Source: an uncultured Clostridia bacterium (GTDB lineage: Bacteria > Bacillota > Clostridia > Christensenellales > Borkfalkiaceae). From it: DNA of 50,778 bases. Under the pieces are notes generated by a model, which searched no databases, was not told the origin of the DNA, and was given only the letters and a program-made list of their open reading frames with translations. The position numbers and the translations under genes were made by a program. The DNA lies in NCBI GenBank assembly GCA_964459165.1, contig CAYWKM010000001.1, positions 1-50,778 on the forward strand. The letters are read 5' to 3'. Within the stretch, counting starts at the first letter, position 1. Each line of letters opens with the position of its first letter. Positions 1-50,778 of the stretch are shown one piece after another.

Positions 1-327
1 TCTCCGAGACAAAAGGGAATCCCGCCCGTTTCGAAAGAGCGCCTTCCTCTCATTTAGGAGTGGACAAAAAAAGATTTCTTGATAAAATAGAGATGTGAGG
101 ACAGCAGAGAAAATAGAGGCAGGAAACGCCCGTGTCGCAGAAGTGTAGAACAACAGATAAAATTCGGGACGACCAAAGCTGGATCGGCAAGATATCAGTG
201 TAAAATATGTGGAAATATATGAAACGTTTCGTTTGAGGAACTGACCGAAGATATTACCGACGACGCGGATTCGTAGAATCAATCGAAATCGTGGGTTTTC
301 GAAGAATATTTTAGAGGATTGATAAAA

Positions 328-360
328 GCCTCCTATGCCGTTCGGCATAGGAGCTTTTAT
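328..360. terminator. Bidirectional rho-independent terminator downstream of the spo0A-like gene
   Basis: Perfect 10-bp stem CTCCTATGCC (330-339) / GGCATAGGAG (344-353) with a GTTC loop. T-rich runs follow on both strands. It lies about 45 nt past the stop of CDS 398-1156. Confidence 0.75.
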
Positions 361-397
361 TCTATCAAGCAAGCTTCGCTTCGTTTGACAAGTTTTT

Positions 398-1156
398 TTA
401 TAACATATTTTCGAGAATGAGCTTATCGGCGACAAGAGCGATAAATTCGCTATTCGTCGGCTTCTCGGTTCCGATATAGACTCTGGCTCCGAACACGGAA
501 TTGATCGCATCGATTCTTCCCCTATTCCAAGCCACTTCGATCGCGTGTCGGATCGCTCGTTCGACCTTGCTTGCGCTCGTATCGAATTTTTCTCCGATCT
601 TCGGATACAATTCCTTCGTTACGTTATTGATGATGGAGGGCTTCAATACCGTCATCTTAATCCCCTCCCGCAAATAACTGTATCCTTTGATGTGGGGAGG
701 AATTCCGATAGAAATGAATATGGAGCTGATCTCCTCGTCCATCGCCCTCCTTCTAACGGAGGAAAGCTTCGACCGACCTTCGGCGTTCGATTCGATACTT
801 TCAAGAATCCTCCTCTCGGCGACCTCGGGCGAAAAGGGCTTTACAATGTAATAGTCCGCTCCTTTGCTCATGACGCGATTGATGATGCTGTCGTCGGAAA
901 AGGCGCCCATGACGACGCTTGCGCATTGAATTTTCTTCTCTTTAATCTTTTCGAGAACTCCGATGCCGTCGATTCCCTTCAACACAAGTCCAAGTAATAC
1001 GGCGTCGGGCGAAAATCTTTGAATAAGATCAACGCCCTCCGAGCCGTCGTCGCTATCTCCTACCAATTCAAACTTTTCATTTCTCCCGAAGTATTCCTTT
1101 AATTGACTGAGAAAATCCGCATTGCTCTCCAATATCAAAATTGAAACTTTATTCAT
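398..1156 (-). CDS. spo0A: Spo0A-family sporulation transcription factor with a degenerate (Asp-less) receiver domain
   Basis: The C-terminal half carries the Spo0A effector signature (IGIPPHIKGYSYLREGI ... TSASKVERAIRHAIEVAWNRG). The N-terminal half is a CheY-like fold with the conserved Lys (IVKPF). Aligned to B. subtilis Spo0A (PDVLVLDIIMPHLDG), the acceptor segment reads PDAVLLGLVLKGIDG, so Gly replaces Asp, and the DD pair is ES. A GGAG Shine-Dalgarno lies 7 nt upstream of the ATG. Confidence 0.8.
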   Translation of the reverse strand: MNKVSILILESNADFLSQLKEYFGRNEKFELVGDSDDGSEGVDLIQRFSPDAVLLGLVLKGIDGIGVLEKIKEKKIQCASVVMGAFSDDSIINRVMSKGADYYIVKPFSPEVAERRILESIESNAEGRSKLSSVRRRAMDEEISSIFISIGIPPHIKGYSYLREGIKMTVLKPSIINNVTKELYPKIGEKFDTSASKVERAIRHAIEVAWNRGRIDAINSVFGARVYIGTEKPTNSEFIALVADKLILENML

Positions 1157-1192
1157 AAAAAATCTCCGACTCTCCTTACCTTATTGATAAAT

Positions 1193-1221
1193 ATTATAAC
1201 AACATTTTACCATCTTGTAAA
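1193..1221 (-). promoter_or_regulatory. Sigma-A type promoter for the spo0A-like gene
   Basis: On the minus strand: TTTACA (1221-1216), 17-nt spacer, TGT-TATAAT extended -10 (TATAAT = 1198-1193). It sits about 35 nt upstream of the ATG at 1156. Confidence 0.55.
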
Positions 1222-1261
1222 GAAAAGTCAAGAGATTATTTTACGATATTTTTGTTTTATT

Positions 1262-1268
1262 TGTCGAA
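1262..1268. promoter_or_regulatory. Candidate Spo0A binding site (0A box TGTCGAA)
   Basis: Exact match to the 0A-box consensus TGNCGAA, about 40 bp upstream of the predicted -35 of the spo0A-like gene. A 7-mer alone is weak evidence. Confidence 0.3.
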
Positions 1269-1310
1269 AAACGTAAAAAATTATGTTAAATAATCAGTTT
1301 TTTCGATCTC

Positions 1311-2741
1311 TTATGCCGTCTTCGATTTGATATATTCGTCAATCGATTTGGCGGCAATTTTACCCGCGCCCATAGCCTTGATCACCGTGGCCGCGCCGGT
1401 TGCGGCGTCGCCGCCGCAGAACACACCCTCAATGGAGGTCTTCCCGGTTTCGGGGTCCGTCGTGATTTCGCCGTGGGGCTGTGTTTCGAGAGAGGGAGTC
1501 GTATTCTTCAACAGGGGATTCGGAGAGGTTCCGAGAGACATGATGACCGCGTCGACCGGCATAGAAAATTCACTTCCGGGAATTTCAACGGGTCTTCTTC
1601 TTCCCTTTGCATCGGGTTCGCCGAGCTGCATCCTGATGCACTTCATTCCGGCGACGTATCCGTAAGCGGGATCCCTCGGATCCTTTGTATCGGTAGCGAA
1701 AATTTCAATCGGGTTGGTGAGAATATCGAAGACGATACCCTCTTCCTCCGCGTGTTCGACCTCTTCCTTTCTCGCGGGGAGCTCGTCCATCGATCTGCGG
1801 TACACGATATGTACTTCGGCGCCGAGACGCTTTGCCGTTCTCGCCGCGTCCATGGCGACGTTGCCGCCGCCTACGACAGCGACAACCTTGCCGCGATAAA
1901 TAGGCGTCGTGGAGTCCTCGTTATACGCTTTCATGAGGTTGGAGCGCGTGAGGAATTCATTTGCGGAAAATACGGTTTTAAGATTTTCTCCCGGAATATT
2001 CATAAATTTAGGCAAGCCCGCGCCGGATCCGATGAATACCGCCTCAAAGTGATATTCTTCCATCAGCTCCTGAATCGTAATGACGCGACCGATGACCATA
2101 TCGGTAAGCACTTCCACGCCCATTGCTTTTAAGTTGTCTACTTCCTTTTGCACGATCGCTTTGGGAAGTCTGAATTCGGGAATACCGTAGACGAGCACGC
2201 CTCCGGCGAGATGGAGCGCCTCGAAAACGGTTACCTTGTAACCGAGCTTTGCGAGATCGCCCGCGCAGGTAAGACCGGAAGGACCCGAACCGACGACGGC
2301 GACCTTATGCCCGTTGGAGGGAATTTCGACCGGTTTCACCTCGGCGTTGGCGTTATGGTAGTCGGCGACGAATCTTTCGAGACGTCCGATACCGACGGAT
2401 TCGCATCCTGCCTTAATGCCTCTGGTACATTTTCCCTCGCATTGGGTTTCCTGAGGACATACGCGCCCGCATACGGCGGGAAGAGAAGAGGACTGCGCGA
2501 TAATCTGATAAGCCGCTTCAAAATCTCCGACAGCCACCTGAGCGATGAACTCCGGAATAGCGATGTTGACGGGACAGCCCTGAACGCAAGGTCTGTTTCG
2601 GCAATTTAAGCATCTCTTCGCTTCGTCGATTGCCATTTCGGGCGTATAGCCCAAAGTTACCTCTTTAAAATTCTTATTTCTTACGTCGGGTTCCTGAGAA
2701 GGCATCGGATTCTTCAAAGGATTCATATTAAATTTAGGCAT
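1311..2741 (-). CDS. nfnB: NADH-dependent reduced ferredoxin:NADP+ oxidoreductase subunit B (GltD-like, homotetrameric glutamate-synthase-type)
   Basis: N-terminal Fe-S Cys clusters (CLNCRNRPCVQGCP; CGRVCPQETQCEGKC) and two Rossmann motifs (VVGSGPSG; VVGGGNVAMD). It starts 2 nt downstream of the stop of the partner gene 2743-3585. Confidence 0.7.
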   Translation of the reverse strand: MPKFNMNPLKNPMPSQEPDVRNKNFKEVTLGYTPEMAIDEAKRCLNCRNRPCVQGCPVNIAIPEFIAQVAVGDFEAAYQIIAQSSSLPAVCGRVCPQETQCEGKCTRGIKAGCESVGIGRLERFVADYHNANAEVKPVEIPSNGHKVAVVGSGPSGLTCAGDLAKLGYKVTVFEALHLAGGVLVYGIPEFRLPKAIVQKEVDNLKAMGVEVLTDMVIGRVITIQELMEEYHFEAVFIGSGAGLPKFMNIPGENLKTVFSANEFLTRSNLMKAYNEDSTTPIYRGKVVAVVGGGNVAMDAARTAKRLGAEVHIVYRRSMDELPARKEEVEHAEEEGIVFDILTNPIEIFATDTKDPRDPAYGYVAGMKCIRMQLGEPDAKGRRRPVEIPGSEFSMPVDAVIMSLGTSPNPLLKNTTPSLETQPHGEITTDPETGKTSIEGVFCGGDAATGAATVIKAMGAGKIAAKSIDEYIKSKTA

Positions 2742-2742
2742 A

Positions 2743-3585
2743 TTATTTTACCTCCTTGGAAAAGAGATTACAAGCTTCTTCTCTCGCTTTCTTTTCGAAA
2801 TCGCAATAGATTCTGGAACGGAACATCGCCTCGTCGAAATCCACCTCGTGTCCGTCGAAATCGGGACCGTCGACGCAGGCGAATTTCATCTTGCCTCCGA
2901 CGGTGAGACGACAGCCGCCGCACATACCGGTACCGTCGATCATGATCGGATTCATGGAGACGACCGTTTTAATCCCCTTAGGCTTTGTGGCGAGGCATAC
3001 GAACTTCATCATGACGAGCGGGCCGATGGCGATGACCTCGTCGAACGTTTCGCCCGCTTCAAGCATTTCATTCAAGGGGACGCAAACGTTTCCCTTTCTG
3101 CCGTAGCTTCCGTCGTCCGTCATCATAAAGAAACGGCCGGACGCGGCTTTAAATTCCTCTTCGAGAATAACGATATCCTTACTTCTGAAGCCGATAATGG
3201 AGGTAACGTCCGCGCCCTCCTCCTTCAGCTTCCGAGCGATGGGCAGAGCGATCGCACAGCCGACGCCGCCGCCGACGACGCATACTTTTTTCAGCCCTTT
3301 CGTCTCGGTGGGATTGCCCAAGGGTCCGACGAAATCCTGGAGATAATCGCCTTCGTTCATGTGATTCAATCTCTCCGTCGCTCCGCCGACGATCTGAAAA
3401 ATAATCGTAACGGTTCCCTTTTCTCTGTCGTACCCCGCCACCGTCAAAGGAATGCGCTCGCCTTCCGCATCGGTACGTAAAATGATAAACTGACCGGGCT
3501 CCGCTTTTTTTGCAACATACTTCGCTTCGATCTCCATCAATGTTACGGTAGGATTCAAAGACTGTTTCCTTACAATTTTAAACAT
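2743..3585 (-). CDS. nfnA: NfnA-type FAD/NAD-binding oxidoreductase subunit (sulfide/dihydroorotate dehydrogenase-like)
   Basis: About 280 aa with a ferredoxin-reductase-type fold and a C-terminal 2Fe-2S Cys cluster (GTGMCGGCRL...CVDGP). The pairing with the GltD-like subunit is the classic nfnAB arrangement. Confidence 0.7.
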   Translation of the reverse strand: MFKIVRKQSLNPTVTLMEIEAKYVAKKAEPGQFIILRTDAEGERIPLTVAGYDREKGTVTIIFQIVGGATERLNHMNEGDYLQDFVGPLGNPTETKGLKKVCVVGGGVGCAIALPIARKLKEEGADVTSIIGFRSKDIVILEEEFKAASGRFFMMTDDGSYGRKGNVCVPLNEMLEAGETFDEVIAIGPLVMMKFVCLATKPKGIKTVVSMNPIMIDGTGMCGGCRLTVGGKMKFACVDGPDFDGHEVDFDEAMFRSRIYCDFEKKAREEACNLFSKEVK

Positions 3586-3655
3586 AGAAACTCTCCTTAC
3601 ATATTAAAATTTACGTTTCAAATAGCATTTAAAACATAACCGTTCATTACAAATT

Positions 3656-3684
3656 ATTATACAATAAACCTTATTTTTTGTCAA
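3656..3684 (-). promoter_or_regulatory. Consensus sigma-A promoter of nfnAB
   Basis: On the minus strand: TTGACA (3684-3679), 17 nt, TATAAT (3661-3656). Both hexamers are perfect. It lies about 70 nt upstream of the ATG at 3585, which has an AAGGAG Shine-Dalgarno. Confidence 0.75.
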
Positions 3685-3743
3685 TAGACTAACAACGTCA
3701 AATTCGATATAAAAATATTTTTTCGTTCAAAAATACTTTTTCA

Positions 3744-3772
3744 TTTACATTTCACAGAAAAGCAATTATAAT
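3744..3772 (+). promoter_or_regulatory. Sigma-A type promoter of the antiporter gene
   Basis: TTTACA (3744-3749), 17 nt, TATAAT (3767-3772). It is divergent from the nfnAB promoter. Confidence 0.6.
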
Positions 3773-3831
3773 AAGTATTAGATGTTTTATCTGAAAATCG
3801 CTGTTATCTCGTTATCAGGAGAATTTGGCAC

Positions 3832-5166
3832 ATGATGGAATTTGAAGCGTTTGAAATCTTTCTTCCGTTGGCGTTAATATTGATATTATCGAAGCTTCTC
3901 GGACTCGTTTCCAAAAAGATAACGCTACCCGCCGTCGTCGGAATGTTGATCGCGGGGATTTTAATAGGACTCGTTCAATTTATTCCCGGCGTGGAAGAGA
4001 ACGGAACGGGCGCGGGCGGTTTTATCTATCACGCGCTGTTTTGCGACGAAGCGAAAGCTATCTATCAGACGCTCGCAAAAATCGGCGTCGTCCTCATCAT
4101 GTTCTCCGCAGGTCTCGGGACGAATTTAAAGCAGATTCGAGCGACCGGCGCGGCTTCCGTCGTCATCACATTGCTCGGCGTGATCGTCCCTATGGCGCTC
4201 GGATTCGGCGTCGCCGTGCTGTTTGATTATTTCAGCGATATCGCGCTTCTCCCCGACGCAGAGGGGGCGAAGGGCTCGGTAAATCTCCTTTCCGATCTGT
4301 TCTACGGAGCCATTTTAACGGCGACTTCCGTATCGATCACCGTCGCCACGCTAAAAGAGCTCGACAAGCTGAATACGAAGGAGGGCGCCTCCATCGTCTC
4401 CGCCGCCGTTCTCGACGACGTCGTCGGCATTATCATCCTTTCCGTTCTCACGGGATTAAATCCGTCCGCAACGGCGACCGAAACGACCGGCGTAACTTGG
4501 TTTACGCCGAACGCGATCCTCGTGGCGGTCAAAATTCTTCTCTTCTTCCTGTTCGCCATAGTAATGGGAATCCTCGCAAGAAAGCTCTTCGCTTGGATGG
4601 ATAAGAGATATCCCCACCACAGAAGGCTGCCCATATTTTCCATCGCTTTCGCTTTTCTGTACGCCTATCTTGCGGAAAAAATATTCGGCGTGGCGGAAAT
4701 AACGGGCGCCTATCTCGCCGGCGTTATGCTTTGCGGAATGCACGACAGCGATTATTCGGAAAAAAAGGCGGATAGTCTCGGATATCTCATCTTTACGCCC
4801 GTGTTCTTCGCCAATATCGGCATCAGCTCCTTTCGGTTCGACGCGTTCAAAGGCATATGGATCGCCTTCGGTCTTTGTTACATCGCCGTAGGACTTTTAG
4901 GAAAGCTGATCGGCTGCGGCGCGGGAGGATTGATAACCGGATTCGGCAGGAAGGATTCCGCGAAGATCGGATTCGGCATGATGGTGAGAGCGGAGGTCAT
5001 TCTGGTTTGCGCGCAAACGGGCGAAAACGCGGGACTGGTAAGCTCGAATATCATAACCTACGTCTGTTTCATCATTATTATTTCTTCTCTTCTCGCCCCC
5101 CTCTTCATCAAAATGCTTTATAAAGAAGAAAAACCTTCGAATATTCCCGTTGAAAATCAAATCTAA
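3832..5166 (+). CDS. Cation:proton antiporter (CPA1/CPA2 Na+/H+ exchanger family), no KTN domain
   Basis: 444 aa and highly hydrophobic with many predicted TM helices. Typical N-terminal segment LLGLVSKKITLPAVVGMLIAGILIG. A CAGGAG Shine-Dalgarno lies upstream. Confidence 0.7.
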   Translation: MMEFEAFEIFLPLALILILSKLLGLVSKKITLPAVVGMLIAGILIGLVQFIPGVEENGTGAGGFIYHALFCDEAKAIYQTLAKIGVVLIMFSAGLGTNLKQIRATGAASVVITLLGVIVPMALGFGVAVLFDYFSDIALLPDAEGAKGSVNLLSDLFYGAILTATSVSITVATLKELDKLNTKEGASIVSAAVLDDVVGIIILSVLTGLNPSATATETTGVTWFTPNAILVAVKILLFFLFAIVMGILARKLFAWMDKRYPHHRRLPIFSIAFAFLYAYLAEKIFGVAEITGAYLAGVMLCGMHDSDYSEKKADSLGYLIFTPVFFANIGISSFRFDAFKGIWIAFGLCYIAVGLLGKLIGCGAGGLITGFGRKDSAKIGFGMMVRAEVILVCAQTGENAGLVSSNIITYVCFIIIISSLLAPLFIKMLYKEEKPSNIPVENQI

Positions 5167-5185
5167 TCATTAAAGGAGATTGTTT

Positions 5186-6160
5186 ATGAAATATCGCAAT
5201 TTAGGCAAATGGGGACTGAAAGTGAGCGAAGTCGCCTTGGGCTCCTGGGTAACAAATTTAAACGGAACCGCAGCCGAGGAAACTGCCAAAAAGACGGTGA
5301 ACGTCGCCTTCGACAACGGCGTAAATTTCTTCGATTGCGCCGACGGCTATTCCGGCGGAGCGGCGGAGCGTTTCTTGGGCAAAGTTCTTTCGGATCATGC
5401 GAGAAACGAATACGTCGTCTCGACGAAGGTGTTCTTCCCCATGGGACCGGGAGCGAACGACTTCGGACTTTCCCGCAAGCACATTATCGAACAGCTCGAT
5501 AAATCCTTAAAAAATCTGAGAGTGGATTACGTAGATATGTACTTCTGTCACAGATTTGACCCCACGACGCCCATAGAAGAAACCATGCAGGTCTTGTCCG
5601 ATCTGGTACAAGCGGGGAAAGTACTCTATTACGGCGTTTCGGAATGGTCGCCCGTTCAGATCACGGAAGCCCTCGCCGTCATCAGGGAGAACCATTTGCA
5701 CCCGATGAGCGTCATTCAGCCTCAATATAACATGATGGACAGATATATCGAGGATGAAATTATGGGGATTGCGGAGAAAAACGGGCTGGGAATCGTCCCC
5801 TTCTCTCCCCTTGCGCAGGGATTGCTTACGGGAAAATATCGGAAGGGACAGCCTCTCCCCGAAGGAAGCCGCGCCACCTGGCAGGCGGATAAGCAGATCA
5901 ACAGACTGCTGACCGACGAGAACTTGGATAAAGTGGAAAAGCTTATTCCCATAGCCGATTCGCTCGGCGTTCCCCTCTCCGTTCTCGCTTTGGCTTGGAT
6001 TTTACGCAAGAAACAAATCTCTTCCGTCATCACGGGCGCGAGCAAGCCCGAACAGCTTTTAAGCAACGTCCGTGCGAGCGGGCTCAAGCTCTCCAACGAA
6101 ACGATCGCCGAAATCGACAGCATTCTCGATTATCATCCTTTTATAAGAAGGATCGGATGA
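5186..6160 (+). CDS. Aldo/keto reductase (Kv-beta/YajO-like)
   Basis: MKYRNLGKWGLKVSEVALGSW..., FFDCADGYSGG and VDMYFCHRFD are canonical AKR motifs. ATG 5186 is preferred over the TTG at 5180 because AAAGGAG lies 7 nt upstream. Confidence 0.85.
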   Translation: MKYRNLGKWGLKVSEVALGSWVTNLNGTAAEETAKKTVNVAFDNGVNFFDCADGYSGGAAERFLGKVLSDHARNEYVVSTKVFFPMGPGANDFGLSRKHIIEQLDKSLKNLRVDYVDMYFCHRFDPTTPIEETMQVLSDLVQAGKVLYYGVSEWSPVQITEALAVIRENHLHPMSVIQPQYNMMDRYIEDEIMGIAEKNGLGIVPFSPLAQGLLTGKYRKGQPLPEGSRATWQADKQINRLLTDENLDKVEKLIPIADSLGVPLSVLALAWILRKKQISSVITGASKPEQLLSNVRASGLKLSNETIAEIDSILDYHPFIRRIG

Positions 6161-6213
6161 CGCTTTTTCCTGATACGTGAGAATGAATAGCTTTTCAAGA
6201 TCCTTTTAAAATT

Positions 6214-6906
6214 ATGGATATCTGTATTCTCGAGGACAACCGTATACAGGCGGAAGAGCTGAAAAAACGGATAAAGGAAGCTTCGCCCGCCGCCGTCTTT
6301 ACCGAGTACCGCTCGGCGGAAGAGATGCTTTTTGAATGCGGAAACGCTTTCCCGTTCGACGCGATCTTCCTCGATATCGAATTGAAGGGGATGAACGGCA
6401 TGGAGGTCGCCCGCAAAATACGGCGGGCGGACGAAAACGCCGTCATCGTATTCGTGACAAACGCCCCCGCCTATGCGCTCGAAGGATACGAGGTGCAAGC
6501 TCTGCGCTATTTGCTGAAGCCCGCGACGGCGGAAAAGATAAAAGAAATTTTTTCCTCGCTGTCAAAAAGAATAAAAAGGAGCGTTCCCCTCATCCTCGAA
6601 GCGGACGGCGAAAAAATAAAGATAGAGAGCGATTCTCTCCTGTTTATAGAATCCGTCGGGCACCACCTCAGATTCGTCACGGAAACGGGGGAATATCTTA
6701 CACGAGGGACGTTTAAAGATTTTTCGGACAAATTGAAGGAATCTTTTGCGTTTTCTCACAGAAGCTACCTCGTCAACGTCGGAAAGGTTGAAAGGATTGG
6801 AAAAAACGACGTATATTTTCAATCGGGAAGCGTGCCTTTGAGCCGCAGAGCCGCCGACGAATTCTGCAAACGGTTTATTTCGATCAACAAGGAGGAGCAA
6901 TCGTGA
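6214..6906 (+). CDS. LytR/AlgR-family response regulator (receiver + LytTR DNA-binding domain)
   Basis: Receiver with acceptor Asp (AIFLDIELKGMNG) and Lys (LLKP). The C-terminal LytTR domain reads LLFIESVGHHLRFVTETGEY...SHRSYLVNVGKVERI. Confidence 0.85.
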   Translation: MDICILEDNRIQAEELKKRIKEASPAAVFTEYRSAEEMLFECGNAFPFDAIFLDIELKGMNGMEVARKIRRADENAVIVFVTNAPAYALEGYEVQALRYLLKPATAEKIKEIFSSLSKRIKRSVPLILEADGEKIKIESDSLLFIESVGHHLRFVTETGEYLTRGTFKDFSDKLKESFAFSHRSYLVNVGKVERIGKNDVYFQSGSVPLSRRAADEFCKRFISINKEEQS

Positions 6907-7613
6907 AGCCCGTCGCCTATATTTCCCTGATCGCCGCCATCATTCTTATCCTCGCCGTCGGTTTTTTTCTTCTGCTCCGTCGCACGGAAAAAAAGATCGC
7001 CGGAGAGCAAAATAAGATATTCATGAAACAGGTGGAGGAGGTGCACACCCTCTACGCGCAGATGCGCGGTTGGCGGCACGATTACCATAACCACCTGCAA
7101 ACCCTGAAGGCCTATCTCTCGGAAGGCAACGTTTTGGCGGCTCAAACGTACCTTTCCTCCTTGGAAAGCGATTTGTCCTCCGTCCGCCTCCTTTCGGAGA
7201 CGGGAAACGTGCCCGTGGACGCCATCCTCAATTCCAAGCTTTCCCTCGCGATTGAAAATAAGATCAAAGTGGATTATACGTTGAACGTACCCAAAACCAT
7301 TTCGGCGAGCGATCTCGATCTCTGTATTATCTTGGGAAACCTTTTAGACAACGCCGTCGAATCCGCCGTAAAAACGGAGGATAAATTTATCCGTCTGTAC
7401 CTCGGCGTATTCAAGCGTCAGTTTTATATATCCTGCGTCAATTCCACTGCGGAAAAAGCGAGAAAGATCGACGAAGCGTATATTTCAAACAAACGAGGCA
7501 ATCACGGTCACGGCTTGAAGCGCATCGACGGCGCGGTAAAAAAATACGGCGGGCACGTCAACCGCCAGAACGAACCGGGCGTATTCGCCACGGAAATTTT
7601 ACTTCCCCTTTAA
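6903..7613 (+). CDS. Sensor histidine kinase, GHKL ATPase, single N-terminal TM helix (AgrC/LytS-type HPK10-like, minimal sensor)
   Basis: The GTG start overlaps the regulator stop (GTGA). It has one TM helix, an H-box RHDYHNHLQTL, an N-box LGNLLDNAVES and a G-box NHGHGLKRI. Confidence 0.75.
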   Translation: MKPVAYISLIAAIILILAVGFFLLLRRTEKKIAGEQNKIFMKQVEEVHTLYAQMRGWRHDYHNHLQTLKAYLSEGNVLAAQTYLSSLESDLSSVRLLSETGNVPVDAILNSKLSLAIENKIKVDYTLNVPKTISASDLDLCIILGNLLDNAVESAVKTEDKFIRLYLGVFKRQFYISCVNSTAEKARKIDEAYISNKRGNHGHGLKRIDGAVKKYGGHVNRQNEPGVFATEILLPL

Positions 7614-7646
7614 CCGTTCGTGACAAATTGAAAGCCTTTTGCGCCA

Positions 7647-7673
7647 TTCCCCGATTTTTTCGGGGAATTTTGC
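7647..7673 (+). terminator. Rho-independent terminator after the two-component system
   Basis: Stem TTCCCCG (7647-7653) / CGGGGAA (7661-7667) followed by TTTTGC. Confidence 0.65.
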
Positions 7674-7710
7674 TAAAATACAGTCATTCCGACAACAAGG
7701 AGAATAAGCT

Positions 7711-9516
7711 ATGAAAAAATATTCGGTATGGCAAAATGCGAAATACGTTTATTCCGAGGAAGTAAAATACGATCAATTCATCACCGTAAAAACGGTTCTC
7801 TATGTCTTCGTAAGTCTTCTGATTCCGGTAATCGCGACCATGATTCCCGCGATCGCCGTGCGGTTTTTAACCGGCGCGAATACCGTGACAAAATACGCGC
7901 TCGTCATTTTATCCGTATGCCTGATGTATGCGGCTCTGCTGTTTTTTCAGGCGTATGAAAAGAATGTCCTCTTTTCGAAAAGGCTCTTAACGAGGGTCCT
8001 CCGTTTTCACACCGTTATCGCCGATAAATGTATACGGACGGATTACGGGGCGTTTGAAAGCAACGAGGGACAAAGAAGCAAGGCGGAGGCTATACAGGTC
8101 ACGATGGGCAATTCTACGGGGATCGAAAATATGATGCGATGCATTCCCGAATGGATCGTCAATTTGATCGGAGTGATCGTCTACGCCGTTCTGGCGGCGT
8201 TCGCAAGCCCGTTTATCTTCGTCGTTTTCGCCGCCATGATTGCGGCGAACTACGTCCTTTACTTTTTAGCCCTCCGCTTTGAAAAAAAGCAAGCGCGCTT
8301 TTTCTCCGATCATTGGATGAAGAGCGAGAATCTGTTTAATCAGGCAAGAGATATCTCTTACGGAAAAGATATTCGGCTCTATAAGATGGAAAAATGGCTA
8401 TACGGCTACGCAAAAAAGCTGACGGACGAACGGACGCAAGCGTTAGACGGAATCCACAGGCGTTATTTTTACCCGAAGCTTTCCAACTCCTTATTGGGAG
8501 CCGTGCGGGATATCGTCGCCTACGCCGTTCTCATTTTCTCCTTTTCCGCGGGGAAAATCGATATTACGACCTTTACGTTTATGATCGGCGTCATCGCGGG
8601 ATTTTCCACATGGCTTTCCGGTCTTATCGTCGCCTCCGGAGAGATGAGGCGGGAGAGCCTTTCGACCAATAAATTGCGCGCGTTTCTGGAAAAGGAGGAC
8701 GCTTACAACTACGGCGAGGGCGAAGATATCCGTTCCTTATCCCTCCCTTTGACGGTAGCCTTCCGAAACGTAACGTTTACCTATCCGGAATGCGAAACGC
8801 CGACGATAAAAAACCTGTCCTTCACCCTTCGCGCGGGCGAGAAGCTTGCATTGATCGGAATAAACGGCGCAGGCAAGACGACGATCGTAAAGCTTCTATG
8901 CGGTCTGTACGTGCCGACGGAGGGCGAAATCCTCGTAAACGGAGTAAACGTTAAAAATTTTAACATCGACGAATACCACAAGCTGATCGGCTGTATCTTT
9001 CAGGACGTGCGCATATTCCCCTTTTCCGTCTCGGAAAATATTGCCTGCGTTCCGGACGGAGAAGAGGATAACGAAAAGCTATGGAGGTGTCTCGCCCTGT
9101 CCGGTTTAGACGAAAAGATAGCCTCGCTCCCCAAAAAGGAAAGAACTCCCCTTACCAAGGAAATCGATGAGGACGGATTGACGTTCTCGGGCGGAGAGAT
9201 GCAAAAGCTTATGTTTGCACGGGTTCTGTATAAAGACGCGCCCCTGCTCGTCCTCGACGAGCCCACCGCCGCCCTCGATCCCTTGGCGGAGGCGGATATG
9301 TATGAAAAATATCGTTCCCTGATGAAAGACAAGACGTCCGTCTTTATCTCTCATCGGTTAGCCTCCACAAAATTTTGCGACCGCATTCTGCTCTTTGAAC
9401 GGGGTAAAATCGTAGAGGAGGGCACGCACGAAGAGCTTTTGGCTCTCGGCGGAAAATATGCGGAAATGTTCGCCATGCAAAGTCAATATTATAAGGAGAA
9501 TTCCCATGAAGCTTAA
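7711..9516 (+). CDS. ABC exporter, fused permease/ATPase half-transporter (type I exporter), subunit 1
   Basis: N-terminal 6-TM-like domain. Walker A GINGAGKTT, signature FSGGEMQKL and Walker B LLVLDEPTAALD. An AAGGAG Shine-Dalgarno lies upstream. Confidence 0.85.
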   Translation: MKKYSVWQNAKYVYSEEVKYDQFITVKTVLYVFVSLLIPVIATMIPAIAVRFLTGANTVTKYALVILSVCLMYAALLFFQAYEKNVLFSKRLLTRVLRFHTVIADKCIRTDYGAFESNEGQRSKAEAIQVTMGNSTGIENMMRCIPEWIVNLIGVIVYAVLAAFASPFIFVVFAAMIAANYVLYFLALRFEKKQARFFSDHWMKSENLFNQARDISYGKDIRLYKMEKWLYGYAKKLTDERTQALDGIHRRYFYPKLSNSLLGAVRDIVAYAVLIFSFSAGKIDITTFTFMIGVIAGFSTWLSGLIVASGEMRRESLSTNKLRAFLEKEDAYNYGEGEDIRSLSLPLTVAFRNVTFTYPECETPTIKNLSFTLRAGEKLALIGINGAGKTTIVKLLCGLYVPTEGEILVNGVNVKNFNIDEYHKLIGCIFQDVRIFPFSVSENIACVPDGEEDNEKLWRCLALSGLDEKIASLPKKERTPLTKEIDEDGLTFSGGEMQKLMFARVLYKDAPLLVLDEPTAALDPLAEADMYEKYRSLMKDKTSVFISHRLASTKFCDRILLFERGKIVEEGTHEELLALGGKYAEMFAMQSQYYKENSHEA

Positions 9517-11329
9517 AGAGATATTTTCGCTCGTTCGTCTTGGCGATAAGCTGGCAAAGGGACTTCTTATTCTTACTCTTCTCGGCTCCTTCCTTACGGC
9601 GACTAAGCCGTTTATCAATATTGTTTTCGGGGCGCTCATTTTGGACGGACTCGTTTCGTCGCTCTCCTTCCGTTCGCTGATATTTTGGTACGTCGTTCCC
9701 ATGATCGTCTCCAATTTGGTTTTGACCGTTCTCGGAGATTTATTATCGTCAAAAATCGATAGCAAAACGGGAAGGCTGGACACTGCGGTAAAAGACGAAA
9801 TTGCAAAAAAATGTATGGTAATGGATTACGAACAGCTCGAACGAACGGAGTATCATCAAAGGCTGCAGGCGGCTCTTGACGGCAGCAACGGCAGCGGCGG
9901 CTTCCCTACTCTCTACCGTTACATCGGCGCCGTTTTGAGCGGAAGCATCGCGCTTATCTATTCTGTCGTCCTGATCGTCAGAATGTTTCTTATCACTTCC
10001 TCGGAAAAAGGCTCCGGCTTCTTCTATTCCCCATGGTCGTACGTTTTACTCATCGTCGCCAACGCGATCGGCATCGCCCTTATGATCCTGATCGGAAAAA
10101 TATCCGCAAAGGATCAATATCGCTTTTATCAAATGAACGTACAAGCAAACCGGGAAGGCGGCGCTTTGATGAATCTCTGTATCGATTATCATTTCGTCAA
10201 GGATATTAAATTATTCGCGCTAAATCAATTATTTCATAAAAAATTATCCGCGTTCCACAAGACGTGTGAAGGCTCTCTCGGAAAGATGCAGAAAAAGGGC
10301 GGAATCTATACGGGACTTTCCAACGCGGCGCTGCAAATCGGCGTTATCGTCTCCTACGTGTTCGTCGGCGTAAAGGCGATTTTGGGACTTATTTCCGCAG
10401 GCTCTATCATCTCCATGGTCGGCGCGATTACGCAATTTAACGCCTCCTTCGTATCCATTATCAATTCCGTTACTTATATTCGCTTGCAAACCTCCTATTT
10501 AAAACACTTCACGGATTTCTTAGCCATTCCGTCTGAAAAATACAACGGAACTCTCCCCGTCGAAAAGCGGACGGATTGCAGATACGAGCTGGAATTTAAA
10601 GACGTTTCCTTCCGTTATCCCAATACGGAAAATATGATTCTGAATCACGTTTCCTTCCGATTCACGGTCGGCGAAAAGCTCGCCGTCGTCGGAAGAAACG
10701 GCGCGGGCAAGACAACCTTCATCAAACTTTTATGCAGGCTGTACGACCCGACGGAAGGAGAAATTTTATTGAACGGAATAAACATCAAAAAATACGACTA
10801 TGCCGAGTATCTGAGCGTCTTCTCCGTCGTCTTTCAGGATTTCAAGCTCTTCGCCATGAGCGTCGCGGAAAACGTTGCCGCCGGCAAGGATTATGACGAA
10901 GAAAAAGTACGCTCCTCTCTCGATAAAGCGGGAATTCTTCCATACGTGGACAAAATGCCCGACGGCGTTCGAACCGCCATCTATAAGCAAAACGACGACG
11001 GCATTGAAATTTCGGGCGGCGAAGCGCAAAAAATCGCCCTCGCGCGGGCGATATACAAAGATTCCCCTATCGTTATCCTCGACGAGCCGACCTCCGCGCT
11101 CGATCCCATCGGCGAATACGAGGTCTATTCCAAATTCAACGAGCTCGTCGGCGAAAAAACCTCCGTCTTTATCTCGCACAGGATGTCCTCCTGCCGCTTC
11201 TGTGATAAAATTCTCGTCTTCGACGCGGGGCGAATCGTTCAATCGGGAACCCATGAACGTCTGTTGGAGGAAACCGACGGGCTGTACTATAAACTTTGGT
11301 CGGCGCAGGAGCAATATTATCAATCGTAA
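9506..11329 (+). CDS. ABC exporter, fused permease/ATPase half-transporter, subunit 2 (probable heterodimer partner)
   Basis: Start moved to ATG 9506 (MKLKEIF...), which has an AAGGAG Shine-Dalgarno and overlaps the upstream stop by 11 nt. Walker A GRNGAGKTT, signature ISGGEAQKI and Walker B IVILDEPTSALD. Confidence 0.85.
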   Translation: MKLKEIFSLVRLGDKLAKGLLILTLLGSFLTATKPFINIVFGALILDGLVSSLSFRSLIFWYVVPMIVSNLVLTVLGDLLSSKIDSKTGRLDTAVKDEIAKKCMVMDYEQLERTEYHQRLQAALDGSNGSGGFPTLYRYIGAVLSGSIALIYSVVLIVRMFLITSSEKGSGFFYSPWSYVLLIVANAIGIALMILIGKISAKDQYRFYQMNVQANREGGALMNLCIDYHFVKDIKLFALNQLFHKKLSAFHKTCEGSLGKMQKKGGIYTGLSNAALQIGVIVSYVFVGVKAILGLISAGSIISMVGAITQFNASFVSIINSVTYIRLQTSYLKHFTDFLAIPSEKYNGTLPVEKRTDCRYELEFKDVSFRYPNTENMILNHVSFRFTVGEKLAVVGRNGAGKTTFIKLLCRLYDPTEGEILLNGINIKKYDYAEYLSVFSVVFQDFKLFAMSVAENVAAGKDYDEEKVRSSLDKAGILPYVDKMPDGVRTAIYKQNDDGIEISGGEAQKIALARAIYKDSPIVILDEPTSALDPIGEYEVYSKFNELVGEKTSVFISHRMSSCRFCDKILVFDAGRIVQSGTHERLLEETDGLYYKLWSAQEQYYQS

Positions 11330-11445
11330 TTAAGCTTTTGAGCAATGATAACCGTTAAGCGAACGACCGACTATTCCCGCGATCGCTTCCCTAATCGGAA
11401 TCGCACGGCCCCCTTGCTCGAACTCGAAAAATCTGCATACATAAA

Positions 11446-11477
11446 ATAAGGAGTCGCCGCATTCGGCGACTCCTTAT
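11446..11477. terminator. Bidirectional terminator between convergent ABC and HAD operons
   Basis: Perfect 14-bp stem ATAAGGAGTCGCCG (11446-11459) / CGGCGACTCCTTAT (11464-11477) with a CATT loop. The U-run is better on the minus-strand transcript. Confidence 0.75.
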
Positions 11478-11634
11478 TGTCGTAAAACGAAGTCTTATTC
11501 TATTTAACCTTTTATTCCATTCGTCGGAATATAAATTTGAACGACGACAACGTTTTTTTGAATTTTCGGCTTATTTTTTTCTTGTAAAAAGCGACGAAAA
11601 CGAAACAAATCCCGATCGATTGTTGAAGGAACGC

Positions 11635-12426
11635 CTATAAATATTTTACGATATCGTTCAGCGAATCCAATACGGCCTCCGCCCGATCGGGAGAGGAAGC
11701 TCTTATTTCCTCCGTCGTCTCGCCGCTCATAACGAGAACGGTATGAAATCCGTTGTTTACGCCGAAACGGATATCCGTATGCAGCCGATCTCCCACCATG
11801 GCGATCTTGTCGGCGGAAACGCCCAATTTCCGTTTGATGCAGTCGCCCATCGTCGTATAGGGTTTTCCGCAGACGACGTCAGGTCTTCTTCCGCTCGAAA
11901 CCTCTAAGAGGGCGATAAACGAACCCACGTCGGGGGGAAAAACGTCTTTCGACGGACAAACCGCATCGGGATGCGTAGCAAGATACAACGCCCCCTCGAC
12001 GATATATTGATTGATCTTCCTCAGCTTTTCAAACGTAAGAGAGGTGTCGTAAGCGAGCACGCAGATATCGGGTTTTTCCTCGACGAGATGAATTCCGTAT
12101 CTTTTGAAATCTTCTTTCAGCGCGTCCGTCCCGACGAGATAAACTTTTTTTTCGGGGTAAAACTCCTTGATATATTCCGCCGTGGCCATACCGGACGTGT
12201 AGACGAGATCTCTCTCGTCCCAAAAGCCGATCCTCTTCAACTTGCTCACATATTCCTCGGGCGTCTTCGAGGAATTGTTGGTAAAATATACCAATTTCTT
12301 CCCCGCCTCGCGCATACGCTTCAACGTATCGATCATATCGCCGATAGGCGTTTCGTCGAAATAGATGGTTCCGTCCATATCGAGAAGAAACACTTTTGTC
12401 TGTTCTGTCAGCTGTCGTATATCCAT
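11635..12426 (-). CDS. HAD-IIA family sugar-phosphate phosphatase (NagD/AraL-like)
   Basis: Motif I FLLDMDGTIY and motif IV MVGDRLHTDI. About 263 aa, which is typical for HAD-IIA. Confidence 0.8.
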   Translation of the reverse strand: MDIRQLTEQTKVFLLDMDGTIYFDETPIGDMIDTLKRMREAGKKLVYFTNNSSKTPEEYVSKLKRIGFWDERDLVYTSGMATAEYIKEFYPEKKVYLVGTDALKEDFKRYGIHLVEEKPDICVLAYDTSLTFEKLRKINQYIVEGALYLATHPDAVCPSKDVFPPDVGSFIALLEVSSGRRPDVVCGKPYTTMGDCIKRKLGVSADKIAMVGDRLHTDIRFGVNNGFHTVLVMSGETTEEIRASSPDRAEAVLDSLNDIVKYL

Positions 12427-12438
12427 TCTTCCTAACCT

Positions 12439-13608
12439 CTAAACAGCCTTGCCCCGTTCGAGCAATCCGAAATCCCTCATCAGCGAAAAAATTCCGTAAC
12501 AACCGGAAAGCTCCGGCAAAGCGCATATTTTCCGACGGATATCCGCCGGCTTCTGTATTCCGCCGAAAAAAGAATAGGAATCTAAAATTCCCTGCTTTCG
12601 GCTCTTCAATTCTCCGGCTCTAAGGGCGAACAGCCTCCTATTCCTTTCAAAGGAAGAAGAGAGCTCTTCCAATTCCTTGACCGTAGGGATTCGACACTTC
12701 TCCGAAACGTCGAATTCGCTCTTATGTAACATCGACGCGGCGGCGCGTATTCTCGCCATATAATCGGGGACGGAGAACTTACGCAAGCCGCCGTAATAGA
12801 AAAACGCCTCGTAAACGTCGAGTACCTTCGCGTACGCGGAATATTTTTCGTCGTTCTCGAGAGAGGAAAACAAATAACCGCATTCCGTATCCCCTAATCC
12901 TTCCCTTTTGCAAAAGTTCCAGCGCAGACTCTCCTCAAACAGCGTGCTTTCCGCGTCGAAACATTTACGGATATTACTCAGATGCAGAAACACATCGTAA
13001 GCAATCTCATAGATTTCGCGGCAGCTTTCCTTTTTCCCCAATACGAGCTCGCCAAAGCGCAGCTCGTAGAGAGAAAGCGTATCTACCGCAAGCGAGATGA
13101 AAGCGTCTTTCGCCGTTTTTTTATCTAAATTCTGATGGTTAAAGAAAATCAAATCGGGGATTTTTATGGGAAGAAGATGCTTTTTGTCCAACAAACGGAG
13201 CCCCGCGCTCCGACTGATCAGCCCTTCCGCATCCGCTTCGGCGCAGACGCATACGCACTTGATCCCTCTGACGGTGGCAAAATATCTCGCGTCCGTCACG
13301 ACGCGTTTCCCGCCGTAAGCCACGACGAGATGAATCGTTTCGGGAAAGGCAAACAACTGCCGAACGTCCTTATCCTCCCCTTCCAGCAAAATCATCGTAT
13401 CGGAAGGAAGAAAGGAGGAGAAAAACGTCCTCTCCGGTCTGTCCGTCACGAAAAGCGTTTTATGGAGCGGAAACTTTTCCGCGATTACTTCTTTTACTCT
13501 CTGATTCGGACAAAAAAGGATCTGCGTCCGCATTTCGTGAGTCCTGCCGCATTCACATTTGTACGTCGTTGCCGCCAGCTTCTGTGCGGATAAATCGGCA
13601 AGCCGCAT
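12439..13608 (-). CDS. Divergent DHQS/Fe-ADH-superfamily protein (AraM / glycerol-1-phosphate dehydrogenase-like)
   Basis: VVAYGGKRVVTDARYFA resembles the GGGxxxDxAKYxA nucleotide-binding loop, and a following CAEADAEGLISRSAGL segment resembles the PTxxSxDGxxS loop. Size is 389 aa. Adjacency to a HAD-IIA gene mirrors B. subtilis araL-araM. This assignment is tentative. Confidence 0.35.
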   Translation of the reverse strand: MRLADLSAQKLAATTYKCECGRTHEMRTQILFCPNQRVKEVIAEKFPLHKTLFVTDRPERTFFSSFLPSDTMILLEGEDKDVRQLFAFPETIHLVVAYGGKRVVTDARYFATVRGIKCVCVCAEADAEGLISRSAGLRLLDKKHLLPIKIPDLIFFNHQNLDKKTAKDAFISLAVDTLSLYELRFGELVLGKKESCREIYEIAYDVFLHLSNIRKCFDAESTLFEESLRWNFCKREGLGDTECGYLFSSLENDEKYSAYAKVLDVYEAFFYYGGLRKFSVPDYMARIRAAASMLHKSEFDVSEKCRIPTVKELEELSSSFERNRRLFALRAGELKSRKQGILDSYSFFGGIQKPADIRRKICALPELSGCYGIFSLMRDFGLLERGKAV

Positions 13609-13626
13609 AACTACCTCGCTAAAAAA

Positions 13627-14688
13627 TCAACCTAAAATATTTTTCAGCTTTTGTAGAAGAATATCGTTCTGTTCTTTCGTTCCTACGGTAATACGGCAAA
13701 AATCCTTCAGCTTCGGACTATCCCAAAACCGAACGAGAACGCCGTTTTCCTTCAATTTCTCGTAAATATACTTCCCGCCCTTTTCTTTGTTTCCGGCGAA
13801 AAGAAAATTGGCTCGACTCTCGGGTACGAGAAAGCCCATAGCCGTCAATTCTTTTCTTACTCTCGCCCTTTCGCCGATAATCAACCTCGCGTTTTCCGCG
13901 TAATATTCCGCGTCGGAAACGGCGGCGGCGCAAATCGTTTGGCATACGGTATCGATCGGATAAGAATTGAAACAATCCTTAGCGCGGAAAAGTCCGTCAA
14001 TCAGATATTTGTTTCCTATCGCATACCCGCAACGGATTCCGGCGAGGGAATAATATTTGGAGAACGTTTTTACGACGAGAAGATTCTCATATTTTTTTGT
14101 GAGCGTCGCGCAAGATTCTCCGAAGAATCCCATGTAGGCTTCGTCCGCAACGACGATCCTTTCGCGAACGGAAGAAATAAACGCTTCCATCTCCCCTTTC
14201 AATAGGCCGACGCCCGTAGGCGCGTTGGGATTCGCTATGAAATATCCCTGACAATCCGTTTTCGAGAAGGCGTCGAGATTCATCGTATAATCCTCGTTCA
14301 AAGGAACGATTTTTTGCGGAATCTTAAAGAATTCCGAAAATACGGGATAAAAGGAATAGGTGACGTCGGCAAAGCACGCTCCCTTCCCGTCGCCGTCGAA
14401 AAAGGCGGGAAAGCAAAGCGCGAGAACCTCGTCGCTCCCGTTCCCGCAAAAGACGTTTTCGATCTCCACGCCCTCCGCCTTCGCGATCGCGGCGCGCAAA
14501 ACGTCCGCATTGGGCGAGGGATACAGCTTCAATCTTTCCGGATCGATAGAGGAAAGCGCCTCCTTCACCTTCGGCGAAGGAGGATAAGGATTTTCGTTGG
14601 TATTCAGCTTTACGTATCTCTTGTCGTTCAGCTGCTCGCCCGCCGTATAAGGCCGAATGCCGCTTGTAAGCTTACTCAAAAAATTCAT
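13627..14688 (-). CDS. hisC: Histidinol-phosphate aminotransferase family (class II PLP aminotransferase)
   Basis: LNTNENPYPPSP, YPSPNADVLR, GNGSDEVL and the PLP-Lys segment FSKYYSLAGIRCGYAIG. Confidence 0.8.
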   Translation of the reverse strand: MNFLSKLTSGIRPYTAGEQLNDKRYVKLNTNENPYPPSPKVKEALSSIDPERLKLYPSPNADVLRAAIAKAEGVEIENVFCGNGSDEVLALCFPAFFDGDGKGACFADVTYSFYPVFSEFFKIPQKIVPLNEDYTMNLDAFSKTDCQGYFIANPNAPTGVGLLKGEMEAFISSVRERIVVADEAYMGFFGESCATLTKKYENLLVVKTFSKYYSLAGIRCGYAIGNKYLIDGLFRAKDCFNSYPIDTVCQTICAAAVSDAEYYAENARLIIGERARVRKELTAMGFLVPESRANFLFAGNKEKGGKYIYEKLKENGVLVRFWDSPKLKDFCRITVGTKEQNDILLQKLKNILG

Positions 14689-14700
14689 AGGTCCTTCTCT

Positions 14701-15615
14701 CTATAAAATAAACCATAGCAACCCGTTAACCAAGCTTCCGATGAGAGCGCCGAACACATACATCAAAAAGACGATAAACAGATTTCTCTTCCACATTTTC
14801 GTATTCTTCAAAAGGACGACAAGTCCCAAACCGGCGTTGGTGCAAAGTCCCGCCAACATACTGCCGAAGCGAATGCCTCCGATCAGATACGTCTCGGTGA
14901 CGACGACGCTGCTCGCGCAATTGGGAATCAATCCGACCAGAGCCGTAATAAAGGGCTGTACCCATACGCTCTTTTCGAGAAACGCCGAAATTCTCTCTTC
15001 CCCGATAAAATAGATCAGCGTTCCGAATACAACGTTGACGGCAAGGACGTAGGCCGCGATCTTCAACGAATGGAGCAAGGGGCTCCACAAATACGTCTTG
15101 ACGGGATGCTCCTCGCTATGCGAACGACCGCAGGAGGTGTACTCGAATTTCTTTTCGTAAACCTTGCTGCGGTAGTCCTTTGCCTTCTCTCTTTGATAGT
15201 CGGCGACGGTGGAAACCCGCAGATTGCCGTTACCGCGGAAGAGGGCGTTCAAAAGATATCCGATCGACACGCCGAAAAAAATCTTTGCCACGATGATATA
15301 TAAGATCGTCATGGCGTCCCCTTCCGACAATAAAATGATAAACGCCTCGTCGCTTGTGGAGATAAAGATGGAGACGAGCGTTCCGAGCTCAATAAAACCG
15401 CCTTCGTACAGTTTTGCCGCCATAACGGAAAATCCGCACTGCGGAATAAGTCCCGTAGCGGAGCCGATCAGCGGTCCCAATTTGCCGTTGAGGCGATTTT
15501 TTGAACCTATGATTTCCGTTTTGTGCTCGATGAGCTCTATCAGTTCGTAAAGAATAAACAGGAAGGGAAAAATCTTCAGCGTATCGAGCAACGCGTCCAA
15601 TAGTACGTCTGCCAT
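14701..15615 (-). CDS. Polytopic permease of the ArsP_2 / DUF2899 type (putative metal or small-molecule transporter)
   Basis: About 10 TM segments and a duplicated motif (LIPQCGFSV and LIPNCASSV). The N-terminus MADVLLDALLDTLKIFPFLF is typical of this family as I remember it. Confidence 0.5.
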   Translation of the reverse strand: MADVLLDALLDTLKIFPFLFILYELIELIEHKTEIIGSKNRLNGKLGPLIGSATGLIPQCGFSVMAAKLYEGGFIELGTLVSIFISTSDEAFIILLSEGDAMTILYIIVAKIFFGVSIGYLLNALFRGNGNLRVSTVADYQREKAKDYRSKVYEKKFEYTSCGRSHSEEHPVKTYLWSPLLHSLKIAAYVLAVNVVFGTLIYFIGEERISAFLEKSVWVQPFITALVGLIPNCASSVVVTETYLIGGIRFGSMLAGLCTNAGLGLVVLLKNTKMWKRNLFIVFLMYVFGALIGSLVNGLLWFIL

Positions 15616-15621
15616 ACTGTA

Positions 15622-15650
15622 AGTTTATAACTTTCCCTTTTTTTTGTCAA
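15622..15650 (-). promoter_or_regulatory. Promoter of the permease-hisC operon, leaderless-type spacing
   Basis: On the minus strand: TTGACA (15650-15645), 17 nt, TAAACT (15627-15622), then 6 nt, then ATG 15615. No Shine-Dalgarno is present. Confidence 0.45.
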
Positions 15651-15699
15651 TTAAAATCAAGCGACTTGCCCGCAACTTCCGTTCGCCGCCCCAAAGGAA

Positions 15700-15740
15700 A
15701 AGACAAACAAAAGAAGCCCTTAACGATTTAAGGACTTCTT
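15700..15740 (-). terminator. Rho-independent terminator of the MsmX-like ATPase gene
   Basis: 13-bp stem with one mismatch, AAGAAGCCCTTAA / TTAAGGACTTCTT (15711-15740). The minus-strand transcript continues with UUUUGUUUGU. Confidence 0.65.
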
Positions 15741-15793
15741 CTGTGTTATGATAGCTTACTTATTGAAAAAGGTAAGTAATCGATTGTCTTTGA

Positions 15794-17131
15794 TCAGTTC
15801 TGATCCTTATTGGCTTTCGCCTTTGCCATCTTCTCGTCTCTCTTAGCCTGAGCCTTCATTTCCTTGGTTACGACTCTGGCGGCGTCGATCTGAGCTTTCA
15901 TTTCCTGAGGCGTAGGAGGTACGAACGCCGCGCCCTCCGCATTTTCGGGAATATCGTCATAATGCTCGTCTCTTTCGAGAAGCGTATATTCGGCTTCTCC
16001 GTCGAACAGATGAATATGCTTTGCGTCGAGAGCTACGTCGATAATTTCTCCGAGCTTCACGTCCGCACGGCTGGAAATCTTAGCGACCATCTGAGATTGA
16101 GAATCGACGATGCTGTTTTTATCGCTGTTGAAATCAACGTCGCAATAAATCTGTTTCTCGGCGCCGAGCTGTTCGATAACCTCGAGCTTTGCTTTGATAA
16201 CGGTGTCGGGAGAGTTGGAAATAAAGAGCTCGTCCTGATGAATATCTTCGGGTCTTACGCCGAGGGTAACCGTCTTGCCGGTGTTCTTATATTCGTCGAG
16301 ATTCTTAATCTTGGAAACGACCGTCTTAGGGAGTAAAATTTTATTGTCGCCTACAAAGTTGACGTAAACCTTACCGTCTTCTTCCGTGATGGTAGCGTTT
16401 TTGAAGAAGTTCATTTGAGGCGTTCCGATAAATCCCGCAACGAAGAGGTTAATAGGATAGTCGTAAAGATTCTGAGGCGTATCAACCTGCTGCATGAATC
16501 CGTCTTTCATAACGACGATTCTCGTACCCATCGTCATAGCTTCGATCTGGTCGTGAGTAACGTAAATGAAGGTGGTTTGAAGTCTGGTATGGAGCTTGGA
16601 GATTTCCGTTCTCATGGAAGCGCGGAGCTTAGCGTCCAAGTTGGACAGAGGCTCGTCGAGTAAGAATACCTTAGGCTCGCGAACGATCGTTCTACCTAAT
16701 GCGACACGCTGTCTCTGACCGCCGGACAAAGCCTTCGGCTTTCTGGAAAGATAGTCGGTGATGCCGAGGATTTCAGCCGCCTGATGAACCTTATCGTCGA
16801 TCACTTCCTTAGGCACTTTTCTGAGCTTCAGACCAAACGCCATGTTGTCGTATACGGACATATGAGGATACAACGCGTAGTTCTGGAAAACCATTGCGAT
16901 ATCTCTGTCCTTGGGGACGACGTCGTTTACGAGCTTTCCGTCGATATAGAGTTCGCCGGAGGTAATTTCTTCGAGTCCCGCGATCATACGGAGAGTCGTA
17001 GATTTACCGCAGCCGGAAGGTCCTACGAATACGATAAATTCCTTGTCTCTGATGTCCAAGCAGAAATCAAAAACCGCTTGGTTGCCACCGGGATACACTT
17101 TGTTGATGTGTTTAAGTAAAAGTCCTGACAT
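15794..17131 (-). CDS. Orphan sugar-type ABC transporter ATPase (MsmX/MalK/UgpC-like) with a C-terminal extension
   Basis: Walker A GPSGCGKST, signature LSGGQRQRVALGR and Walker B VFLLDEPLSNLD, plus a MalK-like regulatory domain. A tail of roughly 75 aa that is K/A/E-rich follows. An AGGGAGG Shine-Dalgarno lies upstream. No permease or binding-protein gene is adjacent. Confidence 0.85.
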   Translation of the reverse strand: MSGLLLKHINKVYPGGNQAVFDFCLDIRDKEFIVFVGPSGCGKSTTLRMIAGLEEITSGELYIDGKLVNDVVPKDRDIAMVFQNYALYPHMSVYDNMAFGLKLRKVPKEVIDDKVHQAAEILGITDYLSRKPKALSGGQRQRVALGRTIVREPKVFLLDEPLSNLDAKLRASMRTEISKLHTRLQTTFIYVTHDQIEAMTMGTRIVVMKDGFMQQVDTPQNLYDYPINLFVAGFIGTPQMNFFKNATITEEDGKVYVNFVGDNKILLPKTVVSKIKNLDEYKNTGKTVTLGVRPEDIHQDELFISNSPDTVIKAKLEVIEQLGAEKQIYCDVDFNSDKNSIVDSQSQMVAKISSRADVKLGEIIDVALDAKHIHLFDGEAEYTLLERDEHYDDIPENAEGAAFVPPTPQEMKAQIDAARVVTKEMKAQAKRDEKMAKAKANKDQN

Positions 17132-17369
17132 TTCTTTTCCTCCCTAATTCGGAAATTGTTTTTTATTTTTATAGCGTTATTTTACTACAAATAAGCCTGT
17201 TTTTCAATGGACAAATATAACAAAAACGAACGAGCTTTTTGTATAATCTATCCAAAATATCTTTCAGTTTTTTGTCCGATGGAACAACGCTATAAATTTC
17301 TTAACGGTAAATATGAAATATAAATGTGAATTTTAAACAATTATGACGGATCCCGTCGATTTTCCCCCG

Positions 17370-19088
17370 TTATTTGACGCTTGCAAGGAGCGCGGCCACC
17401 GCCTGCTTCATCTCTTCCAATTCGACTTTCGCGGCGGCTTCGTCCTTCGCTTTTACGGAATAGTAAACCTTGAGCTTCGGTTCCGTTCCGGAAGGACGCA
17501 CGCAGATAAAGGAGCCCCCCTCGAGTTCGTAATAAACGCAGTTGCATTTGGGAATATTCAAAGCTTCCGTCTTGCCGGTCGCATAATCGATCCTCTTATC
17601 GGCGGAGTAATCTCTGAATCCTACCACGTTATAGGAGGCAAACTTATCCACTCTCACATTTTTGAGCGCGTCTACCACGGCGTTCATTTCTTTCATGGCG
17701 TTCAGTCCGGAGTATTGCGTGGAAACGTTCGTATCGAGGACATAGCCGTACGTCGAATAAATTTCCTGCAATCTCTTATACACGGTCGTGCCGATATACG
17801 TATAATAACAAACCATTTCGGCGCACAGCATGGAAGCGACGACGGCGTCTTTATCCCTTGCGTGGGTACCTCTCAGGTATCCGCAGGATTCTTCAAACCC
17901 AAAGACATACGTGTAAGCGCCGTCCTTTTCCCATTGTTTAATCTTCTCGCCGATAAACTTGAAGCCCACGGGCACCTCAAAGAGCTTTACCCCGTAGCTG
18001 TCGCAAATGAGCTTCGCCATGCCGGTGGTGACAAAAGACTTTACGACCGCAGCGTTGGCGGGAAGCTTCCCGTCCTTCTTTAATTTCGCGAGGATATAAT
18101 CGAGGAGGAGAATCCCTACCTGATTGCCGGAGAGCGCGATAAATTCTCCCCGATCGTCTTTGACGGCGACCCCCAAGCGATCGGAATCGGGATCCGTTCC
18201 GAAAACGACGTCCGCATGAATCTTGTTGGCGAGATCGACGCCCATGGAAAGCGTCTCCTTAAATTCGGGATTGGGCACCTTTACCGTAGAGAATTCGGGA
18301 TCCTTCGTCGTCTGTTCCTCGACGACGGTGACGTTGATGCCGAGCTTTTTTAAAATCGTCATGACGGGAACGTAACCGCTTCCGTGGACGGGCGTATAGA
18401 CGAGCTTTAAATCCTTTCCGCACGCCTGAACGGCTTCCGGCGAAAGGGTGAGCTTGGAAATCTCTTCGATATAAGTTTTGTCCACTTCCTCGGGAACGGG
18501 AAGAATGAGCGCGCTTTCCGGATCTCCGGAAACGGACAGATAATCGGTGATTTTATTGATATAGCTTACGACGACCGCGGTATCTTCGGGCGACATCTGC
18601 GCGCCGTCCGCGCCGTACACCTTATAGCCGTTGTATTCCTTGGGATTGTGCGAAGCCGTCACCATAATACCCGCGATCGCGCCGAGGTATCTTACGGAAT
18701 AGCTGAGCATGGGGACGGGATGAACGTCGTCGAAAAGATACGCCTTGACGCCGTTCTTTGCGAGGACGGAAGCCGCCGCCTCGGCGAATACGCGCGATTT
18801 TCTTCTCGTGTCGTAAGAAATTACGACTCCCCTTGCCGCCGCTTCGTCTCCGAGCGTTTTGATGAACTCGGAAAGTCCCTGCGTGGCGCGCATGACGGTA
18901 TAGACGTTCATTTTGTTCATACCGTAGCCGATGATCCCCCTCATGCCGGCCGTGCCGAATTCGAGCTCTCCGCCGAAAGCGTATTCGATCGCTTTTTCAT
19001 CGTCGGCGATCGCGCGAAGCTCCGCTCTTCCCTCGTCGTTTAATCTTTCGTCGTTCAACCAGCTCAAATAATTTGCCTTATAATCCAT
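17370..19088 (-). CDS. Alpha-D-phosphohexomutase (phosphoglucomutase/phosphomannomutase, PgcA-like)
   Basis: Active-site phosphoserine loop TASHNPKEYNGYKVY and metal loop FGTDPDSDR. 572 aa. Confidence 0.9.
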   Translation of the reverse strand: MDYKANYLSWLNDERLNDEGRAELRAIADDEKAIEYAFGGELEFGTAGMRGIIGYGMNKMNVYTVMRATQGLSEFIKTLGDEAAARGVVISYDTRRKSRVFAEAAASVLAKNGVKAYLFDDVHPVPMLSYSVRYLGAIAGIMVTASHNPKEYNGYKVYGADGAQMSPEDTAVVVSYINKITDYLSVSGDPESALILPVPEEVDKTYIEEISKLTLSPEAVQACGKDLKLVYTPVHGSGYVPVMTILKKLGINVTVVEEQTTKDPEFSTVKVPNPEFKETLSMGVDLANKIHADVVFGTDPDSDRLGVAVKDDRGEFIALSGNQVGILLLDYILAKLKKDGKLPANAAVVKSFVTTGMAKLICDSYGVKLFEVPVGFKFIGEKIKQWEKDGAYTYVFGFEESCGYLRGTHARDKDAVVASMLCAEMVCYYTYIGTTVYKRLQEIYSTYGYVLDTNVSTQYSGLNAMKEMNAVVDALKNVRVDKFASYNVVGFRDYSADKRIDYATGKTEALNIPKCNCVYYELEGGSFICVRPSGTEPKLKVYYSVKAKDEAAAKVELEEMKQAVAALLASVK

Positions 19089-19151
19089 TCTACTCCCTCC
19101 GTGAATTTTTTATATGATATCGCACCGCCTTGAAAGACGGATTTTTCTTTG

Positions 19152-20126
19152 TTAAAAATTTTCTTCCTTGATATCCGATTCGTCTACGAACTTCGACCGC
19201 ATCCCCTTATCTTTATTGTCGGCGATCTTATAGTAATTGACAAAATACTTCTTGCCCTCTATCGTGTAATAGTTGACGAATTGCAGACAAAGCAAGAATA
19301 AAAAAGAGGCGGGGACCGTGAGAAGAAGCGCGCTGAACACCGTACAAACGGCAAACACGATGTTGACCACCACGATTAAATAAAGGGCGATCAGATAATT
19401 GGAGAACATTCTCGCCCGGTAAGGAACTCTCGTTCGGAAGCAGCTTCCGAACGCTTTTACGACGGGCATATGACCTTCGATGATAGAAGGCATCCAATTG
19501 GAAATTATCGTCAATTTCAACGCCTCGCAGACAAAGACGCCCGTAACCGAAAAGAACAACGTCACAAGGAGCGGCGTCGCCGATAAAAGGGCGAAGAAAA
19601 TGAGATAACACAGAAAGAGAAGCAATCCGTCGTACACAAAAGACATGAGAACGTACAAAACAGCGTAGACGCTTGCCTCGCCGAGCGTTTTGACAAGACT
19701 GGCGAAGAAAGAGATATCCGCGTAGGAATTCATTTTATCGTCTAACATACTGCCGAAAGCGAAATTCCCCACCGTATCGAGAAAGCGAAACAAAATATAA
19801 GTAAACACGACGCCGATGACCGCGCCCACGATATGCGAAATTTTGGAAGAAACCAACACGACGAGCGCATGAAACGCGTCGGCGATGCTCGTCTGAAATC
19901 CCGCGAGATATTCCGTATTGCCGGAAACGAGCGCACGGAAAAATTCCCGAATCGTTTCGATACAGTTCTGTAATTCCGCGCTCCCGAAAATATAAGAGAG
20001 ACTCGGAATGACGAACGCGAGGGCGATACTTACCGTAACGATCATGACGACAAGCTTATATAAGAGCATTTTATAGATAATGCCGAAATTATCGATCAAT
20101 AAATGTAAACTGTTGCGAAAGCGCAT
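19152..20126 (-). CDS. Polytopic membrane protein of unknown function
   Basis: 324 aa with 6 or more hydrophobic helices and a charged C-terminal tail (KDKGMRSKFVDESDIKEENF). It starts 3 nt after the stop of the upstream membrane gene. Confidence 0.6.
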   Translation of the reverse strand: MRFRNSLHLLIDNFGIIYKMLLYKLVVMIVTVSIALAFVIPSLSYIFGSAELQNCIETIREFFRALVSGNTEYLAGFQTSIADAFHALVVLVSSKISHIVGAVIGVVFTYILFRFLDTVGNFAFGSMLDDKMNSYADISFFASLVKTLGEASVYAVLYVLMSFVYDGLLLFLCYLIFFALLSATPLLVTLFFSVTGVFVCEALKLTIISNWMPSIIEGHMPVVKAFGSCFRTRVPYRARMFSNYLIALYLIVVVNIVFAVCTVFSALLLTVPASFLFLLCLQFVNYYTIEGKKYFVNYYKIADNKDKGMRSKFVDESDIKEENF

Positions 20127-20128
20127 CT

Positions 20129-21001
20129 TTATCTATTTCCCCCTTTTTCAATCGGTTTATATTGATAAGGAGGATGCAAATCGGCTCTCTCCATCTGATC
20201 CTGTTCAAAGTACGCCACTTCCTGTCCGACGGTAAACATCGTAAACAAAATCGTATATACGAAAAAGACGACGACGTAAGCGAGCGCGCCGTTTTTAATC
20301 GCGAGGCTGCACAGCGTCGTAAAGCCTGCGACGACAAGCACGGTTCCCCCCGTAAAGACGGCATACGTGCCAATGAGCTCCTTTTTGATACCGGAGAGAA
20401 GCTGATACGCATATTTGAGCGATTCGTAAAAGCGGAATCCCGTTATCTGCAAACAAGGAAGCCATAAATAGAACATATGTACCGCATACAGGAGCGCAAA
20501 AACCATCACGGCGAATACGATGACGACGAAGATGTATTGAGCCGGCGCAATTCCGGAAAAAATTTGAATAAATCCGAAGAGAATCGCGCTCGTCAGAACC
20601 GCCCATATTTCGTACAGCGCGGTATACATGACGAGGATTCCGAGCGTCGAAGTAAAATTATCGTTGATTTTTCTCCATATGCCGTTTAACGTTCTCTTTC
20701 CTATTCTCATATGCTTTTCAATAAAGGCAAACTGCATCGAAAGAAGAATCGCAAGCAGGATGAGAATCGCGAAGGAGACGAGGGTATACGCCCAATGCGA
20801 AAAATTCATGACGGAGACGGAGCCGAAAATTTCCGCAAAAGTCGCATCTCCGATTTCTCCGGTAAAAAATTTTCTCAGAAATTCGCCGAAATCGGCATAA
20901 TCGAACATCACGGTCAGAAGAGCCCCGCCCACGAAAGCAAACGGCAATATCTGAATGCAATTTTTTCGCACATAATAAAACGTTTTCTTCAAAATCAGCA
21001 T
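20129..21001 (-). CDS. Polytopic membrane protein of unknown function
   Basis: 290 aa with 6 or more hydrophobic helices. It has no recognisable catalytic motif. Confidence 0.6.
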   Translation of the reverse strand: MLILKKTFYYVRKNCIQILPFAFVGGALLTVMFDYADFGEFLRKFFTGEIGDATFAEIFGSVSVMNFSHWAYTLVSFAILILLAILLSMQFAFIEKHMRIGKRTLNGIWRKINDNFTSTLGILVMYTALYEIWAVLTSAILFGFIQIFSGIAPAQYIFVVIVFAVMVFALLYAVHMFYLWLPCLQITGFRFYESLKYAYQLLSGIKKELIGTYAVFTGGTVLVVAGFTTLCSLAIKNGALAYVVVFFVYTILFTMFTVGQEVAYFEQDQMERADLHPPYQYKPIEKGGNR

Positions 21002-21092
21002 GACAATACCCCTGACGTTTTTCTCTTACTATTATATTACAAAATATCGATTCTGTAAAGGGTTTCGGAGAAAAAAATTTTTCATCCCGACG

Positions 21093-21124
21093 AGAAAGCC
21101 GATCGTTTTTTTTAAACGATCGGC
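21093..21124 (-). terminator. Terminator-like hairpin at the distal end of the phage-like operon
   Basis: 10-bp stem GCCGATCGTT (21098-21107) / AACGATCGGC (21115-21124). The minus-strand transcript continues with UUUCUCG. It lies about 50 nt after the stop at 21172. Confidence 0.55.
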
Positions 21125-21171
21125 CCGCGCGCCCGAAGGAATCTCTTGCCTTCCGCTTCAAATAAATGCTT

Positions 21172-21693
21172 TTACAGGAAAGATTCCAGATAATATTTCA
21201 TGGTGGAATAATATTCCCCGAGATAATCTTCCGCAACCGAATCCCCTAAAAACGCCGCATATCTCTGAGCGGGATCTTCGATCTGCATATAGTATTCCTT
21301 TACGAGACGAAATCTGTCCGCGTACGACAGGGACTCGTCCGGATCCGACGGATTGTAGACGATCTCGCTCGTTTCCACGGAAGAATCCTCCTCCGTATCG
21401 CCGCCCGACGAATCGGAGGGATCCGTCGCGTTTACGACGGCGTCGAGCGTAACCGTTCTGAGGTCGCTCACCGCCCGATCGTATTCCTCCCCGAGCGCCA
21501 GATAAAGGAGCGAGAGCATATTCGATCGCGCCGTACCGTTCGCTATCAATTGAAGCTTGGCGTTCTCTCTGTCCGTATCCAATTGCTTTTGCAAAGCGTT
21601 CTTCTTTTCCTGCGCCGCGTACAGAATCTTCCGTTGCTCGTAATTCAACGTCGCGTACTGCTCCTCGGTGAAAGCAATGATATCAATATTCAT
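21172..21693 (-). CDS. Phage-module protein, helical and acidic (positional analogue of P22 gp26 plug)
   Basis: 173 aa, overlapping the upstream gene by 11 nt. It has a heptad-like N-terminal helix (YEQRKILYAAQEKKNALQKQLDTDRENAKLQL) and an acidic Ser/Asp linker. The function is inferred only from position. Confidence 0.5.
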   Translation of the reverse strand: MNIDIIAFTEEQYATLNYEQRKILYAAQEKKNALQKQLDTDRENAKLQLIANGTARSNMLSLLYLALGEEYDRAVSDLRTVTLDAVVNATDPSDSSGGDTEEDSSVETSEIVYNPSDPDESLSYADRFRLVKEYYMQIEDPAQRYAAFLGDSVAEDYLGEYYSTMKYYLESFL

Positions 21694-23035
21694 CGACCGT
21701 CGCCTCCAATCCGTATAAAGTCGCGTTGCTCCCGCATATCTTCACATTGAAAGTTCTTCCGCACAGCCGAGGGTGCAAGAGAACGCTCCCCTCCGCGTTC
21801 GCCCCGAACGAACGAGATTCATCCGAAACGACGACGCTGTATTTTCCCTCCGCGCGGATAAAGAGATCCTTCAAGATCTTCCGCTTTCCGCCCAAAAAGA
21901 AATCCGTCGGGCCGCTCTCCCACAGGCAATCGTACGCGTCGCCCTCTTCTCTTTCCCTTACGTAATATAAATCGGCCCCCTCGAAAAAATACAGCTTATC
22001 CGAAAAGGAGAAAAAGCTATCCCCGTGAAAGGGAAGCAGATATCCCTCTTTCTCGCTCGCGTCGATGCAGAGCGACGCCTTCGTTTCGTCCTTCAAGACG
22101 ACTCCCGCATAATATTTCTCCCCGTGCGCGCAGGGAATCCCGAAGTCTCCCTTTTTCAATAGGGCGAAAAGCTCGCCGCACATCCTTTCGGCTTTCGTTC
22201 CGTCAAAGCGGTAAATCCCCTCGTCCGTCAGAAATACGACGTATCCCCCGCATACGGCGACGCTCTCCTTTACGATGTTTCCGCAGGAGACGTCGAGGGC
22301 GGAGACGTAAAAGTTTCTATTATCCCCCATGGCGCGCAATCGGGTGATTCCCCTCTCGCGAATCAGATACAGCCTGCCGTCGTAACCGATCAGCCGAAGG
22401 ATCTTTCCCTTGTCCTCGGGGATCTCGATATATCCCGCCCCCTGTACGTTCTCGGTAAAATCATTGACGTCGAGCGCTCTCGAAAAGGTTATTTTACAGT
22501 CGGACTCCTCGTTTGATAGAAACAACCGCTCGTAATGCACCGCCGCGCACGAGGAAGAGGGAACGGAGGCGAGCTGCGCGAACGCGTTTTCGCTCCCGCT
22601 GAAAAGATACGCTCCCTCCTTCCCCGCGAAGAGGAAACGCTCCTCTCGATCCGTCGTCATATAAAACATTCCCTCGGGCGGAGAGGAAAACGCGATCCCC
22701 GAGGCAGTCGCGCTTCCGTCCGTTTCCAAGCGGTAAAGCTTCCCGTCCGCCCCGTACGCGAAGAGAATTTCCTCGTGCGAATCGCCGCTGCGATAGCGGT
22801 AAACGTACGCCCGCTTCATTTCAACGGGGAAGGAGACTTCCGCGCCGTCCGCCGTCGCCCGCTCCGCCGCAGGTCCGCTCGTCAGCGAGCCGCCTTCGCC
22901 TTGAAAGCCGACGCAGGTTCGGGCGAACAATTTTTCTCCCGCGTCCTCTCCGCGATAGGAATATATCCCGTCGAAATATTTCTTTTTCGTCGAGAAGGAA
23001 GACTGCCCTTCGATCGTTTTTTCCAAAAATATCAT
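21683..23035 (-). CDS. Phage-module structural protein with repeated beta-strand blades (positional and size analogue of P22 gp10)
   Basis: Start set at ATG 23035 (MIFLEKTIEG...), which forms an ATGA overlap with the upstream stop. The longer ORF from 23263 would overlap the upstream gene by 230 nt. Recurrent motifs are GKLYRLETDGS, GAYLFSGS, GRLYLIRERG and EGIYRFDGT. 450 aa. Confidence 0.6.
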   Translation of the reverse strand: MIFLEKTIEGQSSFSTKKKYFDGIYSYRGEDAGEKLFARTCVGFQGEGGSLTSGPAAERATADGAEVSFPVEMKRAYVYRYRSGDSHEEILFAYGADGKLYRLETDGSATASGIAFSSPPEGMFYMTTDREERFLFAGKEGAYLFSGSENAFAQLASVPSSSCAAVHYERLFLSNEESDCKITFSRALDVNDFTENVQGAGYIEIPEDKGKILRLIGYDGRLYLIRERGITRLRAMGDNRNFYVSALDVSCGNIVKESVAVCGGYVVFLTDEGIYRFDGTKAERMCGELFALLKKGDFGIPCAHGEKYYAGVVLKDETKASLCIDASEKEGYLLPFHGDSFFSFSDKLYFFEGADLYYVREREEGDAYDCLWESGPTDFFLGGKRKILKDLFIRAEGKYSVVVSDESRSFGANAEGSVLLHPRLCGRTFNVKICGSNATLYGLEATVDEY

Positions 23036-23589
23036 ACCCAACTCCTGCAAGAAATCCTTCCCGCTCTCTCCCTCGCGACCAAGGCGGCGTGCAATTCCTC
23101 GTAAAAAGTTCTGTTCCAGACCGCGCTCTCGTTCAACAGATCCCGCGTGAGAAAATAATGTTTCAGGATTCCCGCGACCAAAGCGATCTCCGAAACCCCT
23201 CGATCGACCTCGCAGAAATCGTCCGCCGCCTTTTCCCTCGGACGGGAGGCGTATTCGATGCAAACCCGCCCCTTTTCCGTTTGAAGGTAAGAGGCAAAGC
23301 TGCGGTAGCCGAGCCTCTTCCCCTTGTCGTCCGTCAGCTTCTTCACGTAGGCGAAGGGGTACGCGAAGGAATCATAGCGGATCTTCCCCGTCTGCGTCTC
23401 GCAGATTTTTCGGTGCAGGAGGGGAAAATATTCCCCCGCGATTTCCGTTTCGACCTCGTTGTAATAGACGAGCAGCTCCTCCGCCTCCCCGTTGAGAGAC
23501 GCGTCCTCCTTGATCCCGCTCAAATGCTCAAACAGATCTCTCCTCCCCAAGTGCACCGCCGCCTTAGCTAAAATTTCTTTTACTATCAT
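23032..23589 (-). CDS. Phage-module protein (positional analogue of a head-tail adaptor, P22 gp4-like)
   Basis: 185 aa from ATG 23589, which has an AGGAG Shine-Dalgarno 6 nt upstream. The TTG at 23595 is less likely. It is the first gene after the capsid gene. Confidence 0.5.
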   Translation of the reverse strand: MIVKEILAKAAVHLGRRDLFEHLSGIKEDASLNGEAEELLVYYNEVETEIAGEYFPLLHRKICETQTGKIRYDSFAYPFAYVKKLTDDKGKRLGYRSFASYLQTEKGRVCIEYASRPREKAADDFCEVDRGVSEIALVAGILKHYFLTRDLLNESAVWNRTFYEELHAALVARERAGRISCRSWV

Positions 23590-23669
23590 GAACAACTCCT
23601 ATGTTAAAAACAGGGCGGTCGCGCCTTCAACCGTTTCAAGGCAAGCGGCGCGCCCTATCGCTTGTCGGT

Positions 23670-24836
23670 TTACGCTTCGGTAATGCCGGTGAGCATCGCC
23701 TGACCGCAGGGTCTGACGCAAAGGAGATTCGCATACTTGGCGAGCGTCGCTTCAAACAGGGGCTTTCCTGCGACCTGCTTCAAGATTTTTCCGTCCTCCC
23801 CTCTGAGCCAATCCCATTCGCCGAGCTGATGCAGGCAGAAATCGTCTGTGTTTAACAGATACATCGTCCCCTTGGGACAGAACCTGTCGGTCACGACGGG
23901 AATGCCGTTGAAGCTCATGGCGAGATATCCGCCCGCGAGCTCCATTACGTCGATATTTCTCTTGTATTGGGAAAGCACGTCGGCGAGCGCCCTCTTTACG
24001 CCCCACGAACACATGATGAAATTAACCTTGGAGCCGGAAACCTCGTCGAGATAATCGATGACCTTCTGAATGGTATTCTCGCTGATCGACCCGACGGAAG
24101 AGAGCTTATACGGCTGCATACAGCTGCTGACGCTTCTTTCCACGCCGTAGAGCTTTTCGCTGTCCGAAAAGAGGGCGGCGAGTCCCGTAATTTCCAAACC
24201 GTAGGAATTTTGCACCGTAACGAAGCTGTCCGCGGGAAGGTCCGTAGCGGTAACGGTATCGCCGCTCACTTGGATATATTTTCCCGTTCTGTCGACGTAG
24301 GTAATCGTCCTGCCGGTATCGATCACCGTACCCGTTTCCGAATAAAAATCGAGTTTCATCCCCTCGAAGCAGGCCAAAACGGTATCGAGGTAAATTTTAC
24401 CGGCGGCCACCCCGGCTACCGTGCCGACCTTGCCGGAACCGTCGCCGAACGTCATTCTGGCGAGATTGAACGACGCGCTTTTGACCAAAGACTCCATTTC
24501 CTCGTTCAAGAGATTGACGAACGCCCCCTCGTCGTTCCGCGAAGCCTTGATCGCCTTATCGGAAATACAAATGGTTCCGAATAAATTTTTCAATTCGCCG
24601 GTGAAGCAAAGGTACTTGCTTCCGCCGTACGCGGGAAGATTTCCGTCCTCCGTTCCCGCCCCGACGCCTCCGTTGACGCCGTATCTGACGACCTTTTTCA
24701 CGTCCTTTCCGTACACGTCGGCGGTCGACTGTTTGATCGCGGCGAGAAAAGGATTCGCCTTCATATTCAGCTGATCCGTCACCGCGTCGAGATAAAAGGA
24801 TTTCAATGCGTTGTCCGCTGTTTCCAAAGTAATCAT
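23670..24836 (-). CDS. Phage major capsid protein (HK97-fold type)
   Basis: 388 aa from ATG 24836, with an AAGGAG Shine-Dalgarno. It follows the scaffold gene. Capsid-like C-terminal segment SFNGIPVVTDRFCPKGTMYLLNTDDFCLHQLGEWDWL. It is the only gene in the module flanked by intergenic gaps, with a hairpin downstream. Confidence 0.7.
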   Translation of the reverse strand: MITLETADNALKSFYLDAVTDQLNMKANPFLAAIKQSTADVYGKDVKKVVRYGVNGGVGAGTEDGNLPAYGGSKYLCFTGELKNLFGTICISDKAIKASRNDEGAFVNLLNEEMESLVKSASFNLARMTFGDGSGKVGTVAGVAAGKIYLDTVLACFEGMKLDFYSETGTVIDTGRTITYVDRTGKYIQVSGDTVTATDLPADSFVTVQNSYGLEITGLAALFSDSEKLYGVERSVSSCMQPYKLSSVGSISENTIQKVIDYLDEVSGSKVNFIMCSWGVKRALADVLSQYKRNIDVMELAGGYLAMSFNGIPVVTDRFCPKGTMYLLNTDDFCLHQLGEWDWLRGEDGKILKQVAGKPLFEATLAKYANLLCVRPCGQAMLTGITEA

Positions 24837-24959
24837 ATCGTTATTTTCTCCTTGCATTCTGATTTTTTTGTTCGGGGAACAGGCAAAGCCCTTCTTTTGA
24901 AGCGGTTCAAAAACGCAGCTCTTTTCCGCCCCGCAGAAAGAATCGGGCTGTTTGCCCCT

Positions 24960-25538
24960 TTATTCCCCCTTGAAATATCGCAAAGCCAGATTTCCGGCTT
25001 CGCCGACCGTTTTCGGTCTTCGTTTTTCGGCGGGCACGCTCACGCCGCCGCCCCTCATTAAGGGGATTTTCTTCCCCGCGACGGAATCGAGATACTCTCT
25101 TATGACGCTCTCCTTCAACTCGTCGCTCAAAGAAACTTTGTCCGAAGCTTCCTCTTTTTTTCGCTCCGCTCCTCTCGGTTCTTCTCTTTCGGGGGAAGCC
25201 TCCTCCCTCGCGGTTTCGTCGGCGTTTGTCGCCTCCGCCGAAACGTCCTTCTCCGTTCCGCCGTCCCTTCCGGAGGAGGACTTCGTCGCCGTTTCGGACT
25301 CTTCTCCCTTATCCGTAAAAGAAATCCCCTTGCTTTCGCAGAGCTCCTTCAACCTTTTGAGCTGTTGACTCCTCTTCGTAAATTCCGCCTCCAGCTCGAC
25401 ATATGAACGATAAAGGGCATCGGGGCTTTTGAATTTTCCGAACGCCGCCGTGCCCGTTTCCTTCCTTTCGCCCTCCGGCGAACGCACCGCGTTCTCCTCC
25501 TTACAATCGTTCTCCCGAATGTTATCCTGTCCTTCCAT
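24960..25538 (-). CDS. Phage scaffolding protein
   Basis: 192 aa, very acidic and low-complexity, with a helical segment FKSPDALYRSYVELEAEFTKRSQQLKRLKEL typical of scaffolds. It lies between the portal and capsid genes. Confidence 0.6.
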   Translation of the reverse strand: MEGQDNIRENDCKEENAVRSPEGERKETGTAAFGKFKSPDALYRSYVELEAEFTKRSQQLKRLKELCESKGISFTDKGEESETATKSSSGRDGGTEKDVSAEATNADETAREEASPEREEPRGAERKKEEASDKVSLSDELKESVIREYLDSVAGKKIPLMRGGGVSVPAEKRRPKTVGEAGNLALRYFKGE

Positions 25539-25541
25539 TTT

Positions 25542-27368
25542 TTATTGCTCCTTTTTTTCTTTATGTTCGCGAAGGTGCTTTAAAAATCTCTCCTTCGCCT
25601 CTCCGCTCTCGTATTTCTTAAATTCGTCCGAGAGCAAGAACCTCGTGTGTTCTCTGATATGAATTTCATGATCGTCGTATTCGTCCGCTTCCACATCCTT
25701 TTTAAGGAGGGAAACGTTTTCGTCATGCGCCTTGTCCTCATGCAAAGCAGATAAATCTTTGCTCCATTCAAAGGAGGAAAATCCCAACGCGTTCAATACT
25801 CTGTTCTTATTTCCGTCCGGAATTTTTCCGTCCTCGCCGGTTAAGAGTCCCAGCTCGATCAACTGCATCATTTCCGTCCTCACGTTCGCGGGCGAAGTCT
25901 TATCGTCCGTCTCCAAGACGACGTCGTCGGCGCAGATATCGCTGGCGGAAAAATAAAACAACTTCGCCTTTTTTCCGTTCCCCGTCATGCGCACGATCCT
26001 GCGCGAACCGGCAAACTGCCTGTAAAGCCTCAAAATATGACTGCCGATGCTCTTTAACGCGTTGTCGATATTCCCTTCCGTCGAAGACAGGCGCTCGTTG
26101 TACTGTTCCAACAGAATTTTCAATCCCGTCGCGCTCGTCACGTTGGTGGGATTCGTCGAATTTCTCGATATTTCGCTCGTCTCTCCGATCAGAAGAAACT
26201 CCTCTTCCAGCCGTTTTTCCTCCTCGGCGAGCTCCGGGGGAACGCTCCCCGCGCTCATTACCTGAGGAGGAACGCTCCCCTGTCGGTATACGAGAATCTT
26301 TCCGGGAGGAAGTCCCTCTTGTTCGAGCTCGTCCATATCCACCGAACCGTCCTCCACCGTCACGACTCCCATGGAAAGCCTGTTCAGAAATTCATGCTTT
26401 CTGTTCCGCACGGCGTTATACGCCCTCTGCAAGGGAATGAGCCTCTCCACGATGCTCGCCCCGTAAAACGCGCCCGGCATATCGACGCATTTCTGCATGA
26501 CGAAGGGAAAATCCCTTCCGCCGAACTTGGCGTTTCGATAAGGAAGGACGCCGGTATAGAGCAGCTTCCCGCCTGCGGCGATCTCCACTTTCCCTTCGGG
26601 AAACTCCTTCGTCGGTCTCGTATACCGTTCGACGACGACCTCGTAATCGTGCAGCGTCGTACTGTTTCCGCCCGACGCCGTCTGCTCGAGCTCGGACGAA
26701 GCGGAATAGGGCGCGAGCGAAAACTCCGCGATGTCCCTGCCCGCCACCCATACGCCGTACATCTCGTGAATTTTTCCGCACGGCATGGCCTTCGCGTGAA
26801 TGAGCGAATGAACGCTTTCGAGACTTTCCGCCGCCAAATTATCGGGATAGACCTCGTAGGGGGAAAGCGGAATAATCTCCACGTTTCCTTCGTAAATCTT
26901 CCCTTCCTCCGACGATCCGATCTCCATTCCGAGATCGCCGTTCCATATAACCTTGTAAAACGCCGTGCCGCACACCTCCGACCACATCGTTGCGCGGGTG
27001 ACGGCTTCGTCCAGCTTGCAGTCTTCCTTAACCGTGTCGATGATCCCTTTGGCGAGAGAGGCGGCGTATAAATCCCCCTCCTCGTCGGAAGCGGGACGCG
27101 CATAAATTTGCGGCCTCATCTTGATGAGCTTCGCGATTCTCGTATCGACGACGGGAGCGATGTGATTGAAAACTCTTCGACTCTGCCAGTAAAACTGCTT
27201 GTCCTCCGTATAAATATCTCCGTCCGGACCGATATCGCAGTATTGCATGCCGTTTATAAAATTCATATTCAATTGCCAACCGCGTTCAATCGAAAGTCTC
27301 TGCAGCTTTCTGTTCTCGTAATCCTCTAAAATATCTTGCGCAAGTCCTTTCTCTTCCTTCTCATCCAT
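25542..27368 (-). CDS. Phage portal protein
   Basis: 608 aa, positioned directly after the terminase genes, with a helical basic/acidic C-terminus. The size and position fit a podovirus-type portal. Confidence 0.7.
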   Translation of the reverse strand: MDEKEEKGLAQDILEDYENRKLQRLSIERGWQLNMNFINGMQYCDIGPDGDIYTEDKQFYWQSRRVFNHIAPVVDTRIAKLIKMRPQIYARPASDEEGDLYAASLAKGIIDTVKEDCKLDEAVTRATMWSEVCGTAFYKVIWNGDLGMEIGSSEEGKIYEGNVEIIPLSPYEVYPDNLAAESLESVHSLIHAKAMPCGKIHEMYGVWVAGRDIAEFSLAPYSASSELEQTASGGNSTTLHDYEVVVERYTRPTKEFPEGKVEIAAGGKLLYTGVLPYRNAKFGGRDFPFVMQKCVDMPGAFYGASIVERLIPLQRAYNAVRNRKHEFLNRLSMGVVTVEDGSVDMDELEQEGLPPGKILVYRQGSVPPQVMSAGSVPPELAEEEKRLEEEFLLIGETSEISRNSTNPTNVTSATGLKILLEQYNERLSSTEGNIDNALKSIGSHILRLYRQFAGSRRIVRMTGNGKKAKLFYFSASDICADDVVLETDDKTSPANVRTEMMQLIELGLLTGEDGKIPDGNKNRVLNALGFSSFEWSKDLSALHEDKAHDENVSLLKKDVEADEYDDHEIHIREHTRFLLSDEFKKYESGEAKERFLKHLREHKEKKEQ

Positions 27369-27624
27369 TGTTTTCCGCCTCCTTCAAAAGATTCTCCAAC
27401 ATCTCTCTTTCTCTTTCCAATTCCTCCTCGCTCTTGCCCGATAGATCCTCGTTCTCCAAAAGGAACATGATCGCTTTCATATCGGGGGGAATCTCTTTCT
27501 TCGTCCTTCGCTTTTTTACGACGTGAAATTCTCCGTCCTCCACGGCAAAATCCTCCGTCACCTCCGAAACGCTGTATCCCGAAGCGAGTTTTTTAATAGC
27601 CTTGGTTATCTTTGGATCTGTCAT
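27361..27624 (-). CDS. Small terminase-like mini-protein (TerS-like), located downstream of TerL
   Basis: 87 aa. LASGYSVSEV and KKEIPPDMKAIMFLLEN resemble the aGYS... and PPDxxAxiFwLkN segments I recall from small terminase subunits. It overlaps the TerL 3' end by 32 nt and the portal start by 8 nt. Confidence 0.4.
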   Translation of the reverse strand: MTDPKITKAIKKLASGYSVSEVTEDFAVEDGEFHVVKKRRTKKEIPPDMKAIMFLLENEDLSGKSEEELEREREMLENLLKEAENNG

Positions 27625-29038
27625 TTTTCAGTTTCCTCATCCTCCTTTCCTTGTCCCTCTGCACCTCCGTCTTTTCCACGATCTGTTTGGGAGGCTGAGG
27701 TCTCGACATGATATAGTATCTCAGCTCGTCCATGGAATGGTCGTCCCTCTTCACGGGCGTATCGTTGCTCCCCCAGAAATATCCCTTCATCTCGCGGATC
27801 ATGTTCACGCAACAGCTGAAAATATATAAATTGGGGAAAGAATTGTTTCTGTTTAAATAGCTCTTTACCCTCGAAATCCCCGAGAAAACGTCCTTGTCGA
27901 CGTGGGTATTGACGAGAATCCCCCTTTCATAAAAGAGCTCCGATACGCTCTTGGCGTACGCCAACGTCTTTTGATTCGCCGCGCTGTCGATGAGCGCTTC
28001 TATCCTCCCCTTCGCGTCCGTATGCCATCCGATTTTCTTGCAGATCTCTTTGATCTTCGCCGAGTGATAATCGACGTCCTTTCCCGATTCGTAATGCTCG
28101 TAAACCACGTATACGTTTCCGTCGTAATCTACGGCGTACCAATGCGCGGAAAGGGGGTTGTTCAGTCCGGGATCGATCGAAATGTTGTCCTGCCATTCAA
28201 ACGGTACGGAAAAAGGCTCTATCACGTGTACGCTCTCGTCAAAGGAGGGATAGACCAATCCCGCGTTAGAGGCGAATCGCCCGTATCTCCTGCTTTGCAG
28301 CTCGCTTTCGTCCATACTGCTTTCAAGCAGCTGAATTTCCTTTTTGTCGAGATAGGGATTATCCGACCATTCCATAAATTCATACCAGACCTCGGGATTG
28401 TTCTTTCGGTTCATGTAGATTTCGTCGTACACGTACGTAAGTCCCTTCAAAGGAGTCATCGTCGCAAACAGATCCCCCTTGCGATCGATCACCCTCATGC
28501 GACATTCCTCATAAACGTCCTTAGGAGGCTCCTCGTCGAACCAAACGTAGTCGAGCGAGCTTCCCTGAAATTTTTCTCTCCCCTGATCGCAGCTTTTAAA
28601 ACCGATCACCGAAATTCCCCCGAACACGTTTTTCACGCGGATAAAATCGATGATCCCGTTTTCCGGACTTCCCTTTCTCCCGCTTATCATCACGATCTCG
28701 TCTATCCAATCCTTCCTGAGATAATAAAGAATCTTTTTTTGCGCGACGTCTCTCTGTACCTGTTGCGATAAGGACACTACCCATCCCTCCGTATTTCTTC
28801 TGTTTTTTCGGTAAGGATGAATTCCCCTCGCAAAATAAACGCATTCGACCGCGCCGCACTCCGTCTTGCCCGAACGATTTCCCCCGAAGACGAAACGAAT
28901 CCTCTTTTTGCTTTTATGGAAGGCGATCTGCTTCCTGTGCCTCTTCTTTCCGGTATTGTATTGAGCGAGCTTGTCCGATTTTTTTCTCCTCTCTATCTCC
29001 TTTTCAATCTCGGCCAATCTTTCTTTGATATTATTCAT
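27593..29038 (-). CDS. terL: Phage terminase large subunit
   Basis: Walker A FGGNRSGKTE, Walker B LDYVWFDEEP and the C-terminal nuclease motif RDDHSMDELRYYI. 481 aa. Confidence 0.85.
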   Translation of the reverse strand: MNNIKERLAEIEKEIERRKKSDKLAQYNTGKKRHRKQIAFHKSKKRIRFVFGGNRSGKTECGAVECVYFARGIHPYRKNRRNTEGWVVSLSQQVQRDVAQKKILYYLRKDWIDEIVMISGRKGSPENGIIDFIRVKNVFGGISVIGFKSCDQGREKFQGSSLDYVWFDEEPPKDVYEECRMRVIDRKGDLFATMTPLKGLTYVYDEIYMNRKNNPEVWYEFMEWSDNPYLDKKEIQLLESSMDESELQSRRYGRFASNAGLVYPSFDESVHVIEPFSVPFEWQDNISIDPGLNNPLSAHWYAVDYDGNVYVVYEHYESGKDVDYHSAKIKEICKKIGWHTDAKGRIEALIDSAANQKTLAYAKSVSELFYERGILVNTHVDKDVFSGISRVKSYLNRNNSFPNLYIFSCCVNMIREMKGYFWGSNDTPVKRDDHSMDELRYYIMSRPQPPKQIVEKTEVQRDKERRMRKLKNDRSKDNQGY

Positions 29039-29055
29039 ATTTCGTCAATAATACT

Positions 29056-29085
29056 TTCACAACCTCCTTTTTTGAAATCTATAAT
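29056..29085 (+). promoter_or_regulatory. Promoter of gene 29092-29835 with leaderless-type spacing
   Basis: TTCACA (29056-29061), 18 nt, TATAAT (29080-29085), then 6 nt, then ATG 29092. No Shine-Dalgarno is present. Confidence 0.5.
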
Positions 29086-29091
29086 AAAGCC

Positions 29092-29835
29092 ATGAAAATA
29101 AAACGTTTCCTTCTTCCGTTGACAGCTCTGCTCGTCATGATTTTTCTGTTCCCTTCAAAAGCTAAAAATGCGAACGCGGAAACCGGCGTCTATGCGTGCA
29201 TCGTCAACGGCGACACCTATTTATACGAGACGCAGAGCGAAGAAAACGGCATATTTATTCTGCCGCAATCCTATTATGTGAAGGTTCTGAGCAAAGGAAG
29301 CTCCTTCTGTTACGTGCAATATCTTGAAAACGTCGCCGAATTTAAAAGCGTCTTCGGCTACTGCAAGACGGACGAGCTCCTCTTTGTCGATTATACGCCC
29401 CTGCGCCCCTATCTTTACCTCACGTTCGACGTCAAATATTACATCGACGGCTCTTCGGATCTGTTTTCGACGGAAAACATTCTCTCCTCCTTCTCCTATC
29501 AGTGCGTTTATTACGGCGATTATATCGTCGGATCCGCCCGATATTCCTATGTATTGGTCAACGGAGCCTACGGCTACATTCCTCAGGCGCAACCCGTTTC
29601 CTATGAAATGAATACGGATTATCTCTCCTACATCGTGTCGTTAGACCCGCCCGAAGAGGACGAGGACCTCTCGGAAGACGCGAAAAATACGGAAGATTTG
29701 ACCGACGGGCAAGAAGAAAGCGACAATCGGGGAATTATCGTCGTCTGCGTCGCCGGACTCGTCGTCATAGCCGCGACTGCTCTGGTCGTCATTTTGAAAT
29801 CCGGCAGGAAGAAACAATATTATTACGACGACTGA
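29092..29835 (+). CDS. Secreted, C-terminally membrane-anchored protein with two SH3b-like halves
   Basis: Signal peptide MKIKRFLLPLTALLVMIFLFPSKAKNANA. SH3-like segments YACIVNGDTYLYETQSE...YYVKVL and YSYVLVNGAYGYIP. An acidic linker, a TM helix IIVVCVAGLVVIAATALVVIL and the tail KSGRKKQYYYDD follow. Confidence 0.65.
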   Translation: MKIKRFLLPLTALLVMIFLFPSKAKNANAETGVYACIVNGDTYLYETQSEENGIFILPQSYYVKVLSKGSSFCYVQYLENVAEFKSVFGYCKTDELLFVDYTPLRPYLYLTFDVKYYIDGSSDLFSTENILSSFSYQCVYYGDYIVGSARYSYVLVNGAYGYIPQAQPVSYEMNTDYLSYIVSLDPPEEDEDLSEDAKNTEDLTDGQEESDNRGIIVVCVAGLVVIAATALVVILKSGRKKQYYYDD

Positions 29836-30352
29836 CGAACGCATCCTCCTTCGGGATAAACCGAAAGCTGCAGCCCTTTCCTCGAAGAAAGCATTCGTCC
29901 TTTCCCTCCGTCACGTTGCAATAGACGCGCATGACGATATCGCTCGAAGAAAACTCCGTCAGAAAGACCTTCTCGTCGTAACCCGCCGCATGAAGCCGCA
30001 CGGAAATTTTTTTGGTGACGCTCCGTATTTTCCGAAAAAAGCTGCTGTATGAAAAGGGAAATTCGTAATTTTCATATTTTCCGTAAAGCAGCCGCTTCCT
30101 TCGGAAATATTTATATTCGATCAGACATTTTTCGTCCTCCGAAAGCCCCGCGAGAATCCCTTCCATCGTCTGTCGAAGCTTTTCAAGCGCGCCGACGAGA
30201 AACGTATCGTCGATGATTTCGTCAATATATTGCAGCGTTCGGGAATCGGCGGACGAGCTTTTGATCATCGCGTCCGCAAGACGGTAATACATCTTCTTCA
30301 AATATCCGATTTTCGGATACAGGTATAAAACCGTCTTCTCGTATTCAAACAT
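29789..30352 (-). CDS. Small sigma-70 region-4-like transcription factor (ArpU/Xpf-type late activator candidate)
   Basis: Start at ATG 30352, with an AGGAGG Shine-Dalgarno 7 nt upstream. LSEDEKCLIEYKYFRRK...FSYSSFFRKIRSVTKKISVRL resembles region 4.1/4.2. The 3' end overlaps the convergent gene 29092-29835 by 47 nt. Confidence 0.45.
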   Translation of the reverse strand: MFEYEKTVLYLYPKIGYLKKMYYRLADAMIKSSSADSRTLQYIDEIIDDTFLVGALEKLRQTMEGILAGLSEDEKCLIEYKYFRRKRLLYGKYENYEFPFSYSSFFRKIRSVTKKISVRLHAAGYDEKVFLTEFSSSDIVMRVYCNVTEGKDECFLRGKGCSFRFIPKEDAFVSRRNNIVSSCRISK

Positions 30353-30382
30353 CTCCACACCTCCTTTATTCGAGATAAAATC

Positions 30383-30396
30383 CGAACATTTGTTCG
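30383..30396. promoter_or_regulatory. LexA (DinR) SOS box / Cheo box
   Basis: CGAACATTTGTTCG is a perfect CGAAC-N4-GTTCG palindrome. It lies 14 nt downstream of a minus-strand TATAAT (30415-30410) and 31 nt upstream of ATG 30352. Confidence 0.6.
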
Positions 30397-30594
30397 TGCT
30401 TACAAATATATTATAGCTTGATATTTGGAAATTTGCACGGGTATTTGTCAAAAATTTTGATTTGTTTTTTATTTTTTTTGATTTTAAGGGAAAATCGGAG
30501 AAGTCTTACGAGCTTTCGCGAAAAATCGTTCACGGATTCAACGCCGCGCTCCTTAGAGCGTTTGAAACATCCGCTGAAAGCGAAATAAAAAATC

Positions 30595-30623
30595 TTGTAA
30601 TTTATTCAGGAGTATGTTATAAT
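30595..30623 (+). promoter_or_regulatory. Strong sigma-A promoter of the large surface protein gene
   Basis: TTGTAA (30595-30600), 17 nt, TGT-TATAAT (TATAAT = 30618-30623). The -10 overlaps the first ATG (30622). ATG 30631 lies 7 nt downstream. Confidence 0.6.
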
Positions 30624-30630
30624 GTTTTAT

Positions 30631-33159
30631 ATGAAAAGAATAAAATCGATTACGCCAATCTTTTTATCGATCCTCGCCGTAGCCGCAGGGTTTTTCGCCT
30701 TGCGCTTTTCCGACGAAGGACAGACGGGATCCGCCGCGTCTTATACGGAAGTGACCGCCTCCTCTTCCTTTTTGTCGATTCCCGACGGGTACGAGCAATA
30801 CCTCGATCTTCAAAATCCGACCTCCGTCGCTCACAGCGAGGCTTACTTTGCTATATCGGACGCCAATATCGTCTATCTCTACGATCAGGAAAAAGGCGTA
30901 TATACCGCCTACGAACACACGTATAATACCGATTCGCGCATGAACGAGATCTCGCAGATCAGCTTCGCCTCCGACGGAAATCTTTATTTCACCGATTCGT
31001 CCTCCTATCTTTTCCGTCTCGATTGCTCTACGCTCCTATCGACGCGCACCGCTATTTCCTGCAACGTCTTTGCCGTCGACGGAGACGTCGTCTACTATTC
31101 CACGATTGCAAGAGGAAAAACCTATATTTCCTCCGTTCCGATTTCCTCGCCCGACCCCGAACAGGCGAAAAGCTGCGCCTCCTATCCGGGATCGACGTTA
31201 CCGGCGATCGTCGTCGACGACGGAACGCTTCTCTATGTGAATATGTTCTATCTTACGAACGTTCTTCTCGACGAAACGATCGCTCTTTCCATCGACGAAA
31301 CCGTCGTTTCCGCGGCGTCCGACGACGGCGTTCTCTATCTCTGCGGAGCCGAAGGCTCCTTCGTCGTATACGATTACTATAACTCGAAGGTTCTTCGGCA
31401 ATACGAAGGCGAATATTATTACGCGGAAAATTACGAAGACTACGTCTACGTCGTCGACAGCCGTTCCGTCTCCCGTTTCGATAAGCGGACCAATGAATTT
31501 ACCTCCTATCGGATATGCTCTTCCTCTTCGGCGGAGAACAGACTTTCCAACGCAGTCGACGCCGTTGTATGCGGCAATGCGCTCTATATCGCCGACGCCG
31601 ACAATAGCCGCGTTCTCCTATACGACACAGAAAAAAATTCTTATCAAACAATCGCAACGGCCGCCACTCCTTTGGAGCTCTCGGCGGATGACTCCACCGT
31701 CCTCGTCAACAGCGGAAACGAGTGCGCCGTCTACAACTTAAAGGGAGAGCTTCTGTTCAGCTATTCCGATCTCTCGGGCGGAGAGCTCTTTCTCTCCTCC
31801 GTCAACGTGTACGGAACGTACTACGTCGTCACCTCCAACAATTATTTTTGCAAAATTTACCGGGACGAAAACGGGGAATATAAGGCGGAAAAAGCGTCGA
31901 AAACCCTACGATCCGTCGCGCAGGAAGTTTCTTCCGATCTTTACGGGAATATTTACGTTTATTTTTCAGACAATACCGTTTACCGCTTCACCGAGAATAA
32001 CTTTACGCGAACAAACGAAGCCGGCGCCTATTGTTATCTGTTTCCTTCGAACGTCTCTCACTTTTGCGCGGATTACGCAGGCAACGTATACGGCATGAGC
32101 GGAAACAATCTTTTTTCCAGCTCCGGAGATTATACCGCGTTGAATTGTTCGGACAGCGTATACGCCTCCGAAAGCGCGCCGATTAAGACCGTCGTCGGCT
32201 TTTCCTCCAACCGCGTTTATATTCTCTATCGCAATTACGTTCTCTATACCGATATTCTTTCTATTCCCGCTCTCAACAATATTCCCTCGCAGAATGTTTC
32301 TTCCGGAATTTTCGGCAGCGCCGATACGACGCTCCAAGTATTGAACGTAAAAGCCGGATCCATTCTCATCGCCTTCGATTTGGATTCCTTAAAGGGCTCG
32401 ACCGTATTTCCCTATCTGAATTACGATCGGACGACGGAGGACAAGCAGTGCGTCAAGCTCGGAGAAACGGACAATTATTACGTCGTGTCCGTATTCGATA
32501 ACGACACGAAAAAATATACGGCGAGCATCGTTTTGAAATCCTCTTGCGAATCCGTCGATTCCTCCTATCTTTTCACCGAGGCGACGGGATTTGAAAACGG
32601 ACAAGGCTATGCCTCGAACGACGTCGCATTATTCCGTTACCCCTTCTTATCCGAATCGCTCTCAATCGTTACGATAGAGAAGGGAAGCGCCGTCAATGTC
32701 TTTGGAACGGTTACCCTTAACGAGGGGGCTGATTATCGCTATTATTACGTCGGCGTGGAGACGAAAGACGCAAGCTATATGGGCTACGTTCCCGTTTCGT
32801 ATATTTTGCCCATACAGATCTCCTCCGCCGATAAAACCATTCTTTCTTACGGCTATATTTCGACAACCGATCCGACCTTCCTTATGACGGCGGAAGACGG
32901 AAGCACGATAGAAGTATCGACTTCCGAAAAATTCAGCATATACGACGACCCCTATTCCTCCCCGACGGTGACGATCGGATATACCGACGAAAACGGAAAA
33001 GTGTACTATACGACCGTTTCGTCCTCCCTTTTAACGGCGACCGATACCGGGCAGCTGAGGACCTTTATCATCATCGTCATTATCGTCGTCGCGCTGATTA
33101 TTTTAACGGATTACTTCATTCTCCGCAAACGCCGAAACGAAGACGACGATTACGATTAA
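30631..33159 (+). CDS. Large secreted, C-terminally anchored protein with beta-propeller-like repeats and SH3-like C-terminal domains
   Basis: The ORF opens at 30622, but the promoter geometry favours ATG 30631 (MKRIKSITPIFLSILAVAAGFFAL, a signal peptide). Many blade-like repeats are present (LYFTDSSSYLFRLD, ALYIADADNSRVLLYD, NIYVYFSDNTVYRF and others). The SH3-like region reads VALFRYPF...AVNVFG...YMGYVPVSYIL. A TM helix and the tail RKRRNEDDDYD follow. Confidence 0.7.
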   Translation: MKRIKSITPIFLSILAVAAGFFALRFSDEGQTGSAASYTEVTASSSFLSIPDGYEQYLDLQNPTSVAHSEAYFAISDANIVYLYDQEKGVYTAYEHTYNTDSRMNEISQISFASDGNLYFTDSSSYLFRLDCSTLLSTRTAISCNVFAVDGDVVYYSTIARGKTYISSVPISSPDPEQAKSCASYPGSTLPAIVVDDGTLLYVNMFYLTNVLLDETIALSIDETVVSAASDDGVLYLCGAEGSFVVYDYYNSKVLRQYEGEYYYAENYEDYVYVVDSRSVSRFDKRTNEFTSYRICSSSSAENRLSNAVDAVVCGNALYIADADNSRVLLYDTEKNSYQTIATAATPLELSADDSTVLVNSGNECAVYNLKGELLFSYSDLSGGELFLSSVNVYGTYYVVTSNNYFCKIYRDENGEYKAEKASKTLRSVAQEVSSDLYGNIYVYFSDNTVYRFTENNFTRTNEAGAYCYLFPSNVSHFCADYAGNVYGMSGNNLFSSSGDYTALNCSDSVYASESAPIKTVVGFSSNRVYILYRNYVLYTDILSIPALNNIPSQNVSSGIFGSADTTLQVLNVKAGSILIAFDLDSLKGSTVFPYLNYDRTTEDKQCVKLGETDNYYVVSVFDNDTKKYTASIVLKSSCESVDSSYLFTEATGFENGQGYASNDVALFRYPFLSESLSIVTIEKGSAVNVFGTVTLNEGADYRYYYVGVETKDASYMGYVPVSYILPIQISSADKTILSYGYISTTDPTFLMTAEDGSTIEVSTSEKFSIYDDPYSSPTVTIGYTDENGKVYYTTVSSSLLTATDTGQLRTFIIIVIIVVALIILTDYFILRKRRNEDDDYD

Positions 33160-33167
33160 AAGCAGCA

Positions 33168-33205
33168 AAGCGCAGGCTTTCACGCCTGCGCTTCCGTTTT
33201 GCTCT
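33168..33205 (+). terminator. Rho-independent terminator
   Basis: 10-bp stem AAGCGCAGGC (33168-33177) / GCCTGCGCTT (33184-33193), then CCGTTTTGCTCTTTT. Confidence 0.75.
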
Positions 33206-33289
33206 TTTCTCTGTGAATAGAAAATCTCTTAAAAGCTGCCGCTCGCGCAGCTTCGCCCTCCCCTAACGGGTCGGTAAAATTCAATCGAC

Positions 33290-33332
33290 AGAAACAAAAA
33301 TACCGCTGCGAATCGACGAGGACCCGCAACGG
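33290..33332 (-). terminator. Terminator of the GH43 gene
   Basis: The minus-strand RNA pairs CCGUUGCG with CGCAGCGG (33325-33332 / 33303-33310, including one G-U pair) and is followed by UAUUUUUGUUU. Confidence 0.5.
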
Positions 33333-33348
33333 CTTTTTTTATTTTTTA

Positions 33349-35457
33349 TTAAGATTGCGTGCTTACGTTGTTCATAAACATCGCGTAACCGTACTGTTGA
33401 CCCATTGCCGTAACGGTGAAACCGAAGCAATCCTGATCGTCGAGCCAAGAAGGCGTTACAACGCCGTAATAGGTATCTCCGCCGGTGATCATTACCTTGA
33501 TGTAATTATCGCCGAACATACTCCAGGTTCCCTCCGCGTCGCCGGAAATCGTGTGATCGGAGTTTAGCTTGACGGATTGAGAATAGCATACGGCGGAACC
33601 AAGCTTTCCTTCCAAACAAATCATCTTAAATTCGTTGTTCTTCGTATAAGCCAAAAGCTCCTCTTCGCTTACGCTTCTGTTCGTTTCGCCGCCGTACCGG
33701 TTGGCGTTGATACAAATATCTCCTTTGCTGTTTAAATAGTATTGATGCGTCTGAACGAGGAAATCAATGCTGGTATGATTTTCGATCCACTTTTGGAAGG
33801 ATTGCGTCCTCGTGATATAGGCGGCGATATTCTTTCCGTTATCCGTCGTGAACAGATCGTTGTGTCCGGGGAGAATAATATCCATATTATATTCGACCAC
33901 TTCGCCGTCCGTCTCCACGCCGTCCGTCCAATCCCGCCAAACAAACGCGCTCATATACTGATTGCCCTTTCTCGTACCCGTACCGTCGTTCCAAATGAAA
34001 TCGCCCTTTACGGAACGATAAATTCCCTCGACGCTCTCGCTTCTGCCGCCCCACATCGCGTAAGCGGTAGCGAGCCCGTCATAAGAATGCATACTGTAAT
34101 AATAGGTGGGAATCGTCTCGGTAATCTCCCCGTTATCGTCGTAAATGTTTACGTTGTCATGACGCGCAATCACGGGAGCCTCCATCGACTGTCTCGAAAT
34201 ATTCTTTCCGTAGAAATCCGTAGACCAGCCGATTTTTTCGCCGTCCTCATCCTCGTCGGTATTTTTGTAATTATTGTAAAGCTCGACCGCCTCGTCGGAA
34301 TAAGCCCTGATCGTCTCATAATCGAGGAATTTTCCATCCTTATACACGCCGTCTTTTCTGAGCCCCGTTTCGGGATTGAGTTCGAGAATGTAATCGCCCG
34401 TTCCAAAGGAACCGTACGCCATATACATCCTTCCGTCCGGCGTATAGATAATTTGGGGATCGATCGAATTGACGTCGAGTCCGCCGCGGGCGTCGGTATA
34501 AATGACGCTCTGCATCAGGATCCCCTTAAACGAAAAGCTTTCCGCTTCCAGCGTATCCGAATAGAAGAGCATAATCGCCGCAGTGGAAAAAGTCGTCTTC
34601 TCGCCGCCTACCGTGAGAGTAACCCCGTCGTCCGTTCCGTCTACGACGCAAGTGTACAGCCAATAGCCGCCGCCGTATGCGGGAACGATATCGGGAGCCC
34701 ACCAGGAAGCCGTCGAAGCGGCCGAACTGATCAGCGCCTTATCTCCGTCGTAAAGCCATTCGTACAAATCGGCGAGGTCGCTTTGTTTGCCGTTCGTCGC
34801 CTTGCCTTGATAAGCCCAATGAATCAGATCGTAGGATTTTCTGATTTCGTTGCCGTCGTTCCAACCGGTGGAGAAAATATAGTATGCCTTTTGCCCGTCT
34901 TCCTCGGTCACTTCGATGAGCGAAGGATCGTGCGTGCCGCCCAAAAGCGCGCCGCTCTGCGAATAATCGGCTGCCGTCATAGAAAATTGATTGTGGGGAT
35001 CTTCTACATAAGCGGGCGCCACGTCAACCGTGACGGTATCGAGCACGTTGCCCGAGCTCGCCAAGAGCGTGAGCGTAACGGTTCCCTCGCTTACCGCCGT
35101 CAACGTCATCGTATCGGCGTCCCACGTAGCGACCTGAGAGACGTCCACCGTCTGATAGTTTCTCTGAATGCTCGCTTTGCCCTTATCGGAATATCCGCCG
35201 GGATAGACGGGCGTGCTGGTCGTCGCGGTTACCTCGATATCGGCGGATACGCCTTCGGCGAGAACCAATTGATATTGCGTGTCCTTTTCCGAAATAAAAC
35301 CGGATTCGTAATTGTCATAGCAAATCGTCGCCCCGTGCGCGCTGGCGACGTAAACGGTTTCCTGCTTTACTTTTTCCTTACAGGCGGAAAGCAGTCCGGC
35401 AGCCGTAACCGTCATCAATGCGGACAAGCCGATAGCCAAAACCTTCGATTTTTTCAT
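33349..35457 (-). CDS. Lipoprotein glycoside hydrolase family 43 (arabinanase-like 5-bladed propeller) with an N-terminal Ig-like domain
   Basis: Lipobox LLSAC. GH43 motifs GGTHDPSLI...YYIFSTG, WWAPDI, IDPQIIY and MEAPVI. Confidence 0.75.
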   Translation of the reverse strand: MKKSKVLAIGLSALMTVTAAGLLSACKEKVKQETVYVASAHGATICYDNYESGFISEKDTQYQLVLAEGVSADIEVTATTSTPVYPGGYSDKGKASIQRNYQTVDVSQVATWDADTMTLTAVSEGTVTLTLLASSGNVLDTVTVDVAPAYVEDPHNQFSMTAADYSQSGALLGGTHDPSLIEVTEEDGQKAYYIFSTGWNDGNEIRKSYDLIHWAYQGKATNGKQSDLADLYEWLYDGDKALISSAASTASWWAPDIVPAYGGGYWLYTCVVDGTDDGVTLTVGGEKTTFSTAAIMLFYSDTLEAESFSFKGILMQSVIYTDARGGLDVNSIDPQIIYTPDGRMYMAYGSFGTGDYILELNPETGLRKDGVYKDGKFLDYETIRAYSDEAVELYNNYKNTDEDEDGEKIGWSTDFYGKNISRQSMEAPVIARHDNVNIYDDNGEITETIPTYYYSMHSYDGLATAYAMWGGRSESVEGIYRSVKGDFIWNDGTGTRKGNQYMSAFVWRDWTDGVETDGEVVEYNMDIILPGHNDLFTTDNGKNIAAYITRTQSFQKWIENHTSIDFLVQTHQYYLNSKGDICINANRYGGETNRSVSEEELLAYTKNNEFKMICLEGKLGSAVCYSQSVKLNSDHTISGDAEGTWSMFGDNYIKVMITGGDTYYGVVTPSWLDDQDCFGFTVTAMGQQYGYAMFMNNVSTQS

Positions 35458-35666
35458 AAAGTTTTCCCCTTTATAAAATATTTTTTATTATTCTAACATA
35501 AAATTCCCTTATTTGCAATACAATTTTTCCATTTTTTATCAAATTTTTCATATTCGCGTCTCGATAGAAAATCAAAAAAGCGCAAATCGGATTCAAGCTT
35601 TTCGACCATTGGAAAGAAATCCGCGAAAAGCCCCCTTCCGCTTCCGTATTTTTCGCCTTGTTCCCG

Positions 35667-35698
35667 ATAAAAAAAGGCCCGGAAGGATTTCCGGACCC
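35667..35698 (-). terminator. Rho-independent terminator of the small membrane protein gene
   Basis: The minus-strand RNA reads GGUCCGGAA-AUCC-UUCCGGGCC followed by UUUUUUUAUC. Confidence 0.75.
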
Positions 35699-35722
35699 CA
35701 GACTTTTCGTCTATGTTGATCA

Positions 35723-35971
35723 TTACGCTACAAAGAAACTGATTTTTCCGCTGAGAACCGTCGTAATGAGATCGACGACCCACGCAATGGTATTGCCGAT
35801 ACCGGTGATAAGGACGAGAATTCCCACGACCAAGGTGACGACGTTCCTGTCTTCGACGAATCTGACGATTCTGTATACGCCGCCGATCAACCATCCGAGA
35901 AAAATCTGGAGAAGAACCTTGGCGATATAGGGAAGAGCGTCGTATTGTCCGGTATAAGGTTTGTTTGCCAT
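35723..35971 (-). CDS. Small (82 aa) two-TM membrane protein of unknown function
   Basis: Two hydrophobic helices and an AAGGAG Shine-Dalgarno. It has its own promoter and terminator. Confidence 0.6.
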   Translation of the reverse strand: MANKPYTGQYDALPYIAKVLLQIFLGWLIGGVYRIVRFVEDRNVVTLVVGILVLITGIGNTIAWVVDLITTVLSGKISFFVA

Positions 35972-36063
35972 AATATGATATCTCCTTGCATTATTTTTTT
36001 ATAAGAAAACCGCCGACTTCCGCAAAACGAGAAAAGCCGCTCGCTTTCTCATAATTTTATACG

Positions 36064-36092
36064 ATTATATCATAACAAAACGAAATACTCAA
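36064..36092 (-). promoter_or_regulatory. Sigma-A promoter of the small membrane protein gene
   Basis: On the minus strand: TTGAGT (36092-36087), 17 nt, TGA-TATAAT (TATAAT = 36069-36064). Confidence 0.6.
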
Positions 36093-36272
36093 TACTTTTT
36101 TCGATATTTTTTATTTCTCCCTTCTTTTTTCCGATTTCCTCACGCCTTTTTCGCACCCGTGATCGGACGGAGCGTAGAAGACCTCTCCTTATCGCCGTAG
36201 GAAATATCCTTCCAATAGGGGGAATCTCATCGCCGCGCGTTTGGAGCCGAAAAAAATCAAACAACCCCGTAC

Positions 36273-37073
36273 TTATCCCTTTTTCCCGAGCAAACGCCCG
36301 ATCCTTTCACGGCTCTCTCGCCCGCTTTCATACCCGCGCTCATATGCGAGCGCGAAGCTTTTCAGCGAATACTGACTGATATCTCCCAAAGAGGGCTCGA
36401 TCCATAAATGATAGCTCTCTTTTCTCTTTTCCTTTAAAAGAGCCGTCTGCCCCGCGTCCATCACGTCGATCGCCCGCAGGAGCGCCTCGACCGTATTTTG
36501 GGGCGGTTCCTTTATTTCGGATAGCGTCGCGAGAACGTCCACCGCCACAATGATATCGGCGTCCCCCTCCAAGAGAGCGACGGGTACGCGATCGACGACG
36601 CCGCCGTCCGCCAGCAACTCCCCTTGATCCGTCAGAACGGGCTGAAAGATCGCCGGCATGGCGCAGGAAGCCGCGACCGCGTCCGCGACGAATCCGCGTT
36701 CGAATACGCGGCTCTTCCCCTTTAATAAATCGGCGGCGACGCACCGAAAGGGAACTTTCAGTTCGTCGAAGGTGAGACAGCCGAGGTATTTTTTTAGAAG
36801 CTCCCTCAATTTGTCCGTACGGAAGAAGCCGCTGCTTTTCCACAGGCGGAAATCGGGAGAGATAAAGTCGGTCAATTTTAACGAAAAGACGATATCCTTC
36901 AATTCCGCCATGCGAACGCCCGCCGCATACGCCGCTCCGACGACCGCGCCCATGGAGCATCCCGCGACGCAGTCGGGAAAAATCCCCTCCTCCTCCAACG
37001 CCTGCAAAAAACCGATGTGCGCCGCGCCGCGCGCGCCTCCCGCCCCGAGACAGACGCCTAATCTTTTACTCAT
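36273..37073 (-). CDS. Patatin-like phospholipase (YlbK-like)
   Basis: Start at ATG 37073 (MSKRLGVCLGAGGARGAAHIG), with a GGAGGA Shine-Dalgarno. Oxyanion motif GAGGARG, nucleophile motif GCSMG (GxSxG) and Asp motif ADGGV. The longer ORF up to 37337 overlaps the divergent ylbJ start. Confidence 0.85.
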   Translation of the reverse strand: MSKRLGVCLGAGGARGAAHIGFLQALEEEGIFPDCVAGCSMGAVVGAAYAAGVRMAELKDIVFSLKLTDFISPDFRLWKSSGFFRTDKLRELLKKYLGCLTFDELKVPFRCVAADLLKGKSRVFERGFVADAVAASCAMPAIFQPVLTDQGELLADGGVVDRVPVALLEGDADIIVAVDVLATLSEIKEPPQNTVEALLRAIDVMDAGQTALLKEKRKESYHLWIEPSLGDISQYSLKSFALAYERGYESGRESRERIGRLLGKKG

Positions 37074-37104
37074 AAATCCTCCTTTCCCCGTCATATATTG
37101 CGAT

Positions 37105-38079
37105 ATGAAAACAAAACTTTTTCGAAGAATCCCGCGTATCTCGCTGTTCCTTCTGTTCATTATTATTTCCCTTTTGCTGATAACGATACCGGAAAGATAT
37201 ATCGAAGAATGTCGTACGGGAATTTCCCTCTGGGCGGTCTGCGTCCTGCCCGCGACTTTTCCCTTTTTATTTATCACCGCGCTCTTAACGCGTCTCGGAT
37301 ACGTAAATAAACTTTCCTCTCTGCTTGCGCCCCTCACGAAAAGGCTGTTTCGCTTGTCGGGCGTTTCCGGCTATGTGCTCGTCATGAGCATGATCTCCGG
37401 ATATCCCGTAGGCGCGAAAATTTTATGCGATTTGAGGGAAGGGGACCTCCTCTCTCCCGCCGAAGCGGAAAAAATGAGCGTAATCGCCTCCACCTCCGGT
37501 CCGCTCTTTATCATAGGAAGCGTGGGAAACAATATGTTCCGCAGCTTCAAAGCGGGCGTCTTTATCTTACTCGCCCATTTCCTCGCAACCGTCCTTACGG
37601 GCGTATTTTTCCGCGGCGTTCCCTGCCCCTCCGGCTTCGATCGCCTGCGCCCGCCGAAGCGGGAGGACGACGTCCTCTATGCGAGCATGTATTCCTCCGT
37701 CGTTTCCGTTTTATGCGTGGGGGGATTTATCGTCGTCTTTTACGTCCTTTCCTGCATGACGAGCGATCTTCGCGTCCTCGCCCCCTTCGCCTTTCTGCTC
37801 GAAAAAATACCCCCTTTTCAAGGGCTCGGCGACGCTTTTTGCCGCGGTCTCATCGAAATGACGGGCGGATGCAAAGCTTTGAGCGCGTCTCCGTCCGCCT
37901 ATTCCGCCGCCCTCTGCGCCTTTTTGATCACGCTCGGCGGATGCAGCATTCTCATGCAGCAGATCGCCTATTTCAAAAAAGCGAGAATAAAGATTCGACT
38001 CTTTATTCTCGCAAAATTGATACAAGCCGCGCTTTCCTTCGTCTTTTGCCTCGCGCTTTGCCTGATCTTCGGCTTCTAA
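37105..38079 (+). CDS. ylbJ: Sporulation integral membrane protein YlbJ (nucleoside-recognition/Gate-domain family)
   Basis: Start at ATG 37105 (MKTKLFRRIP...). Motifs ISGYPVGAKIL and STSGPLFIIGSVG. The upstream part of the 473-aa ORF is antisense to the patatin gene. Confidence 0.7.
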   Translation: MKTKLFRRIPRISLFLLFIIISLLLITIPERYIEECRTGISLWAVCVLPATFPFLFITALLTRLGYVNKLSSLLAPLTKRLFRLSGVSGYVLVMSMISGYPVGAKILCDLREGDLLSPAEAEKMSVIASTSGPLFIIGSVGNNMFRSFKAGVFILLAHFLATVLTGVFFRGVPCPSGFDRLRPPKREDDVLYASMYSSVVSVLCVGGFIVVFYVLSCMTSDLRVLAPFAFLLEKIPPFQGLGDAFCRGLIEMTGGCKALSASPSAYSAALCAFLITLGGCSILMQQIAYFKKARIKIRLFILAKLIQAALSFVFCLALCLIFGF

Positions 38080-38095
38080 AAAGCGGAGAATCCGC

Positions 38096-38893
38096 TTAAT
38101 ATGCGCCCAAAATTTTAAAGGAGCTGCACTCCGAACGAATATCTTCGATCGCCTTCTTTACCTTCCAATCGGAATAATCTCCTTCGAATTCGATAAAAAA
38201 GCTGTATTCCCCCGGGCTCGTCCGTATGGGACGACTCTCGATCTTCGTCATATTCAGATCGTATACATAGATCACCTGCAAAAGCTTTAAGAGCGCGCCC
38301 GGACGGTGACGGCAGCTGGCGTGAAAAAATACTCTCTTCGTATGCTCGGCGATGTTCTCCTTTCCCCGTTTCAAAAGAAGAAAATGCGTAAAATTGCTCG
38401 CTTCGTTGGAAATGCTCTTTTCCGATAAAACGATTCCCTCCCTTTTGACGTGCGAGCCGACGATGCCCGCGCACGTTTCGTCGACGATCTTTTCAAGGCC
38501 TTCCGCCGTGGAATCGACCGCCTCCCGTTTCGCGTTCGGAAGATATTCGTTTAAGAAATCCGAGCACTGTCCGAGCGCCTGCGGATGGGAATAGACCGTT
38601 CGGATCTTATCGAGCGAAGATCCGCTCAAATAAGCGAGCCGATGCTCGATCTTCAAAACATACTCCTTCACGGCGTATAAATCCTCCGTCCTTTGCAGGA
38701 GATCGAGATTTTGCAGAACGCCTCCCTGAATGCTGTTTTCAATGGGAAGAACGACCGCGTCCGATTCCCCCTTACAAAGGCTGGCGATCGCCTGTAAAAA
38801 GGTGGAACAGGGAACGATCTCCGCCTCGGGGGATAATTCGCGCGCCGCAAGGCAGGAATAACTGCCGTCGGGACCTAAACAGGAAACTTTCAT
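38096..38893 (-). CDS. pheA: Prephenate dehydratase with a C-terminal ACT domain
   Basis: MKVSCLGPDGSYS..., TKIESRPIRTSPGEYSFFIEFEG (ESRP motif). ATG 38893 is preferred over the TTG at 38926. Confidence 0.85.
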   Translation of the reverse strand: MKVSCLGPDGSYSCLAARELSPEAEIVPCSTFLQAIASLCKGESDAVVLPIENSIQGGVLQNLDLLQRTEDLYAVKEYVLKIEHRLAYLSGSSLDKIRTVYSHPQALGQCSDFLNEYLPNAKREAVDSTAEGLEKIVDETCAGIVGSHVKREGIVLSEKSISNEASNFTHFLLLKRGKENIAEHTKRVFFHASCRHRPGALLKLLQVIYVYDLNMTKIESRPIRTSPGEYSFFIEFEGDYSDWKVKKAIEDIRSECSSFKILGAY

Positions 38894-38950
38894 CGTGAGA
38901 ATTCCGACCTCCTTCTCCTCTTTCAAAATTTTTTCCGAATAAAAAATTGC

Positions 38951-39988
38951 TTATACCTTTTCCGCGATATCCAAAATCAGCCTTTCGGTATCCTCCCAGC
39001 CGAGGCAAGGATCGGTGATCGATTTGCCGTAAACTTCGTCTCTCGGCTGACAGCCCTCTACGAGAAAGCTCTCGATCATGAAGCCCTTGACGATCCTTTT
39101 GAAATCGGCGTCGTAAAGACGGTTCTGCAAAACCTCCTCCACGATACGGATCTGCTGCTTGAATTTTTTGTTTGAATTGGAATGATTGCTGTCTATAATG
39201 ATGGCGGGATTGCTTAGTATATCGCTCGACTTCGCGTAATGCTCGTAAACCTTCATGACGGTTTCGTAATGGAAATTGGGAATATCGTTTCCGTAGGAAT
39301 CCACTCTTCCCCTCAGCACGACGTGCGTATAGGGATTGCCCGTCGTTTTCACCTGATAGTGATTGTATTTGAACACCTGTCTGCTCTGCGCCGCAAAGAC
39401 GGAATTCATCAACACGGGAATGCTTCCGCCCATAGGGTTCTTCATGCCGACGGGAACGTCGATGCCCGAAGCGACGAGACGATGAAATTGATTTTCGCTC
39501 GACCTTGCGCCGACGGCGACGTAAGAGAGCAGATCCTCTACGTAAGGATAATTTTCGGGGTAGAGCATCTCGTCCGCGGCGGTCAGTCCGGACGCGTGAA
39601 TCGCGTCGATATGCAGCTGGCGAATGACCATCAGTCCCTTTAAAATATCTTCTTCGCCGTTCGGATCGGGCTGAGAAAACATCCCCTTATATCCGACGCC
39701 CTTGGTGCGCGGCTTATTGGTGTAAATTCTCGGAACGATGACGATTTTATCCTTTACCTTTTCGTTGAGCTTGCCGAGACGCTCGATATATTCGAGGACG
39801 GGAGCGGGCTCGTGCGCCGAACAGGGACCTATGATGAGGAGAAGCTTATCGACCGAACCGTCGATGACGGCTTTCACCAAAGCGTCCCTCTCCCGCTTAA
39901 TCTTTTTCGCTTCCGCAGAGAGAGGTCTCTGCTGCAAGATATATTCCGGCTCCGGAATAAGAATTTGTTTTTCAAACATAATCGCCAT
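38951..39988 (-). CDS. aroF: 3-deoxy-7-phosphoheptulonate (DAHP) synthase, class I
   Basis: IIGPCSAHE and NKPRTKGVGYKGM motifs. About 345 aa. The alternative start ATG 39979 has better Shine-Dalgarno spacing. Confidence 0.85.
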   Translation of the reverse strand: MAIMFEKQILIPEPEYILQQRPLSAEAKKIKRERDALVKAVIDGSVDKLLLIIGPCSAHEPAPVLEYIERLGKLNEKVKDKIVIVPRIYTNKPRTKGVGYKGMFSQPDPNGEEDILKGLMVIRQLHIDAIHASGLTAADEMLYPENYPYVEDLLSYVAVGARSSENQFHRLVASGIDVPVGMKNPMGGSIPVLMNSVFAAQSRQVFKYNHYQVKTTGNPYTHVVLRGRVDSYGNDIPNFHYETVMKVYEHYAKSSDILSNPAIIIDSNHSNSNKKFKQQIRIVEEVLQNRLYDADFKRIVKGFMIESFLVEGCQPRDEVYGKSITDPCLGWEDTERLILDIAEKV

Positions 39989-40667
39989 CCTTTGTTTTCT
40001 GTAAAAATTTTTCGACGATGTAATCTTTTACTTTCGGCGAAACATAGCCGTCGATGGGCTTGCCGAACAGCAATGAATTTTTGACCGTGGAAGAGCTGAT
40101 GTGCAAATATTCCTGACGGCAGGGAAGATAGATTTCAATCAGATCCCCGTAAAGCCGTTTGCTGGCGTAAAAATCGGAATTTTCGTAATCGAAATCGATG
40201 GCGTTGCGCAAGCCTCTCACGTAAAAGGGAACGCCTTCCTTTTGGAGCAAATCCACTGCGATTCCCTCCCAGCTCAGCGTCCTGACGCGCTTATTTCCGC
40301 CGTAAAGCCTATCGATGATTTCCATTCTTTCGTCGATCGTAAACATAGGCTTCTTGCTTTTATTGATCATGACGGCGACGACGACCTCGTCGAAAATTTT
40401 TAACGCCTCGTTTACCGTCTGCTCGTGTCCGAGCGTAAAGGGGTCGAACGTACCCGCAAACACGCACTTCTTCCTTGTATCCTTCCCTCCGAGAAGGTAA
40501 TCCGTCGAGACGGAGTAATATTCGGAAAGCTTAAGAAGGGAAGTCGCGTCGAGTTCCCTTTTGCCCGACTCGTAATAAGAGACGGCAGACGACGTAACGC
40601 CTAAAACGGAGGCGACCTCCTGCTGCGTTTTGCCGAACTTTATTCTCAATTCTTTTAATCTGTTCAT
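39972..40667 (-). CDS. coaD: Fusion protein: N-terminal XRE-type HTH domain + phosphopantetheine adenylyltransferase (CoaD)
   Basis: Residues 1 to about 65 read LKELRIKFGKTQQEVASVLGVTSSAVSYYESGKRELDATSLLKLSEYYSVSTDYLLG, which is an HTH_3/XRE fold. The remainder is CoaD: AGTFDPFTLGHE (T/HxGH), INKSKKPMFT, VRGLRNAIDFDYE and ISSSTVK. Confidence 0.85.
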   Translation of the reverse strand: MNRLKELRIKFGKTQQEVASVLGVTSSAVSYYESGKRELDATSLLKLSEYYSVSTDYLLGGKDTRKKCVFAGTFDPFTLGHEQTVNEALKIFDEVVVAVMINKSKKPMFTIDERMEIIDRLYGGNKRVRTLSWEGIAVDLLQKEGVPFYVRGLRNAIDFDYENSDFYASKRLYGDLIEIYLPCRQEYLHISSSTVKNSLLFGKPIDGYVSPKVKDYIVEKFLQKTKDGDYV

Positions 40668-41206
40668 ATATGCTTTATCTTTCTGAAAAAACTCAAATAG
40701 GTCTTTCCGTATCCCCTCGCGTCGAAACGTTCCAAGCCCTCTATCCTCTCCTCTATGAGACGATCCTTTTCACAGACGGCGACGCCGCCGTCGGACAAGA
40801 GTCCCCTCCGAGCGATTTTTTCGAGCGCGGAAGCCTCCAACGCCTCCTTATAGGGAGGATCGAGAAAAATAATATCAAACGTTCCGCTCACTCTGTCGAG
40901 AGCCGACATATAATCGTAATTTAAAATTTCCTGTCCTTCGATTTTCAGCGCCCGCAGGTTCCTTTTTAAAATTTCGACGCTCGCTTTCGCCGAATCGTTG
41001 AAGACGACTTCCTTCGCCCCGCGGCTGAGCGCCTCGATTCCCAAATTTCCGCTGCCGCAGAACAAATCGAGGACGCGGCTGCCGTATATCCGCGGCGATA
41101 AAATGCCGAACAACGATTCCTTCACCCGATCGGAAGTGGGGCGCAGGCCTTCGCTGTCAAATCCGACGAGAACGCGGCTTCTGTATTTACCGGCGATAAT
41201 TCTCAT
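40664..41206 (-). CDS. rsmD: 16S rRNA (guanine966-N2)-methyltransferase
   Basis: SAM motif DLFCGSGNLGIEALSRGA and FLDPPY. The rsmD-coaD order is conserved. Confidence 0.85.
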   Translation of the reverse strand: MRIIAGKYRSRVLVGFDSEGLRPTSDRVKESLFGILSPRIYGSRVLDLFCGSGNLGIEALSRGAKEVVFNDSAKASVEILKRNLRALKIEGQEILNYDYMSALDRVSGTFDIIFLDPPYKEALEASALEKIARRGLLSDGGVAVCEKDRLIEERIEGLERFDARGYGKTYLSFFRKIKHI

Positions 41207-41209
41207 CGT

Positions 41210-41887
41210 TCAATACCTGTTTTCCCGTTCTCTCTTCTTCTTCGCGCGGTTGGATTCCTTTCCGGCGTTCTTGATTGCTTCCATTCTGGATTCCTTTGCC
41301 AAAGCGTCGTTTCGTTCCTTCCTCGCCCCGAGGAGATAACTAATTCCCGTCACGCAGATGGGAAGAACGCAGCTTGCCAACGAAAAATACAGACTGATTT
41401 CGCCCTCGATCAATTCCCACGGAATAATCGCCCAGCCGCTGATCAGGAGGAGCGCCAATTTTCCGTAATACGCCGCATCCGAGACCGTCGTGTCGAATCC
41501 GCCGATGACGTAAATGAGGCAGATGGCGACGACGGGAATGCAGATGCACGCGCCGATGATAAAGCCTTTATACCGGCGGTATTCCATCTCGTAACGGTAG
41601 GACTTCTTGTCCTTGTTGGAAAAGGTCTCCATATTGTTTCTTCTTCTGATATTGCCGGTCATGAGCATCTGATAATGCTTTTTCCCCACGGCGAACGAAA
41701 GATCCGCGTCGAGCACGACGGCGAGAAGGATGCACCCCGCAATGAGTATGACCTGCAAGGCGTAAACGCTGATGCTTAAACACGCGACCGCAACCATGCT
41801 GCACATAAGATACATCAAAAAGGGCGTCACCGCTCTCCTTAAACATTCGCGCGCGACACGCCAAAAAAGGATCCATTTATTTTTCAT
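41210..41887 (-). CDS. Membrane protein of unknown function with a basic C-terminal tail
   Basis: 225 aa with 4-5 hydrophobic helices and the C-terminus KESNRAKKKRERENRY. Confidence 0.55.
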   Translation of the reverse strand: MKNKWILFWRVARECLRRAVTPFLMYLMCSMVAVACLSISVYALQVILIAGCILLAVVLDADLSFAVGKKHYQMLMTGNIRRRNNMETFSNKDKKSYRYEMEYRRYKGFIIGACICIPVVAICLIYVIGGFDTTVSDAAYYGKLALLLISGWAIIPWELIEGEISLYFSLASCVLPICVTGISYLLGARKERNDALAKESRMEAIKNAGKESNRAKKKRERENRY

Positions 41888-41906
41888 AACTTCCTCCGTT
41901 TTTTCG

Positions 41907-42440
41907 TTAAATTTTTATCGTCCGTTTATCCGTAACGATATATTGTACTTTTACGTCAAGGGGTTCGTTCTCCACCCGCTCAATCACCTGAAAATCGTAA
42001 CAATAGCCGATTCGCAGACAAGCGTTCTCCCTTAAAAATTTGTCGTAATAGCCTCCGCCGTAGCCGAGGCGGTTTCCTTCCTTGTCCACCGCCAGAAGCG
42101 GAAGAACGCACACGTCGATCTTCCCCCGATATCTTTCCCCGACGGGTTCCTCTATCCCGTACGCGCCGATCGAAAACCTTCCGGAAACCTTTACGGGATA
42201 CATATTTCCTTCCTCCGTCTTGGGAAGATAAACGTCCTTTCCCCGTTCCGACAGATAGGCTATCAGCTTTTTCGTCCCCGCTTCGCCGCCGAAGCTGTTG
42301 TAGATGAAATAGGAATGAAAGCGAGCGAAGCCGCCTGCTATAAAACGGGAAAGCAGCTCCTCTTCCCGCCGATCGGAGGCGGGGATCTTCGCGCGAAGCC
42401 GCTTCATTTCCCTTCTGAGAAGTTCCTTCCTTTCATTCAT
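41907..42440 (-). CDS. 5-formyltetrahydrofolate cyclo-ligase
   Basis: About 177 aa, with an N-terminal KxxLRxxxxxxR segment and the GYGGGYYDKFL motif. Confidence 0.8.
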   Translation of the reverse strand: MNERKELLRREMKRLRAKIPASDRREEELLSRFIAGGFARFHSYFIYNSFGGEAGTKKLIAYLSERGKDVYLPKTEEGNMYPVKVSGRFSIGAYGIEEPVGERYRGKIDVCVLPLLAVDKEGNRLGYGGGYYDKFLRENACLRIGYCYDFQVIERVENEPLDVKVQYIVTDKRTIKI

Positions 42441-43440
42441 ACACGTACCTCTTTTCTACCCGTTCGGAAAAGGAACAAAGAATTTCATAGGGAATCGTGC
42501 GCAGCCTCTTCGCCTCCTTCCACGCGTCGTCGAAGACGAGAAATTTACTCCCTTCGATCGATTGATCGGTCACGAAAGCGTCCATGCAAAGTCCGTTTAC
42601 GCCGAGAGGGCTGTTTTTCGTCAATCCGTCGGCATACCCGAAACGCACGGTGGCGTAATCCCCTTCGCGTCCCCTGCCGTAGCCGCACCCGTAGGGAAGG
42701 TATTCCTCCCTCGCGGAGACGGGCGCATAGCATTTCATGGCGGGACGCAAAATCGCCTTCTCTTGGGGGAAGGGCGCGTATCCGTAAATCCCAAGCCCGA
42801 CGCGCACCATATCGAGATGATATCTTTCATCCTTAAAAAGCCCGCCCGTCGAGCTGATATGCTTGATAAGCGGACGGCAAAAGACCTTCTCCGCTCTTTT
42901 CGAAGCGTCGAGAAAACGACGAAATTGCATTTCGTCGGCTTCCGTGTCCGCGCTGTCAAAAAAATGAGAATATATCCCTTCGACGCGCAGCCGACCGAAC
43001 GATTTCCTCTCCGCGAGGTTTTTTGTGAACGCGCGGGGAGAAAAGCCGTAGCGGTTCATCCCCGTATTTATTTTGATATGTACCCTCGCGCCGTCCGCTC
43101 CGCCCGCCTCCTTCGCGAAGGAAAGAGAGGAATCATCGGCTACGGTCATAATCAGAGAATGACCGACGGCGTCAAACGCGTCCTCTTCGCTCAAAGGCGG
43201 CGTGAGGACGAGAATATCCTTCGTTACGCCGACCGATCGCAGAGCGACGCCTTCGCTCGTCAGCGATACGGCGAAGCAATCCGCTTCCTCTTCGATGAAG
43301 AGGGAAACCTCCTCCGCCCCGTGTCCGTAAGCGTCCGCCTTGACGACGGCGCAGAATTTTTTCGCCTTCGACGCCCCTTTGAGCTCTTTGACGTTGTGCA
43401 AAATGCGATTCAGGTTTATTTCTTTGACAGCCGCCTGCAT
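42433..43440 (-). CDS. alr: Alanine racemase (short form)
   Basis: PLP-Lys motif AVVKADAYGHG, plus FGYADG and GLCMD segments. 335 aa. Confidence 0.85.
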   Translation of the reverse strand: MQAAVKEINLNRILHNVKELKGASKAKKFCAVVKADAYGHGAEEVSLFIEEEADCFAVSLTSEGVALRSVGVTKDILVLTPPLSEEDAFDAVGHSLIMTVADDSSLSFAKEAGGADGARVHIKINTGMNRYGFSPRAFTKNLAERKSFGRLRVEGIYSHFFDSADTEADEMQFRRFLDASKRAEKVFCRPLIKHISSTGGLFKDERYHLDMVRVGLGIYGYAPFPQEKAILRPAMKCYAPVSAREEYLPYGCGYGRGREGDYATVRFGYADGLTKNSPLGVNGLCMDAFVTDQSIEGSKFLVFDDAWKEAKRLRTIPYEILCSFSERVEKRYVYE

Positions 43441-43495
43441 ACCGATATTATATGCGAAGCGTCCGACGAGAGGTTCCTCTCTTTTGAAAGAAAAA

Positions 43496-44197
43496 TTACT
43501 CCGTATAGATAAATCTGTGACAGTTGTCGCATTCGATCACGCCGCCGCCCGAAAGCTTGTTGCGCGCCGCCAAGGGCAACTCCATGCCGCACATGGAACA
43601 TCGATCGTTTTTCAAAGGACAGAGAATGGGGAAGACGCTCTCCTTTCTCTTCGTCTTGTATTTTGCGAGAATTTCGGAAGAAATCGACTTTTCGATCTCG
43701 GAAAGCTCGGCGTTGATCTTATCCGTTTCCGCCCTCCTCGCCTCCTTCACCGAAGCGAATTTCTCCCGGTATTCGTTATATTGTTTTTGCATCTTGATCG
43801 TCTGCGCTTTCAGCTTTTTATATTCCTCCGCCGCGGCGTTGATTCTGCCTATCAGCATATTGATATCGGCTTTCAGCGCTTTGAGTCCTTCGGAGAGAGC
43901 CTGCGCGTTCTTCACGTAGAAAGTGACGTCCGCTCCGCTCGCGATCAGCTCGTCGATTCCGGAAAAATCCTTTAAAATTTCATTCATTTCGAGATATTTT
44001 TTCGTGAGGAGCTGCGCGATATGCTTGAGCTCCAAAGCTTTCGCGTCGATCGCGTCGAGCTTATCGCCGGCGCTTTCCAAAAATTTTCTCGCCTGAGAAA
44101 GCTTCTTTCTCTCGTCGCAGGTAGCGATTTCCTGCTCGACCTTTTTCAGCTTCGCGTCGACTTCCTGATAGCGTAATAAAGATTGTAAATTTGACAT
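43496..44197 (-). CDS. Coiled-coil zinc-ribbon protein (COG1579/DUF164 family)
   Basis: A long coiled coil followed by a C-terminal CSMCGMELP...ECDNCHRFIY double CxxC. Confidence 0.75.
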   Translation of the reverse strand: MSNLQSLLRYQEVDAKLKKVEQEIATCDERKKLSQARKFLESAGDKLDAIDAKALELKHIAQLLTKKYLEMNEILKDFSGIDELIASGADVTFYVKNAQALSEGLKALKADINMLIGRINAAAEEYKKLKAQTIKMQKQYNEYREKFASVKEARRAETDKINAELSEIEKSISSEILAKYKTKRKESVFPILCPLKNDRCSMCGMELPLAARNKLSGGGVIECDNCHRFIYTE

Positions 44198-44213
44198 TAT
44201 ATATACTCCTGTC

Positions 44214-45020
44214 TCAGAGCAGATGCGTATCCGTATGATAAAGGAAAGGCAACCCTGCCCGATTCATAATTTTTTCTGTTATTTTTCGAAAACCGTAATT
44301 TTCCGAAGCGTAGTGCGTGAGGCAAATTACGTTTAAATGAAGTTCCGTCGCCAGAGCGAGGATATGATGTTTAAAATCGGAGGAAACGACGACGTCCGCT
44401 CCGCTCTCATAAGCGTTGCGAATCGCCTTTTCGTCCGCGCCCGCGCCGCAGAAGGAGGCGCATTTTTTTACGATTTTCTCCTCCCCGTACGCGACGATCC
44501 GGTCGGAAGAAAAGGTCTTTTTCATATTGTTCACGAGCGAAGAAAACGAGACGCCGTTCAAAAAATAGCTTCTTCCGTAACCCGTCTTTTCTTCGGACAA
44601 CGGCTCGAAAATTTCATAGTCCTTCGCCTTCTCCCCTGCGGAGGAAAGAACGCCCTCCATGAGGTAATAATCGATTCCCTCTCTCGCGCAATCCATATTC
44701 AGATGCATGGAGACGACGGAAACGCCGCTCTCGATCGCGGCGAGCAACTTTTTCCCCAACGGATCGCCGATGCAAAGGTCGGAAATCTTCCCGTAAATCG
44801 CAGGGTGGTGCGTCACGATCAACTGCGCCCCTTCCCGTATCGCCCGATCGACGGCGCCGCAGGAAAAATCCAGCGAGCAGACGGCTTTCTCGACGCGCTT
44901 GCCGCTGTCTATGAGAATACCGCTGTTATCGTACGCGCCGTATTTTGCGCAATATTCGTCGCTGAGCGATTTCGGCGCATAGTCGTCGATCGCTCGATAG
45001 ATATCATTCAAGCAAGTCAT
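44214..45020 (-). CDS. Nif3-like dinuclear metal centre protein (YqfO family)
   Basis: LIVTHHPAIY motif. About 268 aa. It lies downstream of trmK, as in the Bacillus yqfN-yqfO pair. Confidence 0.8.
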   Translation of the reverse strand: MTCLNDIYRAIDDYAPKSLSDEYCAKYGAYDNSGILIDSGKRVEKAVCSLDFSCGAVDRAIREGAQLIVTHHPAIYGKISDLCIGDPLGKKLLAAIESGVSVVSMHLNMDCAREGIDYYLMEGVLSSAGEKAKDYEIFEPLSEEKTGYGRSYFLNGVSFSSLVNNMKKTFSSDRIVAYGEEKIVKKCASFCGAGADEKAIRNAYESGADVVVSSDFKHHILALATELHLNVICLTHYASENYGFRKITEKIMNRAGLPFLYHTDTHLL

Positions 45021-45666
45021 TCAGGATCTCCTTCAAATGCGCGAGACGGGCAAGGAGCGCGTTCCGACTCTCTTCGGACATTTTGTCAAACATATACGTA
45101 TGTATCTTGTCGATAGAAATCTGAATATACGCCTTAAAATCGGGAATCCGCAAACGCATATTGTCGCGGCCGAACTCGAATTCGTCGGGCGTATATTCCT
45201 CGCTTCCCCCTTGCCGTTCTCCTTTGATAACGTCGTAAAACTTGCCGTCGCGGAAGGTATAATCGGAAATGATTCTGCAGCCCGAAGATACGAGGTAACG
45301 GCGAAGCTCCTCCGAATTTTTCATGGGTTGAAAAACGAATTTTTCGGGAATAAAATCCCGCTTTAAAATCTCGGTGATCTCATGCCCTCCCATTCCTGCA
45401 ATCAACACGAGAGAGGTATCCTTCGGAATCTCTTTCAGCCCGTCGCAGCAGACGGACGTAAGAATCCCTTCGATGAGATACGTCCGCAACAGCGTCTCCG
45501 CTTTTTTCAGACTCGCGGGACTGATATCCGAAACGACGGCGCGGCGGCACAGGCGTCTCTCGAGCATATATTGCGCGCAATAGCCGTGATCGCAACCCAC
45601 GTCGGCAAAGCTCTCGCACTCTTCGAGTTCCTCGCAGAGCGTCCTGATTCTCTTAGAAACCGCCAT
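45004..45666 (-). CDS. trmK: tRNA (adenine22-N1)-methyltransferase
   Basis: DVGCDHGY motif. Located after rpoD. Confidence 0.8.
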
Positions 45667-45713
45667 AAACCCTCCTTCTTTTTATTTCCGTATCGATTTG
45701 CTCCCGTTTTCTA

Positions 45714-46763
45714 TTATAAAAAATCCTTTAAAAGCTTACTTCTGGACGGATGGCGCAATTTTCTCAACGCTTTGGCTTCGATCTGGCGGATCCGTTCGCG
45801 CGTGACGTTAAATTCCTTTCCGACCTCTTCGAGCGTCCTGGGCTTGCCGTCGTCGATCCCGTATCTTAAACGGAGAACCTTTTCTTCCCTCGGCGTCAGC
45901 GTATCGAGTACGTTTACGAGCTTTTCTTTCAGCATGGAAAAGGACGCGGCTTCGGAGGGCGTCTGCGTTTTATTGTCCTCAATGAAGTCACCGAGGTGCG
46001 AATCTTCCTCTTCGCCGATCGGCGTTTCCAAAGAGACGGGATCCTGCGCGATGCGCTGAATTTCGCAGACGCGTTCCACGGTGATCCCCATTTCCCTTGC
46101 GATCTCTTCGGGCGTGGGTTCCCGTCCCGTCGTCTGTAAAAGAAGGCGGGAGACGCGGGTGAGCTTATTGATCGTCTCCACCATGTGTACGGGGATGCGG
46201 ATCGTCCTCGCCTGATCGGCGATGGCGCGGGTAATCGACTGCCGAATCCACCACGTGGCGTAGGTAGAGAACTTGAATCCCTTTTGATAGTCGAATTTTT
46301 CGACCGCCTTCATGAGCCCGAGATTTCCCTCCTGTATGAGATCGAGGAAAAGCATCCCCCTGCCCACGTACCTCTTGGCTATGGAGACGACCAAACGAAG
46401 ATTGGCTTCGGAGAGACGCTTCTTTGCCTCCTCGTCGCCCGCCTGCATTTTTTTTGCGAGCTCGATTTCATCCTCCGGCGACAAAAGAGGCACTCTGCCG
46501 ATATCCTTTAAGTACATTTTTACGGGATCGTCGAGATTCGTTTCAAGGAGAGCCTGTTCGAATAGCTCTTTGTCTCTTTCGTTTTCGTCGATGATCTGGA
46601 TACCGGCTTCGGCGAGGGAACGGTAAATATAATCAATCTGATTGGGATTGGTATCGTACTTTTCCATAATATCGCAGAGCGTATCTGTGGAAATATTCCC
46701 TTTTATTCTGTAATTGTTGATAATTCCGGCTAAAATTTCGTTTAATTTCTGATCGGATATCAT
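45714..46763 (-). CDS. rpoD: Primary RNA polymerase sigma factor (SigA/RpoD)
   Basis: Region 2 [17 protein letters not shown] and region 4.2 [29 protein letters not shown]. Confidence 0.95.
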
Positions 46764-46820
46764 TTTATTTCTTCGTCCTCCGTTTTGTTTTCGTAAATTG
46801 CTTCCTTCTTTTTATACCCG

Positions 46821-48623
46821 CTATTCGCCTTTTTTTAGCGAAAGCGTGAGCTCCGACATCTTTTCGAGCAGGAGCTTTTTTTCGTCCTCGTTCGCACAGT
46901 TATTCAACTGCTCCGTAAGAATATGCAGGCGGTTTTTTATCATGTACGTCTCGAACGTCGCCACGCAATCCTTAAAGTAATCCGCCGCGTCCGCTCCGAG
47001 AAGCTTGTCCTCGGTATACAAATCGAGAATCTTTCCGAGCTCCGCATCCTCCTCGTCGATCATTTCGAAAATCCGGCTGGGTCGGATGCGCTCGCCCGTG
47101 CGCTCGCATTCATTGACGTATTCGACGATCCCGATATGCGCCTCGCTCGTAAAAAATTCGCTTTTCAAGGGATACCCGCGCGAGTATTCCCTGTCGAACA
47201 GTTTAGAGGCGAGAATAAACCGAGAAGCCTCGACGACCTTGTTGGGGACGCCCTTTGTCCATGCGATTTCCTTCTCCTTTTTCTCTTCGGGAGGATCGCC
47301 GATTAAATCGGGCTCCTCGTTCCTCTTCGCGTTCGCCATATCGGCGTTTAAGGAAAAAACGGAAAGCCCCGTCTTTTTGCTCAAATTCCCGATAAGCTCC
47401 TCCCTCACGGTACTTTCCGGCTCGTTTCCGATGATTTTTAACGCCTGCGAAACATACGTCCTCTTTTCCTCCGCTTTGCTCAAATCATACTTTTGTTCGA
47501 GCGCGTAGAGCTTGTAATCGACGAGCGGCATCGCTCGATCGAGGCACGCCCGATAGGCTTCGGCCCCGCCCGCTTTGATGACCTCGTCGGGATCCTTGCC
47601 CCCTGTGATGGGAACGACCTTCACGTGGAGCCCTTCGTTTTTTAAAATTTCCATACCGCGCAAATCCGCCTGCTGTCCCGCCGAATCCCCGTCGAAACTG
47701 ACGAGAATACGATCGGTATAGCGCTTCAACAGCCTCGCCTGATCCAGCGTGAGAGCGGTACCCATGCTCGCGACCACGTTATGAAACCCCGCCTGATAGA
47801 CGGTGACCGCGTCCATATATCCCTCTACGACGATGACGTTATTCACGGACTGAGATTTTTTCAGTTTCTTTAATAAATTGACGTTATAGAGCGTCTTGCT
47901 CTTATTGAAAAGGATTGTCTCCTTCGTATTTTTATATTTGGCGAAATCCGCTTTTTCGAGGAGTCTGCCGCCGAAAGCGATAACCTCGTCGAAGGCATTG
48001 ATGATGGGAATGATGAGCCGTCCGCCCTGAGCGTCGTAAAGAGTATTGTTTTTGCCCTCCGCGCATACGCCGGAAGCCAAGAGATCCTCTTTGGAAAAGC
48101 CCTTATCCTGTAAATAGACGGGGAGCGTTCTGAAATCGAGCGACGCGCCGAAACCGAATTTTTTAATCGTGCTCGGCTGAATCTTTCTGCGCGTGAGATA
48201 CTCCACGTGCGCGCCGGCTCTGTCGCCGTAAAGGTTATTGCGGTAAAATTTAGCCGTTTCAAGCATAATTTTAAGGAGCGTATCTTTATGCTTTTTTCTT
48301 TTGATCATTTCCTCCGTGTTGAAGTCCGCTTCCGGAACGGTCATTTTTACGCGATTCGCCAGCAGCTTTACCGCGTCGATAAATTCGATCGACTCGATTT
48401 CCTGCACAAACTTAATCACGTCGCCCGAAACGCCGCAGCCGAAACAATGATAGAACTGATCGTTTGCGCTCACCGAAAAAGACGGCGTTTTTTCGTGATG
48501 AAAGGGACAGCACGCCCAATAGTTGGCGCCCTTCCTTTCAAGAGACACGTAACCGGAAATCACTTCCACGATGTTGTTTCTTGCTTTCAATTCGTTCATA
48601 AAAGCGGGATCGAATCCTCGCAC
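46821..48623 (-). CDS. dnaG: DNA primase
   Basis: Zinc finger CPFHHEKTPSFSV...YHCFGCGVSGD and TOPRIM motifs VVEGYMD / FDGDSAGQ. Confidence 0.95.
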   Translation of the reverse strand: MRGFDPAFMNELKARNNIVEVISGYVSLERKGANYWACCPFHHEKTPSFSVSANDQFYHCFGCGVSGDVIKFVQEIESIEFIDAVKLLANRVKMTVPEADFNTEEMIKRKKHKDTLLKIMLETAKFYRNNLYGDRAGAHVEYLTRRKIQPSTIKKFGFGASLDFRTLPVYLQDKGFSKEDLLASGVCAEGKNNTLYDAQGGRLIIPIINAFDEVIAFGGRLLEKADFAKYKNTKETILFNKSKTLYNVNLLKKLKKSQSVNNVIVVEGYMDAVTVYQAGFHNVVASMGTALTLDQARLLKRYTDRILVSFDGDSAGQQADLRGMEILKNEGLHVKVVPITGGKDPDEVIKAGGAEAYRACLDRAMPLVDYKLYALEQKYDLSKAEEKRTYVSQALKIIGNEPESTVREELIGNLSKKTGLSVFSLNADMANAKRNEEPDLIGDPPEEKKEKEIAWTKGVPNKVVEASRFILASKLFDREYSRGYPLKSEFFTSEAHIGIVEYVNECERTGERIRPSRIFEMIDEEDAELGKILDLYTEDKLLGADAADYFKDCVATFETYMIKNRLHILTEQLNNCANEDEKKLLLEKMSELTLSLKKGE

Positions 48624-48694
48624 GGCAACGCGCCTCCTTTTTTATTTTTTTGAAACAGAACGTTATCCCTGTTTCCTCTCGCCGTCCCTTCCCG

Positions 48695-49702
48695 TCAGAC
48701 AGTCGCCCCGTCGAAGCTGAAATTTTTGGGGACGAAGAGATCTTCAAACACGTTGATCGCGTACCGATCGGTCATCGAGGACAGATAGTCGCAGACGACG
48801 ACCTCCAAGGGAAAGTCTTCGAGCAGAATTTTATAATTTTGCGGAATTTTATCCTTATGGTGCAAAAAGTAAGCGAACATCGCCGAAAGCATTCTTTCGG
48901 CGCTCTTCTGCGTCTTTTCGTTTACCTTTGCATAAACCTCTTCAAACATAAACCGGCGGAGGTTATCCGACGCCGTCTGTATGCGCTCCGACATACGGAC
49001 GAAATTCTTGCCGGCGGAAAAGGCGACGACGTCCTTTATCGCCGTATCGATGCGCGCGCCCGTGCTTCTGCCGAGAATGGAAATTTCTTCCTTGGGCAAA
49101 TCGCTCTCTTTAATGACTCCCCCGCGCACCGCGTCGGCAATATCATGATTGATGTAGGCGATTCTGTCCGCCAGAGAAACGCAATAGCCTTCCAGCGTGG
49201 AAGGCGTTCCCTTTGAAGTGTGATGAAGGATTCCGTCGCGAACTTCGTACGTCAGATTAAGCCCCTTACATTCGTTTTCGAGAATATCCACGACGCGCAG
49301 AGATTGCTCGTTGTGGCGAAATCCGTAGGGAGAAAGCTCGTTCAACACCCTTTCGCCGATGTGCCCGCAAGGCGTATGTCCGAGATCGTGACCGAGCGCG
49401 ATCGCCTCGGCGAGATCTTCGTTTAAACAAAGACAGCGCGCGATGCTTCGCGCGATCTGGCAAACGTCGAGCGTGTGCGTGAGACGAGTAATGTAGTGAT
49501 CGCCGTCGGGCGAAAAAAAGACCTGCGTCTTATTTTTCAGACGCATGAAGGCCTTGCTGTAAATAATCCTGTCGCGATCGCGCTGAAAATCGGTGCGCAG
49601 GGCGCAGGGTTCTTCCTGCCGCGCGCGACCCGCCGTTTCGCAGGATTTCTTTGCAAACGGAGACAAAAACAAGCTCTCTTTTTCGTATGTCTTTTCTTTC
49701 AT
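48695..49702 (-). CDS. dGTP triphosphohydrolase-like HD-domain protein
   Basis: RDRDRIIYS, THTLDV and GHDLGHTPCGH motifs. ATG 49702 is preferred over the TTG at 49732. It lies directly upstream of dnaG. Confidence 0.8.
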   Translation of the reverse strand: MKEKTYEKESLFLSPFAKKSCETAGRARQEEPCALRTDFQRDRDRIIYSKAFMRLKNKTQVFFSPDGDHYITRLTHTLDVCQIARSIARCLCLNEDLAEAIALGHDLGHTPCGHIGERVLNELSPYGFRHNEQSLRVVDILENECKGLNLTYEVRDGILHHTSKGTPSTLEGYCVSLADRIAYINHDIADAVRGGVIKESDLPKEEISILGRSTGARIDTAIKDVVAFSAGKNFVRMSERIQTASDNLRRFMFEEVYAKVNEKTQKSAERMLSAMFAYFLHHKDKIPQNYKILLEDFPLEVVVCDYLSSMTDRYAINVFEDLFVPKNFSFDGATV

Positions 49703-49836
49703 GGATATTCCCGATAAAAGGTTCCCCTTCAAACCTTTCTTTCAAAAAGATTCCTATTCGTTCTTTATAATTAAATATACGACGAAGAAAGGCTTTTTTC
49801 CTCTCTTTTATGAAAAATTTTTCTCTTTTTTCAACC

Positions 49837-50538
49837 TTACACGGCGAATCCGCCGTTGACGGAAAGCACGGCTCCGTTGACGTAATCGTTTTCGATGAGA
49901 TAGAGGAGCGCCTTTGCAATATCTTCCCCCCTTCCGAACCTTCCCGCAGGAATCTCTTCCTTTAAATTTTCCTTCTCTTCGTCGGAAAGGTGACCGTTCA
50001 TCGCCGTATCGATGACGCCGGGCGCGATGCAGTTTACGCGAATTCCCGAATAACCGACCTCTTTCGATAAAGCCTTCGTAAATCCTATTATTGCCGATTT
50101 GCTCGCCGAATATGCAACCTCGCACGAAGCGCCGACTTCTCCCCATACGGAAGAGATGTTTACGATAATCCCTCCGCCGAGAGGGAGCATCTTTTTAACC
50201 GCCTCCCTGCTGCAAAGAAAAGTTCCCCCGACGTTGACGGAAAAGAGTTTATTCCATTCCTCCAAAGAGGTATCCTGTATCTGCCCTATGAGGCTAACGC
50301 CTGCGTTGTTGACGAGCACGTCCGCTCTATTCAGAGAGGCGAAAAAAGCTTCTACCTCCTTCTCGTCGGCTACGTCGCATTTTACGAACCGCACGTAAGG
50401 AAGCGCGCTCTCCGCCCTCTTCGCCGCCTCGTCGTCCCTTGAATAGAGCGCGTACACGACGTATCCCTCGTCGAACAACGCCTTTGCCAAAGAAAATCCG
50501 ATTCCTCTCGTTCCGCCCGTAACGATCGCCGTCTTCAT
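49837..50538 (-). CDS. Short-chain dehydrogenase/reductase (FabG-like)
   Basis: TGGTRGIG cofactor motif, NNAG, and catalytic YSASK. Confidence 0.85.
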   Translation of the reverse strand: MKTAIVTGGTRGIGFSLAKALFDEGYVVYALYSRDDEAAKRAESALPYVRFVKCDVADEKEVEAFFASLNRADVLVNNAGVSLIGQIQDTSLEEWNKLFSVNVGGTFLCSREAVKKMLPLGGGIIVNISSVWGEVGASCEVAYSASKSAIIGFTKALSKEVGYSGIRVNCIAPGVIDTAMNGHLSDEEKENLKEEIPAGRFGRGEDIAKALLYLIENDYVNGAVLSVNGGFAV

Positions 50539-50539
50539 C

Positions 50540-50778
50540 TTATCGATCGCCTTGAGGACCTGCCCCCGCCGTATTTTCGGACGCGGGCGCGGCGGCTCCC
50601 GCCGTATTTTCTGGCGCGGGCGCAGCGGCCTCCGCCGTGTTTTCTGGCGCGGGCGCGGCGGCCTCCGCCGTATTTTCTGGCGCTGGCGCGGCGACCTCCG
50701 CCGTGTTTTCGGGCGCGGGCGCGGCGACCTCCGCCGTGTTTTCTGCCGATTTCTTAAAAATGCTTCCGGGAACGTTGA
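50540..50778 (-). CDS. 3' end of a gene (5' part outside the window) encoding a C-terminal 11-residue tandem-repeat tail
   Basis: Hand translation of the minus strand gives ...NVPGSIFKKSAENTAEVAAPAPENTAEVAAPAPENTAEAAAPAPENTAEAAAPAPENTAGAAAPASENTAGAGPQGDR, with stop TAA at 50542-50540. That is 1 nt before the SDR start codon. It is not in the ORF track because no start lies inside the window. Confidence 0.55.
   Translation of the reverse strand, partial: NVPGSIFKKSAENTAEVAAPAPENTAEVAAPAPENTAEAAAPAPENTAEAAAPAPENTAGAAAPASENTAGAGPQGDR
50566..50746. repeat. Tandem 33-bp repeat, about 5.5 copies
   Basis: The anchor CCGCCGT recurs at 50566, 50599, 50632, 50665, 50698 and 50731 (period exactly 33). 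Units differ by a few substitutions. Confidence 0.9.

Follow-up and report, generated by a model that had tools for sequence, protein, structure and literature searches.

The presence of phage head and packaging genes among the housekeeping genes of an uncultured Clostridia bacterium raises the question of whether these genes represent the remains of a prophage or a capsid module that is retained and used by its host. The locus was analysed within a 50,778-nucleotide stretch of contig CAYWKM010000001.1 (referred to here as the window). It is most likely not a dead prophage, but the domesticated, vertically transmitted remains of a P22/SU10-type podovirus, which would function as an SOS-induced gene transfer agent (GTA), a reading to which a probability of about 0.62 is assigned.

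Extent and composition of the locus

The ORF table returned eight co-directional minus-strand genes, from the large terminase gene to a gene for a 173-aa protein, at the coordinates originally predicted and with the predicted junctions, i.e. overlaps of 32, 8 and 11 nt, a single 3-nt gap and a 4-nt ATGA overlap at 23032-23035. The functional unit, which had been placed at 21172-30396, was found to be longer at both sides (~19152-33159), the additional genes being those encoding a LexA-boxed regulator (g220), two surface-anchored proteins (g845 and g247) and two polytopic membrane proteins (g290 and g324). At its right edge, a putative bidirectional, terminator-like hairpin (33167..33194) was recognised by its match to the consensus, with a stem of 10-11 bp, seven G-C pairs and T-runs on both strands.

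The remaining window encodes housekeeping functions, as predicted, and the G+C content of the module (0.498) shows no shift relative to its flanks (0.484 and 0.507), in agreement with a similarity in base composition previously judged by eye. A Pfam scan of window ORFs of 120 aa or more identified no integrase, lysis, fibre or replication genes, whose absence had also been predicted. A tRNA search found no tRNA gene, and no att-like repeats were observed to flank the module.

Packaging and head genes

The large terminase, TerL (27593..29038, minus strand), matches Terminase_6N (1.2e-13) and phrog_2 (3e-30), and the ATPase and nuclease motifs on which its prediction was based were all retrieved: Walker A (GGNRSGKT, residue 52), Walker B (FDEEP, residue 167) and nuclease (DDHSMDELRYY, residue 432). 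TerL proteins share 57-82% identity between loci, and the gene is complete in all 64 loci in which no contig end interrupts it (dN/dS 0.07). The neighbouring gene, g87 (27361..27624, minus strand; dN/dS 0.04), encodes a small acidic protein of 87 aa belonging to a family of 84-130 aa with an invariant motif, G..E..E...K..PPD..A, in the loci examined. Its weak, partial match to the small terminase family phrog_309 (1.9e-5) spans only positions 196-261 of the 319-position profile, and a g87 profile retrieved no match in the PDB. Based on its sequence, g87 is probably a small-terminase remnant without a DNA-binding domain.

The portal protein (25542..27368, minus strand; dN/dS 0.07) is of the P22/SU10 type (P22_portal PF16510, 1.8e-18; phrog_156, 1.8e-34), and all 79 portal genes unaffected by a contig end are complete. 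The 192-aa product of the following gene (24960..25538, minus strand) was assigned as the scaffolding protein by gene position and composition: it is highly charged (42 acidic and 36 basic residues), has no predicted transmembrane segment or family match, and in the loci examined its gene separates portal from capsid, as expected of a scaffold. It is also the fastest-evolving protein of the module (dN/dS 0.39).

The major capsid protein, of 388 aa, is encoded by an ORF at 23670-24857, with the real ATG at 24836 (23670..24836, minus strand). It represents an HK97-fold protein of podoviral type, matching NCBIfam NF033394 capsid_maj_Podo (9e-71) and phrog_14242 (2e-60), with weak, sub-threshold matches to the Pfam family SU10_MCP. 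Its homologues number more than 4000, with 689 clusters at 50% identity at E<=1e-30, and the gene is full length in 83/83 loci not cut by a contig end (dN/dS 0.065).

Distal virion genes

The three distal proteins had been equated with P22 gp4, gp10 and gp26, of which the gp10 assignment was borne out by structure prediction. The AlphaFold2 model of g450 (21683..23035, minus strand; pLDDT 76.6, pTM 0.70) was compared with the PDB using Foldseek, and the top 26 matches were all derived from podovirus tail or portal-tail complexes, including those of Pa223 (1.6e-15) and P22 (5.8e-10) as well as VP1, GP4, SU10 and T7. Matches in BFVD carry the annotation 'P22 Gp10 DNA-stabilising', and profile alignment with SU10 gp17 gave an E value of 1e-4 (hhalign). 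As judged from its predicted fold, g450, which was found in 65/65 loci, is a tail nozzle of the class comprising P22 gp10, T7 gp12 and SU10 gp17.

The gp4 analogy is one of position only: g185 (23032..23589, minus strand; dN/dS 0.067), a candidate head-to-tail adaptor, is encoded between capsid and nozzle in 62/65 loci, had no significant PDB, Pfam or PHROG match, and yielded an unusable single-sequence AlphaFold model (pLDDT 44). The gp26 analogy is unsupported, since the acidic, helical g173 (21172..21693, minus strand; dN/dS 0.10) resembles neither the SU10 needle nor any PDB chain and instead represents a short form of a family of helical proteins of ~300 aa, designated f9 (hhalign probability 96%, E 2.6e-9). 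With g173 or f9 present in 57/65 loci, this conserved protein is a candidate virion component, possibly a plug or decoration protein.

The original description of the operon as tail-less requires qualification, as the nozzle is itself a tail component; the term holds in the sense that the cluster encodes neither fibres nor spikes and has no ejection or lysis genes. Similarly, the proposed P22 gene order applies to TerL-portal-scaffold-capsid-adaptor-nozzle, which together with the P22-type portal and the predicted nozzle structure links the module to P22/SU10 podoviruses, while the TerS-like gene follows rather than precedes TerL. The module further differs from these phages by the absence of a tailspike or fibre, needle homologue, ejection proteins, and lysis and early/replication genes. 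Genuine phage relatives identified in IMG/VR (L138, L143, L146 and L149), the capsid proteins of which are 26-39% identical to that of the module, are organised differently: their TerS is 165 aa long, the capsid and nozzle genes are separated by four to five additional ORFs, and the nozzle gene is followed by an ORF of 1317 aa.

LexA-boxed regulator and membrane proteins

A LexA operator of the Cheo/DinR type, CGAACAAATGTTCG (30383..30396), was read in the g220 upstream region, 31 nt from the ATG and with a TATAAT hexamer (30410-30415) a further 13 nt upstream, and is one of only three GAAC-N4-GTTC sites in the whole window. The box was present upstream of the g220 orthologue in 19/31 loci, compared with an expectation of 0.015 per 400 nt, which substantiates the prediction of a LexA-boxed regulator adjoining the operon. 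LexA control is known from ordinary temperate phages too. The regulator itself (29789..30352, minus strand; 187 aa), found in 41/49 loci, starts at MFEYEKT according to the orthologue alignment and carries a motif conserved in that alignment (L..EE..L.YKYF...R.YFRKQ) and a weak sigma region-4/ArpU-like signature. Its best PDB profile matches are weak (RpoD region 4, E 0.15; SigA1, E 0.67), and it matches the transcriptional regulator family phrog_36 with an E value of 0.004, weakly suggestive of a late-gene activator.

Divergently from g220, g845 (30622..33159, plus strand) encodes a membrane-anchored surface protein predicted to consist of an N-terminal signal/transmembrane segment (9-27), two beta-propellers, an SH3-like region, a C-terminal transmembrane segment (816-834) and an acidic tail. 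A profile of 30 orthologues matched PQQ-like and NHL/PknD-type propellers in the PDB (1e-15 to 1e-11), and several orthologues hit Pfam NHL, PQQ_2 or DUF5050. The gene was present in 39 of the 49 loci with enough upstream sequence. Its partial paralogue g247 (29092..29835, plus strand), found in 43/49 loci, shares the C-terminal region of g845 (hhalign probability 93.6%, E 2e-7) and is predicted to have a signal peptide and a C-terminal membrane anchor (transmembrane segments 6-24 and 215-233); it and TerL are transcribed divergently from either side of a 53-nt spacer, and its 3' end overlaps that of the convergent g220 by 47 nt.

At the other end of the module, g290 (20129..21001, minus strand; dN/dS 0.21) and g324 (19152..20126, minus strand; dN/dS 0.16) encode paralogous polytopic membrane proteins (hhalign probability 92%) with six to eight and four to five predicted transmembrane segments, respectively. 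The former is preceded by its own promoter-like site (TTTACA-17-TATAAT at 21059-21031). With g290 or g324 occurring in only 17/65 loci, g290 is a lineage-specific accessory gene. The product of g324 matched no family or PDB entry; this gene is the final one ahead of pgm and also adjoins the module in loci without pgm (L034, L039, L050, L059 and L064).

Conservation, selection and inheritance

Relatives of the capsid protein were detected in at least 586 GTDB species-representative genomes, the best 80 of which are all Clostridia/Christensenellales MAGs. Gene order was constant across the loci examined, which lie in differing housekeeping contexts (pgm, rpoA-L17, ispG-rimP-nusA, and GH43 with spoVA). 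As in the comparison of related loci proposed with the original prediction, the module was intact in dozens of species, with no interrupted TerL, portal or capsid gene among loci not cut by a contig end and no empty site or att junctions among the orthologous loci examined. The proposed selection analysis, performed against a close relative, revealed purifying selection (dN/dS 0.04-0.39), with TerL, portal and nozzle among the most constrained genes (0.07-0.15). In the same comparison, dS was 0.15-0.52 for module genes and 0.32 for pgm, and module protein distances were correlated with those of pgm (r=0.76-0.90, Mantel p<=0.0005). The flanks of the module erode gradually, which is not the pattern of site-specific insertion. 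The intact loci, purifying selection, nozzle and LexA box together favour a retained, host-controlled module over a recently truncated prophage, as had been preferred from the outset.

Comparison with known gene transfer agents

The closest parallel is FpGTA of Faecalibacterium prausnitzii (Borodovich et al., Nat Commun 2026; PMC12946183), the particles of which are podovirus-like, tail-less by EM and contain ~8.5-9 kb of host DNA. Both systems are chromosomal operons of ~10 kb and ten ORFs in gut Clostridia. Both encode TerL, a TerS-like protein without a DNA-binding domain, portal, capsid protein, a podovirus-type nozzle and hypothetical proteins, and neither has integrase or replication genes. 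The last protein of FpGTA I ('TolA'-annotated and very abundant in particles) recalls the A/E/K-rich helical g173/f9 proteins, by resemblance only.

Conversely, the FpGTA capsid protein, compared here by description, belongs to the 'N4-gp56 family' (the NCBI name), whereas that of the module matches only NF033394 capsid_maj_Podo, and the portal-capsid interval contains a Prp-like protein in FpGTA and the acidic scaffold in the module. The fibre, receptor-binding, holin and endolysin genes of FpGTA reside at a second locus, no equivalent of which is visible for the module, while the LexA-boxed regulator and the g845/g247 membrane proteins are not described for FpGTA. The module is, by this comparison, analogous to FpGTA with a different capsid-protein family.

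RcGTA of Alphaproteobacteria, also summarised in PMC12946183, is likewise a phage-derived head and packaging cluster that has become fixed in a host clade, where it is inherited vertically, maintained by purifying selection and regulated by the host. It, too, has a small terminase without DNA-binding specificity, its lysis and attachment genes being located away from the main cluster. It differs in host phylum and does not have the promoter-proximal LexA box of the module. RcGTA is of siphovirus origin, with a long tail, tape measure and prohead protease, and is regulated by CtrA/GafA and quorum sensing. The two systems are presumably independent domestications.

Proposed function and alternative explanations

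A GTA is considered the most likely function because the gene set, suited to making a DNA-filled capsid that bears a short tail stub, is kept intact under an SOS-type switch without the means for replication or integration. DNA damage would remove LexA from the operator ahead of g220, which would then turn on the ten-gene minus-strand operon, either directly or via read-through. Portal, scaffold and capsid protein would build a procapsid, into which TerL and the 87-aa small-terminase remnant would load available DNA, i.e. the host chromosome, without specificity, and the portal would be closed by the 185-aa adaptor candidate, the gp10-type nozzle and the 173-aa protein. The module has no gene for replication, integration, lysogeny, lysis or receptor binding, so that particle release and transfer would have to use genes elsewhere or g845, g247, g290 and g324. 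With no lysis, fibre or spike gene in the cluster or window, the full route out of a producer and into a recipient is not accounted for.

It is conceivable, though rather unlikely, that the domesticated module is kept for a purpose other than gene exchange, such as SOS-triggered DNA release, altruistic lysis, delivery of other cargo, or obstruction of infecting phages through competition for their DNA or its mis-packaging. That the module is conserved, under purifying selection and LexA-controlled shows only that it is useful and not for what, no fibre or receptor-binding gene would allow docking on a recipient, and the GTA model leaves four co-conserved membrane proteins unexplained. Against this, the constraint on TerL, portal and nozzle fits a closed, DNA-filled, deliverable particle, and related gut Clostridia release capsid-borne host DNA (PMC12946183).

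Considerably less probable is a mobile phage satellite akin to the capsid-forming islands, drawing fibres, lysis and perhaps replication functions from a helper phage. As in cf-PICIs, the module encodes its own capsid, portal and terminase and lacks other virion functions, including fibre and lysis genes; moreover, IMG/VR classes 66 related contigs as viral, and a tail-protein gene follows the nozzle gene in some relatives. However, cf-PICIs are mobile elements that carry an integrase, replication genes and att sites and employ the long tails of a helper, whereas the module has its own podovirus nozzle, no att repeat and, among the ORFs of 120 aa or more that were scanned, no integrase, excisionase or replication gene. 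Its co-divergence with pgm, a dS equal to that of this neighbouring host gene and the gradual wearing away of its flanks also argue against a satellite, and most of the IMG/VR matches are short fragments holding this module alone. Finally, although prophage deletion could leave a structural module alone, an ordinary cryptic prophage in decay is highly improbable and already contradicted by a gene set intact in dozens of species-level loci, purifying selection on every gene, a conserved regulatory site, and synteny kept between lineages with saturated synonymous sites (L001 and L086).

GTA-like packaging of 4-7 kb fragments has been described for Christensenellaceae MAGs with no locus assigned to it (PMC12946183). 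The module, read as a podovirus-derived GTA, is a strong candidate for the source of this DNA packaging.

Gene content and limits of the module

The ORF table placed eight co-directional minus-strand genes between 29038 and 21172, encoding TerL, g87 (module proteins are named here by length), portal, scaffold, capsid protein, g185, g450 and g173, in agreement with the original prediction of a tail-less head and packaging operon in P22 gene order. Their junctions were also as predicted: three overlaps (32, 8 and 11 nt), a single gap of 3 nt and a further overlap, ATGA (4 nt), at 23032-23035. Profile searches identified four of these genes, i.e. those encoding TerL (Terminase_6N, 1.2e-13; phrog_2, 3e-30), with the predicted motifs present at residues 52, 167 and 432, a P22-type portal (PF16510, 1.8e-18), the capsid protein (phrog_14242, 2e-60; NCBIfam NF033394 'capsid_maj_Podo', 9e-71) and, weakly, g87, which matched the C-terminal third of a small-terminase PHROG (1.9e-5). 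The capsid protein (23670-24836) was represented by 383 residues against the 311 positions of the capsid_maj_Podo model, indicative of an insertion of ~75 aa; among related capsid proteins of the representative library, those of a subgroup with lengths of 280-310 aa lack this insertion.

Related loci, collected through the capsid protein, showed that the limits of the predicted unit had been drawn too narrowly, as the conserved block in these loci starts at g845 and, in the window's lineage, runs to g324. In the window, this block opens with the gene for the surface-anchored protein g845 (30622-33159, on the opposite strand to the head genes), followed by that for the small putative regulator g220 (29789-30352), that for a second surface-anchored protein, g247 (29092-29835, also on the opposite strand to the head genes), and the head genes themselves. 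Two membrane-protein genes, g290 and g324 (20129-21001 and 19152-20126), form the module end in the window's lineage, directly before the host gene pgm. Among 49 loci with sufficient upstream sequence, g247 was present in 43, g220 in 41, g845 in 39 and all three in 38. Downstream, where 65 loci provided sufficient sequence, the 450-aa gene was always present (65/65), the 185-aa gene nearly so (62/65), and g173 or the longer f9, the helical family of which g173 is a short form, was found in 57; g290 or g324 was observed in 17 loci, and an additional family of 300-395 aa (f16/f28/f31), not represented in the window, in 19.

The remaining window was shown to consist of housekeeping genes only (Pfam scan of ORFs of at least 120 aa), including spo0A, a LytTR two-component system, ABC transporters, pgm, a GH43-related protein, patatin, pheA, aroG, alr, sigA and dnaG. 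The predicted lack of integrase, lysis, fibre, tape-measure and replication genes held in Pfam scans of the same ORFs, no tRNA gene was present in the window, and a direct-repeat search detected no att-like repeats at the module borders. The base composition, previously judged by eye to be without a shift, proved to be so on computation, with a module G+C of 0.498 lying between those of the flanks (0.484 and 0.507). The host encodes Spo0A (398-1156) and a dnaG-sigA operon (45714-48623), while the housekeeping flank also carries a 231-aa fusion of an HTH_3 DNA-binding domain to a cytidylyltransferase-like domain (39972-40667).

Tail nozzle and other head-end proteins

An AlphaFold2 model of g450 (pLDDT 76.6, pTM 0.70) was obtained from a shallow but diverse alignment of seven sequences, protein searches having returned five to six matches. 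In Foldseek comparisons with the PDB, the best 26 matches were all chains of podovirus tail or portal-tail complex entries, with structural matches to Pa223 (1.6e-15), VP1, GP4, PhiM1, Pan3, SU10 gp17, crAss001 and T7 gp12, and to P22 gp10 (9jg6_a) at 5.8e-10. The best matches among predicted viral structures (BFVD) were annotated as 'P22 Gp10, DNA-stabilising', and a profile of 31 g450 orthologues aligned with the β-propeller of SU10 gp17 (hhalign E 1e-4). The predicted structure thus identifies g450 as a gp10-type tail nozzle, with which the particle would possess a tail hub. The description of the operon as tail-less consequently applies to fibres or spikes, ejection proteins and lysis genes, and not to the nozzle; family scans of the module genes and of window ORFs of at least 120 aa revealed no tailspike or ejection genes.

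The three distal proteins had been predicted to close the portal as in P22, which was retained for g450 and only in terms of gene position for g185. The latter occupies the adaptor position, with an hhalign probability of 1% against the SU10 gp11 adaptor, no significant PDB match in a profile search, and a single-sequence AlphaFold2 model with a pLDDT of 44. The f9 family, to which g173 belongs as a short form (hhalign probability 96%), comprises A/E/K-rich helical proteins of ~300 aa; g173 displayed no significant similarity to the SU10 needle (hhalign) or to PDB chains (profile search), and on these comparisons would not be needle-like. Pfam and PHROG scans of orthologue sets yielded nothing recurrent for g220, g185 or g173/f9. 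In L007, L013, L018, L021, L023, L033, L039 and other related loci, the f16/f28/f31 gene is located between the nozzle gene and f9, and its product consists of an N-terminal coiled coil followed by a β-rich region, with weak profile matches to sugar-binding sandwich and WD40 folds, none of them significant in the PDB; it represents a candidate needle or receptor-binding protein.

Members of the g87 family are acidic, conserved proteins of 84-130 aa with an invariant motif (G..E..E...K..PPD..A), which match the distal part of the small-terminase profile only and gave no significant PDB match in a profile search. Judged by these sequence features, g87 appears to be what remains of a TerS, with no recognisable DNA-binding domain, a condition also reported for gene transfer agents (GTAs).

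Regulatory elements and membrane-associated proteins

The true start of g220 was identified as the ATG at 30352, which is preceded by AGGAGG and, further upstream, by a perfect Gram-positive LexA operator (CGAACAAATGTTCG, 30383-30396), with a TATAAT sequence another 13 nt upstream. In 19 of 31 loci, the g220 orthologue is preceded by a GAAC-N4-GTTC site, nearly always CGAACAAATGTTCG, compared with a background expectation of 0.015 per 400 nt; several of the other 12 loci are cut by a contig end. The LexA box of the predicted LexA-boxed, sigma-like regulator was thereby corroborated; the match of the regulator to sigma-70 region 4 was weak and non-significant. The other best match of g220, which carries the conserved signature L..EE..L.YKYF...R.YFRKQ, was to a phage transcriptional-regulator PHROG (E 0.004).

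The start codons of the divergent g247 and TerL genes are 53 nt apart (29038-29092), and the convergent g220 and g247 genes overlap by 47 nt (29789-29835). Given this arrangement, transcription from the LexA-boxed g220 promoter could run antisense through g247 and read into the head operon. An 'ATTATA'-type hexamer is located upstream of TerL, beside the g247 start codon (~29075-29085), and a corresponding hexamer was observed 40-60 nt upstream of TerL in L001, L013, L020, L023, L039, L040, L047, L050, L059, L060, L063 and L064; it may represent a late promoter element.

The surface protein g845 consists of a signal/TM segment, two β-propellers, PQQ-like and NHL/PknD-like (PDB profile matches of 1e-15 to 1e-11), an SH3-like region and a C-terminal membrane anchor, and shares a common C-terminal region with g247 (hhalign probability 93.6%). 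The polytopic membrane proteins g290 and g324 are paralogous (hhalign probability 92%), with no significant match to PDB sequences in profile searches and no family match, and none of these four proteins matches a phage family. The gap of 170 nt downstream of g173 contains a promoter-like site (21059-21031), suggestive of a transcription of g290 and g324 separate from that of the head operon.

Conservation, selection and inheritance

More than 4000 homologues of the capsid protein were detected, nearly constant in length and many of them encoded on long chromosomal contigs. In a scan of one genome per species, at least 586 genomes encoded a capsid-protein relative; the best 80 of these were all Clostridia MAGs, those with more specific names being mainly Christensenella, Christensenellaceae, Borkfalkia, Scatosoma or Gallimonas. 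The housekeeping neighbourhood of the module varies by lineage: in a dozen loci one of its flanks is pgm, in locus L003 the other flank is rpoA-rplQ, ispG-rimP-nusA-ylxR is adjacent in Christensenellaceae-type loci, and in the very prevalent L154 type GH43 adjoins g845 and spoVA is located downstream. Such varied contexts are indicative of an old resident with rearranged surroundings rather than of site-specific insertion. In L154 itself, the gene directly downstream of the module encodes SpoVAC/SpoVAEB.

The module was found in all 83 related loci examined, and in loci not cut by a contig end the TerL (64/64), portal (79/79) and capsid (83/83) genes were uninterrupted. Comparison of the window with the close relative L084 (capsid protein 97% identical) yielded dN/dS values of 0.04-0.21 for module genes and 0.39 for the scaffold, demonstrating that purifying selection acts on every module gene. 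In the same comparison, the dS values of the module (0.15-0.52) bracketed that of the adjacent pgm (0.32), while synonymous sites were saturated between more distant loci that still share synteny. Among the twelve taxa with both, distances of the capsid protein, TerL, portal, nozzle and g185 correlated with those of pgm (r = 0.76-0.90, Mantel p<=0.0005). The species count, synteny, dN/dS values, pgm-like dS and Mantel correlations together show that the module is fixed in its host clade and vertically inherited.

The original prediction had left a choice between a truncated prophage and a retained, host-controlled module, with a preference for the latter, which is supported by conservation, selection and co-divergence with pgm. 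A truncated or decaying prophage is ruled out by the conservation of the module, the purifying selection acting on it and its presence in all 83 loci; neither frameshifts in the TerL, portal and capsid genes nor relaxed selection (dN/dS 0.04-0.39) were observed. A satellite of the cf-PICI type is rejected in view of co-divergence with pgm and of the lack of an integrase and a replication gene among window ORFs of at least 120 aa and of an att site at the module borders. An encapsulin-like compartment is rejected in view of a terminase, portal and nozzle kept under strong constraint.

Comparison with FpGTA, phages and viral catalogues

The GTA of Faecalibacterium (FpGTA) was described by Borodovich et al. 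(Nat Commun 2026, PMC12946183) as the product of a 10.5-kb, ten-ORF operon, in which TerL, portal, capsid protein and tail nozzle are accompanied by a TerS without a DNA-binding domain. Its particles of ~40 nm, without visible tails, contain ~8.5-9 kb of host DNA, and fibre, receptor-binding, holin and endolysin proteins are encoded at a second locus. The FpGTA I proteins are RCH50844-50853 (CP030777, 2536737-2546346). The operon architecture TerL-portal-X-capsid-...-nozzle-... is common to both (FpGTA order RCH50852-50844), as are the overall architecture and the lifestyle predicted for the module. However, the FpGTA capsid protein (RCH50849.1) is named 'N4-gp56 family', whereas that of the module matches capsid_maj_Podo only, with no N4-gp56 match at E<=0.01 in the NCBIfam scan. 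Furthermore, FpGTA possesses a Prp-like protein at the position of the module's scaffold, and the LexA-boxed regulator and membrane proteins of the module are without a described FpGTA counterpart. On the description and annotations of FpGTA, the module is not demonstrably of the same family, and no Faecalibacterium names were retrieved when the clusters of distant capsid-protein representatives were looked up.

GTA-like packaging of Christensenellaceae chromosomes has also been revealed by long-read sequencing of virus-like particles from the gut, with MAGs exhibiting fragments of 4-7 kb (peaks near 4.1 and 7.1 kb for HGM11616, and near 6.3 and 4.5 kb for QANA01), and the responsible genes or locus were not identified (PMC12946183). 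The module is a strong candidate for the source of this packaging; the assemblies retrieved in one look-up, for the capsid-protein cluster of highest prevalence, were others than HGM11616 and QANA01. Full-text literature searches retrieved no paper describing the Christensenellales module.

Genuine phage relatives in IMG/VR, with capsid proteins 26-39% identical, differ from the module: their TerS is of full size, additional connector ORFs are present, and an ORF of 1317 aa follows the nozzle. In some closer relatives, which possess g220 and g247, the nozzle is followed by a tail-protein-like gene; this gene content fits a progressive streamlining from a podophage ancestor. L100, L108, L097, L126 and L147 have retained g220 and g247 together with head genes and nozzle, and downstream of the nozzle they possess additional ORFs of 480-900 aa, of which that of L100 (796 aa, 11968-14358) shares ~28% identity with proteins annotated as tail proteins in Bacillus and Butyrivibrio phages. 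A fibre or tail protein may therefore have been retained inside the cluster in some lineages. In two IMG/VR loci (L128:6733-7260 and L115:2559-6870), the TerL match spans ~176 aa only and is flanked by unassigned ORFs of 367-732 aa, which suggests a split or interrupted terminase gene. Most of the 'viral' IMG/VR contigs matching the capsid protein (within L088-L137) are short fragments containing the module only; host GTA-like loci have probably been listed here as viruses. The P22-like virion module shares its P22-type portal and gp10-type nozzle with the module studied here, in which its gp26-type needle, tailspike and ejection proteins were not found.

Proposed function and significance

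The module is a phage-derived structural and packaging cluster located in a chromosome, without replication, integration or lysogeny modules, and is best filed as a putative, apparently independently derived GTA. We infer that the SOS response would derepress g220, which would in turn switch on the operon from TerL to g173. A procapsid would be assembled from portal, scaffold and capsid protein, with a P22-like exit of the scaffold, because no prohead protease is encoded. Host DNA would then be packaged by a headful mechanism involving TerL and the TerS remnant lacking a DNA-binding domain, and the portal would be sealed by the adaptor candidate g185, the nozzle and g173. Release and delivery would rely on functions outside the module; in other GTAs, lysis and attachment genes are located elsewhere.

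A further, rather improbable reading is that of a self-contained, kin-restricted exchange, in which a fibre-less particle docks on g845 and g247 of sister cells. No phage-type receptor-binding protein would be used, its role being served by the co-inherited surface β-propeller g845 and its partial paralogue g247, and LexA-controlled read-through from the g220 promoter, antisense to g247, would turn the receptor side off in producers, thereby generating a toggle between producer and recipient. If true, this would be a GTA encoding its own dedicated receptor, with both roles within one locus.

In the gut microbiota of humans and animals, Christensenellales are heritable members associated with health, and to our knowledge almost nothing has been established about gene exchange among them. 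The module constitutes a concrete, testable candidate for the genes behind the GTA-like packaging in this group, for which an inducer (the SOS response) and a regulator are predicted and the structural genes are defined. Confirmation would make it a second podovirus-type GTA in Firmicutes, apparently of independent derivation; such elements would be fixed across an entire bacterial order, and many 'viral' contigs in catalogues of the IMG/VR type would be host GTA loci.

Follow-up and report, generated by a model that had tools for sequence, protein, structure and literature searches.

A predicted LexA operator on the promoter of a late-activator-like gene beside a conserved, phage-derived capsid cassette in Christensenellales

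The capsid cassette and its chromosomal setting

The window considered here, a single stretch of 50.8 kb analysed as a whole, is part of the bacterial chromosome of a spore-forming member of the Clostridia. Its housekeeping genes include spo0A, genes for phosphoglucomutase, aromatic amino acid biosynthesis and alanine racemase, and a dGTPase-dnaG-rpoD operon. Flanked by the phosphoglucomutase gene and a GH43-type gene is a compact group of phage-type genes on the minus strand (Table 1), which encodes a large terminase (TerL), a TerS-like protein, a portal protein, a protein in the position of a scaffold, a major capsid protein and three additional products. The TerS-like protein covers only the C-terminal part of the TerS profile, and the capsid protein is 25-30% identical to those of the nearest GenBank phages. 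No integrase, replication, tail or lysis genes appear in the annotation of the cassette and the window, and no tRNA genes were found in the window.

Upstream of TerL lies the gene for a putative regulator, whose reading frame had been singled out in the original prediction together with several peptide segments; frame and segments are both confirmed. Separating the regulator gene from TerL is a gene for a membrane-anchored protein on the opposite strand. This gene has a near-consensus promoter, TTCACA-18-TATAAT, 6 nt ahead of its ATG, and its 3ʹ end overlaps that of the regulator gene by 47 nt. The tail-to-tail overlap of these two genes is seen in every species. On the far side of the regulator gene, a conserved gene for a second, larger membrane-anchored protein is transcribed divergently and is likely to start at ATG 30631, 7 nt beyond an extended -10 element.

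Table 1. Coordinates of the genes and sequence features of the locus within the window
Feature	Position	Strand	Remarks
Three more cassette genes: 187 aa; ~450 aa virion structural protein (probable start 23035); 173 aa	21172..23595	-	
Major capsid protein	23670..24857	-	phrog_14242, E 2.3e-60
Scaffold-position protein, 192 aa	24960..25538	-	no family match
P22-type portal protein	25542..27368	-	profile matches
TerS-like protein, 87 aa	27361..27624	-	phrog_309, E 1.9e-5, profile positions 196-261 of 319; dN/dS 0.03
TerL (large terminase)	27593..29038	-	Pfam Terminase_6N, E 1.2e-13; phrog_2; dN/dS 0.04
Promoter-like site for TerL, TTCAAA-17-TATTAT	29048..29076	-	ends 9 nt ahead of ATG; no Shine-Dalgarno sequence
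Membrane-anchored protein, 247 aa	29092..29835	+	between regulator and TerL; in 83/86 sequences compared
Regulator, 187 aa	29789..30352	-	putative C-terminal sigma-region-4-like helix-turn-helix (HTH), distantly RinA/Ltr-like; dN/dS 0.13
Shine-Dalgarno sequence AGGAGG	30360..30365	-	7 nt ahead of ATG 30352
Predicted LexA (Cheo/SOS) box	30383..30396	.	minus-strand reading CGAACAAATGTTCG
-10 hexamer TATAAT of the regulator promoter	30410..30415	-	13 nt ahead of the box
Element TTGACAAATACCCGTGCAAAT upstream of the -10	30431..30451	-	conserved in relatives
Membrane-anchored protein, 845 aa, divergent, conserved	30622..33159	+	dN/dS 0.17

A relative, represented by contigs L001-L005, has the same gene order and 90% protein identity at a dS of 0.3-0.44, a distance at which dN/dS ranges from 0.03 to 0.17. 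A broader sample was obtained by scanning one genome per species for the regulator, with the best 80 of 114 loci being used. Among these best 80 of 114 loci, all names that go beyond "uncultured Clostridia" or "uncultured Firmicutes" belong to Borkfalkia (classified in Christensenellales), Gallimonas (classified in Clostridia incertae sedis) or Christensenella/Christensenellaceae. On all contigs of sufficient length, the genes follow one another in the order 845-aa protein (divergent), regulator, 247-aa protein (opposite strand), TerL, TerS-like protein, portal, scaffold-position protein and capsid protein. Between species, identity is 68-79% for TerL, about 55% for the capsid protein and about 50% for the portal. 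At every locus that reaches TerL, the regulator gene precedes the terminase genes in the same orientation, with the opposite-strand gene in between. More distant versions of the cassette, found in IMG/VR contigs, have neither the box described below nor the 247-aa gene or the regulator, so that other means of controlling the capsid operon appear to exist.

Features by which a gene transfer agent (GTA) is recognized are found at this locus: head and packaging genes stand without genes for replication, integration or lysogeny, and the 80 species loci share their order. On such comparative grounds, the capsid module is best described as a syntenic, chromosomally fixed, phage-derived cassette that is under purifying selection and GTA-like. 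Its synteny, its dN/dS values and its conservation across many Christensenellales species rule out a prophage or prophage remnant. In every species examined, moreover, the control region keeps the predicted LexA operator.

A LexA-type box at the regulator promoter

The 14-mer CGAACATTTGTTCG occupies positions 30383-30396 and is a perfect match to CGAAC-N4-GTTCG, with the core GAAC-N4-GTT[C/T]. Read along the minus strand, TTGACA (30451-30446) is followed after 30 nt by TATAAT (30415-30410) and after a further 13 nt by the box (30396-30383); 17 nt beyond the box is AGGAGG (30365-30360), and 7 nt beyond that is ATG 30352. The regulator start codon is consequently 30 nt beyond the box. The original prediction had reported this same arrangement, a perfect box preceded by a minus-strand TATAAT and followed by AGGAGG and ATG 30352, and it holds on re-reading with gaps of 13 and 30 nt.

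The perfect box is present in one copy in the 50.8-kb window. In dinucleotide-preserving shuffles, 0.18 copies are expected per window and at least one copy occurs in 15 of 100 shuffles, so the chance expectation of 0.05 given earlier, which assumed equal base frequencies, was somewhat optimistic. A lone perfect box in 50.8 kb is weak evidence; it is not significant and only suggestive by itself. The core GAAC-N4-GTTC has three matches in the window compared with 1.14 expected, and at least three are reached in 8 of 100 shuffles. The remaining core matches, like the matches with one mismatch, are all intragenic and about as frequent as in the shuffles. Neither these searches nor a weight-matrix scan found a second box in the window, which agrees with an earlier scan of the intergenic regions by eye. 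The box is regarded as non-random because it is conserved across relatives, and not because of its single-copy count.

This conservation is evident from a non-redundant set of 82 promoters, made up of the window, the L001 relative and the 80 species loci. Ahead of the regulator, every one of the 82 orthologous promoters, which represent 80 different species, has the motif C-[A/G]AAC-A[A/T]A[T/C]-GTT[C/T]-G. This motif, C-RAAC-AWAY-GTTY-G, is placed just beyond the -10. In the 912,746 nt of these loci, a relaxed form of it occurs 81 times at the regulator promoter and 7 times elsewhere, and a weight matrix built from the sites detects only two further strong matches. The box has remained fixed in spite of a divergence of the regulator to 25-35% identity. 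In 19 of the 82 species, both half-sites of the box are weakened (AAAC...GTTT).

A -10 element is found 2-22 nt upstream of the box in 82/82 loci and carries a TGn extension in 61/82. The gap between the -10 and the box is 13 nt in the window compared with 7-8 nt in most species. Since the -10 ends exactly 8 nt ahead of GAAC in 36 of the 82 loci, the box is predicted to span roughly +1 to +14, a classical position for a repressor. The box had earlier been assigned to a typical repressing position, and the comparison between species refines this by placing it over or just after the start of transcription.

The remainder of the promoter is likewise conserved. Its core, a 50-nt segment from TTGACA to just beyond the -10, is identical to that of the L001 relative at 49 of 50 positions, despite a dS of about 0.4; the region just upstream of the core is identical to the same relative at merely 22-35 of 50 positions. 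The box of this relative reads CGAACAAATGTTCA. TTGACA at 30451-30446 was considered as a -35 and rejected, as its distance to the -10, 30 nt, is too long and is kept in other species; the regulator promoter of the window is without a good -35. Because most species have an inverted repeat at the place equivalent to 30431-30451, this element may be a second operator.

Were the capsid genes an ordinary decaying prophage remnant and the box a leftover or a chance palindrome, the appearance of one perfect box in 15% of shuffles and the lack of integrase, tail and lysis genes nearby would be readily explained. However, a chance origin is difficult to reconcile with a box in 82/82 orthologous promoters against 7 relaxed background matches in 913 kb, and decay is difficult to reconcile with dN/dS values of 0.03-0.17, TerL proteins that are 68-79% identical and a gene order kept over 80 species. 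This explanation is contradicted by the comparative data and is very improbable.

Equally far-fetched is the possibility that the palindrome acts in the leader RNA, as the hairpin of an attenuator or terminator followed by a T-run. The palindrome does figure in the list from a terminator scan, with a 5-bp stem, a 4-nt loop and a GATTTTAT tail. Its fold, however, is no better than that of shuffled sequences (z -1.56), it matches no Rfam family, and in most species the predicted transcription start is inside the palindrome. Furthermore, the outermost stem positions vary independently (A.C 26, G.T 21, A.T 19, G.C 16), such that pairing is not maintained. It is for this lack of covariation that the hairpin or terminator reading was rejected.

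As to the protein that would bind the box, the most direct comparison is with published LexA sites. The symmetrised consensus of the aligned regulator-promoter sites is ATACGAACATATGTTCGTAT. Phylogenetic footprinting of lexA promoters in Firmicutes gave the 18-nt footprint TACGAACATATGTTCGTA, and the Gram-positive LexA consensus is CGAACRNRYGTTYC (PMC2248561); clostridial LexA boxes take the form GAAC-N4-GTT[C/T] (PMC4234289). The consensus from the regulator promoters encloses the published footprint, flanks included. Additionally, 80 of the 82 spacers match RNRY on either strand (AAAT 42, ATAT 22, AAAC 12, GTTT 3, ATAC 1).

A second line of evidence comes from the two strong matches outside the regulator promoter (L018:698 and L021:722). 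Both are about 55 nt upstream of a gene that matches TIGR03916, a putative DNA modification/repair radical SAM protein, and both are about 5 kb from the regulator. In its full-length form, the TIGR03916 gene scores above the curated cut-off and is followed by one for TIGR03915, a putative DNA repair protein, and the two form an operon. In several phyla, LexA is documented to control a pair of repair genes associated with uracil-DNA glycosylase (PMC8565304). Going by the family names, the present operon may be the same system. A metagenome scan with the TIGR03916 protein returned 38 loci, 37 of them scorable; a match was defined as at least 12 bits at 5-90 nt from the start codon. By this measure, the motif precedes the TIGR03916 gene in 28 of 37 metagenome loci, with two boxes in 5 loci, and there is one strong match elsewhere in the 238,785 nt of these loci. 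No regulator or capsid genes were found near the repair operon in L126-L132. Because the same motif stands before the repair operon and before the regulator, it appears to mark a small regulon comprising both, as LexA would. Genes for RecA and LexA were sought with the E. coli proteins as queries, and none was found in the window or the other loci compared.

If the box instead served another protein, such as the regulator in an autoregulatory role, the degeneracy of both half-sites in 19/82 species would fit. Arguing against this reading, the same motif is found at a DNA-repair operon that is away from the regulator and capsid genes wherever this was searched, and the consensus encloses the Firmicutes LexA footprint including its flanks. 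Moreover, a motif that stays fixed while the regulator falls to 25% identity points to a highly conserved host protein. A non-LexA operator is hence considered improbable. We infer LexA as the binding protein from knowledge of the family, from the identity of the motif and from the one repair operon, and the box is very probably a LexA operator that represses the regulator. The original reading of the palindrome as a LexA/DinR operator is in this respect supported by its conservation in 82/82 promoters, by the Firmicutes consensus and by the repair-operon sites.

The regulator and transcription of the TerL operon

The regulator belongs to a family that is without a name. An exhaustive HMMER search assembled 173 representatives, and a word-indexed search recovered a single cluster, at 90% identity. 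No Pfam match above noise was obtained for the regulator or its family, nor any match in the PDB by sequence or profile, and no relatives were found in GenBank phages or IMG/VR. The regulator scores 16.3 bits against TIGR01636 (RinA), for which the cut-off is 31.9 (E 0.0083), and it remains below every curated threshold compared (TIGR01636, TIGR01637 and Pfam Sigma70_r4). Among 92 family members, sub-threshold matches are to RinA TIGR01636 in 36 (best E 1.1e-5), to sigma70-ECF in 12 and to ArpU in 5; among the same 92, PHROG matches are to PHROG 36 (transcriptional regulator) in 31, PHROG 248 (transcriptional activator) in 28 and PHROG 351 (RNA polymerase sigma factor) in 5.

Profile alignment and structure prediction point in the same direction. 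When the family profile is aligned with RinA of phage 80alpha by hhalign, 66 columns over the HTH are matched (E 2e-4, probability 47%), and EKCLIEYKYFRRK...FSYSSFFRKIRSVTKKISVRL of the window protein is paired with ERefIQEYYFNKK...ISDRTAHRIKRKIISRL of 80alpha RinA. AlphaFold (AF2), supplied with the family alignment, predicts an N-terminal helical hairpin followed by short helices at a pLDDT of 90.6; a model made without the alignment had a pLDDT of 40, was unusable and was set aside. Foldseek searches of the pLDDT-90.6 model found only generic helical bundles in the PDB (E at least 0.48). The best matches in BFVD are phage proteins of 125-160 aa named ECF sigma factor, sigma-70 region 4 or transcriptional activator, with a TM of at most 0.63 and an E of at least 0.23. 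The regulator family thus appears to be new and to have a weak but consistent likeness to RinA/Ltr-type sigma-region-4 late activators. The resemblance to sigma-70 region 4, ArpU and RinA that was noted originally is present, but only below curated thresholds; the protein is best said to work like an Ltr-type late activator, with no demonstrable membership of any curated family.

Directly upstream of TerL, the sigma-A-like site TTCAAA-17-TATTAT is weak, matching at 9 of 12 positions. Across species, a -10-like TATTTT located 7-9 nt ahead of the ATG is conserved together with a purine-rich element of the G(G/T)GAAAG type, whereas a -35 and a Shine-Dalgarno sequence are not. The earlier statement that no sigma-A promoter could be found for the TerL operon is consequently right only in part: a weak site does exist in the window, and the -10-like element conserved across species is without a -35 or a Shine-Dalgarno sequence. 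A triple direct repeat of the Ltr type could not be clearly recognized in the window, and upstream of TerL only the purine-rich G(G/T)GAAAG-type elements are seen. As a regular expression, GTGAAAG...TATTTT is too unspecific to be of use, matching 18 times at TerL against 43 times elsewhere. Conserved elements containing TGGCA were also inspected by hand as sigma-54 sites, and this was rejected because the spacing from GG to GC is wrong. The pattern upstream of TerL would suit an activator-dependent, possibly leaderless promoter.

These features would fit together as follows. In an undamaged cell, LexA bound to the box over the first transcribed bases would block transcription of the regulator gene. 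Upon DNA damage, RecA-stimulated self-cleavage of LexA would free the promoter, allowing the regulator to be made, and the regulator would in turn activate the neighbouring, co-oriented operon for TerL, the TerS-like protein, portal, scaffold and capsid protein. For this last step, the conserved position of the regulator gene and the analogy with phage activators tip the balance slightly in favour of the regulator activating the TerL operon.

LexA could instead control the promoter without the regulator being the activator of the capsid operon. Transcription from the regulator promoter might read through the 247-aa gene in the antisense direction as far as TerL. Alternatively, the regulator might act elsewhere, for instance on the genes for the flanking membrane proteins or on tail and lysis genes at an unlinked locus. 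There is no convincing terminator between the regulator stop codon and TerL, the tail-to-tail overlap in every species suggests transcriptional interplay, TerL has a -10-like element of its own, and related cassettes do without this regulator. However, read-through would be opposed by about 750 nt of head-on transcription from the near-consensus TTCACA-18-TATAAT promoter, and the conserved TerL promoter, being without a -35, is like activator-dependent late promoters. Furthermore, activation of terminase genes by an Ltr-type regulator encoded immediately before them is typical (PMC3753634). Read-through or other targets are therefore thought rather unlikely. Taken as a whole, a LexA operator on the regulator promoter, with the regulator then activating the capsid operon, is the best explanation of the locus and a reasonably probable one.

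Comparison with known systems and significance

Domesticated phage-like particles whose production is linked to the SOS response, as is proposed here, include PBSX of Bacillus subtilis and RcGTA of Rhodobacter capsulatus. PBSX has a myovirus-type tail, is switched by the Xre repressor and has late genes that are transcribed by the sigma-like factor Xpf. RcGTA is controlled by CtrA and GafA and depends on LexA indirectly. Neither system is known to have a LexA box directly on the gene for a RinA-like activator.

In phages, Ltr genes immediately precede terS, late transcription depends on them and their own expression is under CI control (PMC3753634); Ltr-type proteins are required for transcription of the packaging operon after SOS induction (PMC3152322, PMC3753634). 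Like the members of this superfamily (RinA, ArpU, LtrA/Sigma70_r4, LtrB and LtrC), the protein described here is small and is encoded upstream of terminase and head genes in the same orientation, and it has a putative sigma-region-4-like HTH. It differs from them in its greater length (187 aa), in its N-terminal helical hairpin and in the opposite-strand gene that intervenes between its gene and TerL, and its family was not found in viral collections. Moreover, whereas phage ltr genes are controlled by CI, here the CI layer is absent and the predicted LexA box is directly on the promoter.

A similar two-step logic, from LexA to a small sigma-type factor and from there to an effector, is suggested by analogy with UviA/BCN5 of the C. 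perfringens plasmid pIP404, in which a LexA site and SOS control govern UviA, which drives the effector gene (PMC4459074). However, UviA belongs to the TcdR family of sigma factors, contains regions 2 and 4 and acts on a bacteriocin gene carried by a plasmid, in contrast to the chromosomal capsid operon considered here.

The closest parallel in gene content is FpGTA I of Faecalibacterium, a chromosomal element of podovirus type that is about 10.5 kb long, has ten ORFs and is near-universal in the genus (PMC12946183). It encodes a TerS without a DNA-binding domain, TerL, portal, scaffold, capsid and hypothetical proteins, with the tail and lysis genes elsewhere (PMC12946183). GTA-like packaging of Christensenellaceae DNA was also seen, with no locus or regulator named (PMC12946183). 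Compared by description, the two cassettes are alike in having head and packaging genes without tail or lysis genes at the locus, and the present TerS-like protein, matched only over the C-terminal part of its profile, may likewise lack a DNA-binding domain. They differ in that the flanking membrane-protein genes are specific to the present cassette, and neither a regulator nor a LexA box is described in the FpGTA I paper (PMC12946183).

A broader interpretation would make the box the master switch of a GTA-like element, kept in many Christensenellales species, in which LexA directly gates a new family of Ltr-like activators and DNA damage in these gut commensals leads to podovirus-type capsids of small size filled with host DNA. 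In that case, the locus would account genetically for the GTA-like packaging of Christensenellaceae DNA observed in faecal virus-like particles. Such a role is put forward tentatively, as a possibility of somewhat less than even likelihood.

GTA-like packaging in Gram-positive gut anaerobes has been shown to be common only recently. The present analysis supplies a candidate locus for such packaging in Christensenellaceae, and the regulator represents a new late-activator-like family, found only in bacterial chromosomes. The cassette is also an example of a rewired, domesticated phage module, in which the CI layer is gone and the host SOS repressor is predicted to act directly on the late activator gene. 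The predicted LexA operator is a conserved and easily testable control point, through which mitomycin C or fluoroquinolones should cause induction. If this is true, gene transfer by capsids should increase in this widespread lineage of gut bacteria under DNA-damaging antibiotics.

A head and packaging cassette resembling a gene transfer agent

The phage-derived genes for the head and for DNA packaging keep their order as a syntenic cassette across at least 80 species (L006–L085, the best 80 of 114 species loci, were compared), and every host with a genus or family name belongs to Borkfalkia, Gallimonas or Christensenella(ceae). The cassette is under purifying selection, and genes for an integrase, replication, tail or lysis functions are absent from it; on both counts, it resembles a gene transfer agent (GTA) rather than a prophage. 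Its TerS-like product matches just the C-terminal third of a TerS profile and may therefore lack the DNA-binding domain, a feature that it would share with GTA TerS proteins.

Distant versions of the cassette, with TerL (63–73% identical), TerS-like, portal, scaffold-position and capsid proteins, occur on IMG/VR contigs (L126–L132). Their upstream genes differ from those of regulator-bearing cassettes; in one (L128), visual inspection of the translated sequences suggested that the two upstream ORFs encode a putative Rho-type ATPase and a putative DNA methyltransferase. Because both the regulator and its LexA-type box are absent from these contigs, the capsid operon is under other control elsewhere.

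Coordinates of features (window positions unless a locus is named)
Feature	Position	Location	Size
Cassette	21172–29038		
Two polytopic membrane proteins	19152–21001	after cassette	290 + 324 aa
Promoter-like site of these two genes	21031–21059		
TerS-like gene	27361–27624	downstream of TerL, overlapping TerL	87 aa
Start regions without Shine-Dalgarno	29039–29094; 30595–30633	TerL and 247-aa genes; 845-aa gene	
Regulator/247-aa gene overlap	29789–29835	tail to tail	47 nt
Second conserved operator-like element	30431–30451	upstream of regulator's -10	
Box copies at repair operon	L018:698–709; L021:722–733; L086–L122	upstream of match (L086–L122)	

Flanking genes and start sites

The two polytopic membrane proteins, which gave no family matches, have their own strong promoter-like site (TTTACA-17-TATAAT) and are also kept in the relative at 90% protein identity (L001–L005). 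In that relative, the GH43-type and 845-aa genes are separated by an inserted block of five genes (L001 3056–6703) with thiamine biosynthesis–type Pfam domains (HK, TMP-TENI, HAD, Phos_pyr_kin and TENA_THI-4), compared with window 33160–33348. This insertion indicates that the flanks of the cassette vary while the cassette itself is intact.

In the window, the -10 hexamers of the TerL, 247-aa and 845-aa genes lie 6–9 nt before the likely ATG, with no Shine-Dalgarno sequence, which suggests that their mRNAs are leaderless.

Control sites at the regulator and a repair operon

Unlike these three genes, the regulator has a leader with AGGAGG. Between box and start codon, this leader spans only 30 nt in the window and approximately 95–260 nt in Borkfalkia-type loci (L009, L018, L021, L024–L026 and similar), where a conserved TGGCAG-N6-CTG stretch directly follows the box. 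A second operator-like element, possibly the site of a second regulator, lies approximately 25–50 nt upstream of the box in L006–L085. In most species, it is TTGGCATAnnGGCAnCCGTnTGTCAA, with the inverted repeat TTGACA/TGTCAA; in the Borkfalkia-type group, it is the perfect palindrome AACAGGCATACGTATGCCTGTT; and in the window, it is shortened. At its 3ʹ end, the regulator overlaps the opposite-strand 247-aa membrane-protein gene, an arrangement kept in all species; expression of the regulator could be damped by the convergent transcription.

In related organisms, the LexA-type box of the regulator recurs, singly or as a pair, at a putative DNA-repair operon that encodes a TIGR03916 radical SAM protein and TIGR03915; this operon is likely a member of the SOS regulon in this lineage.
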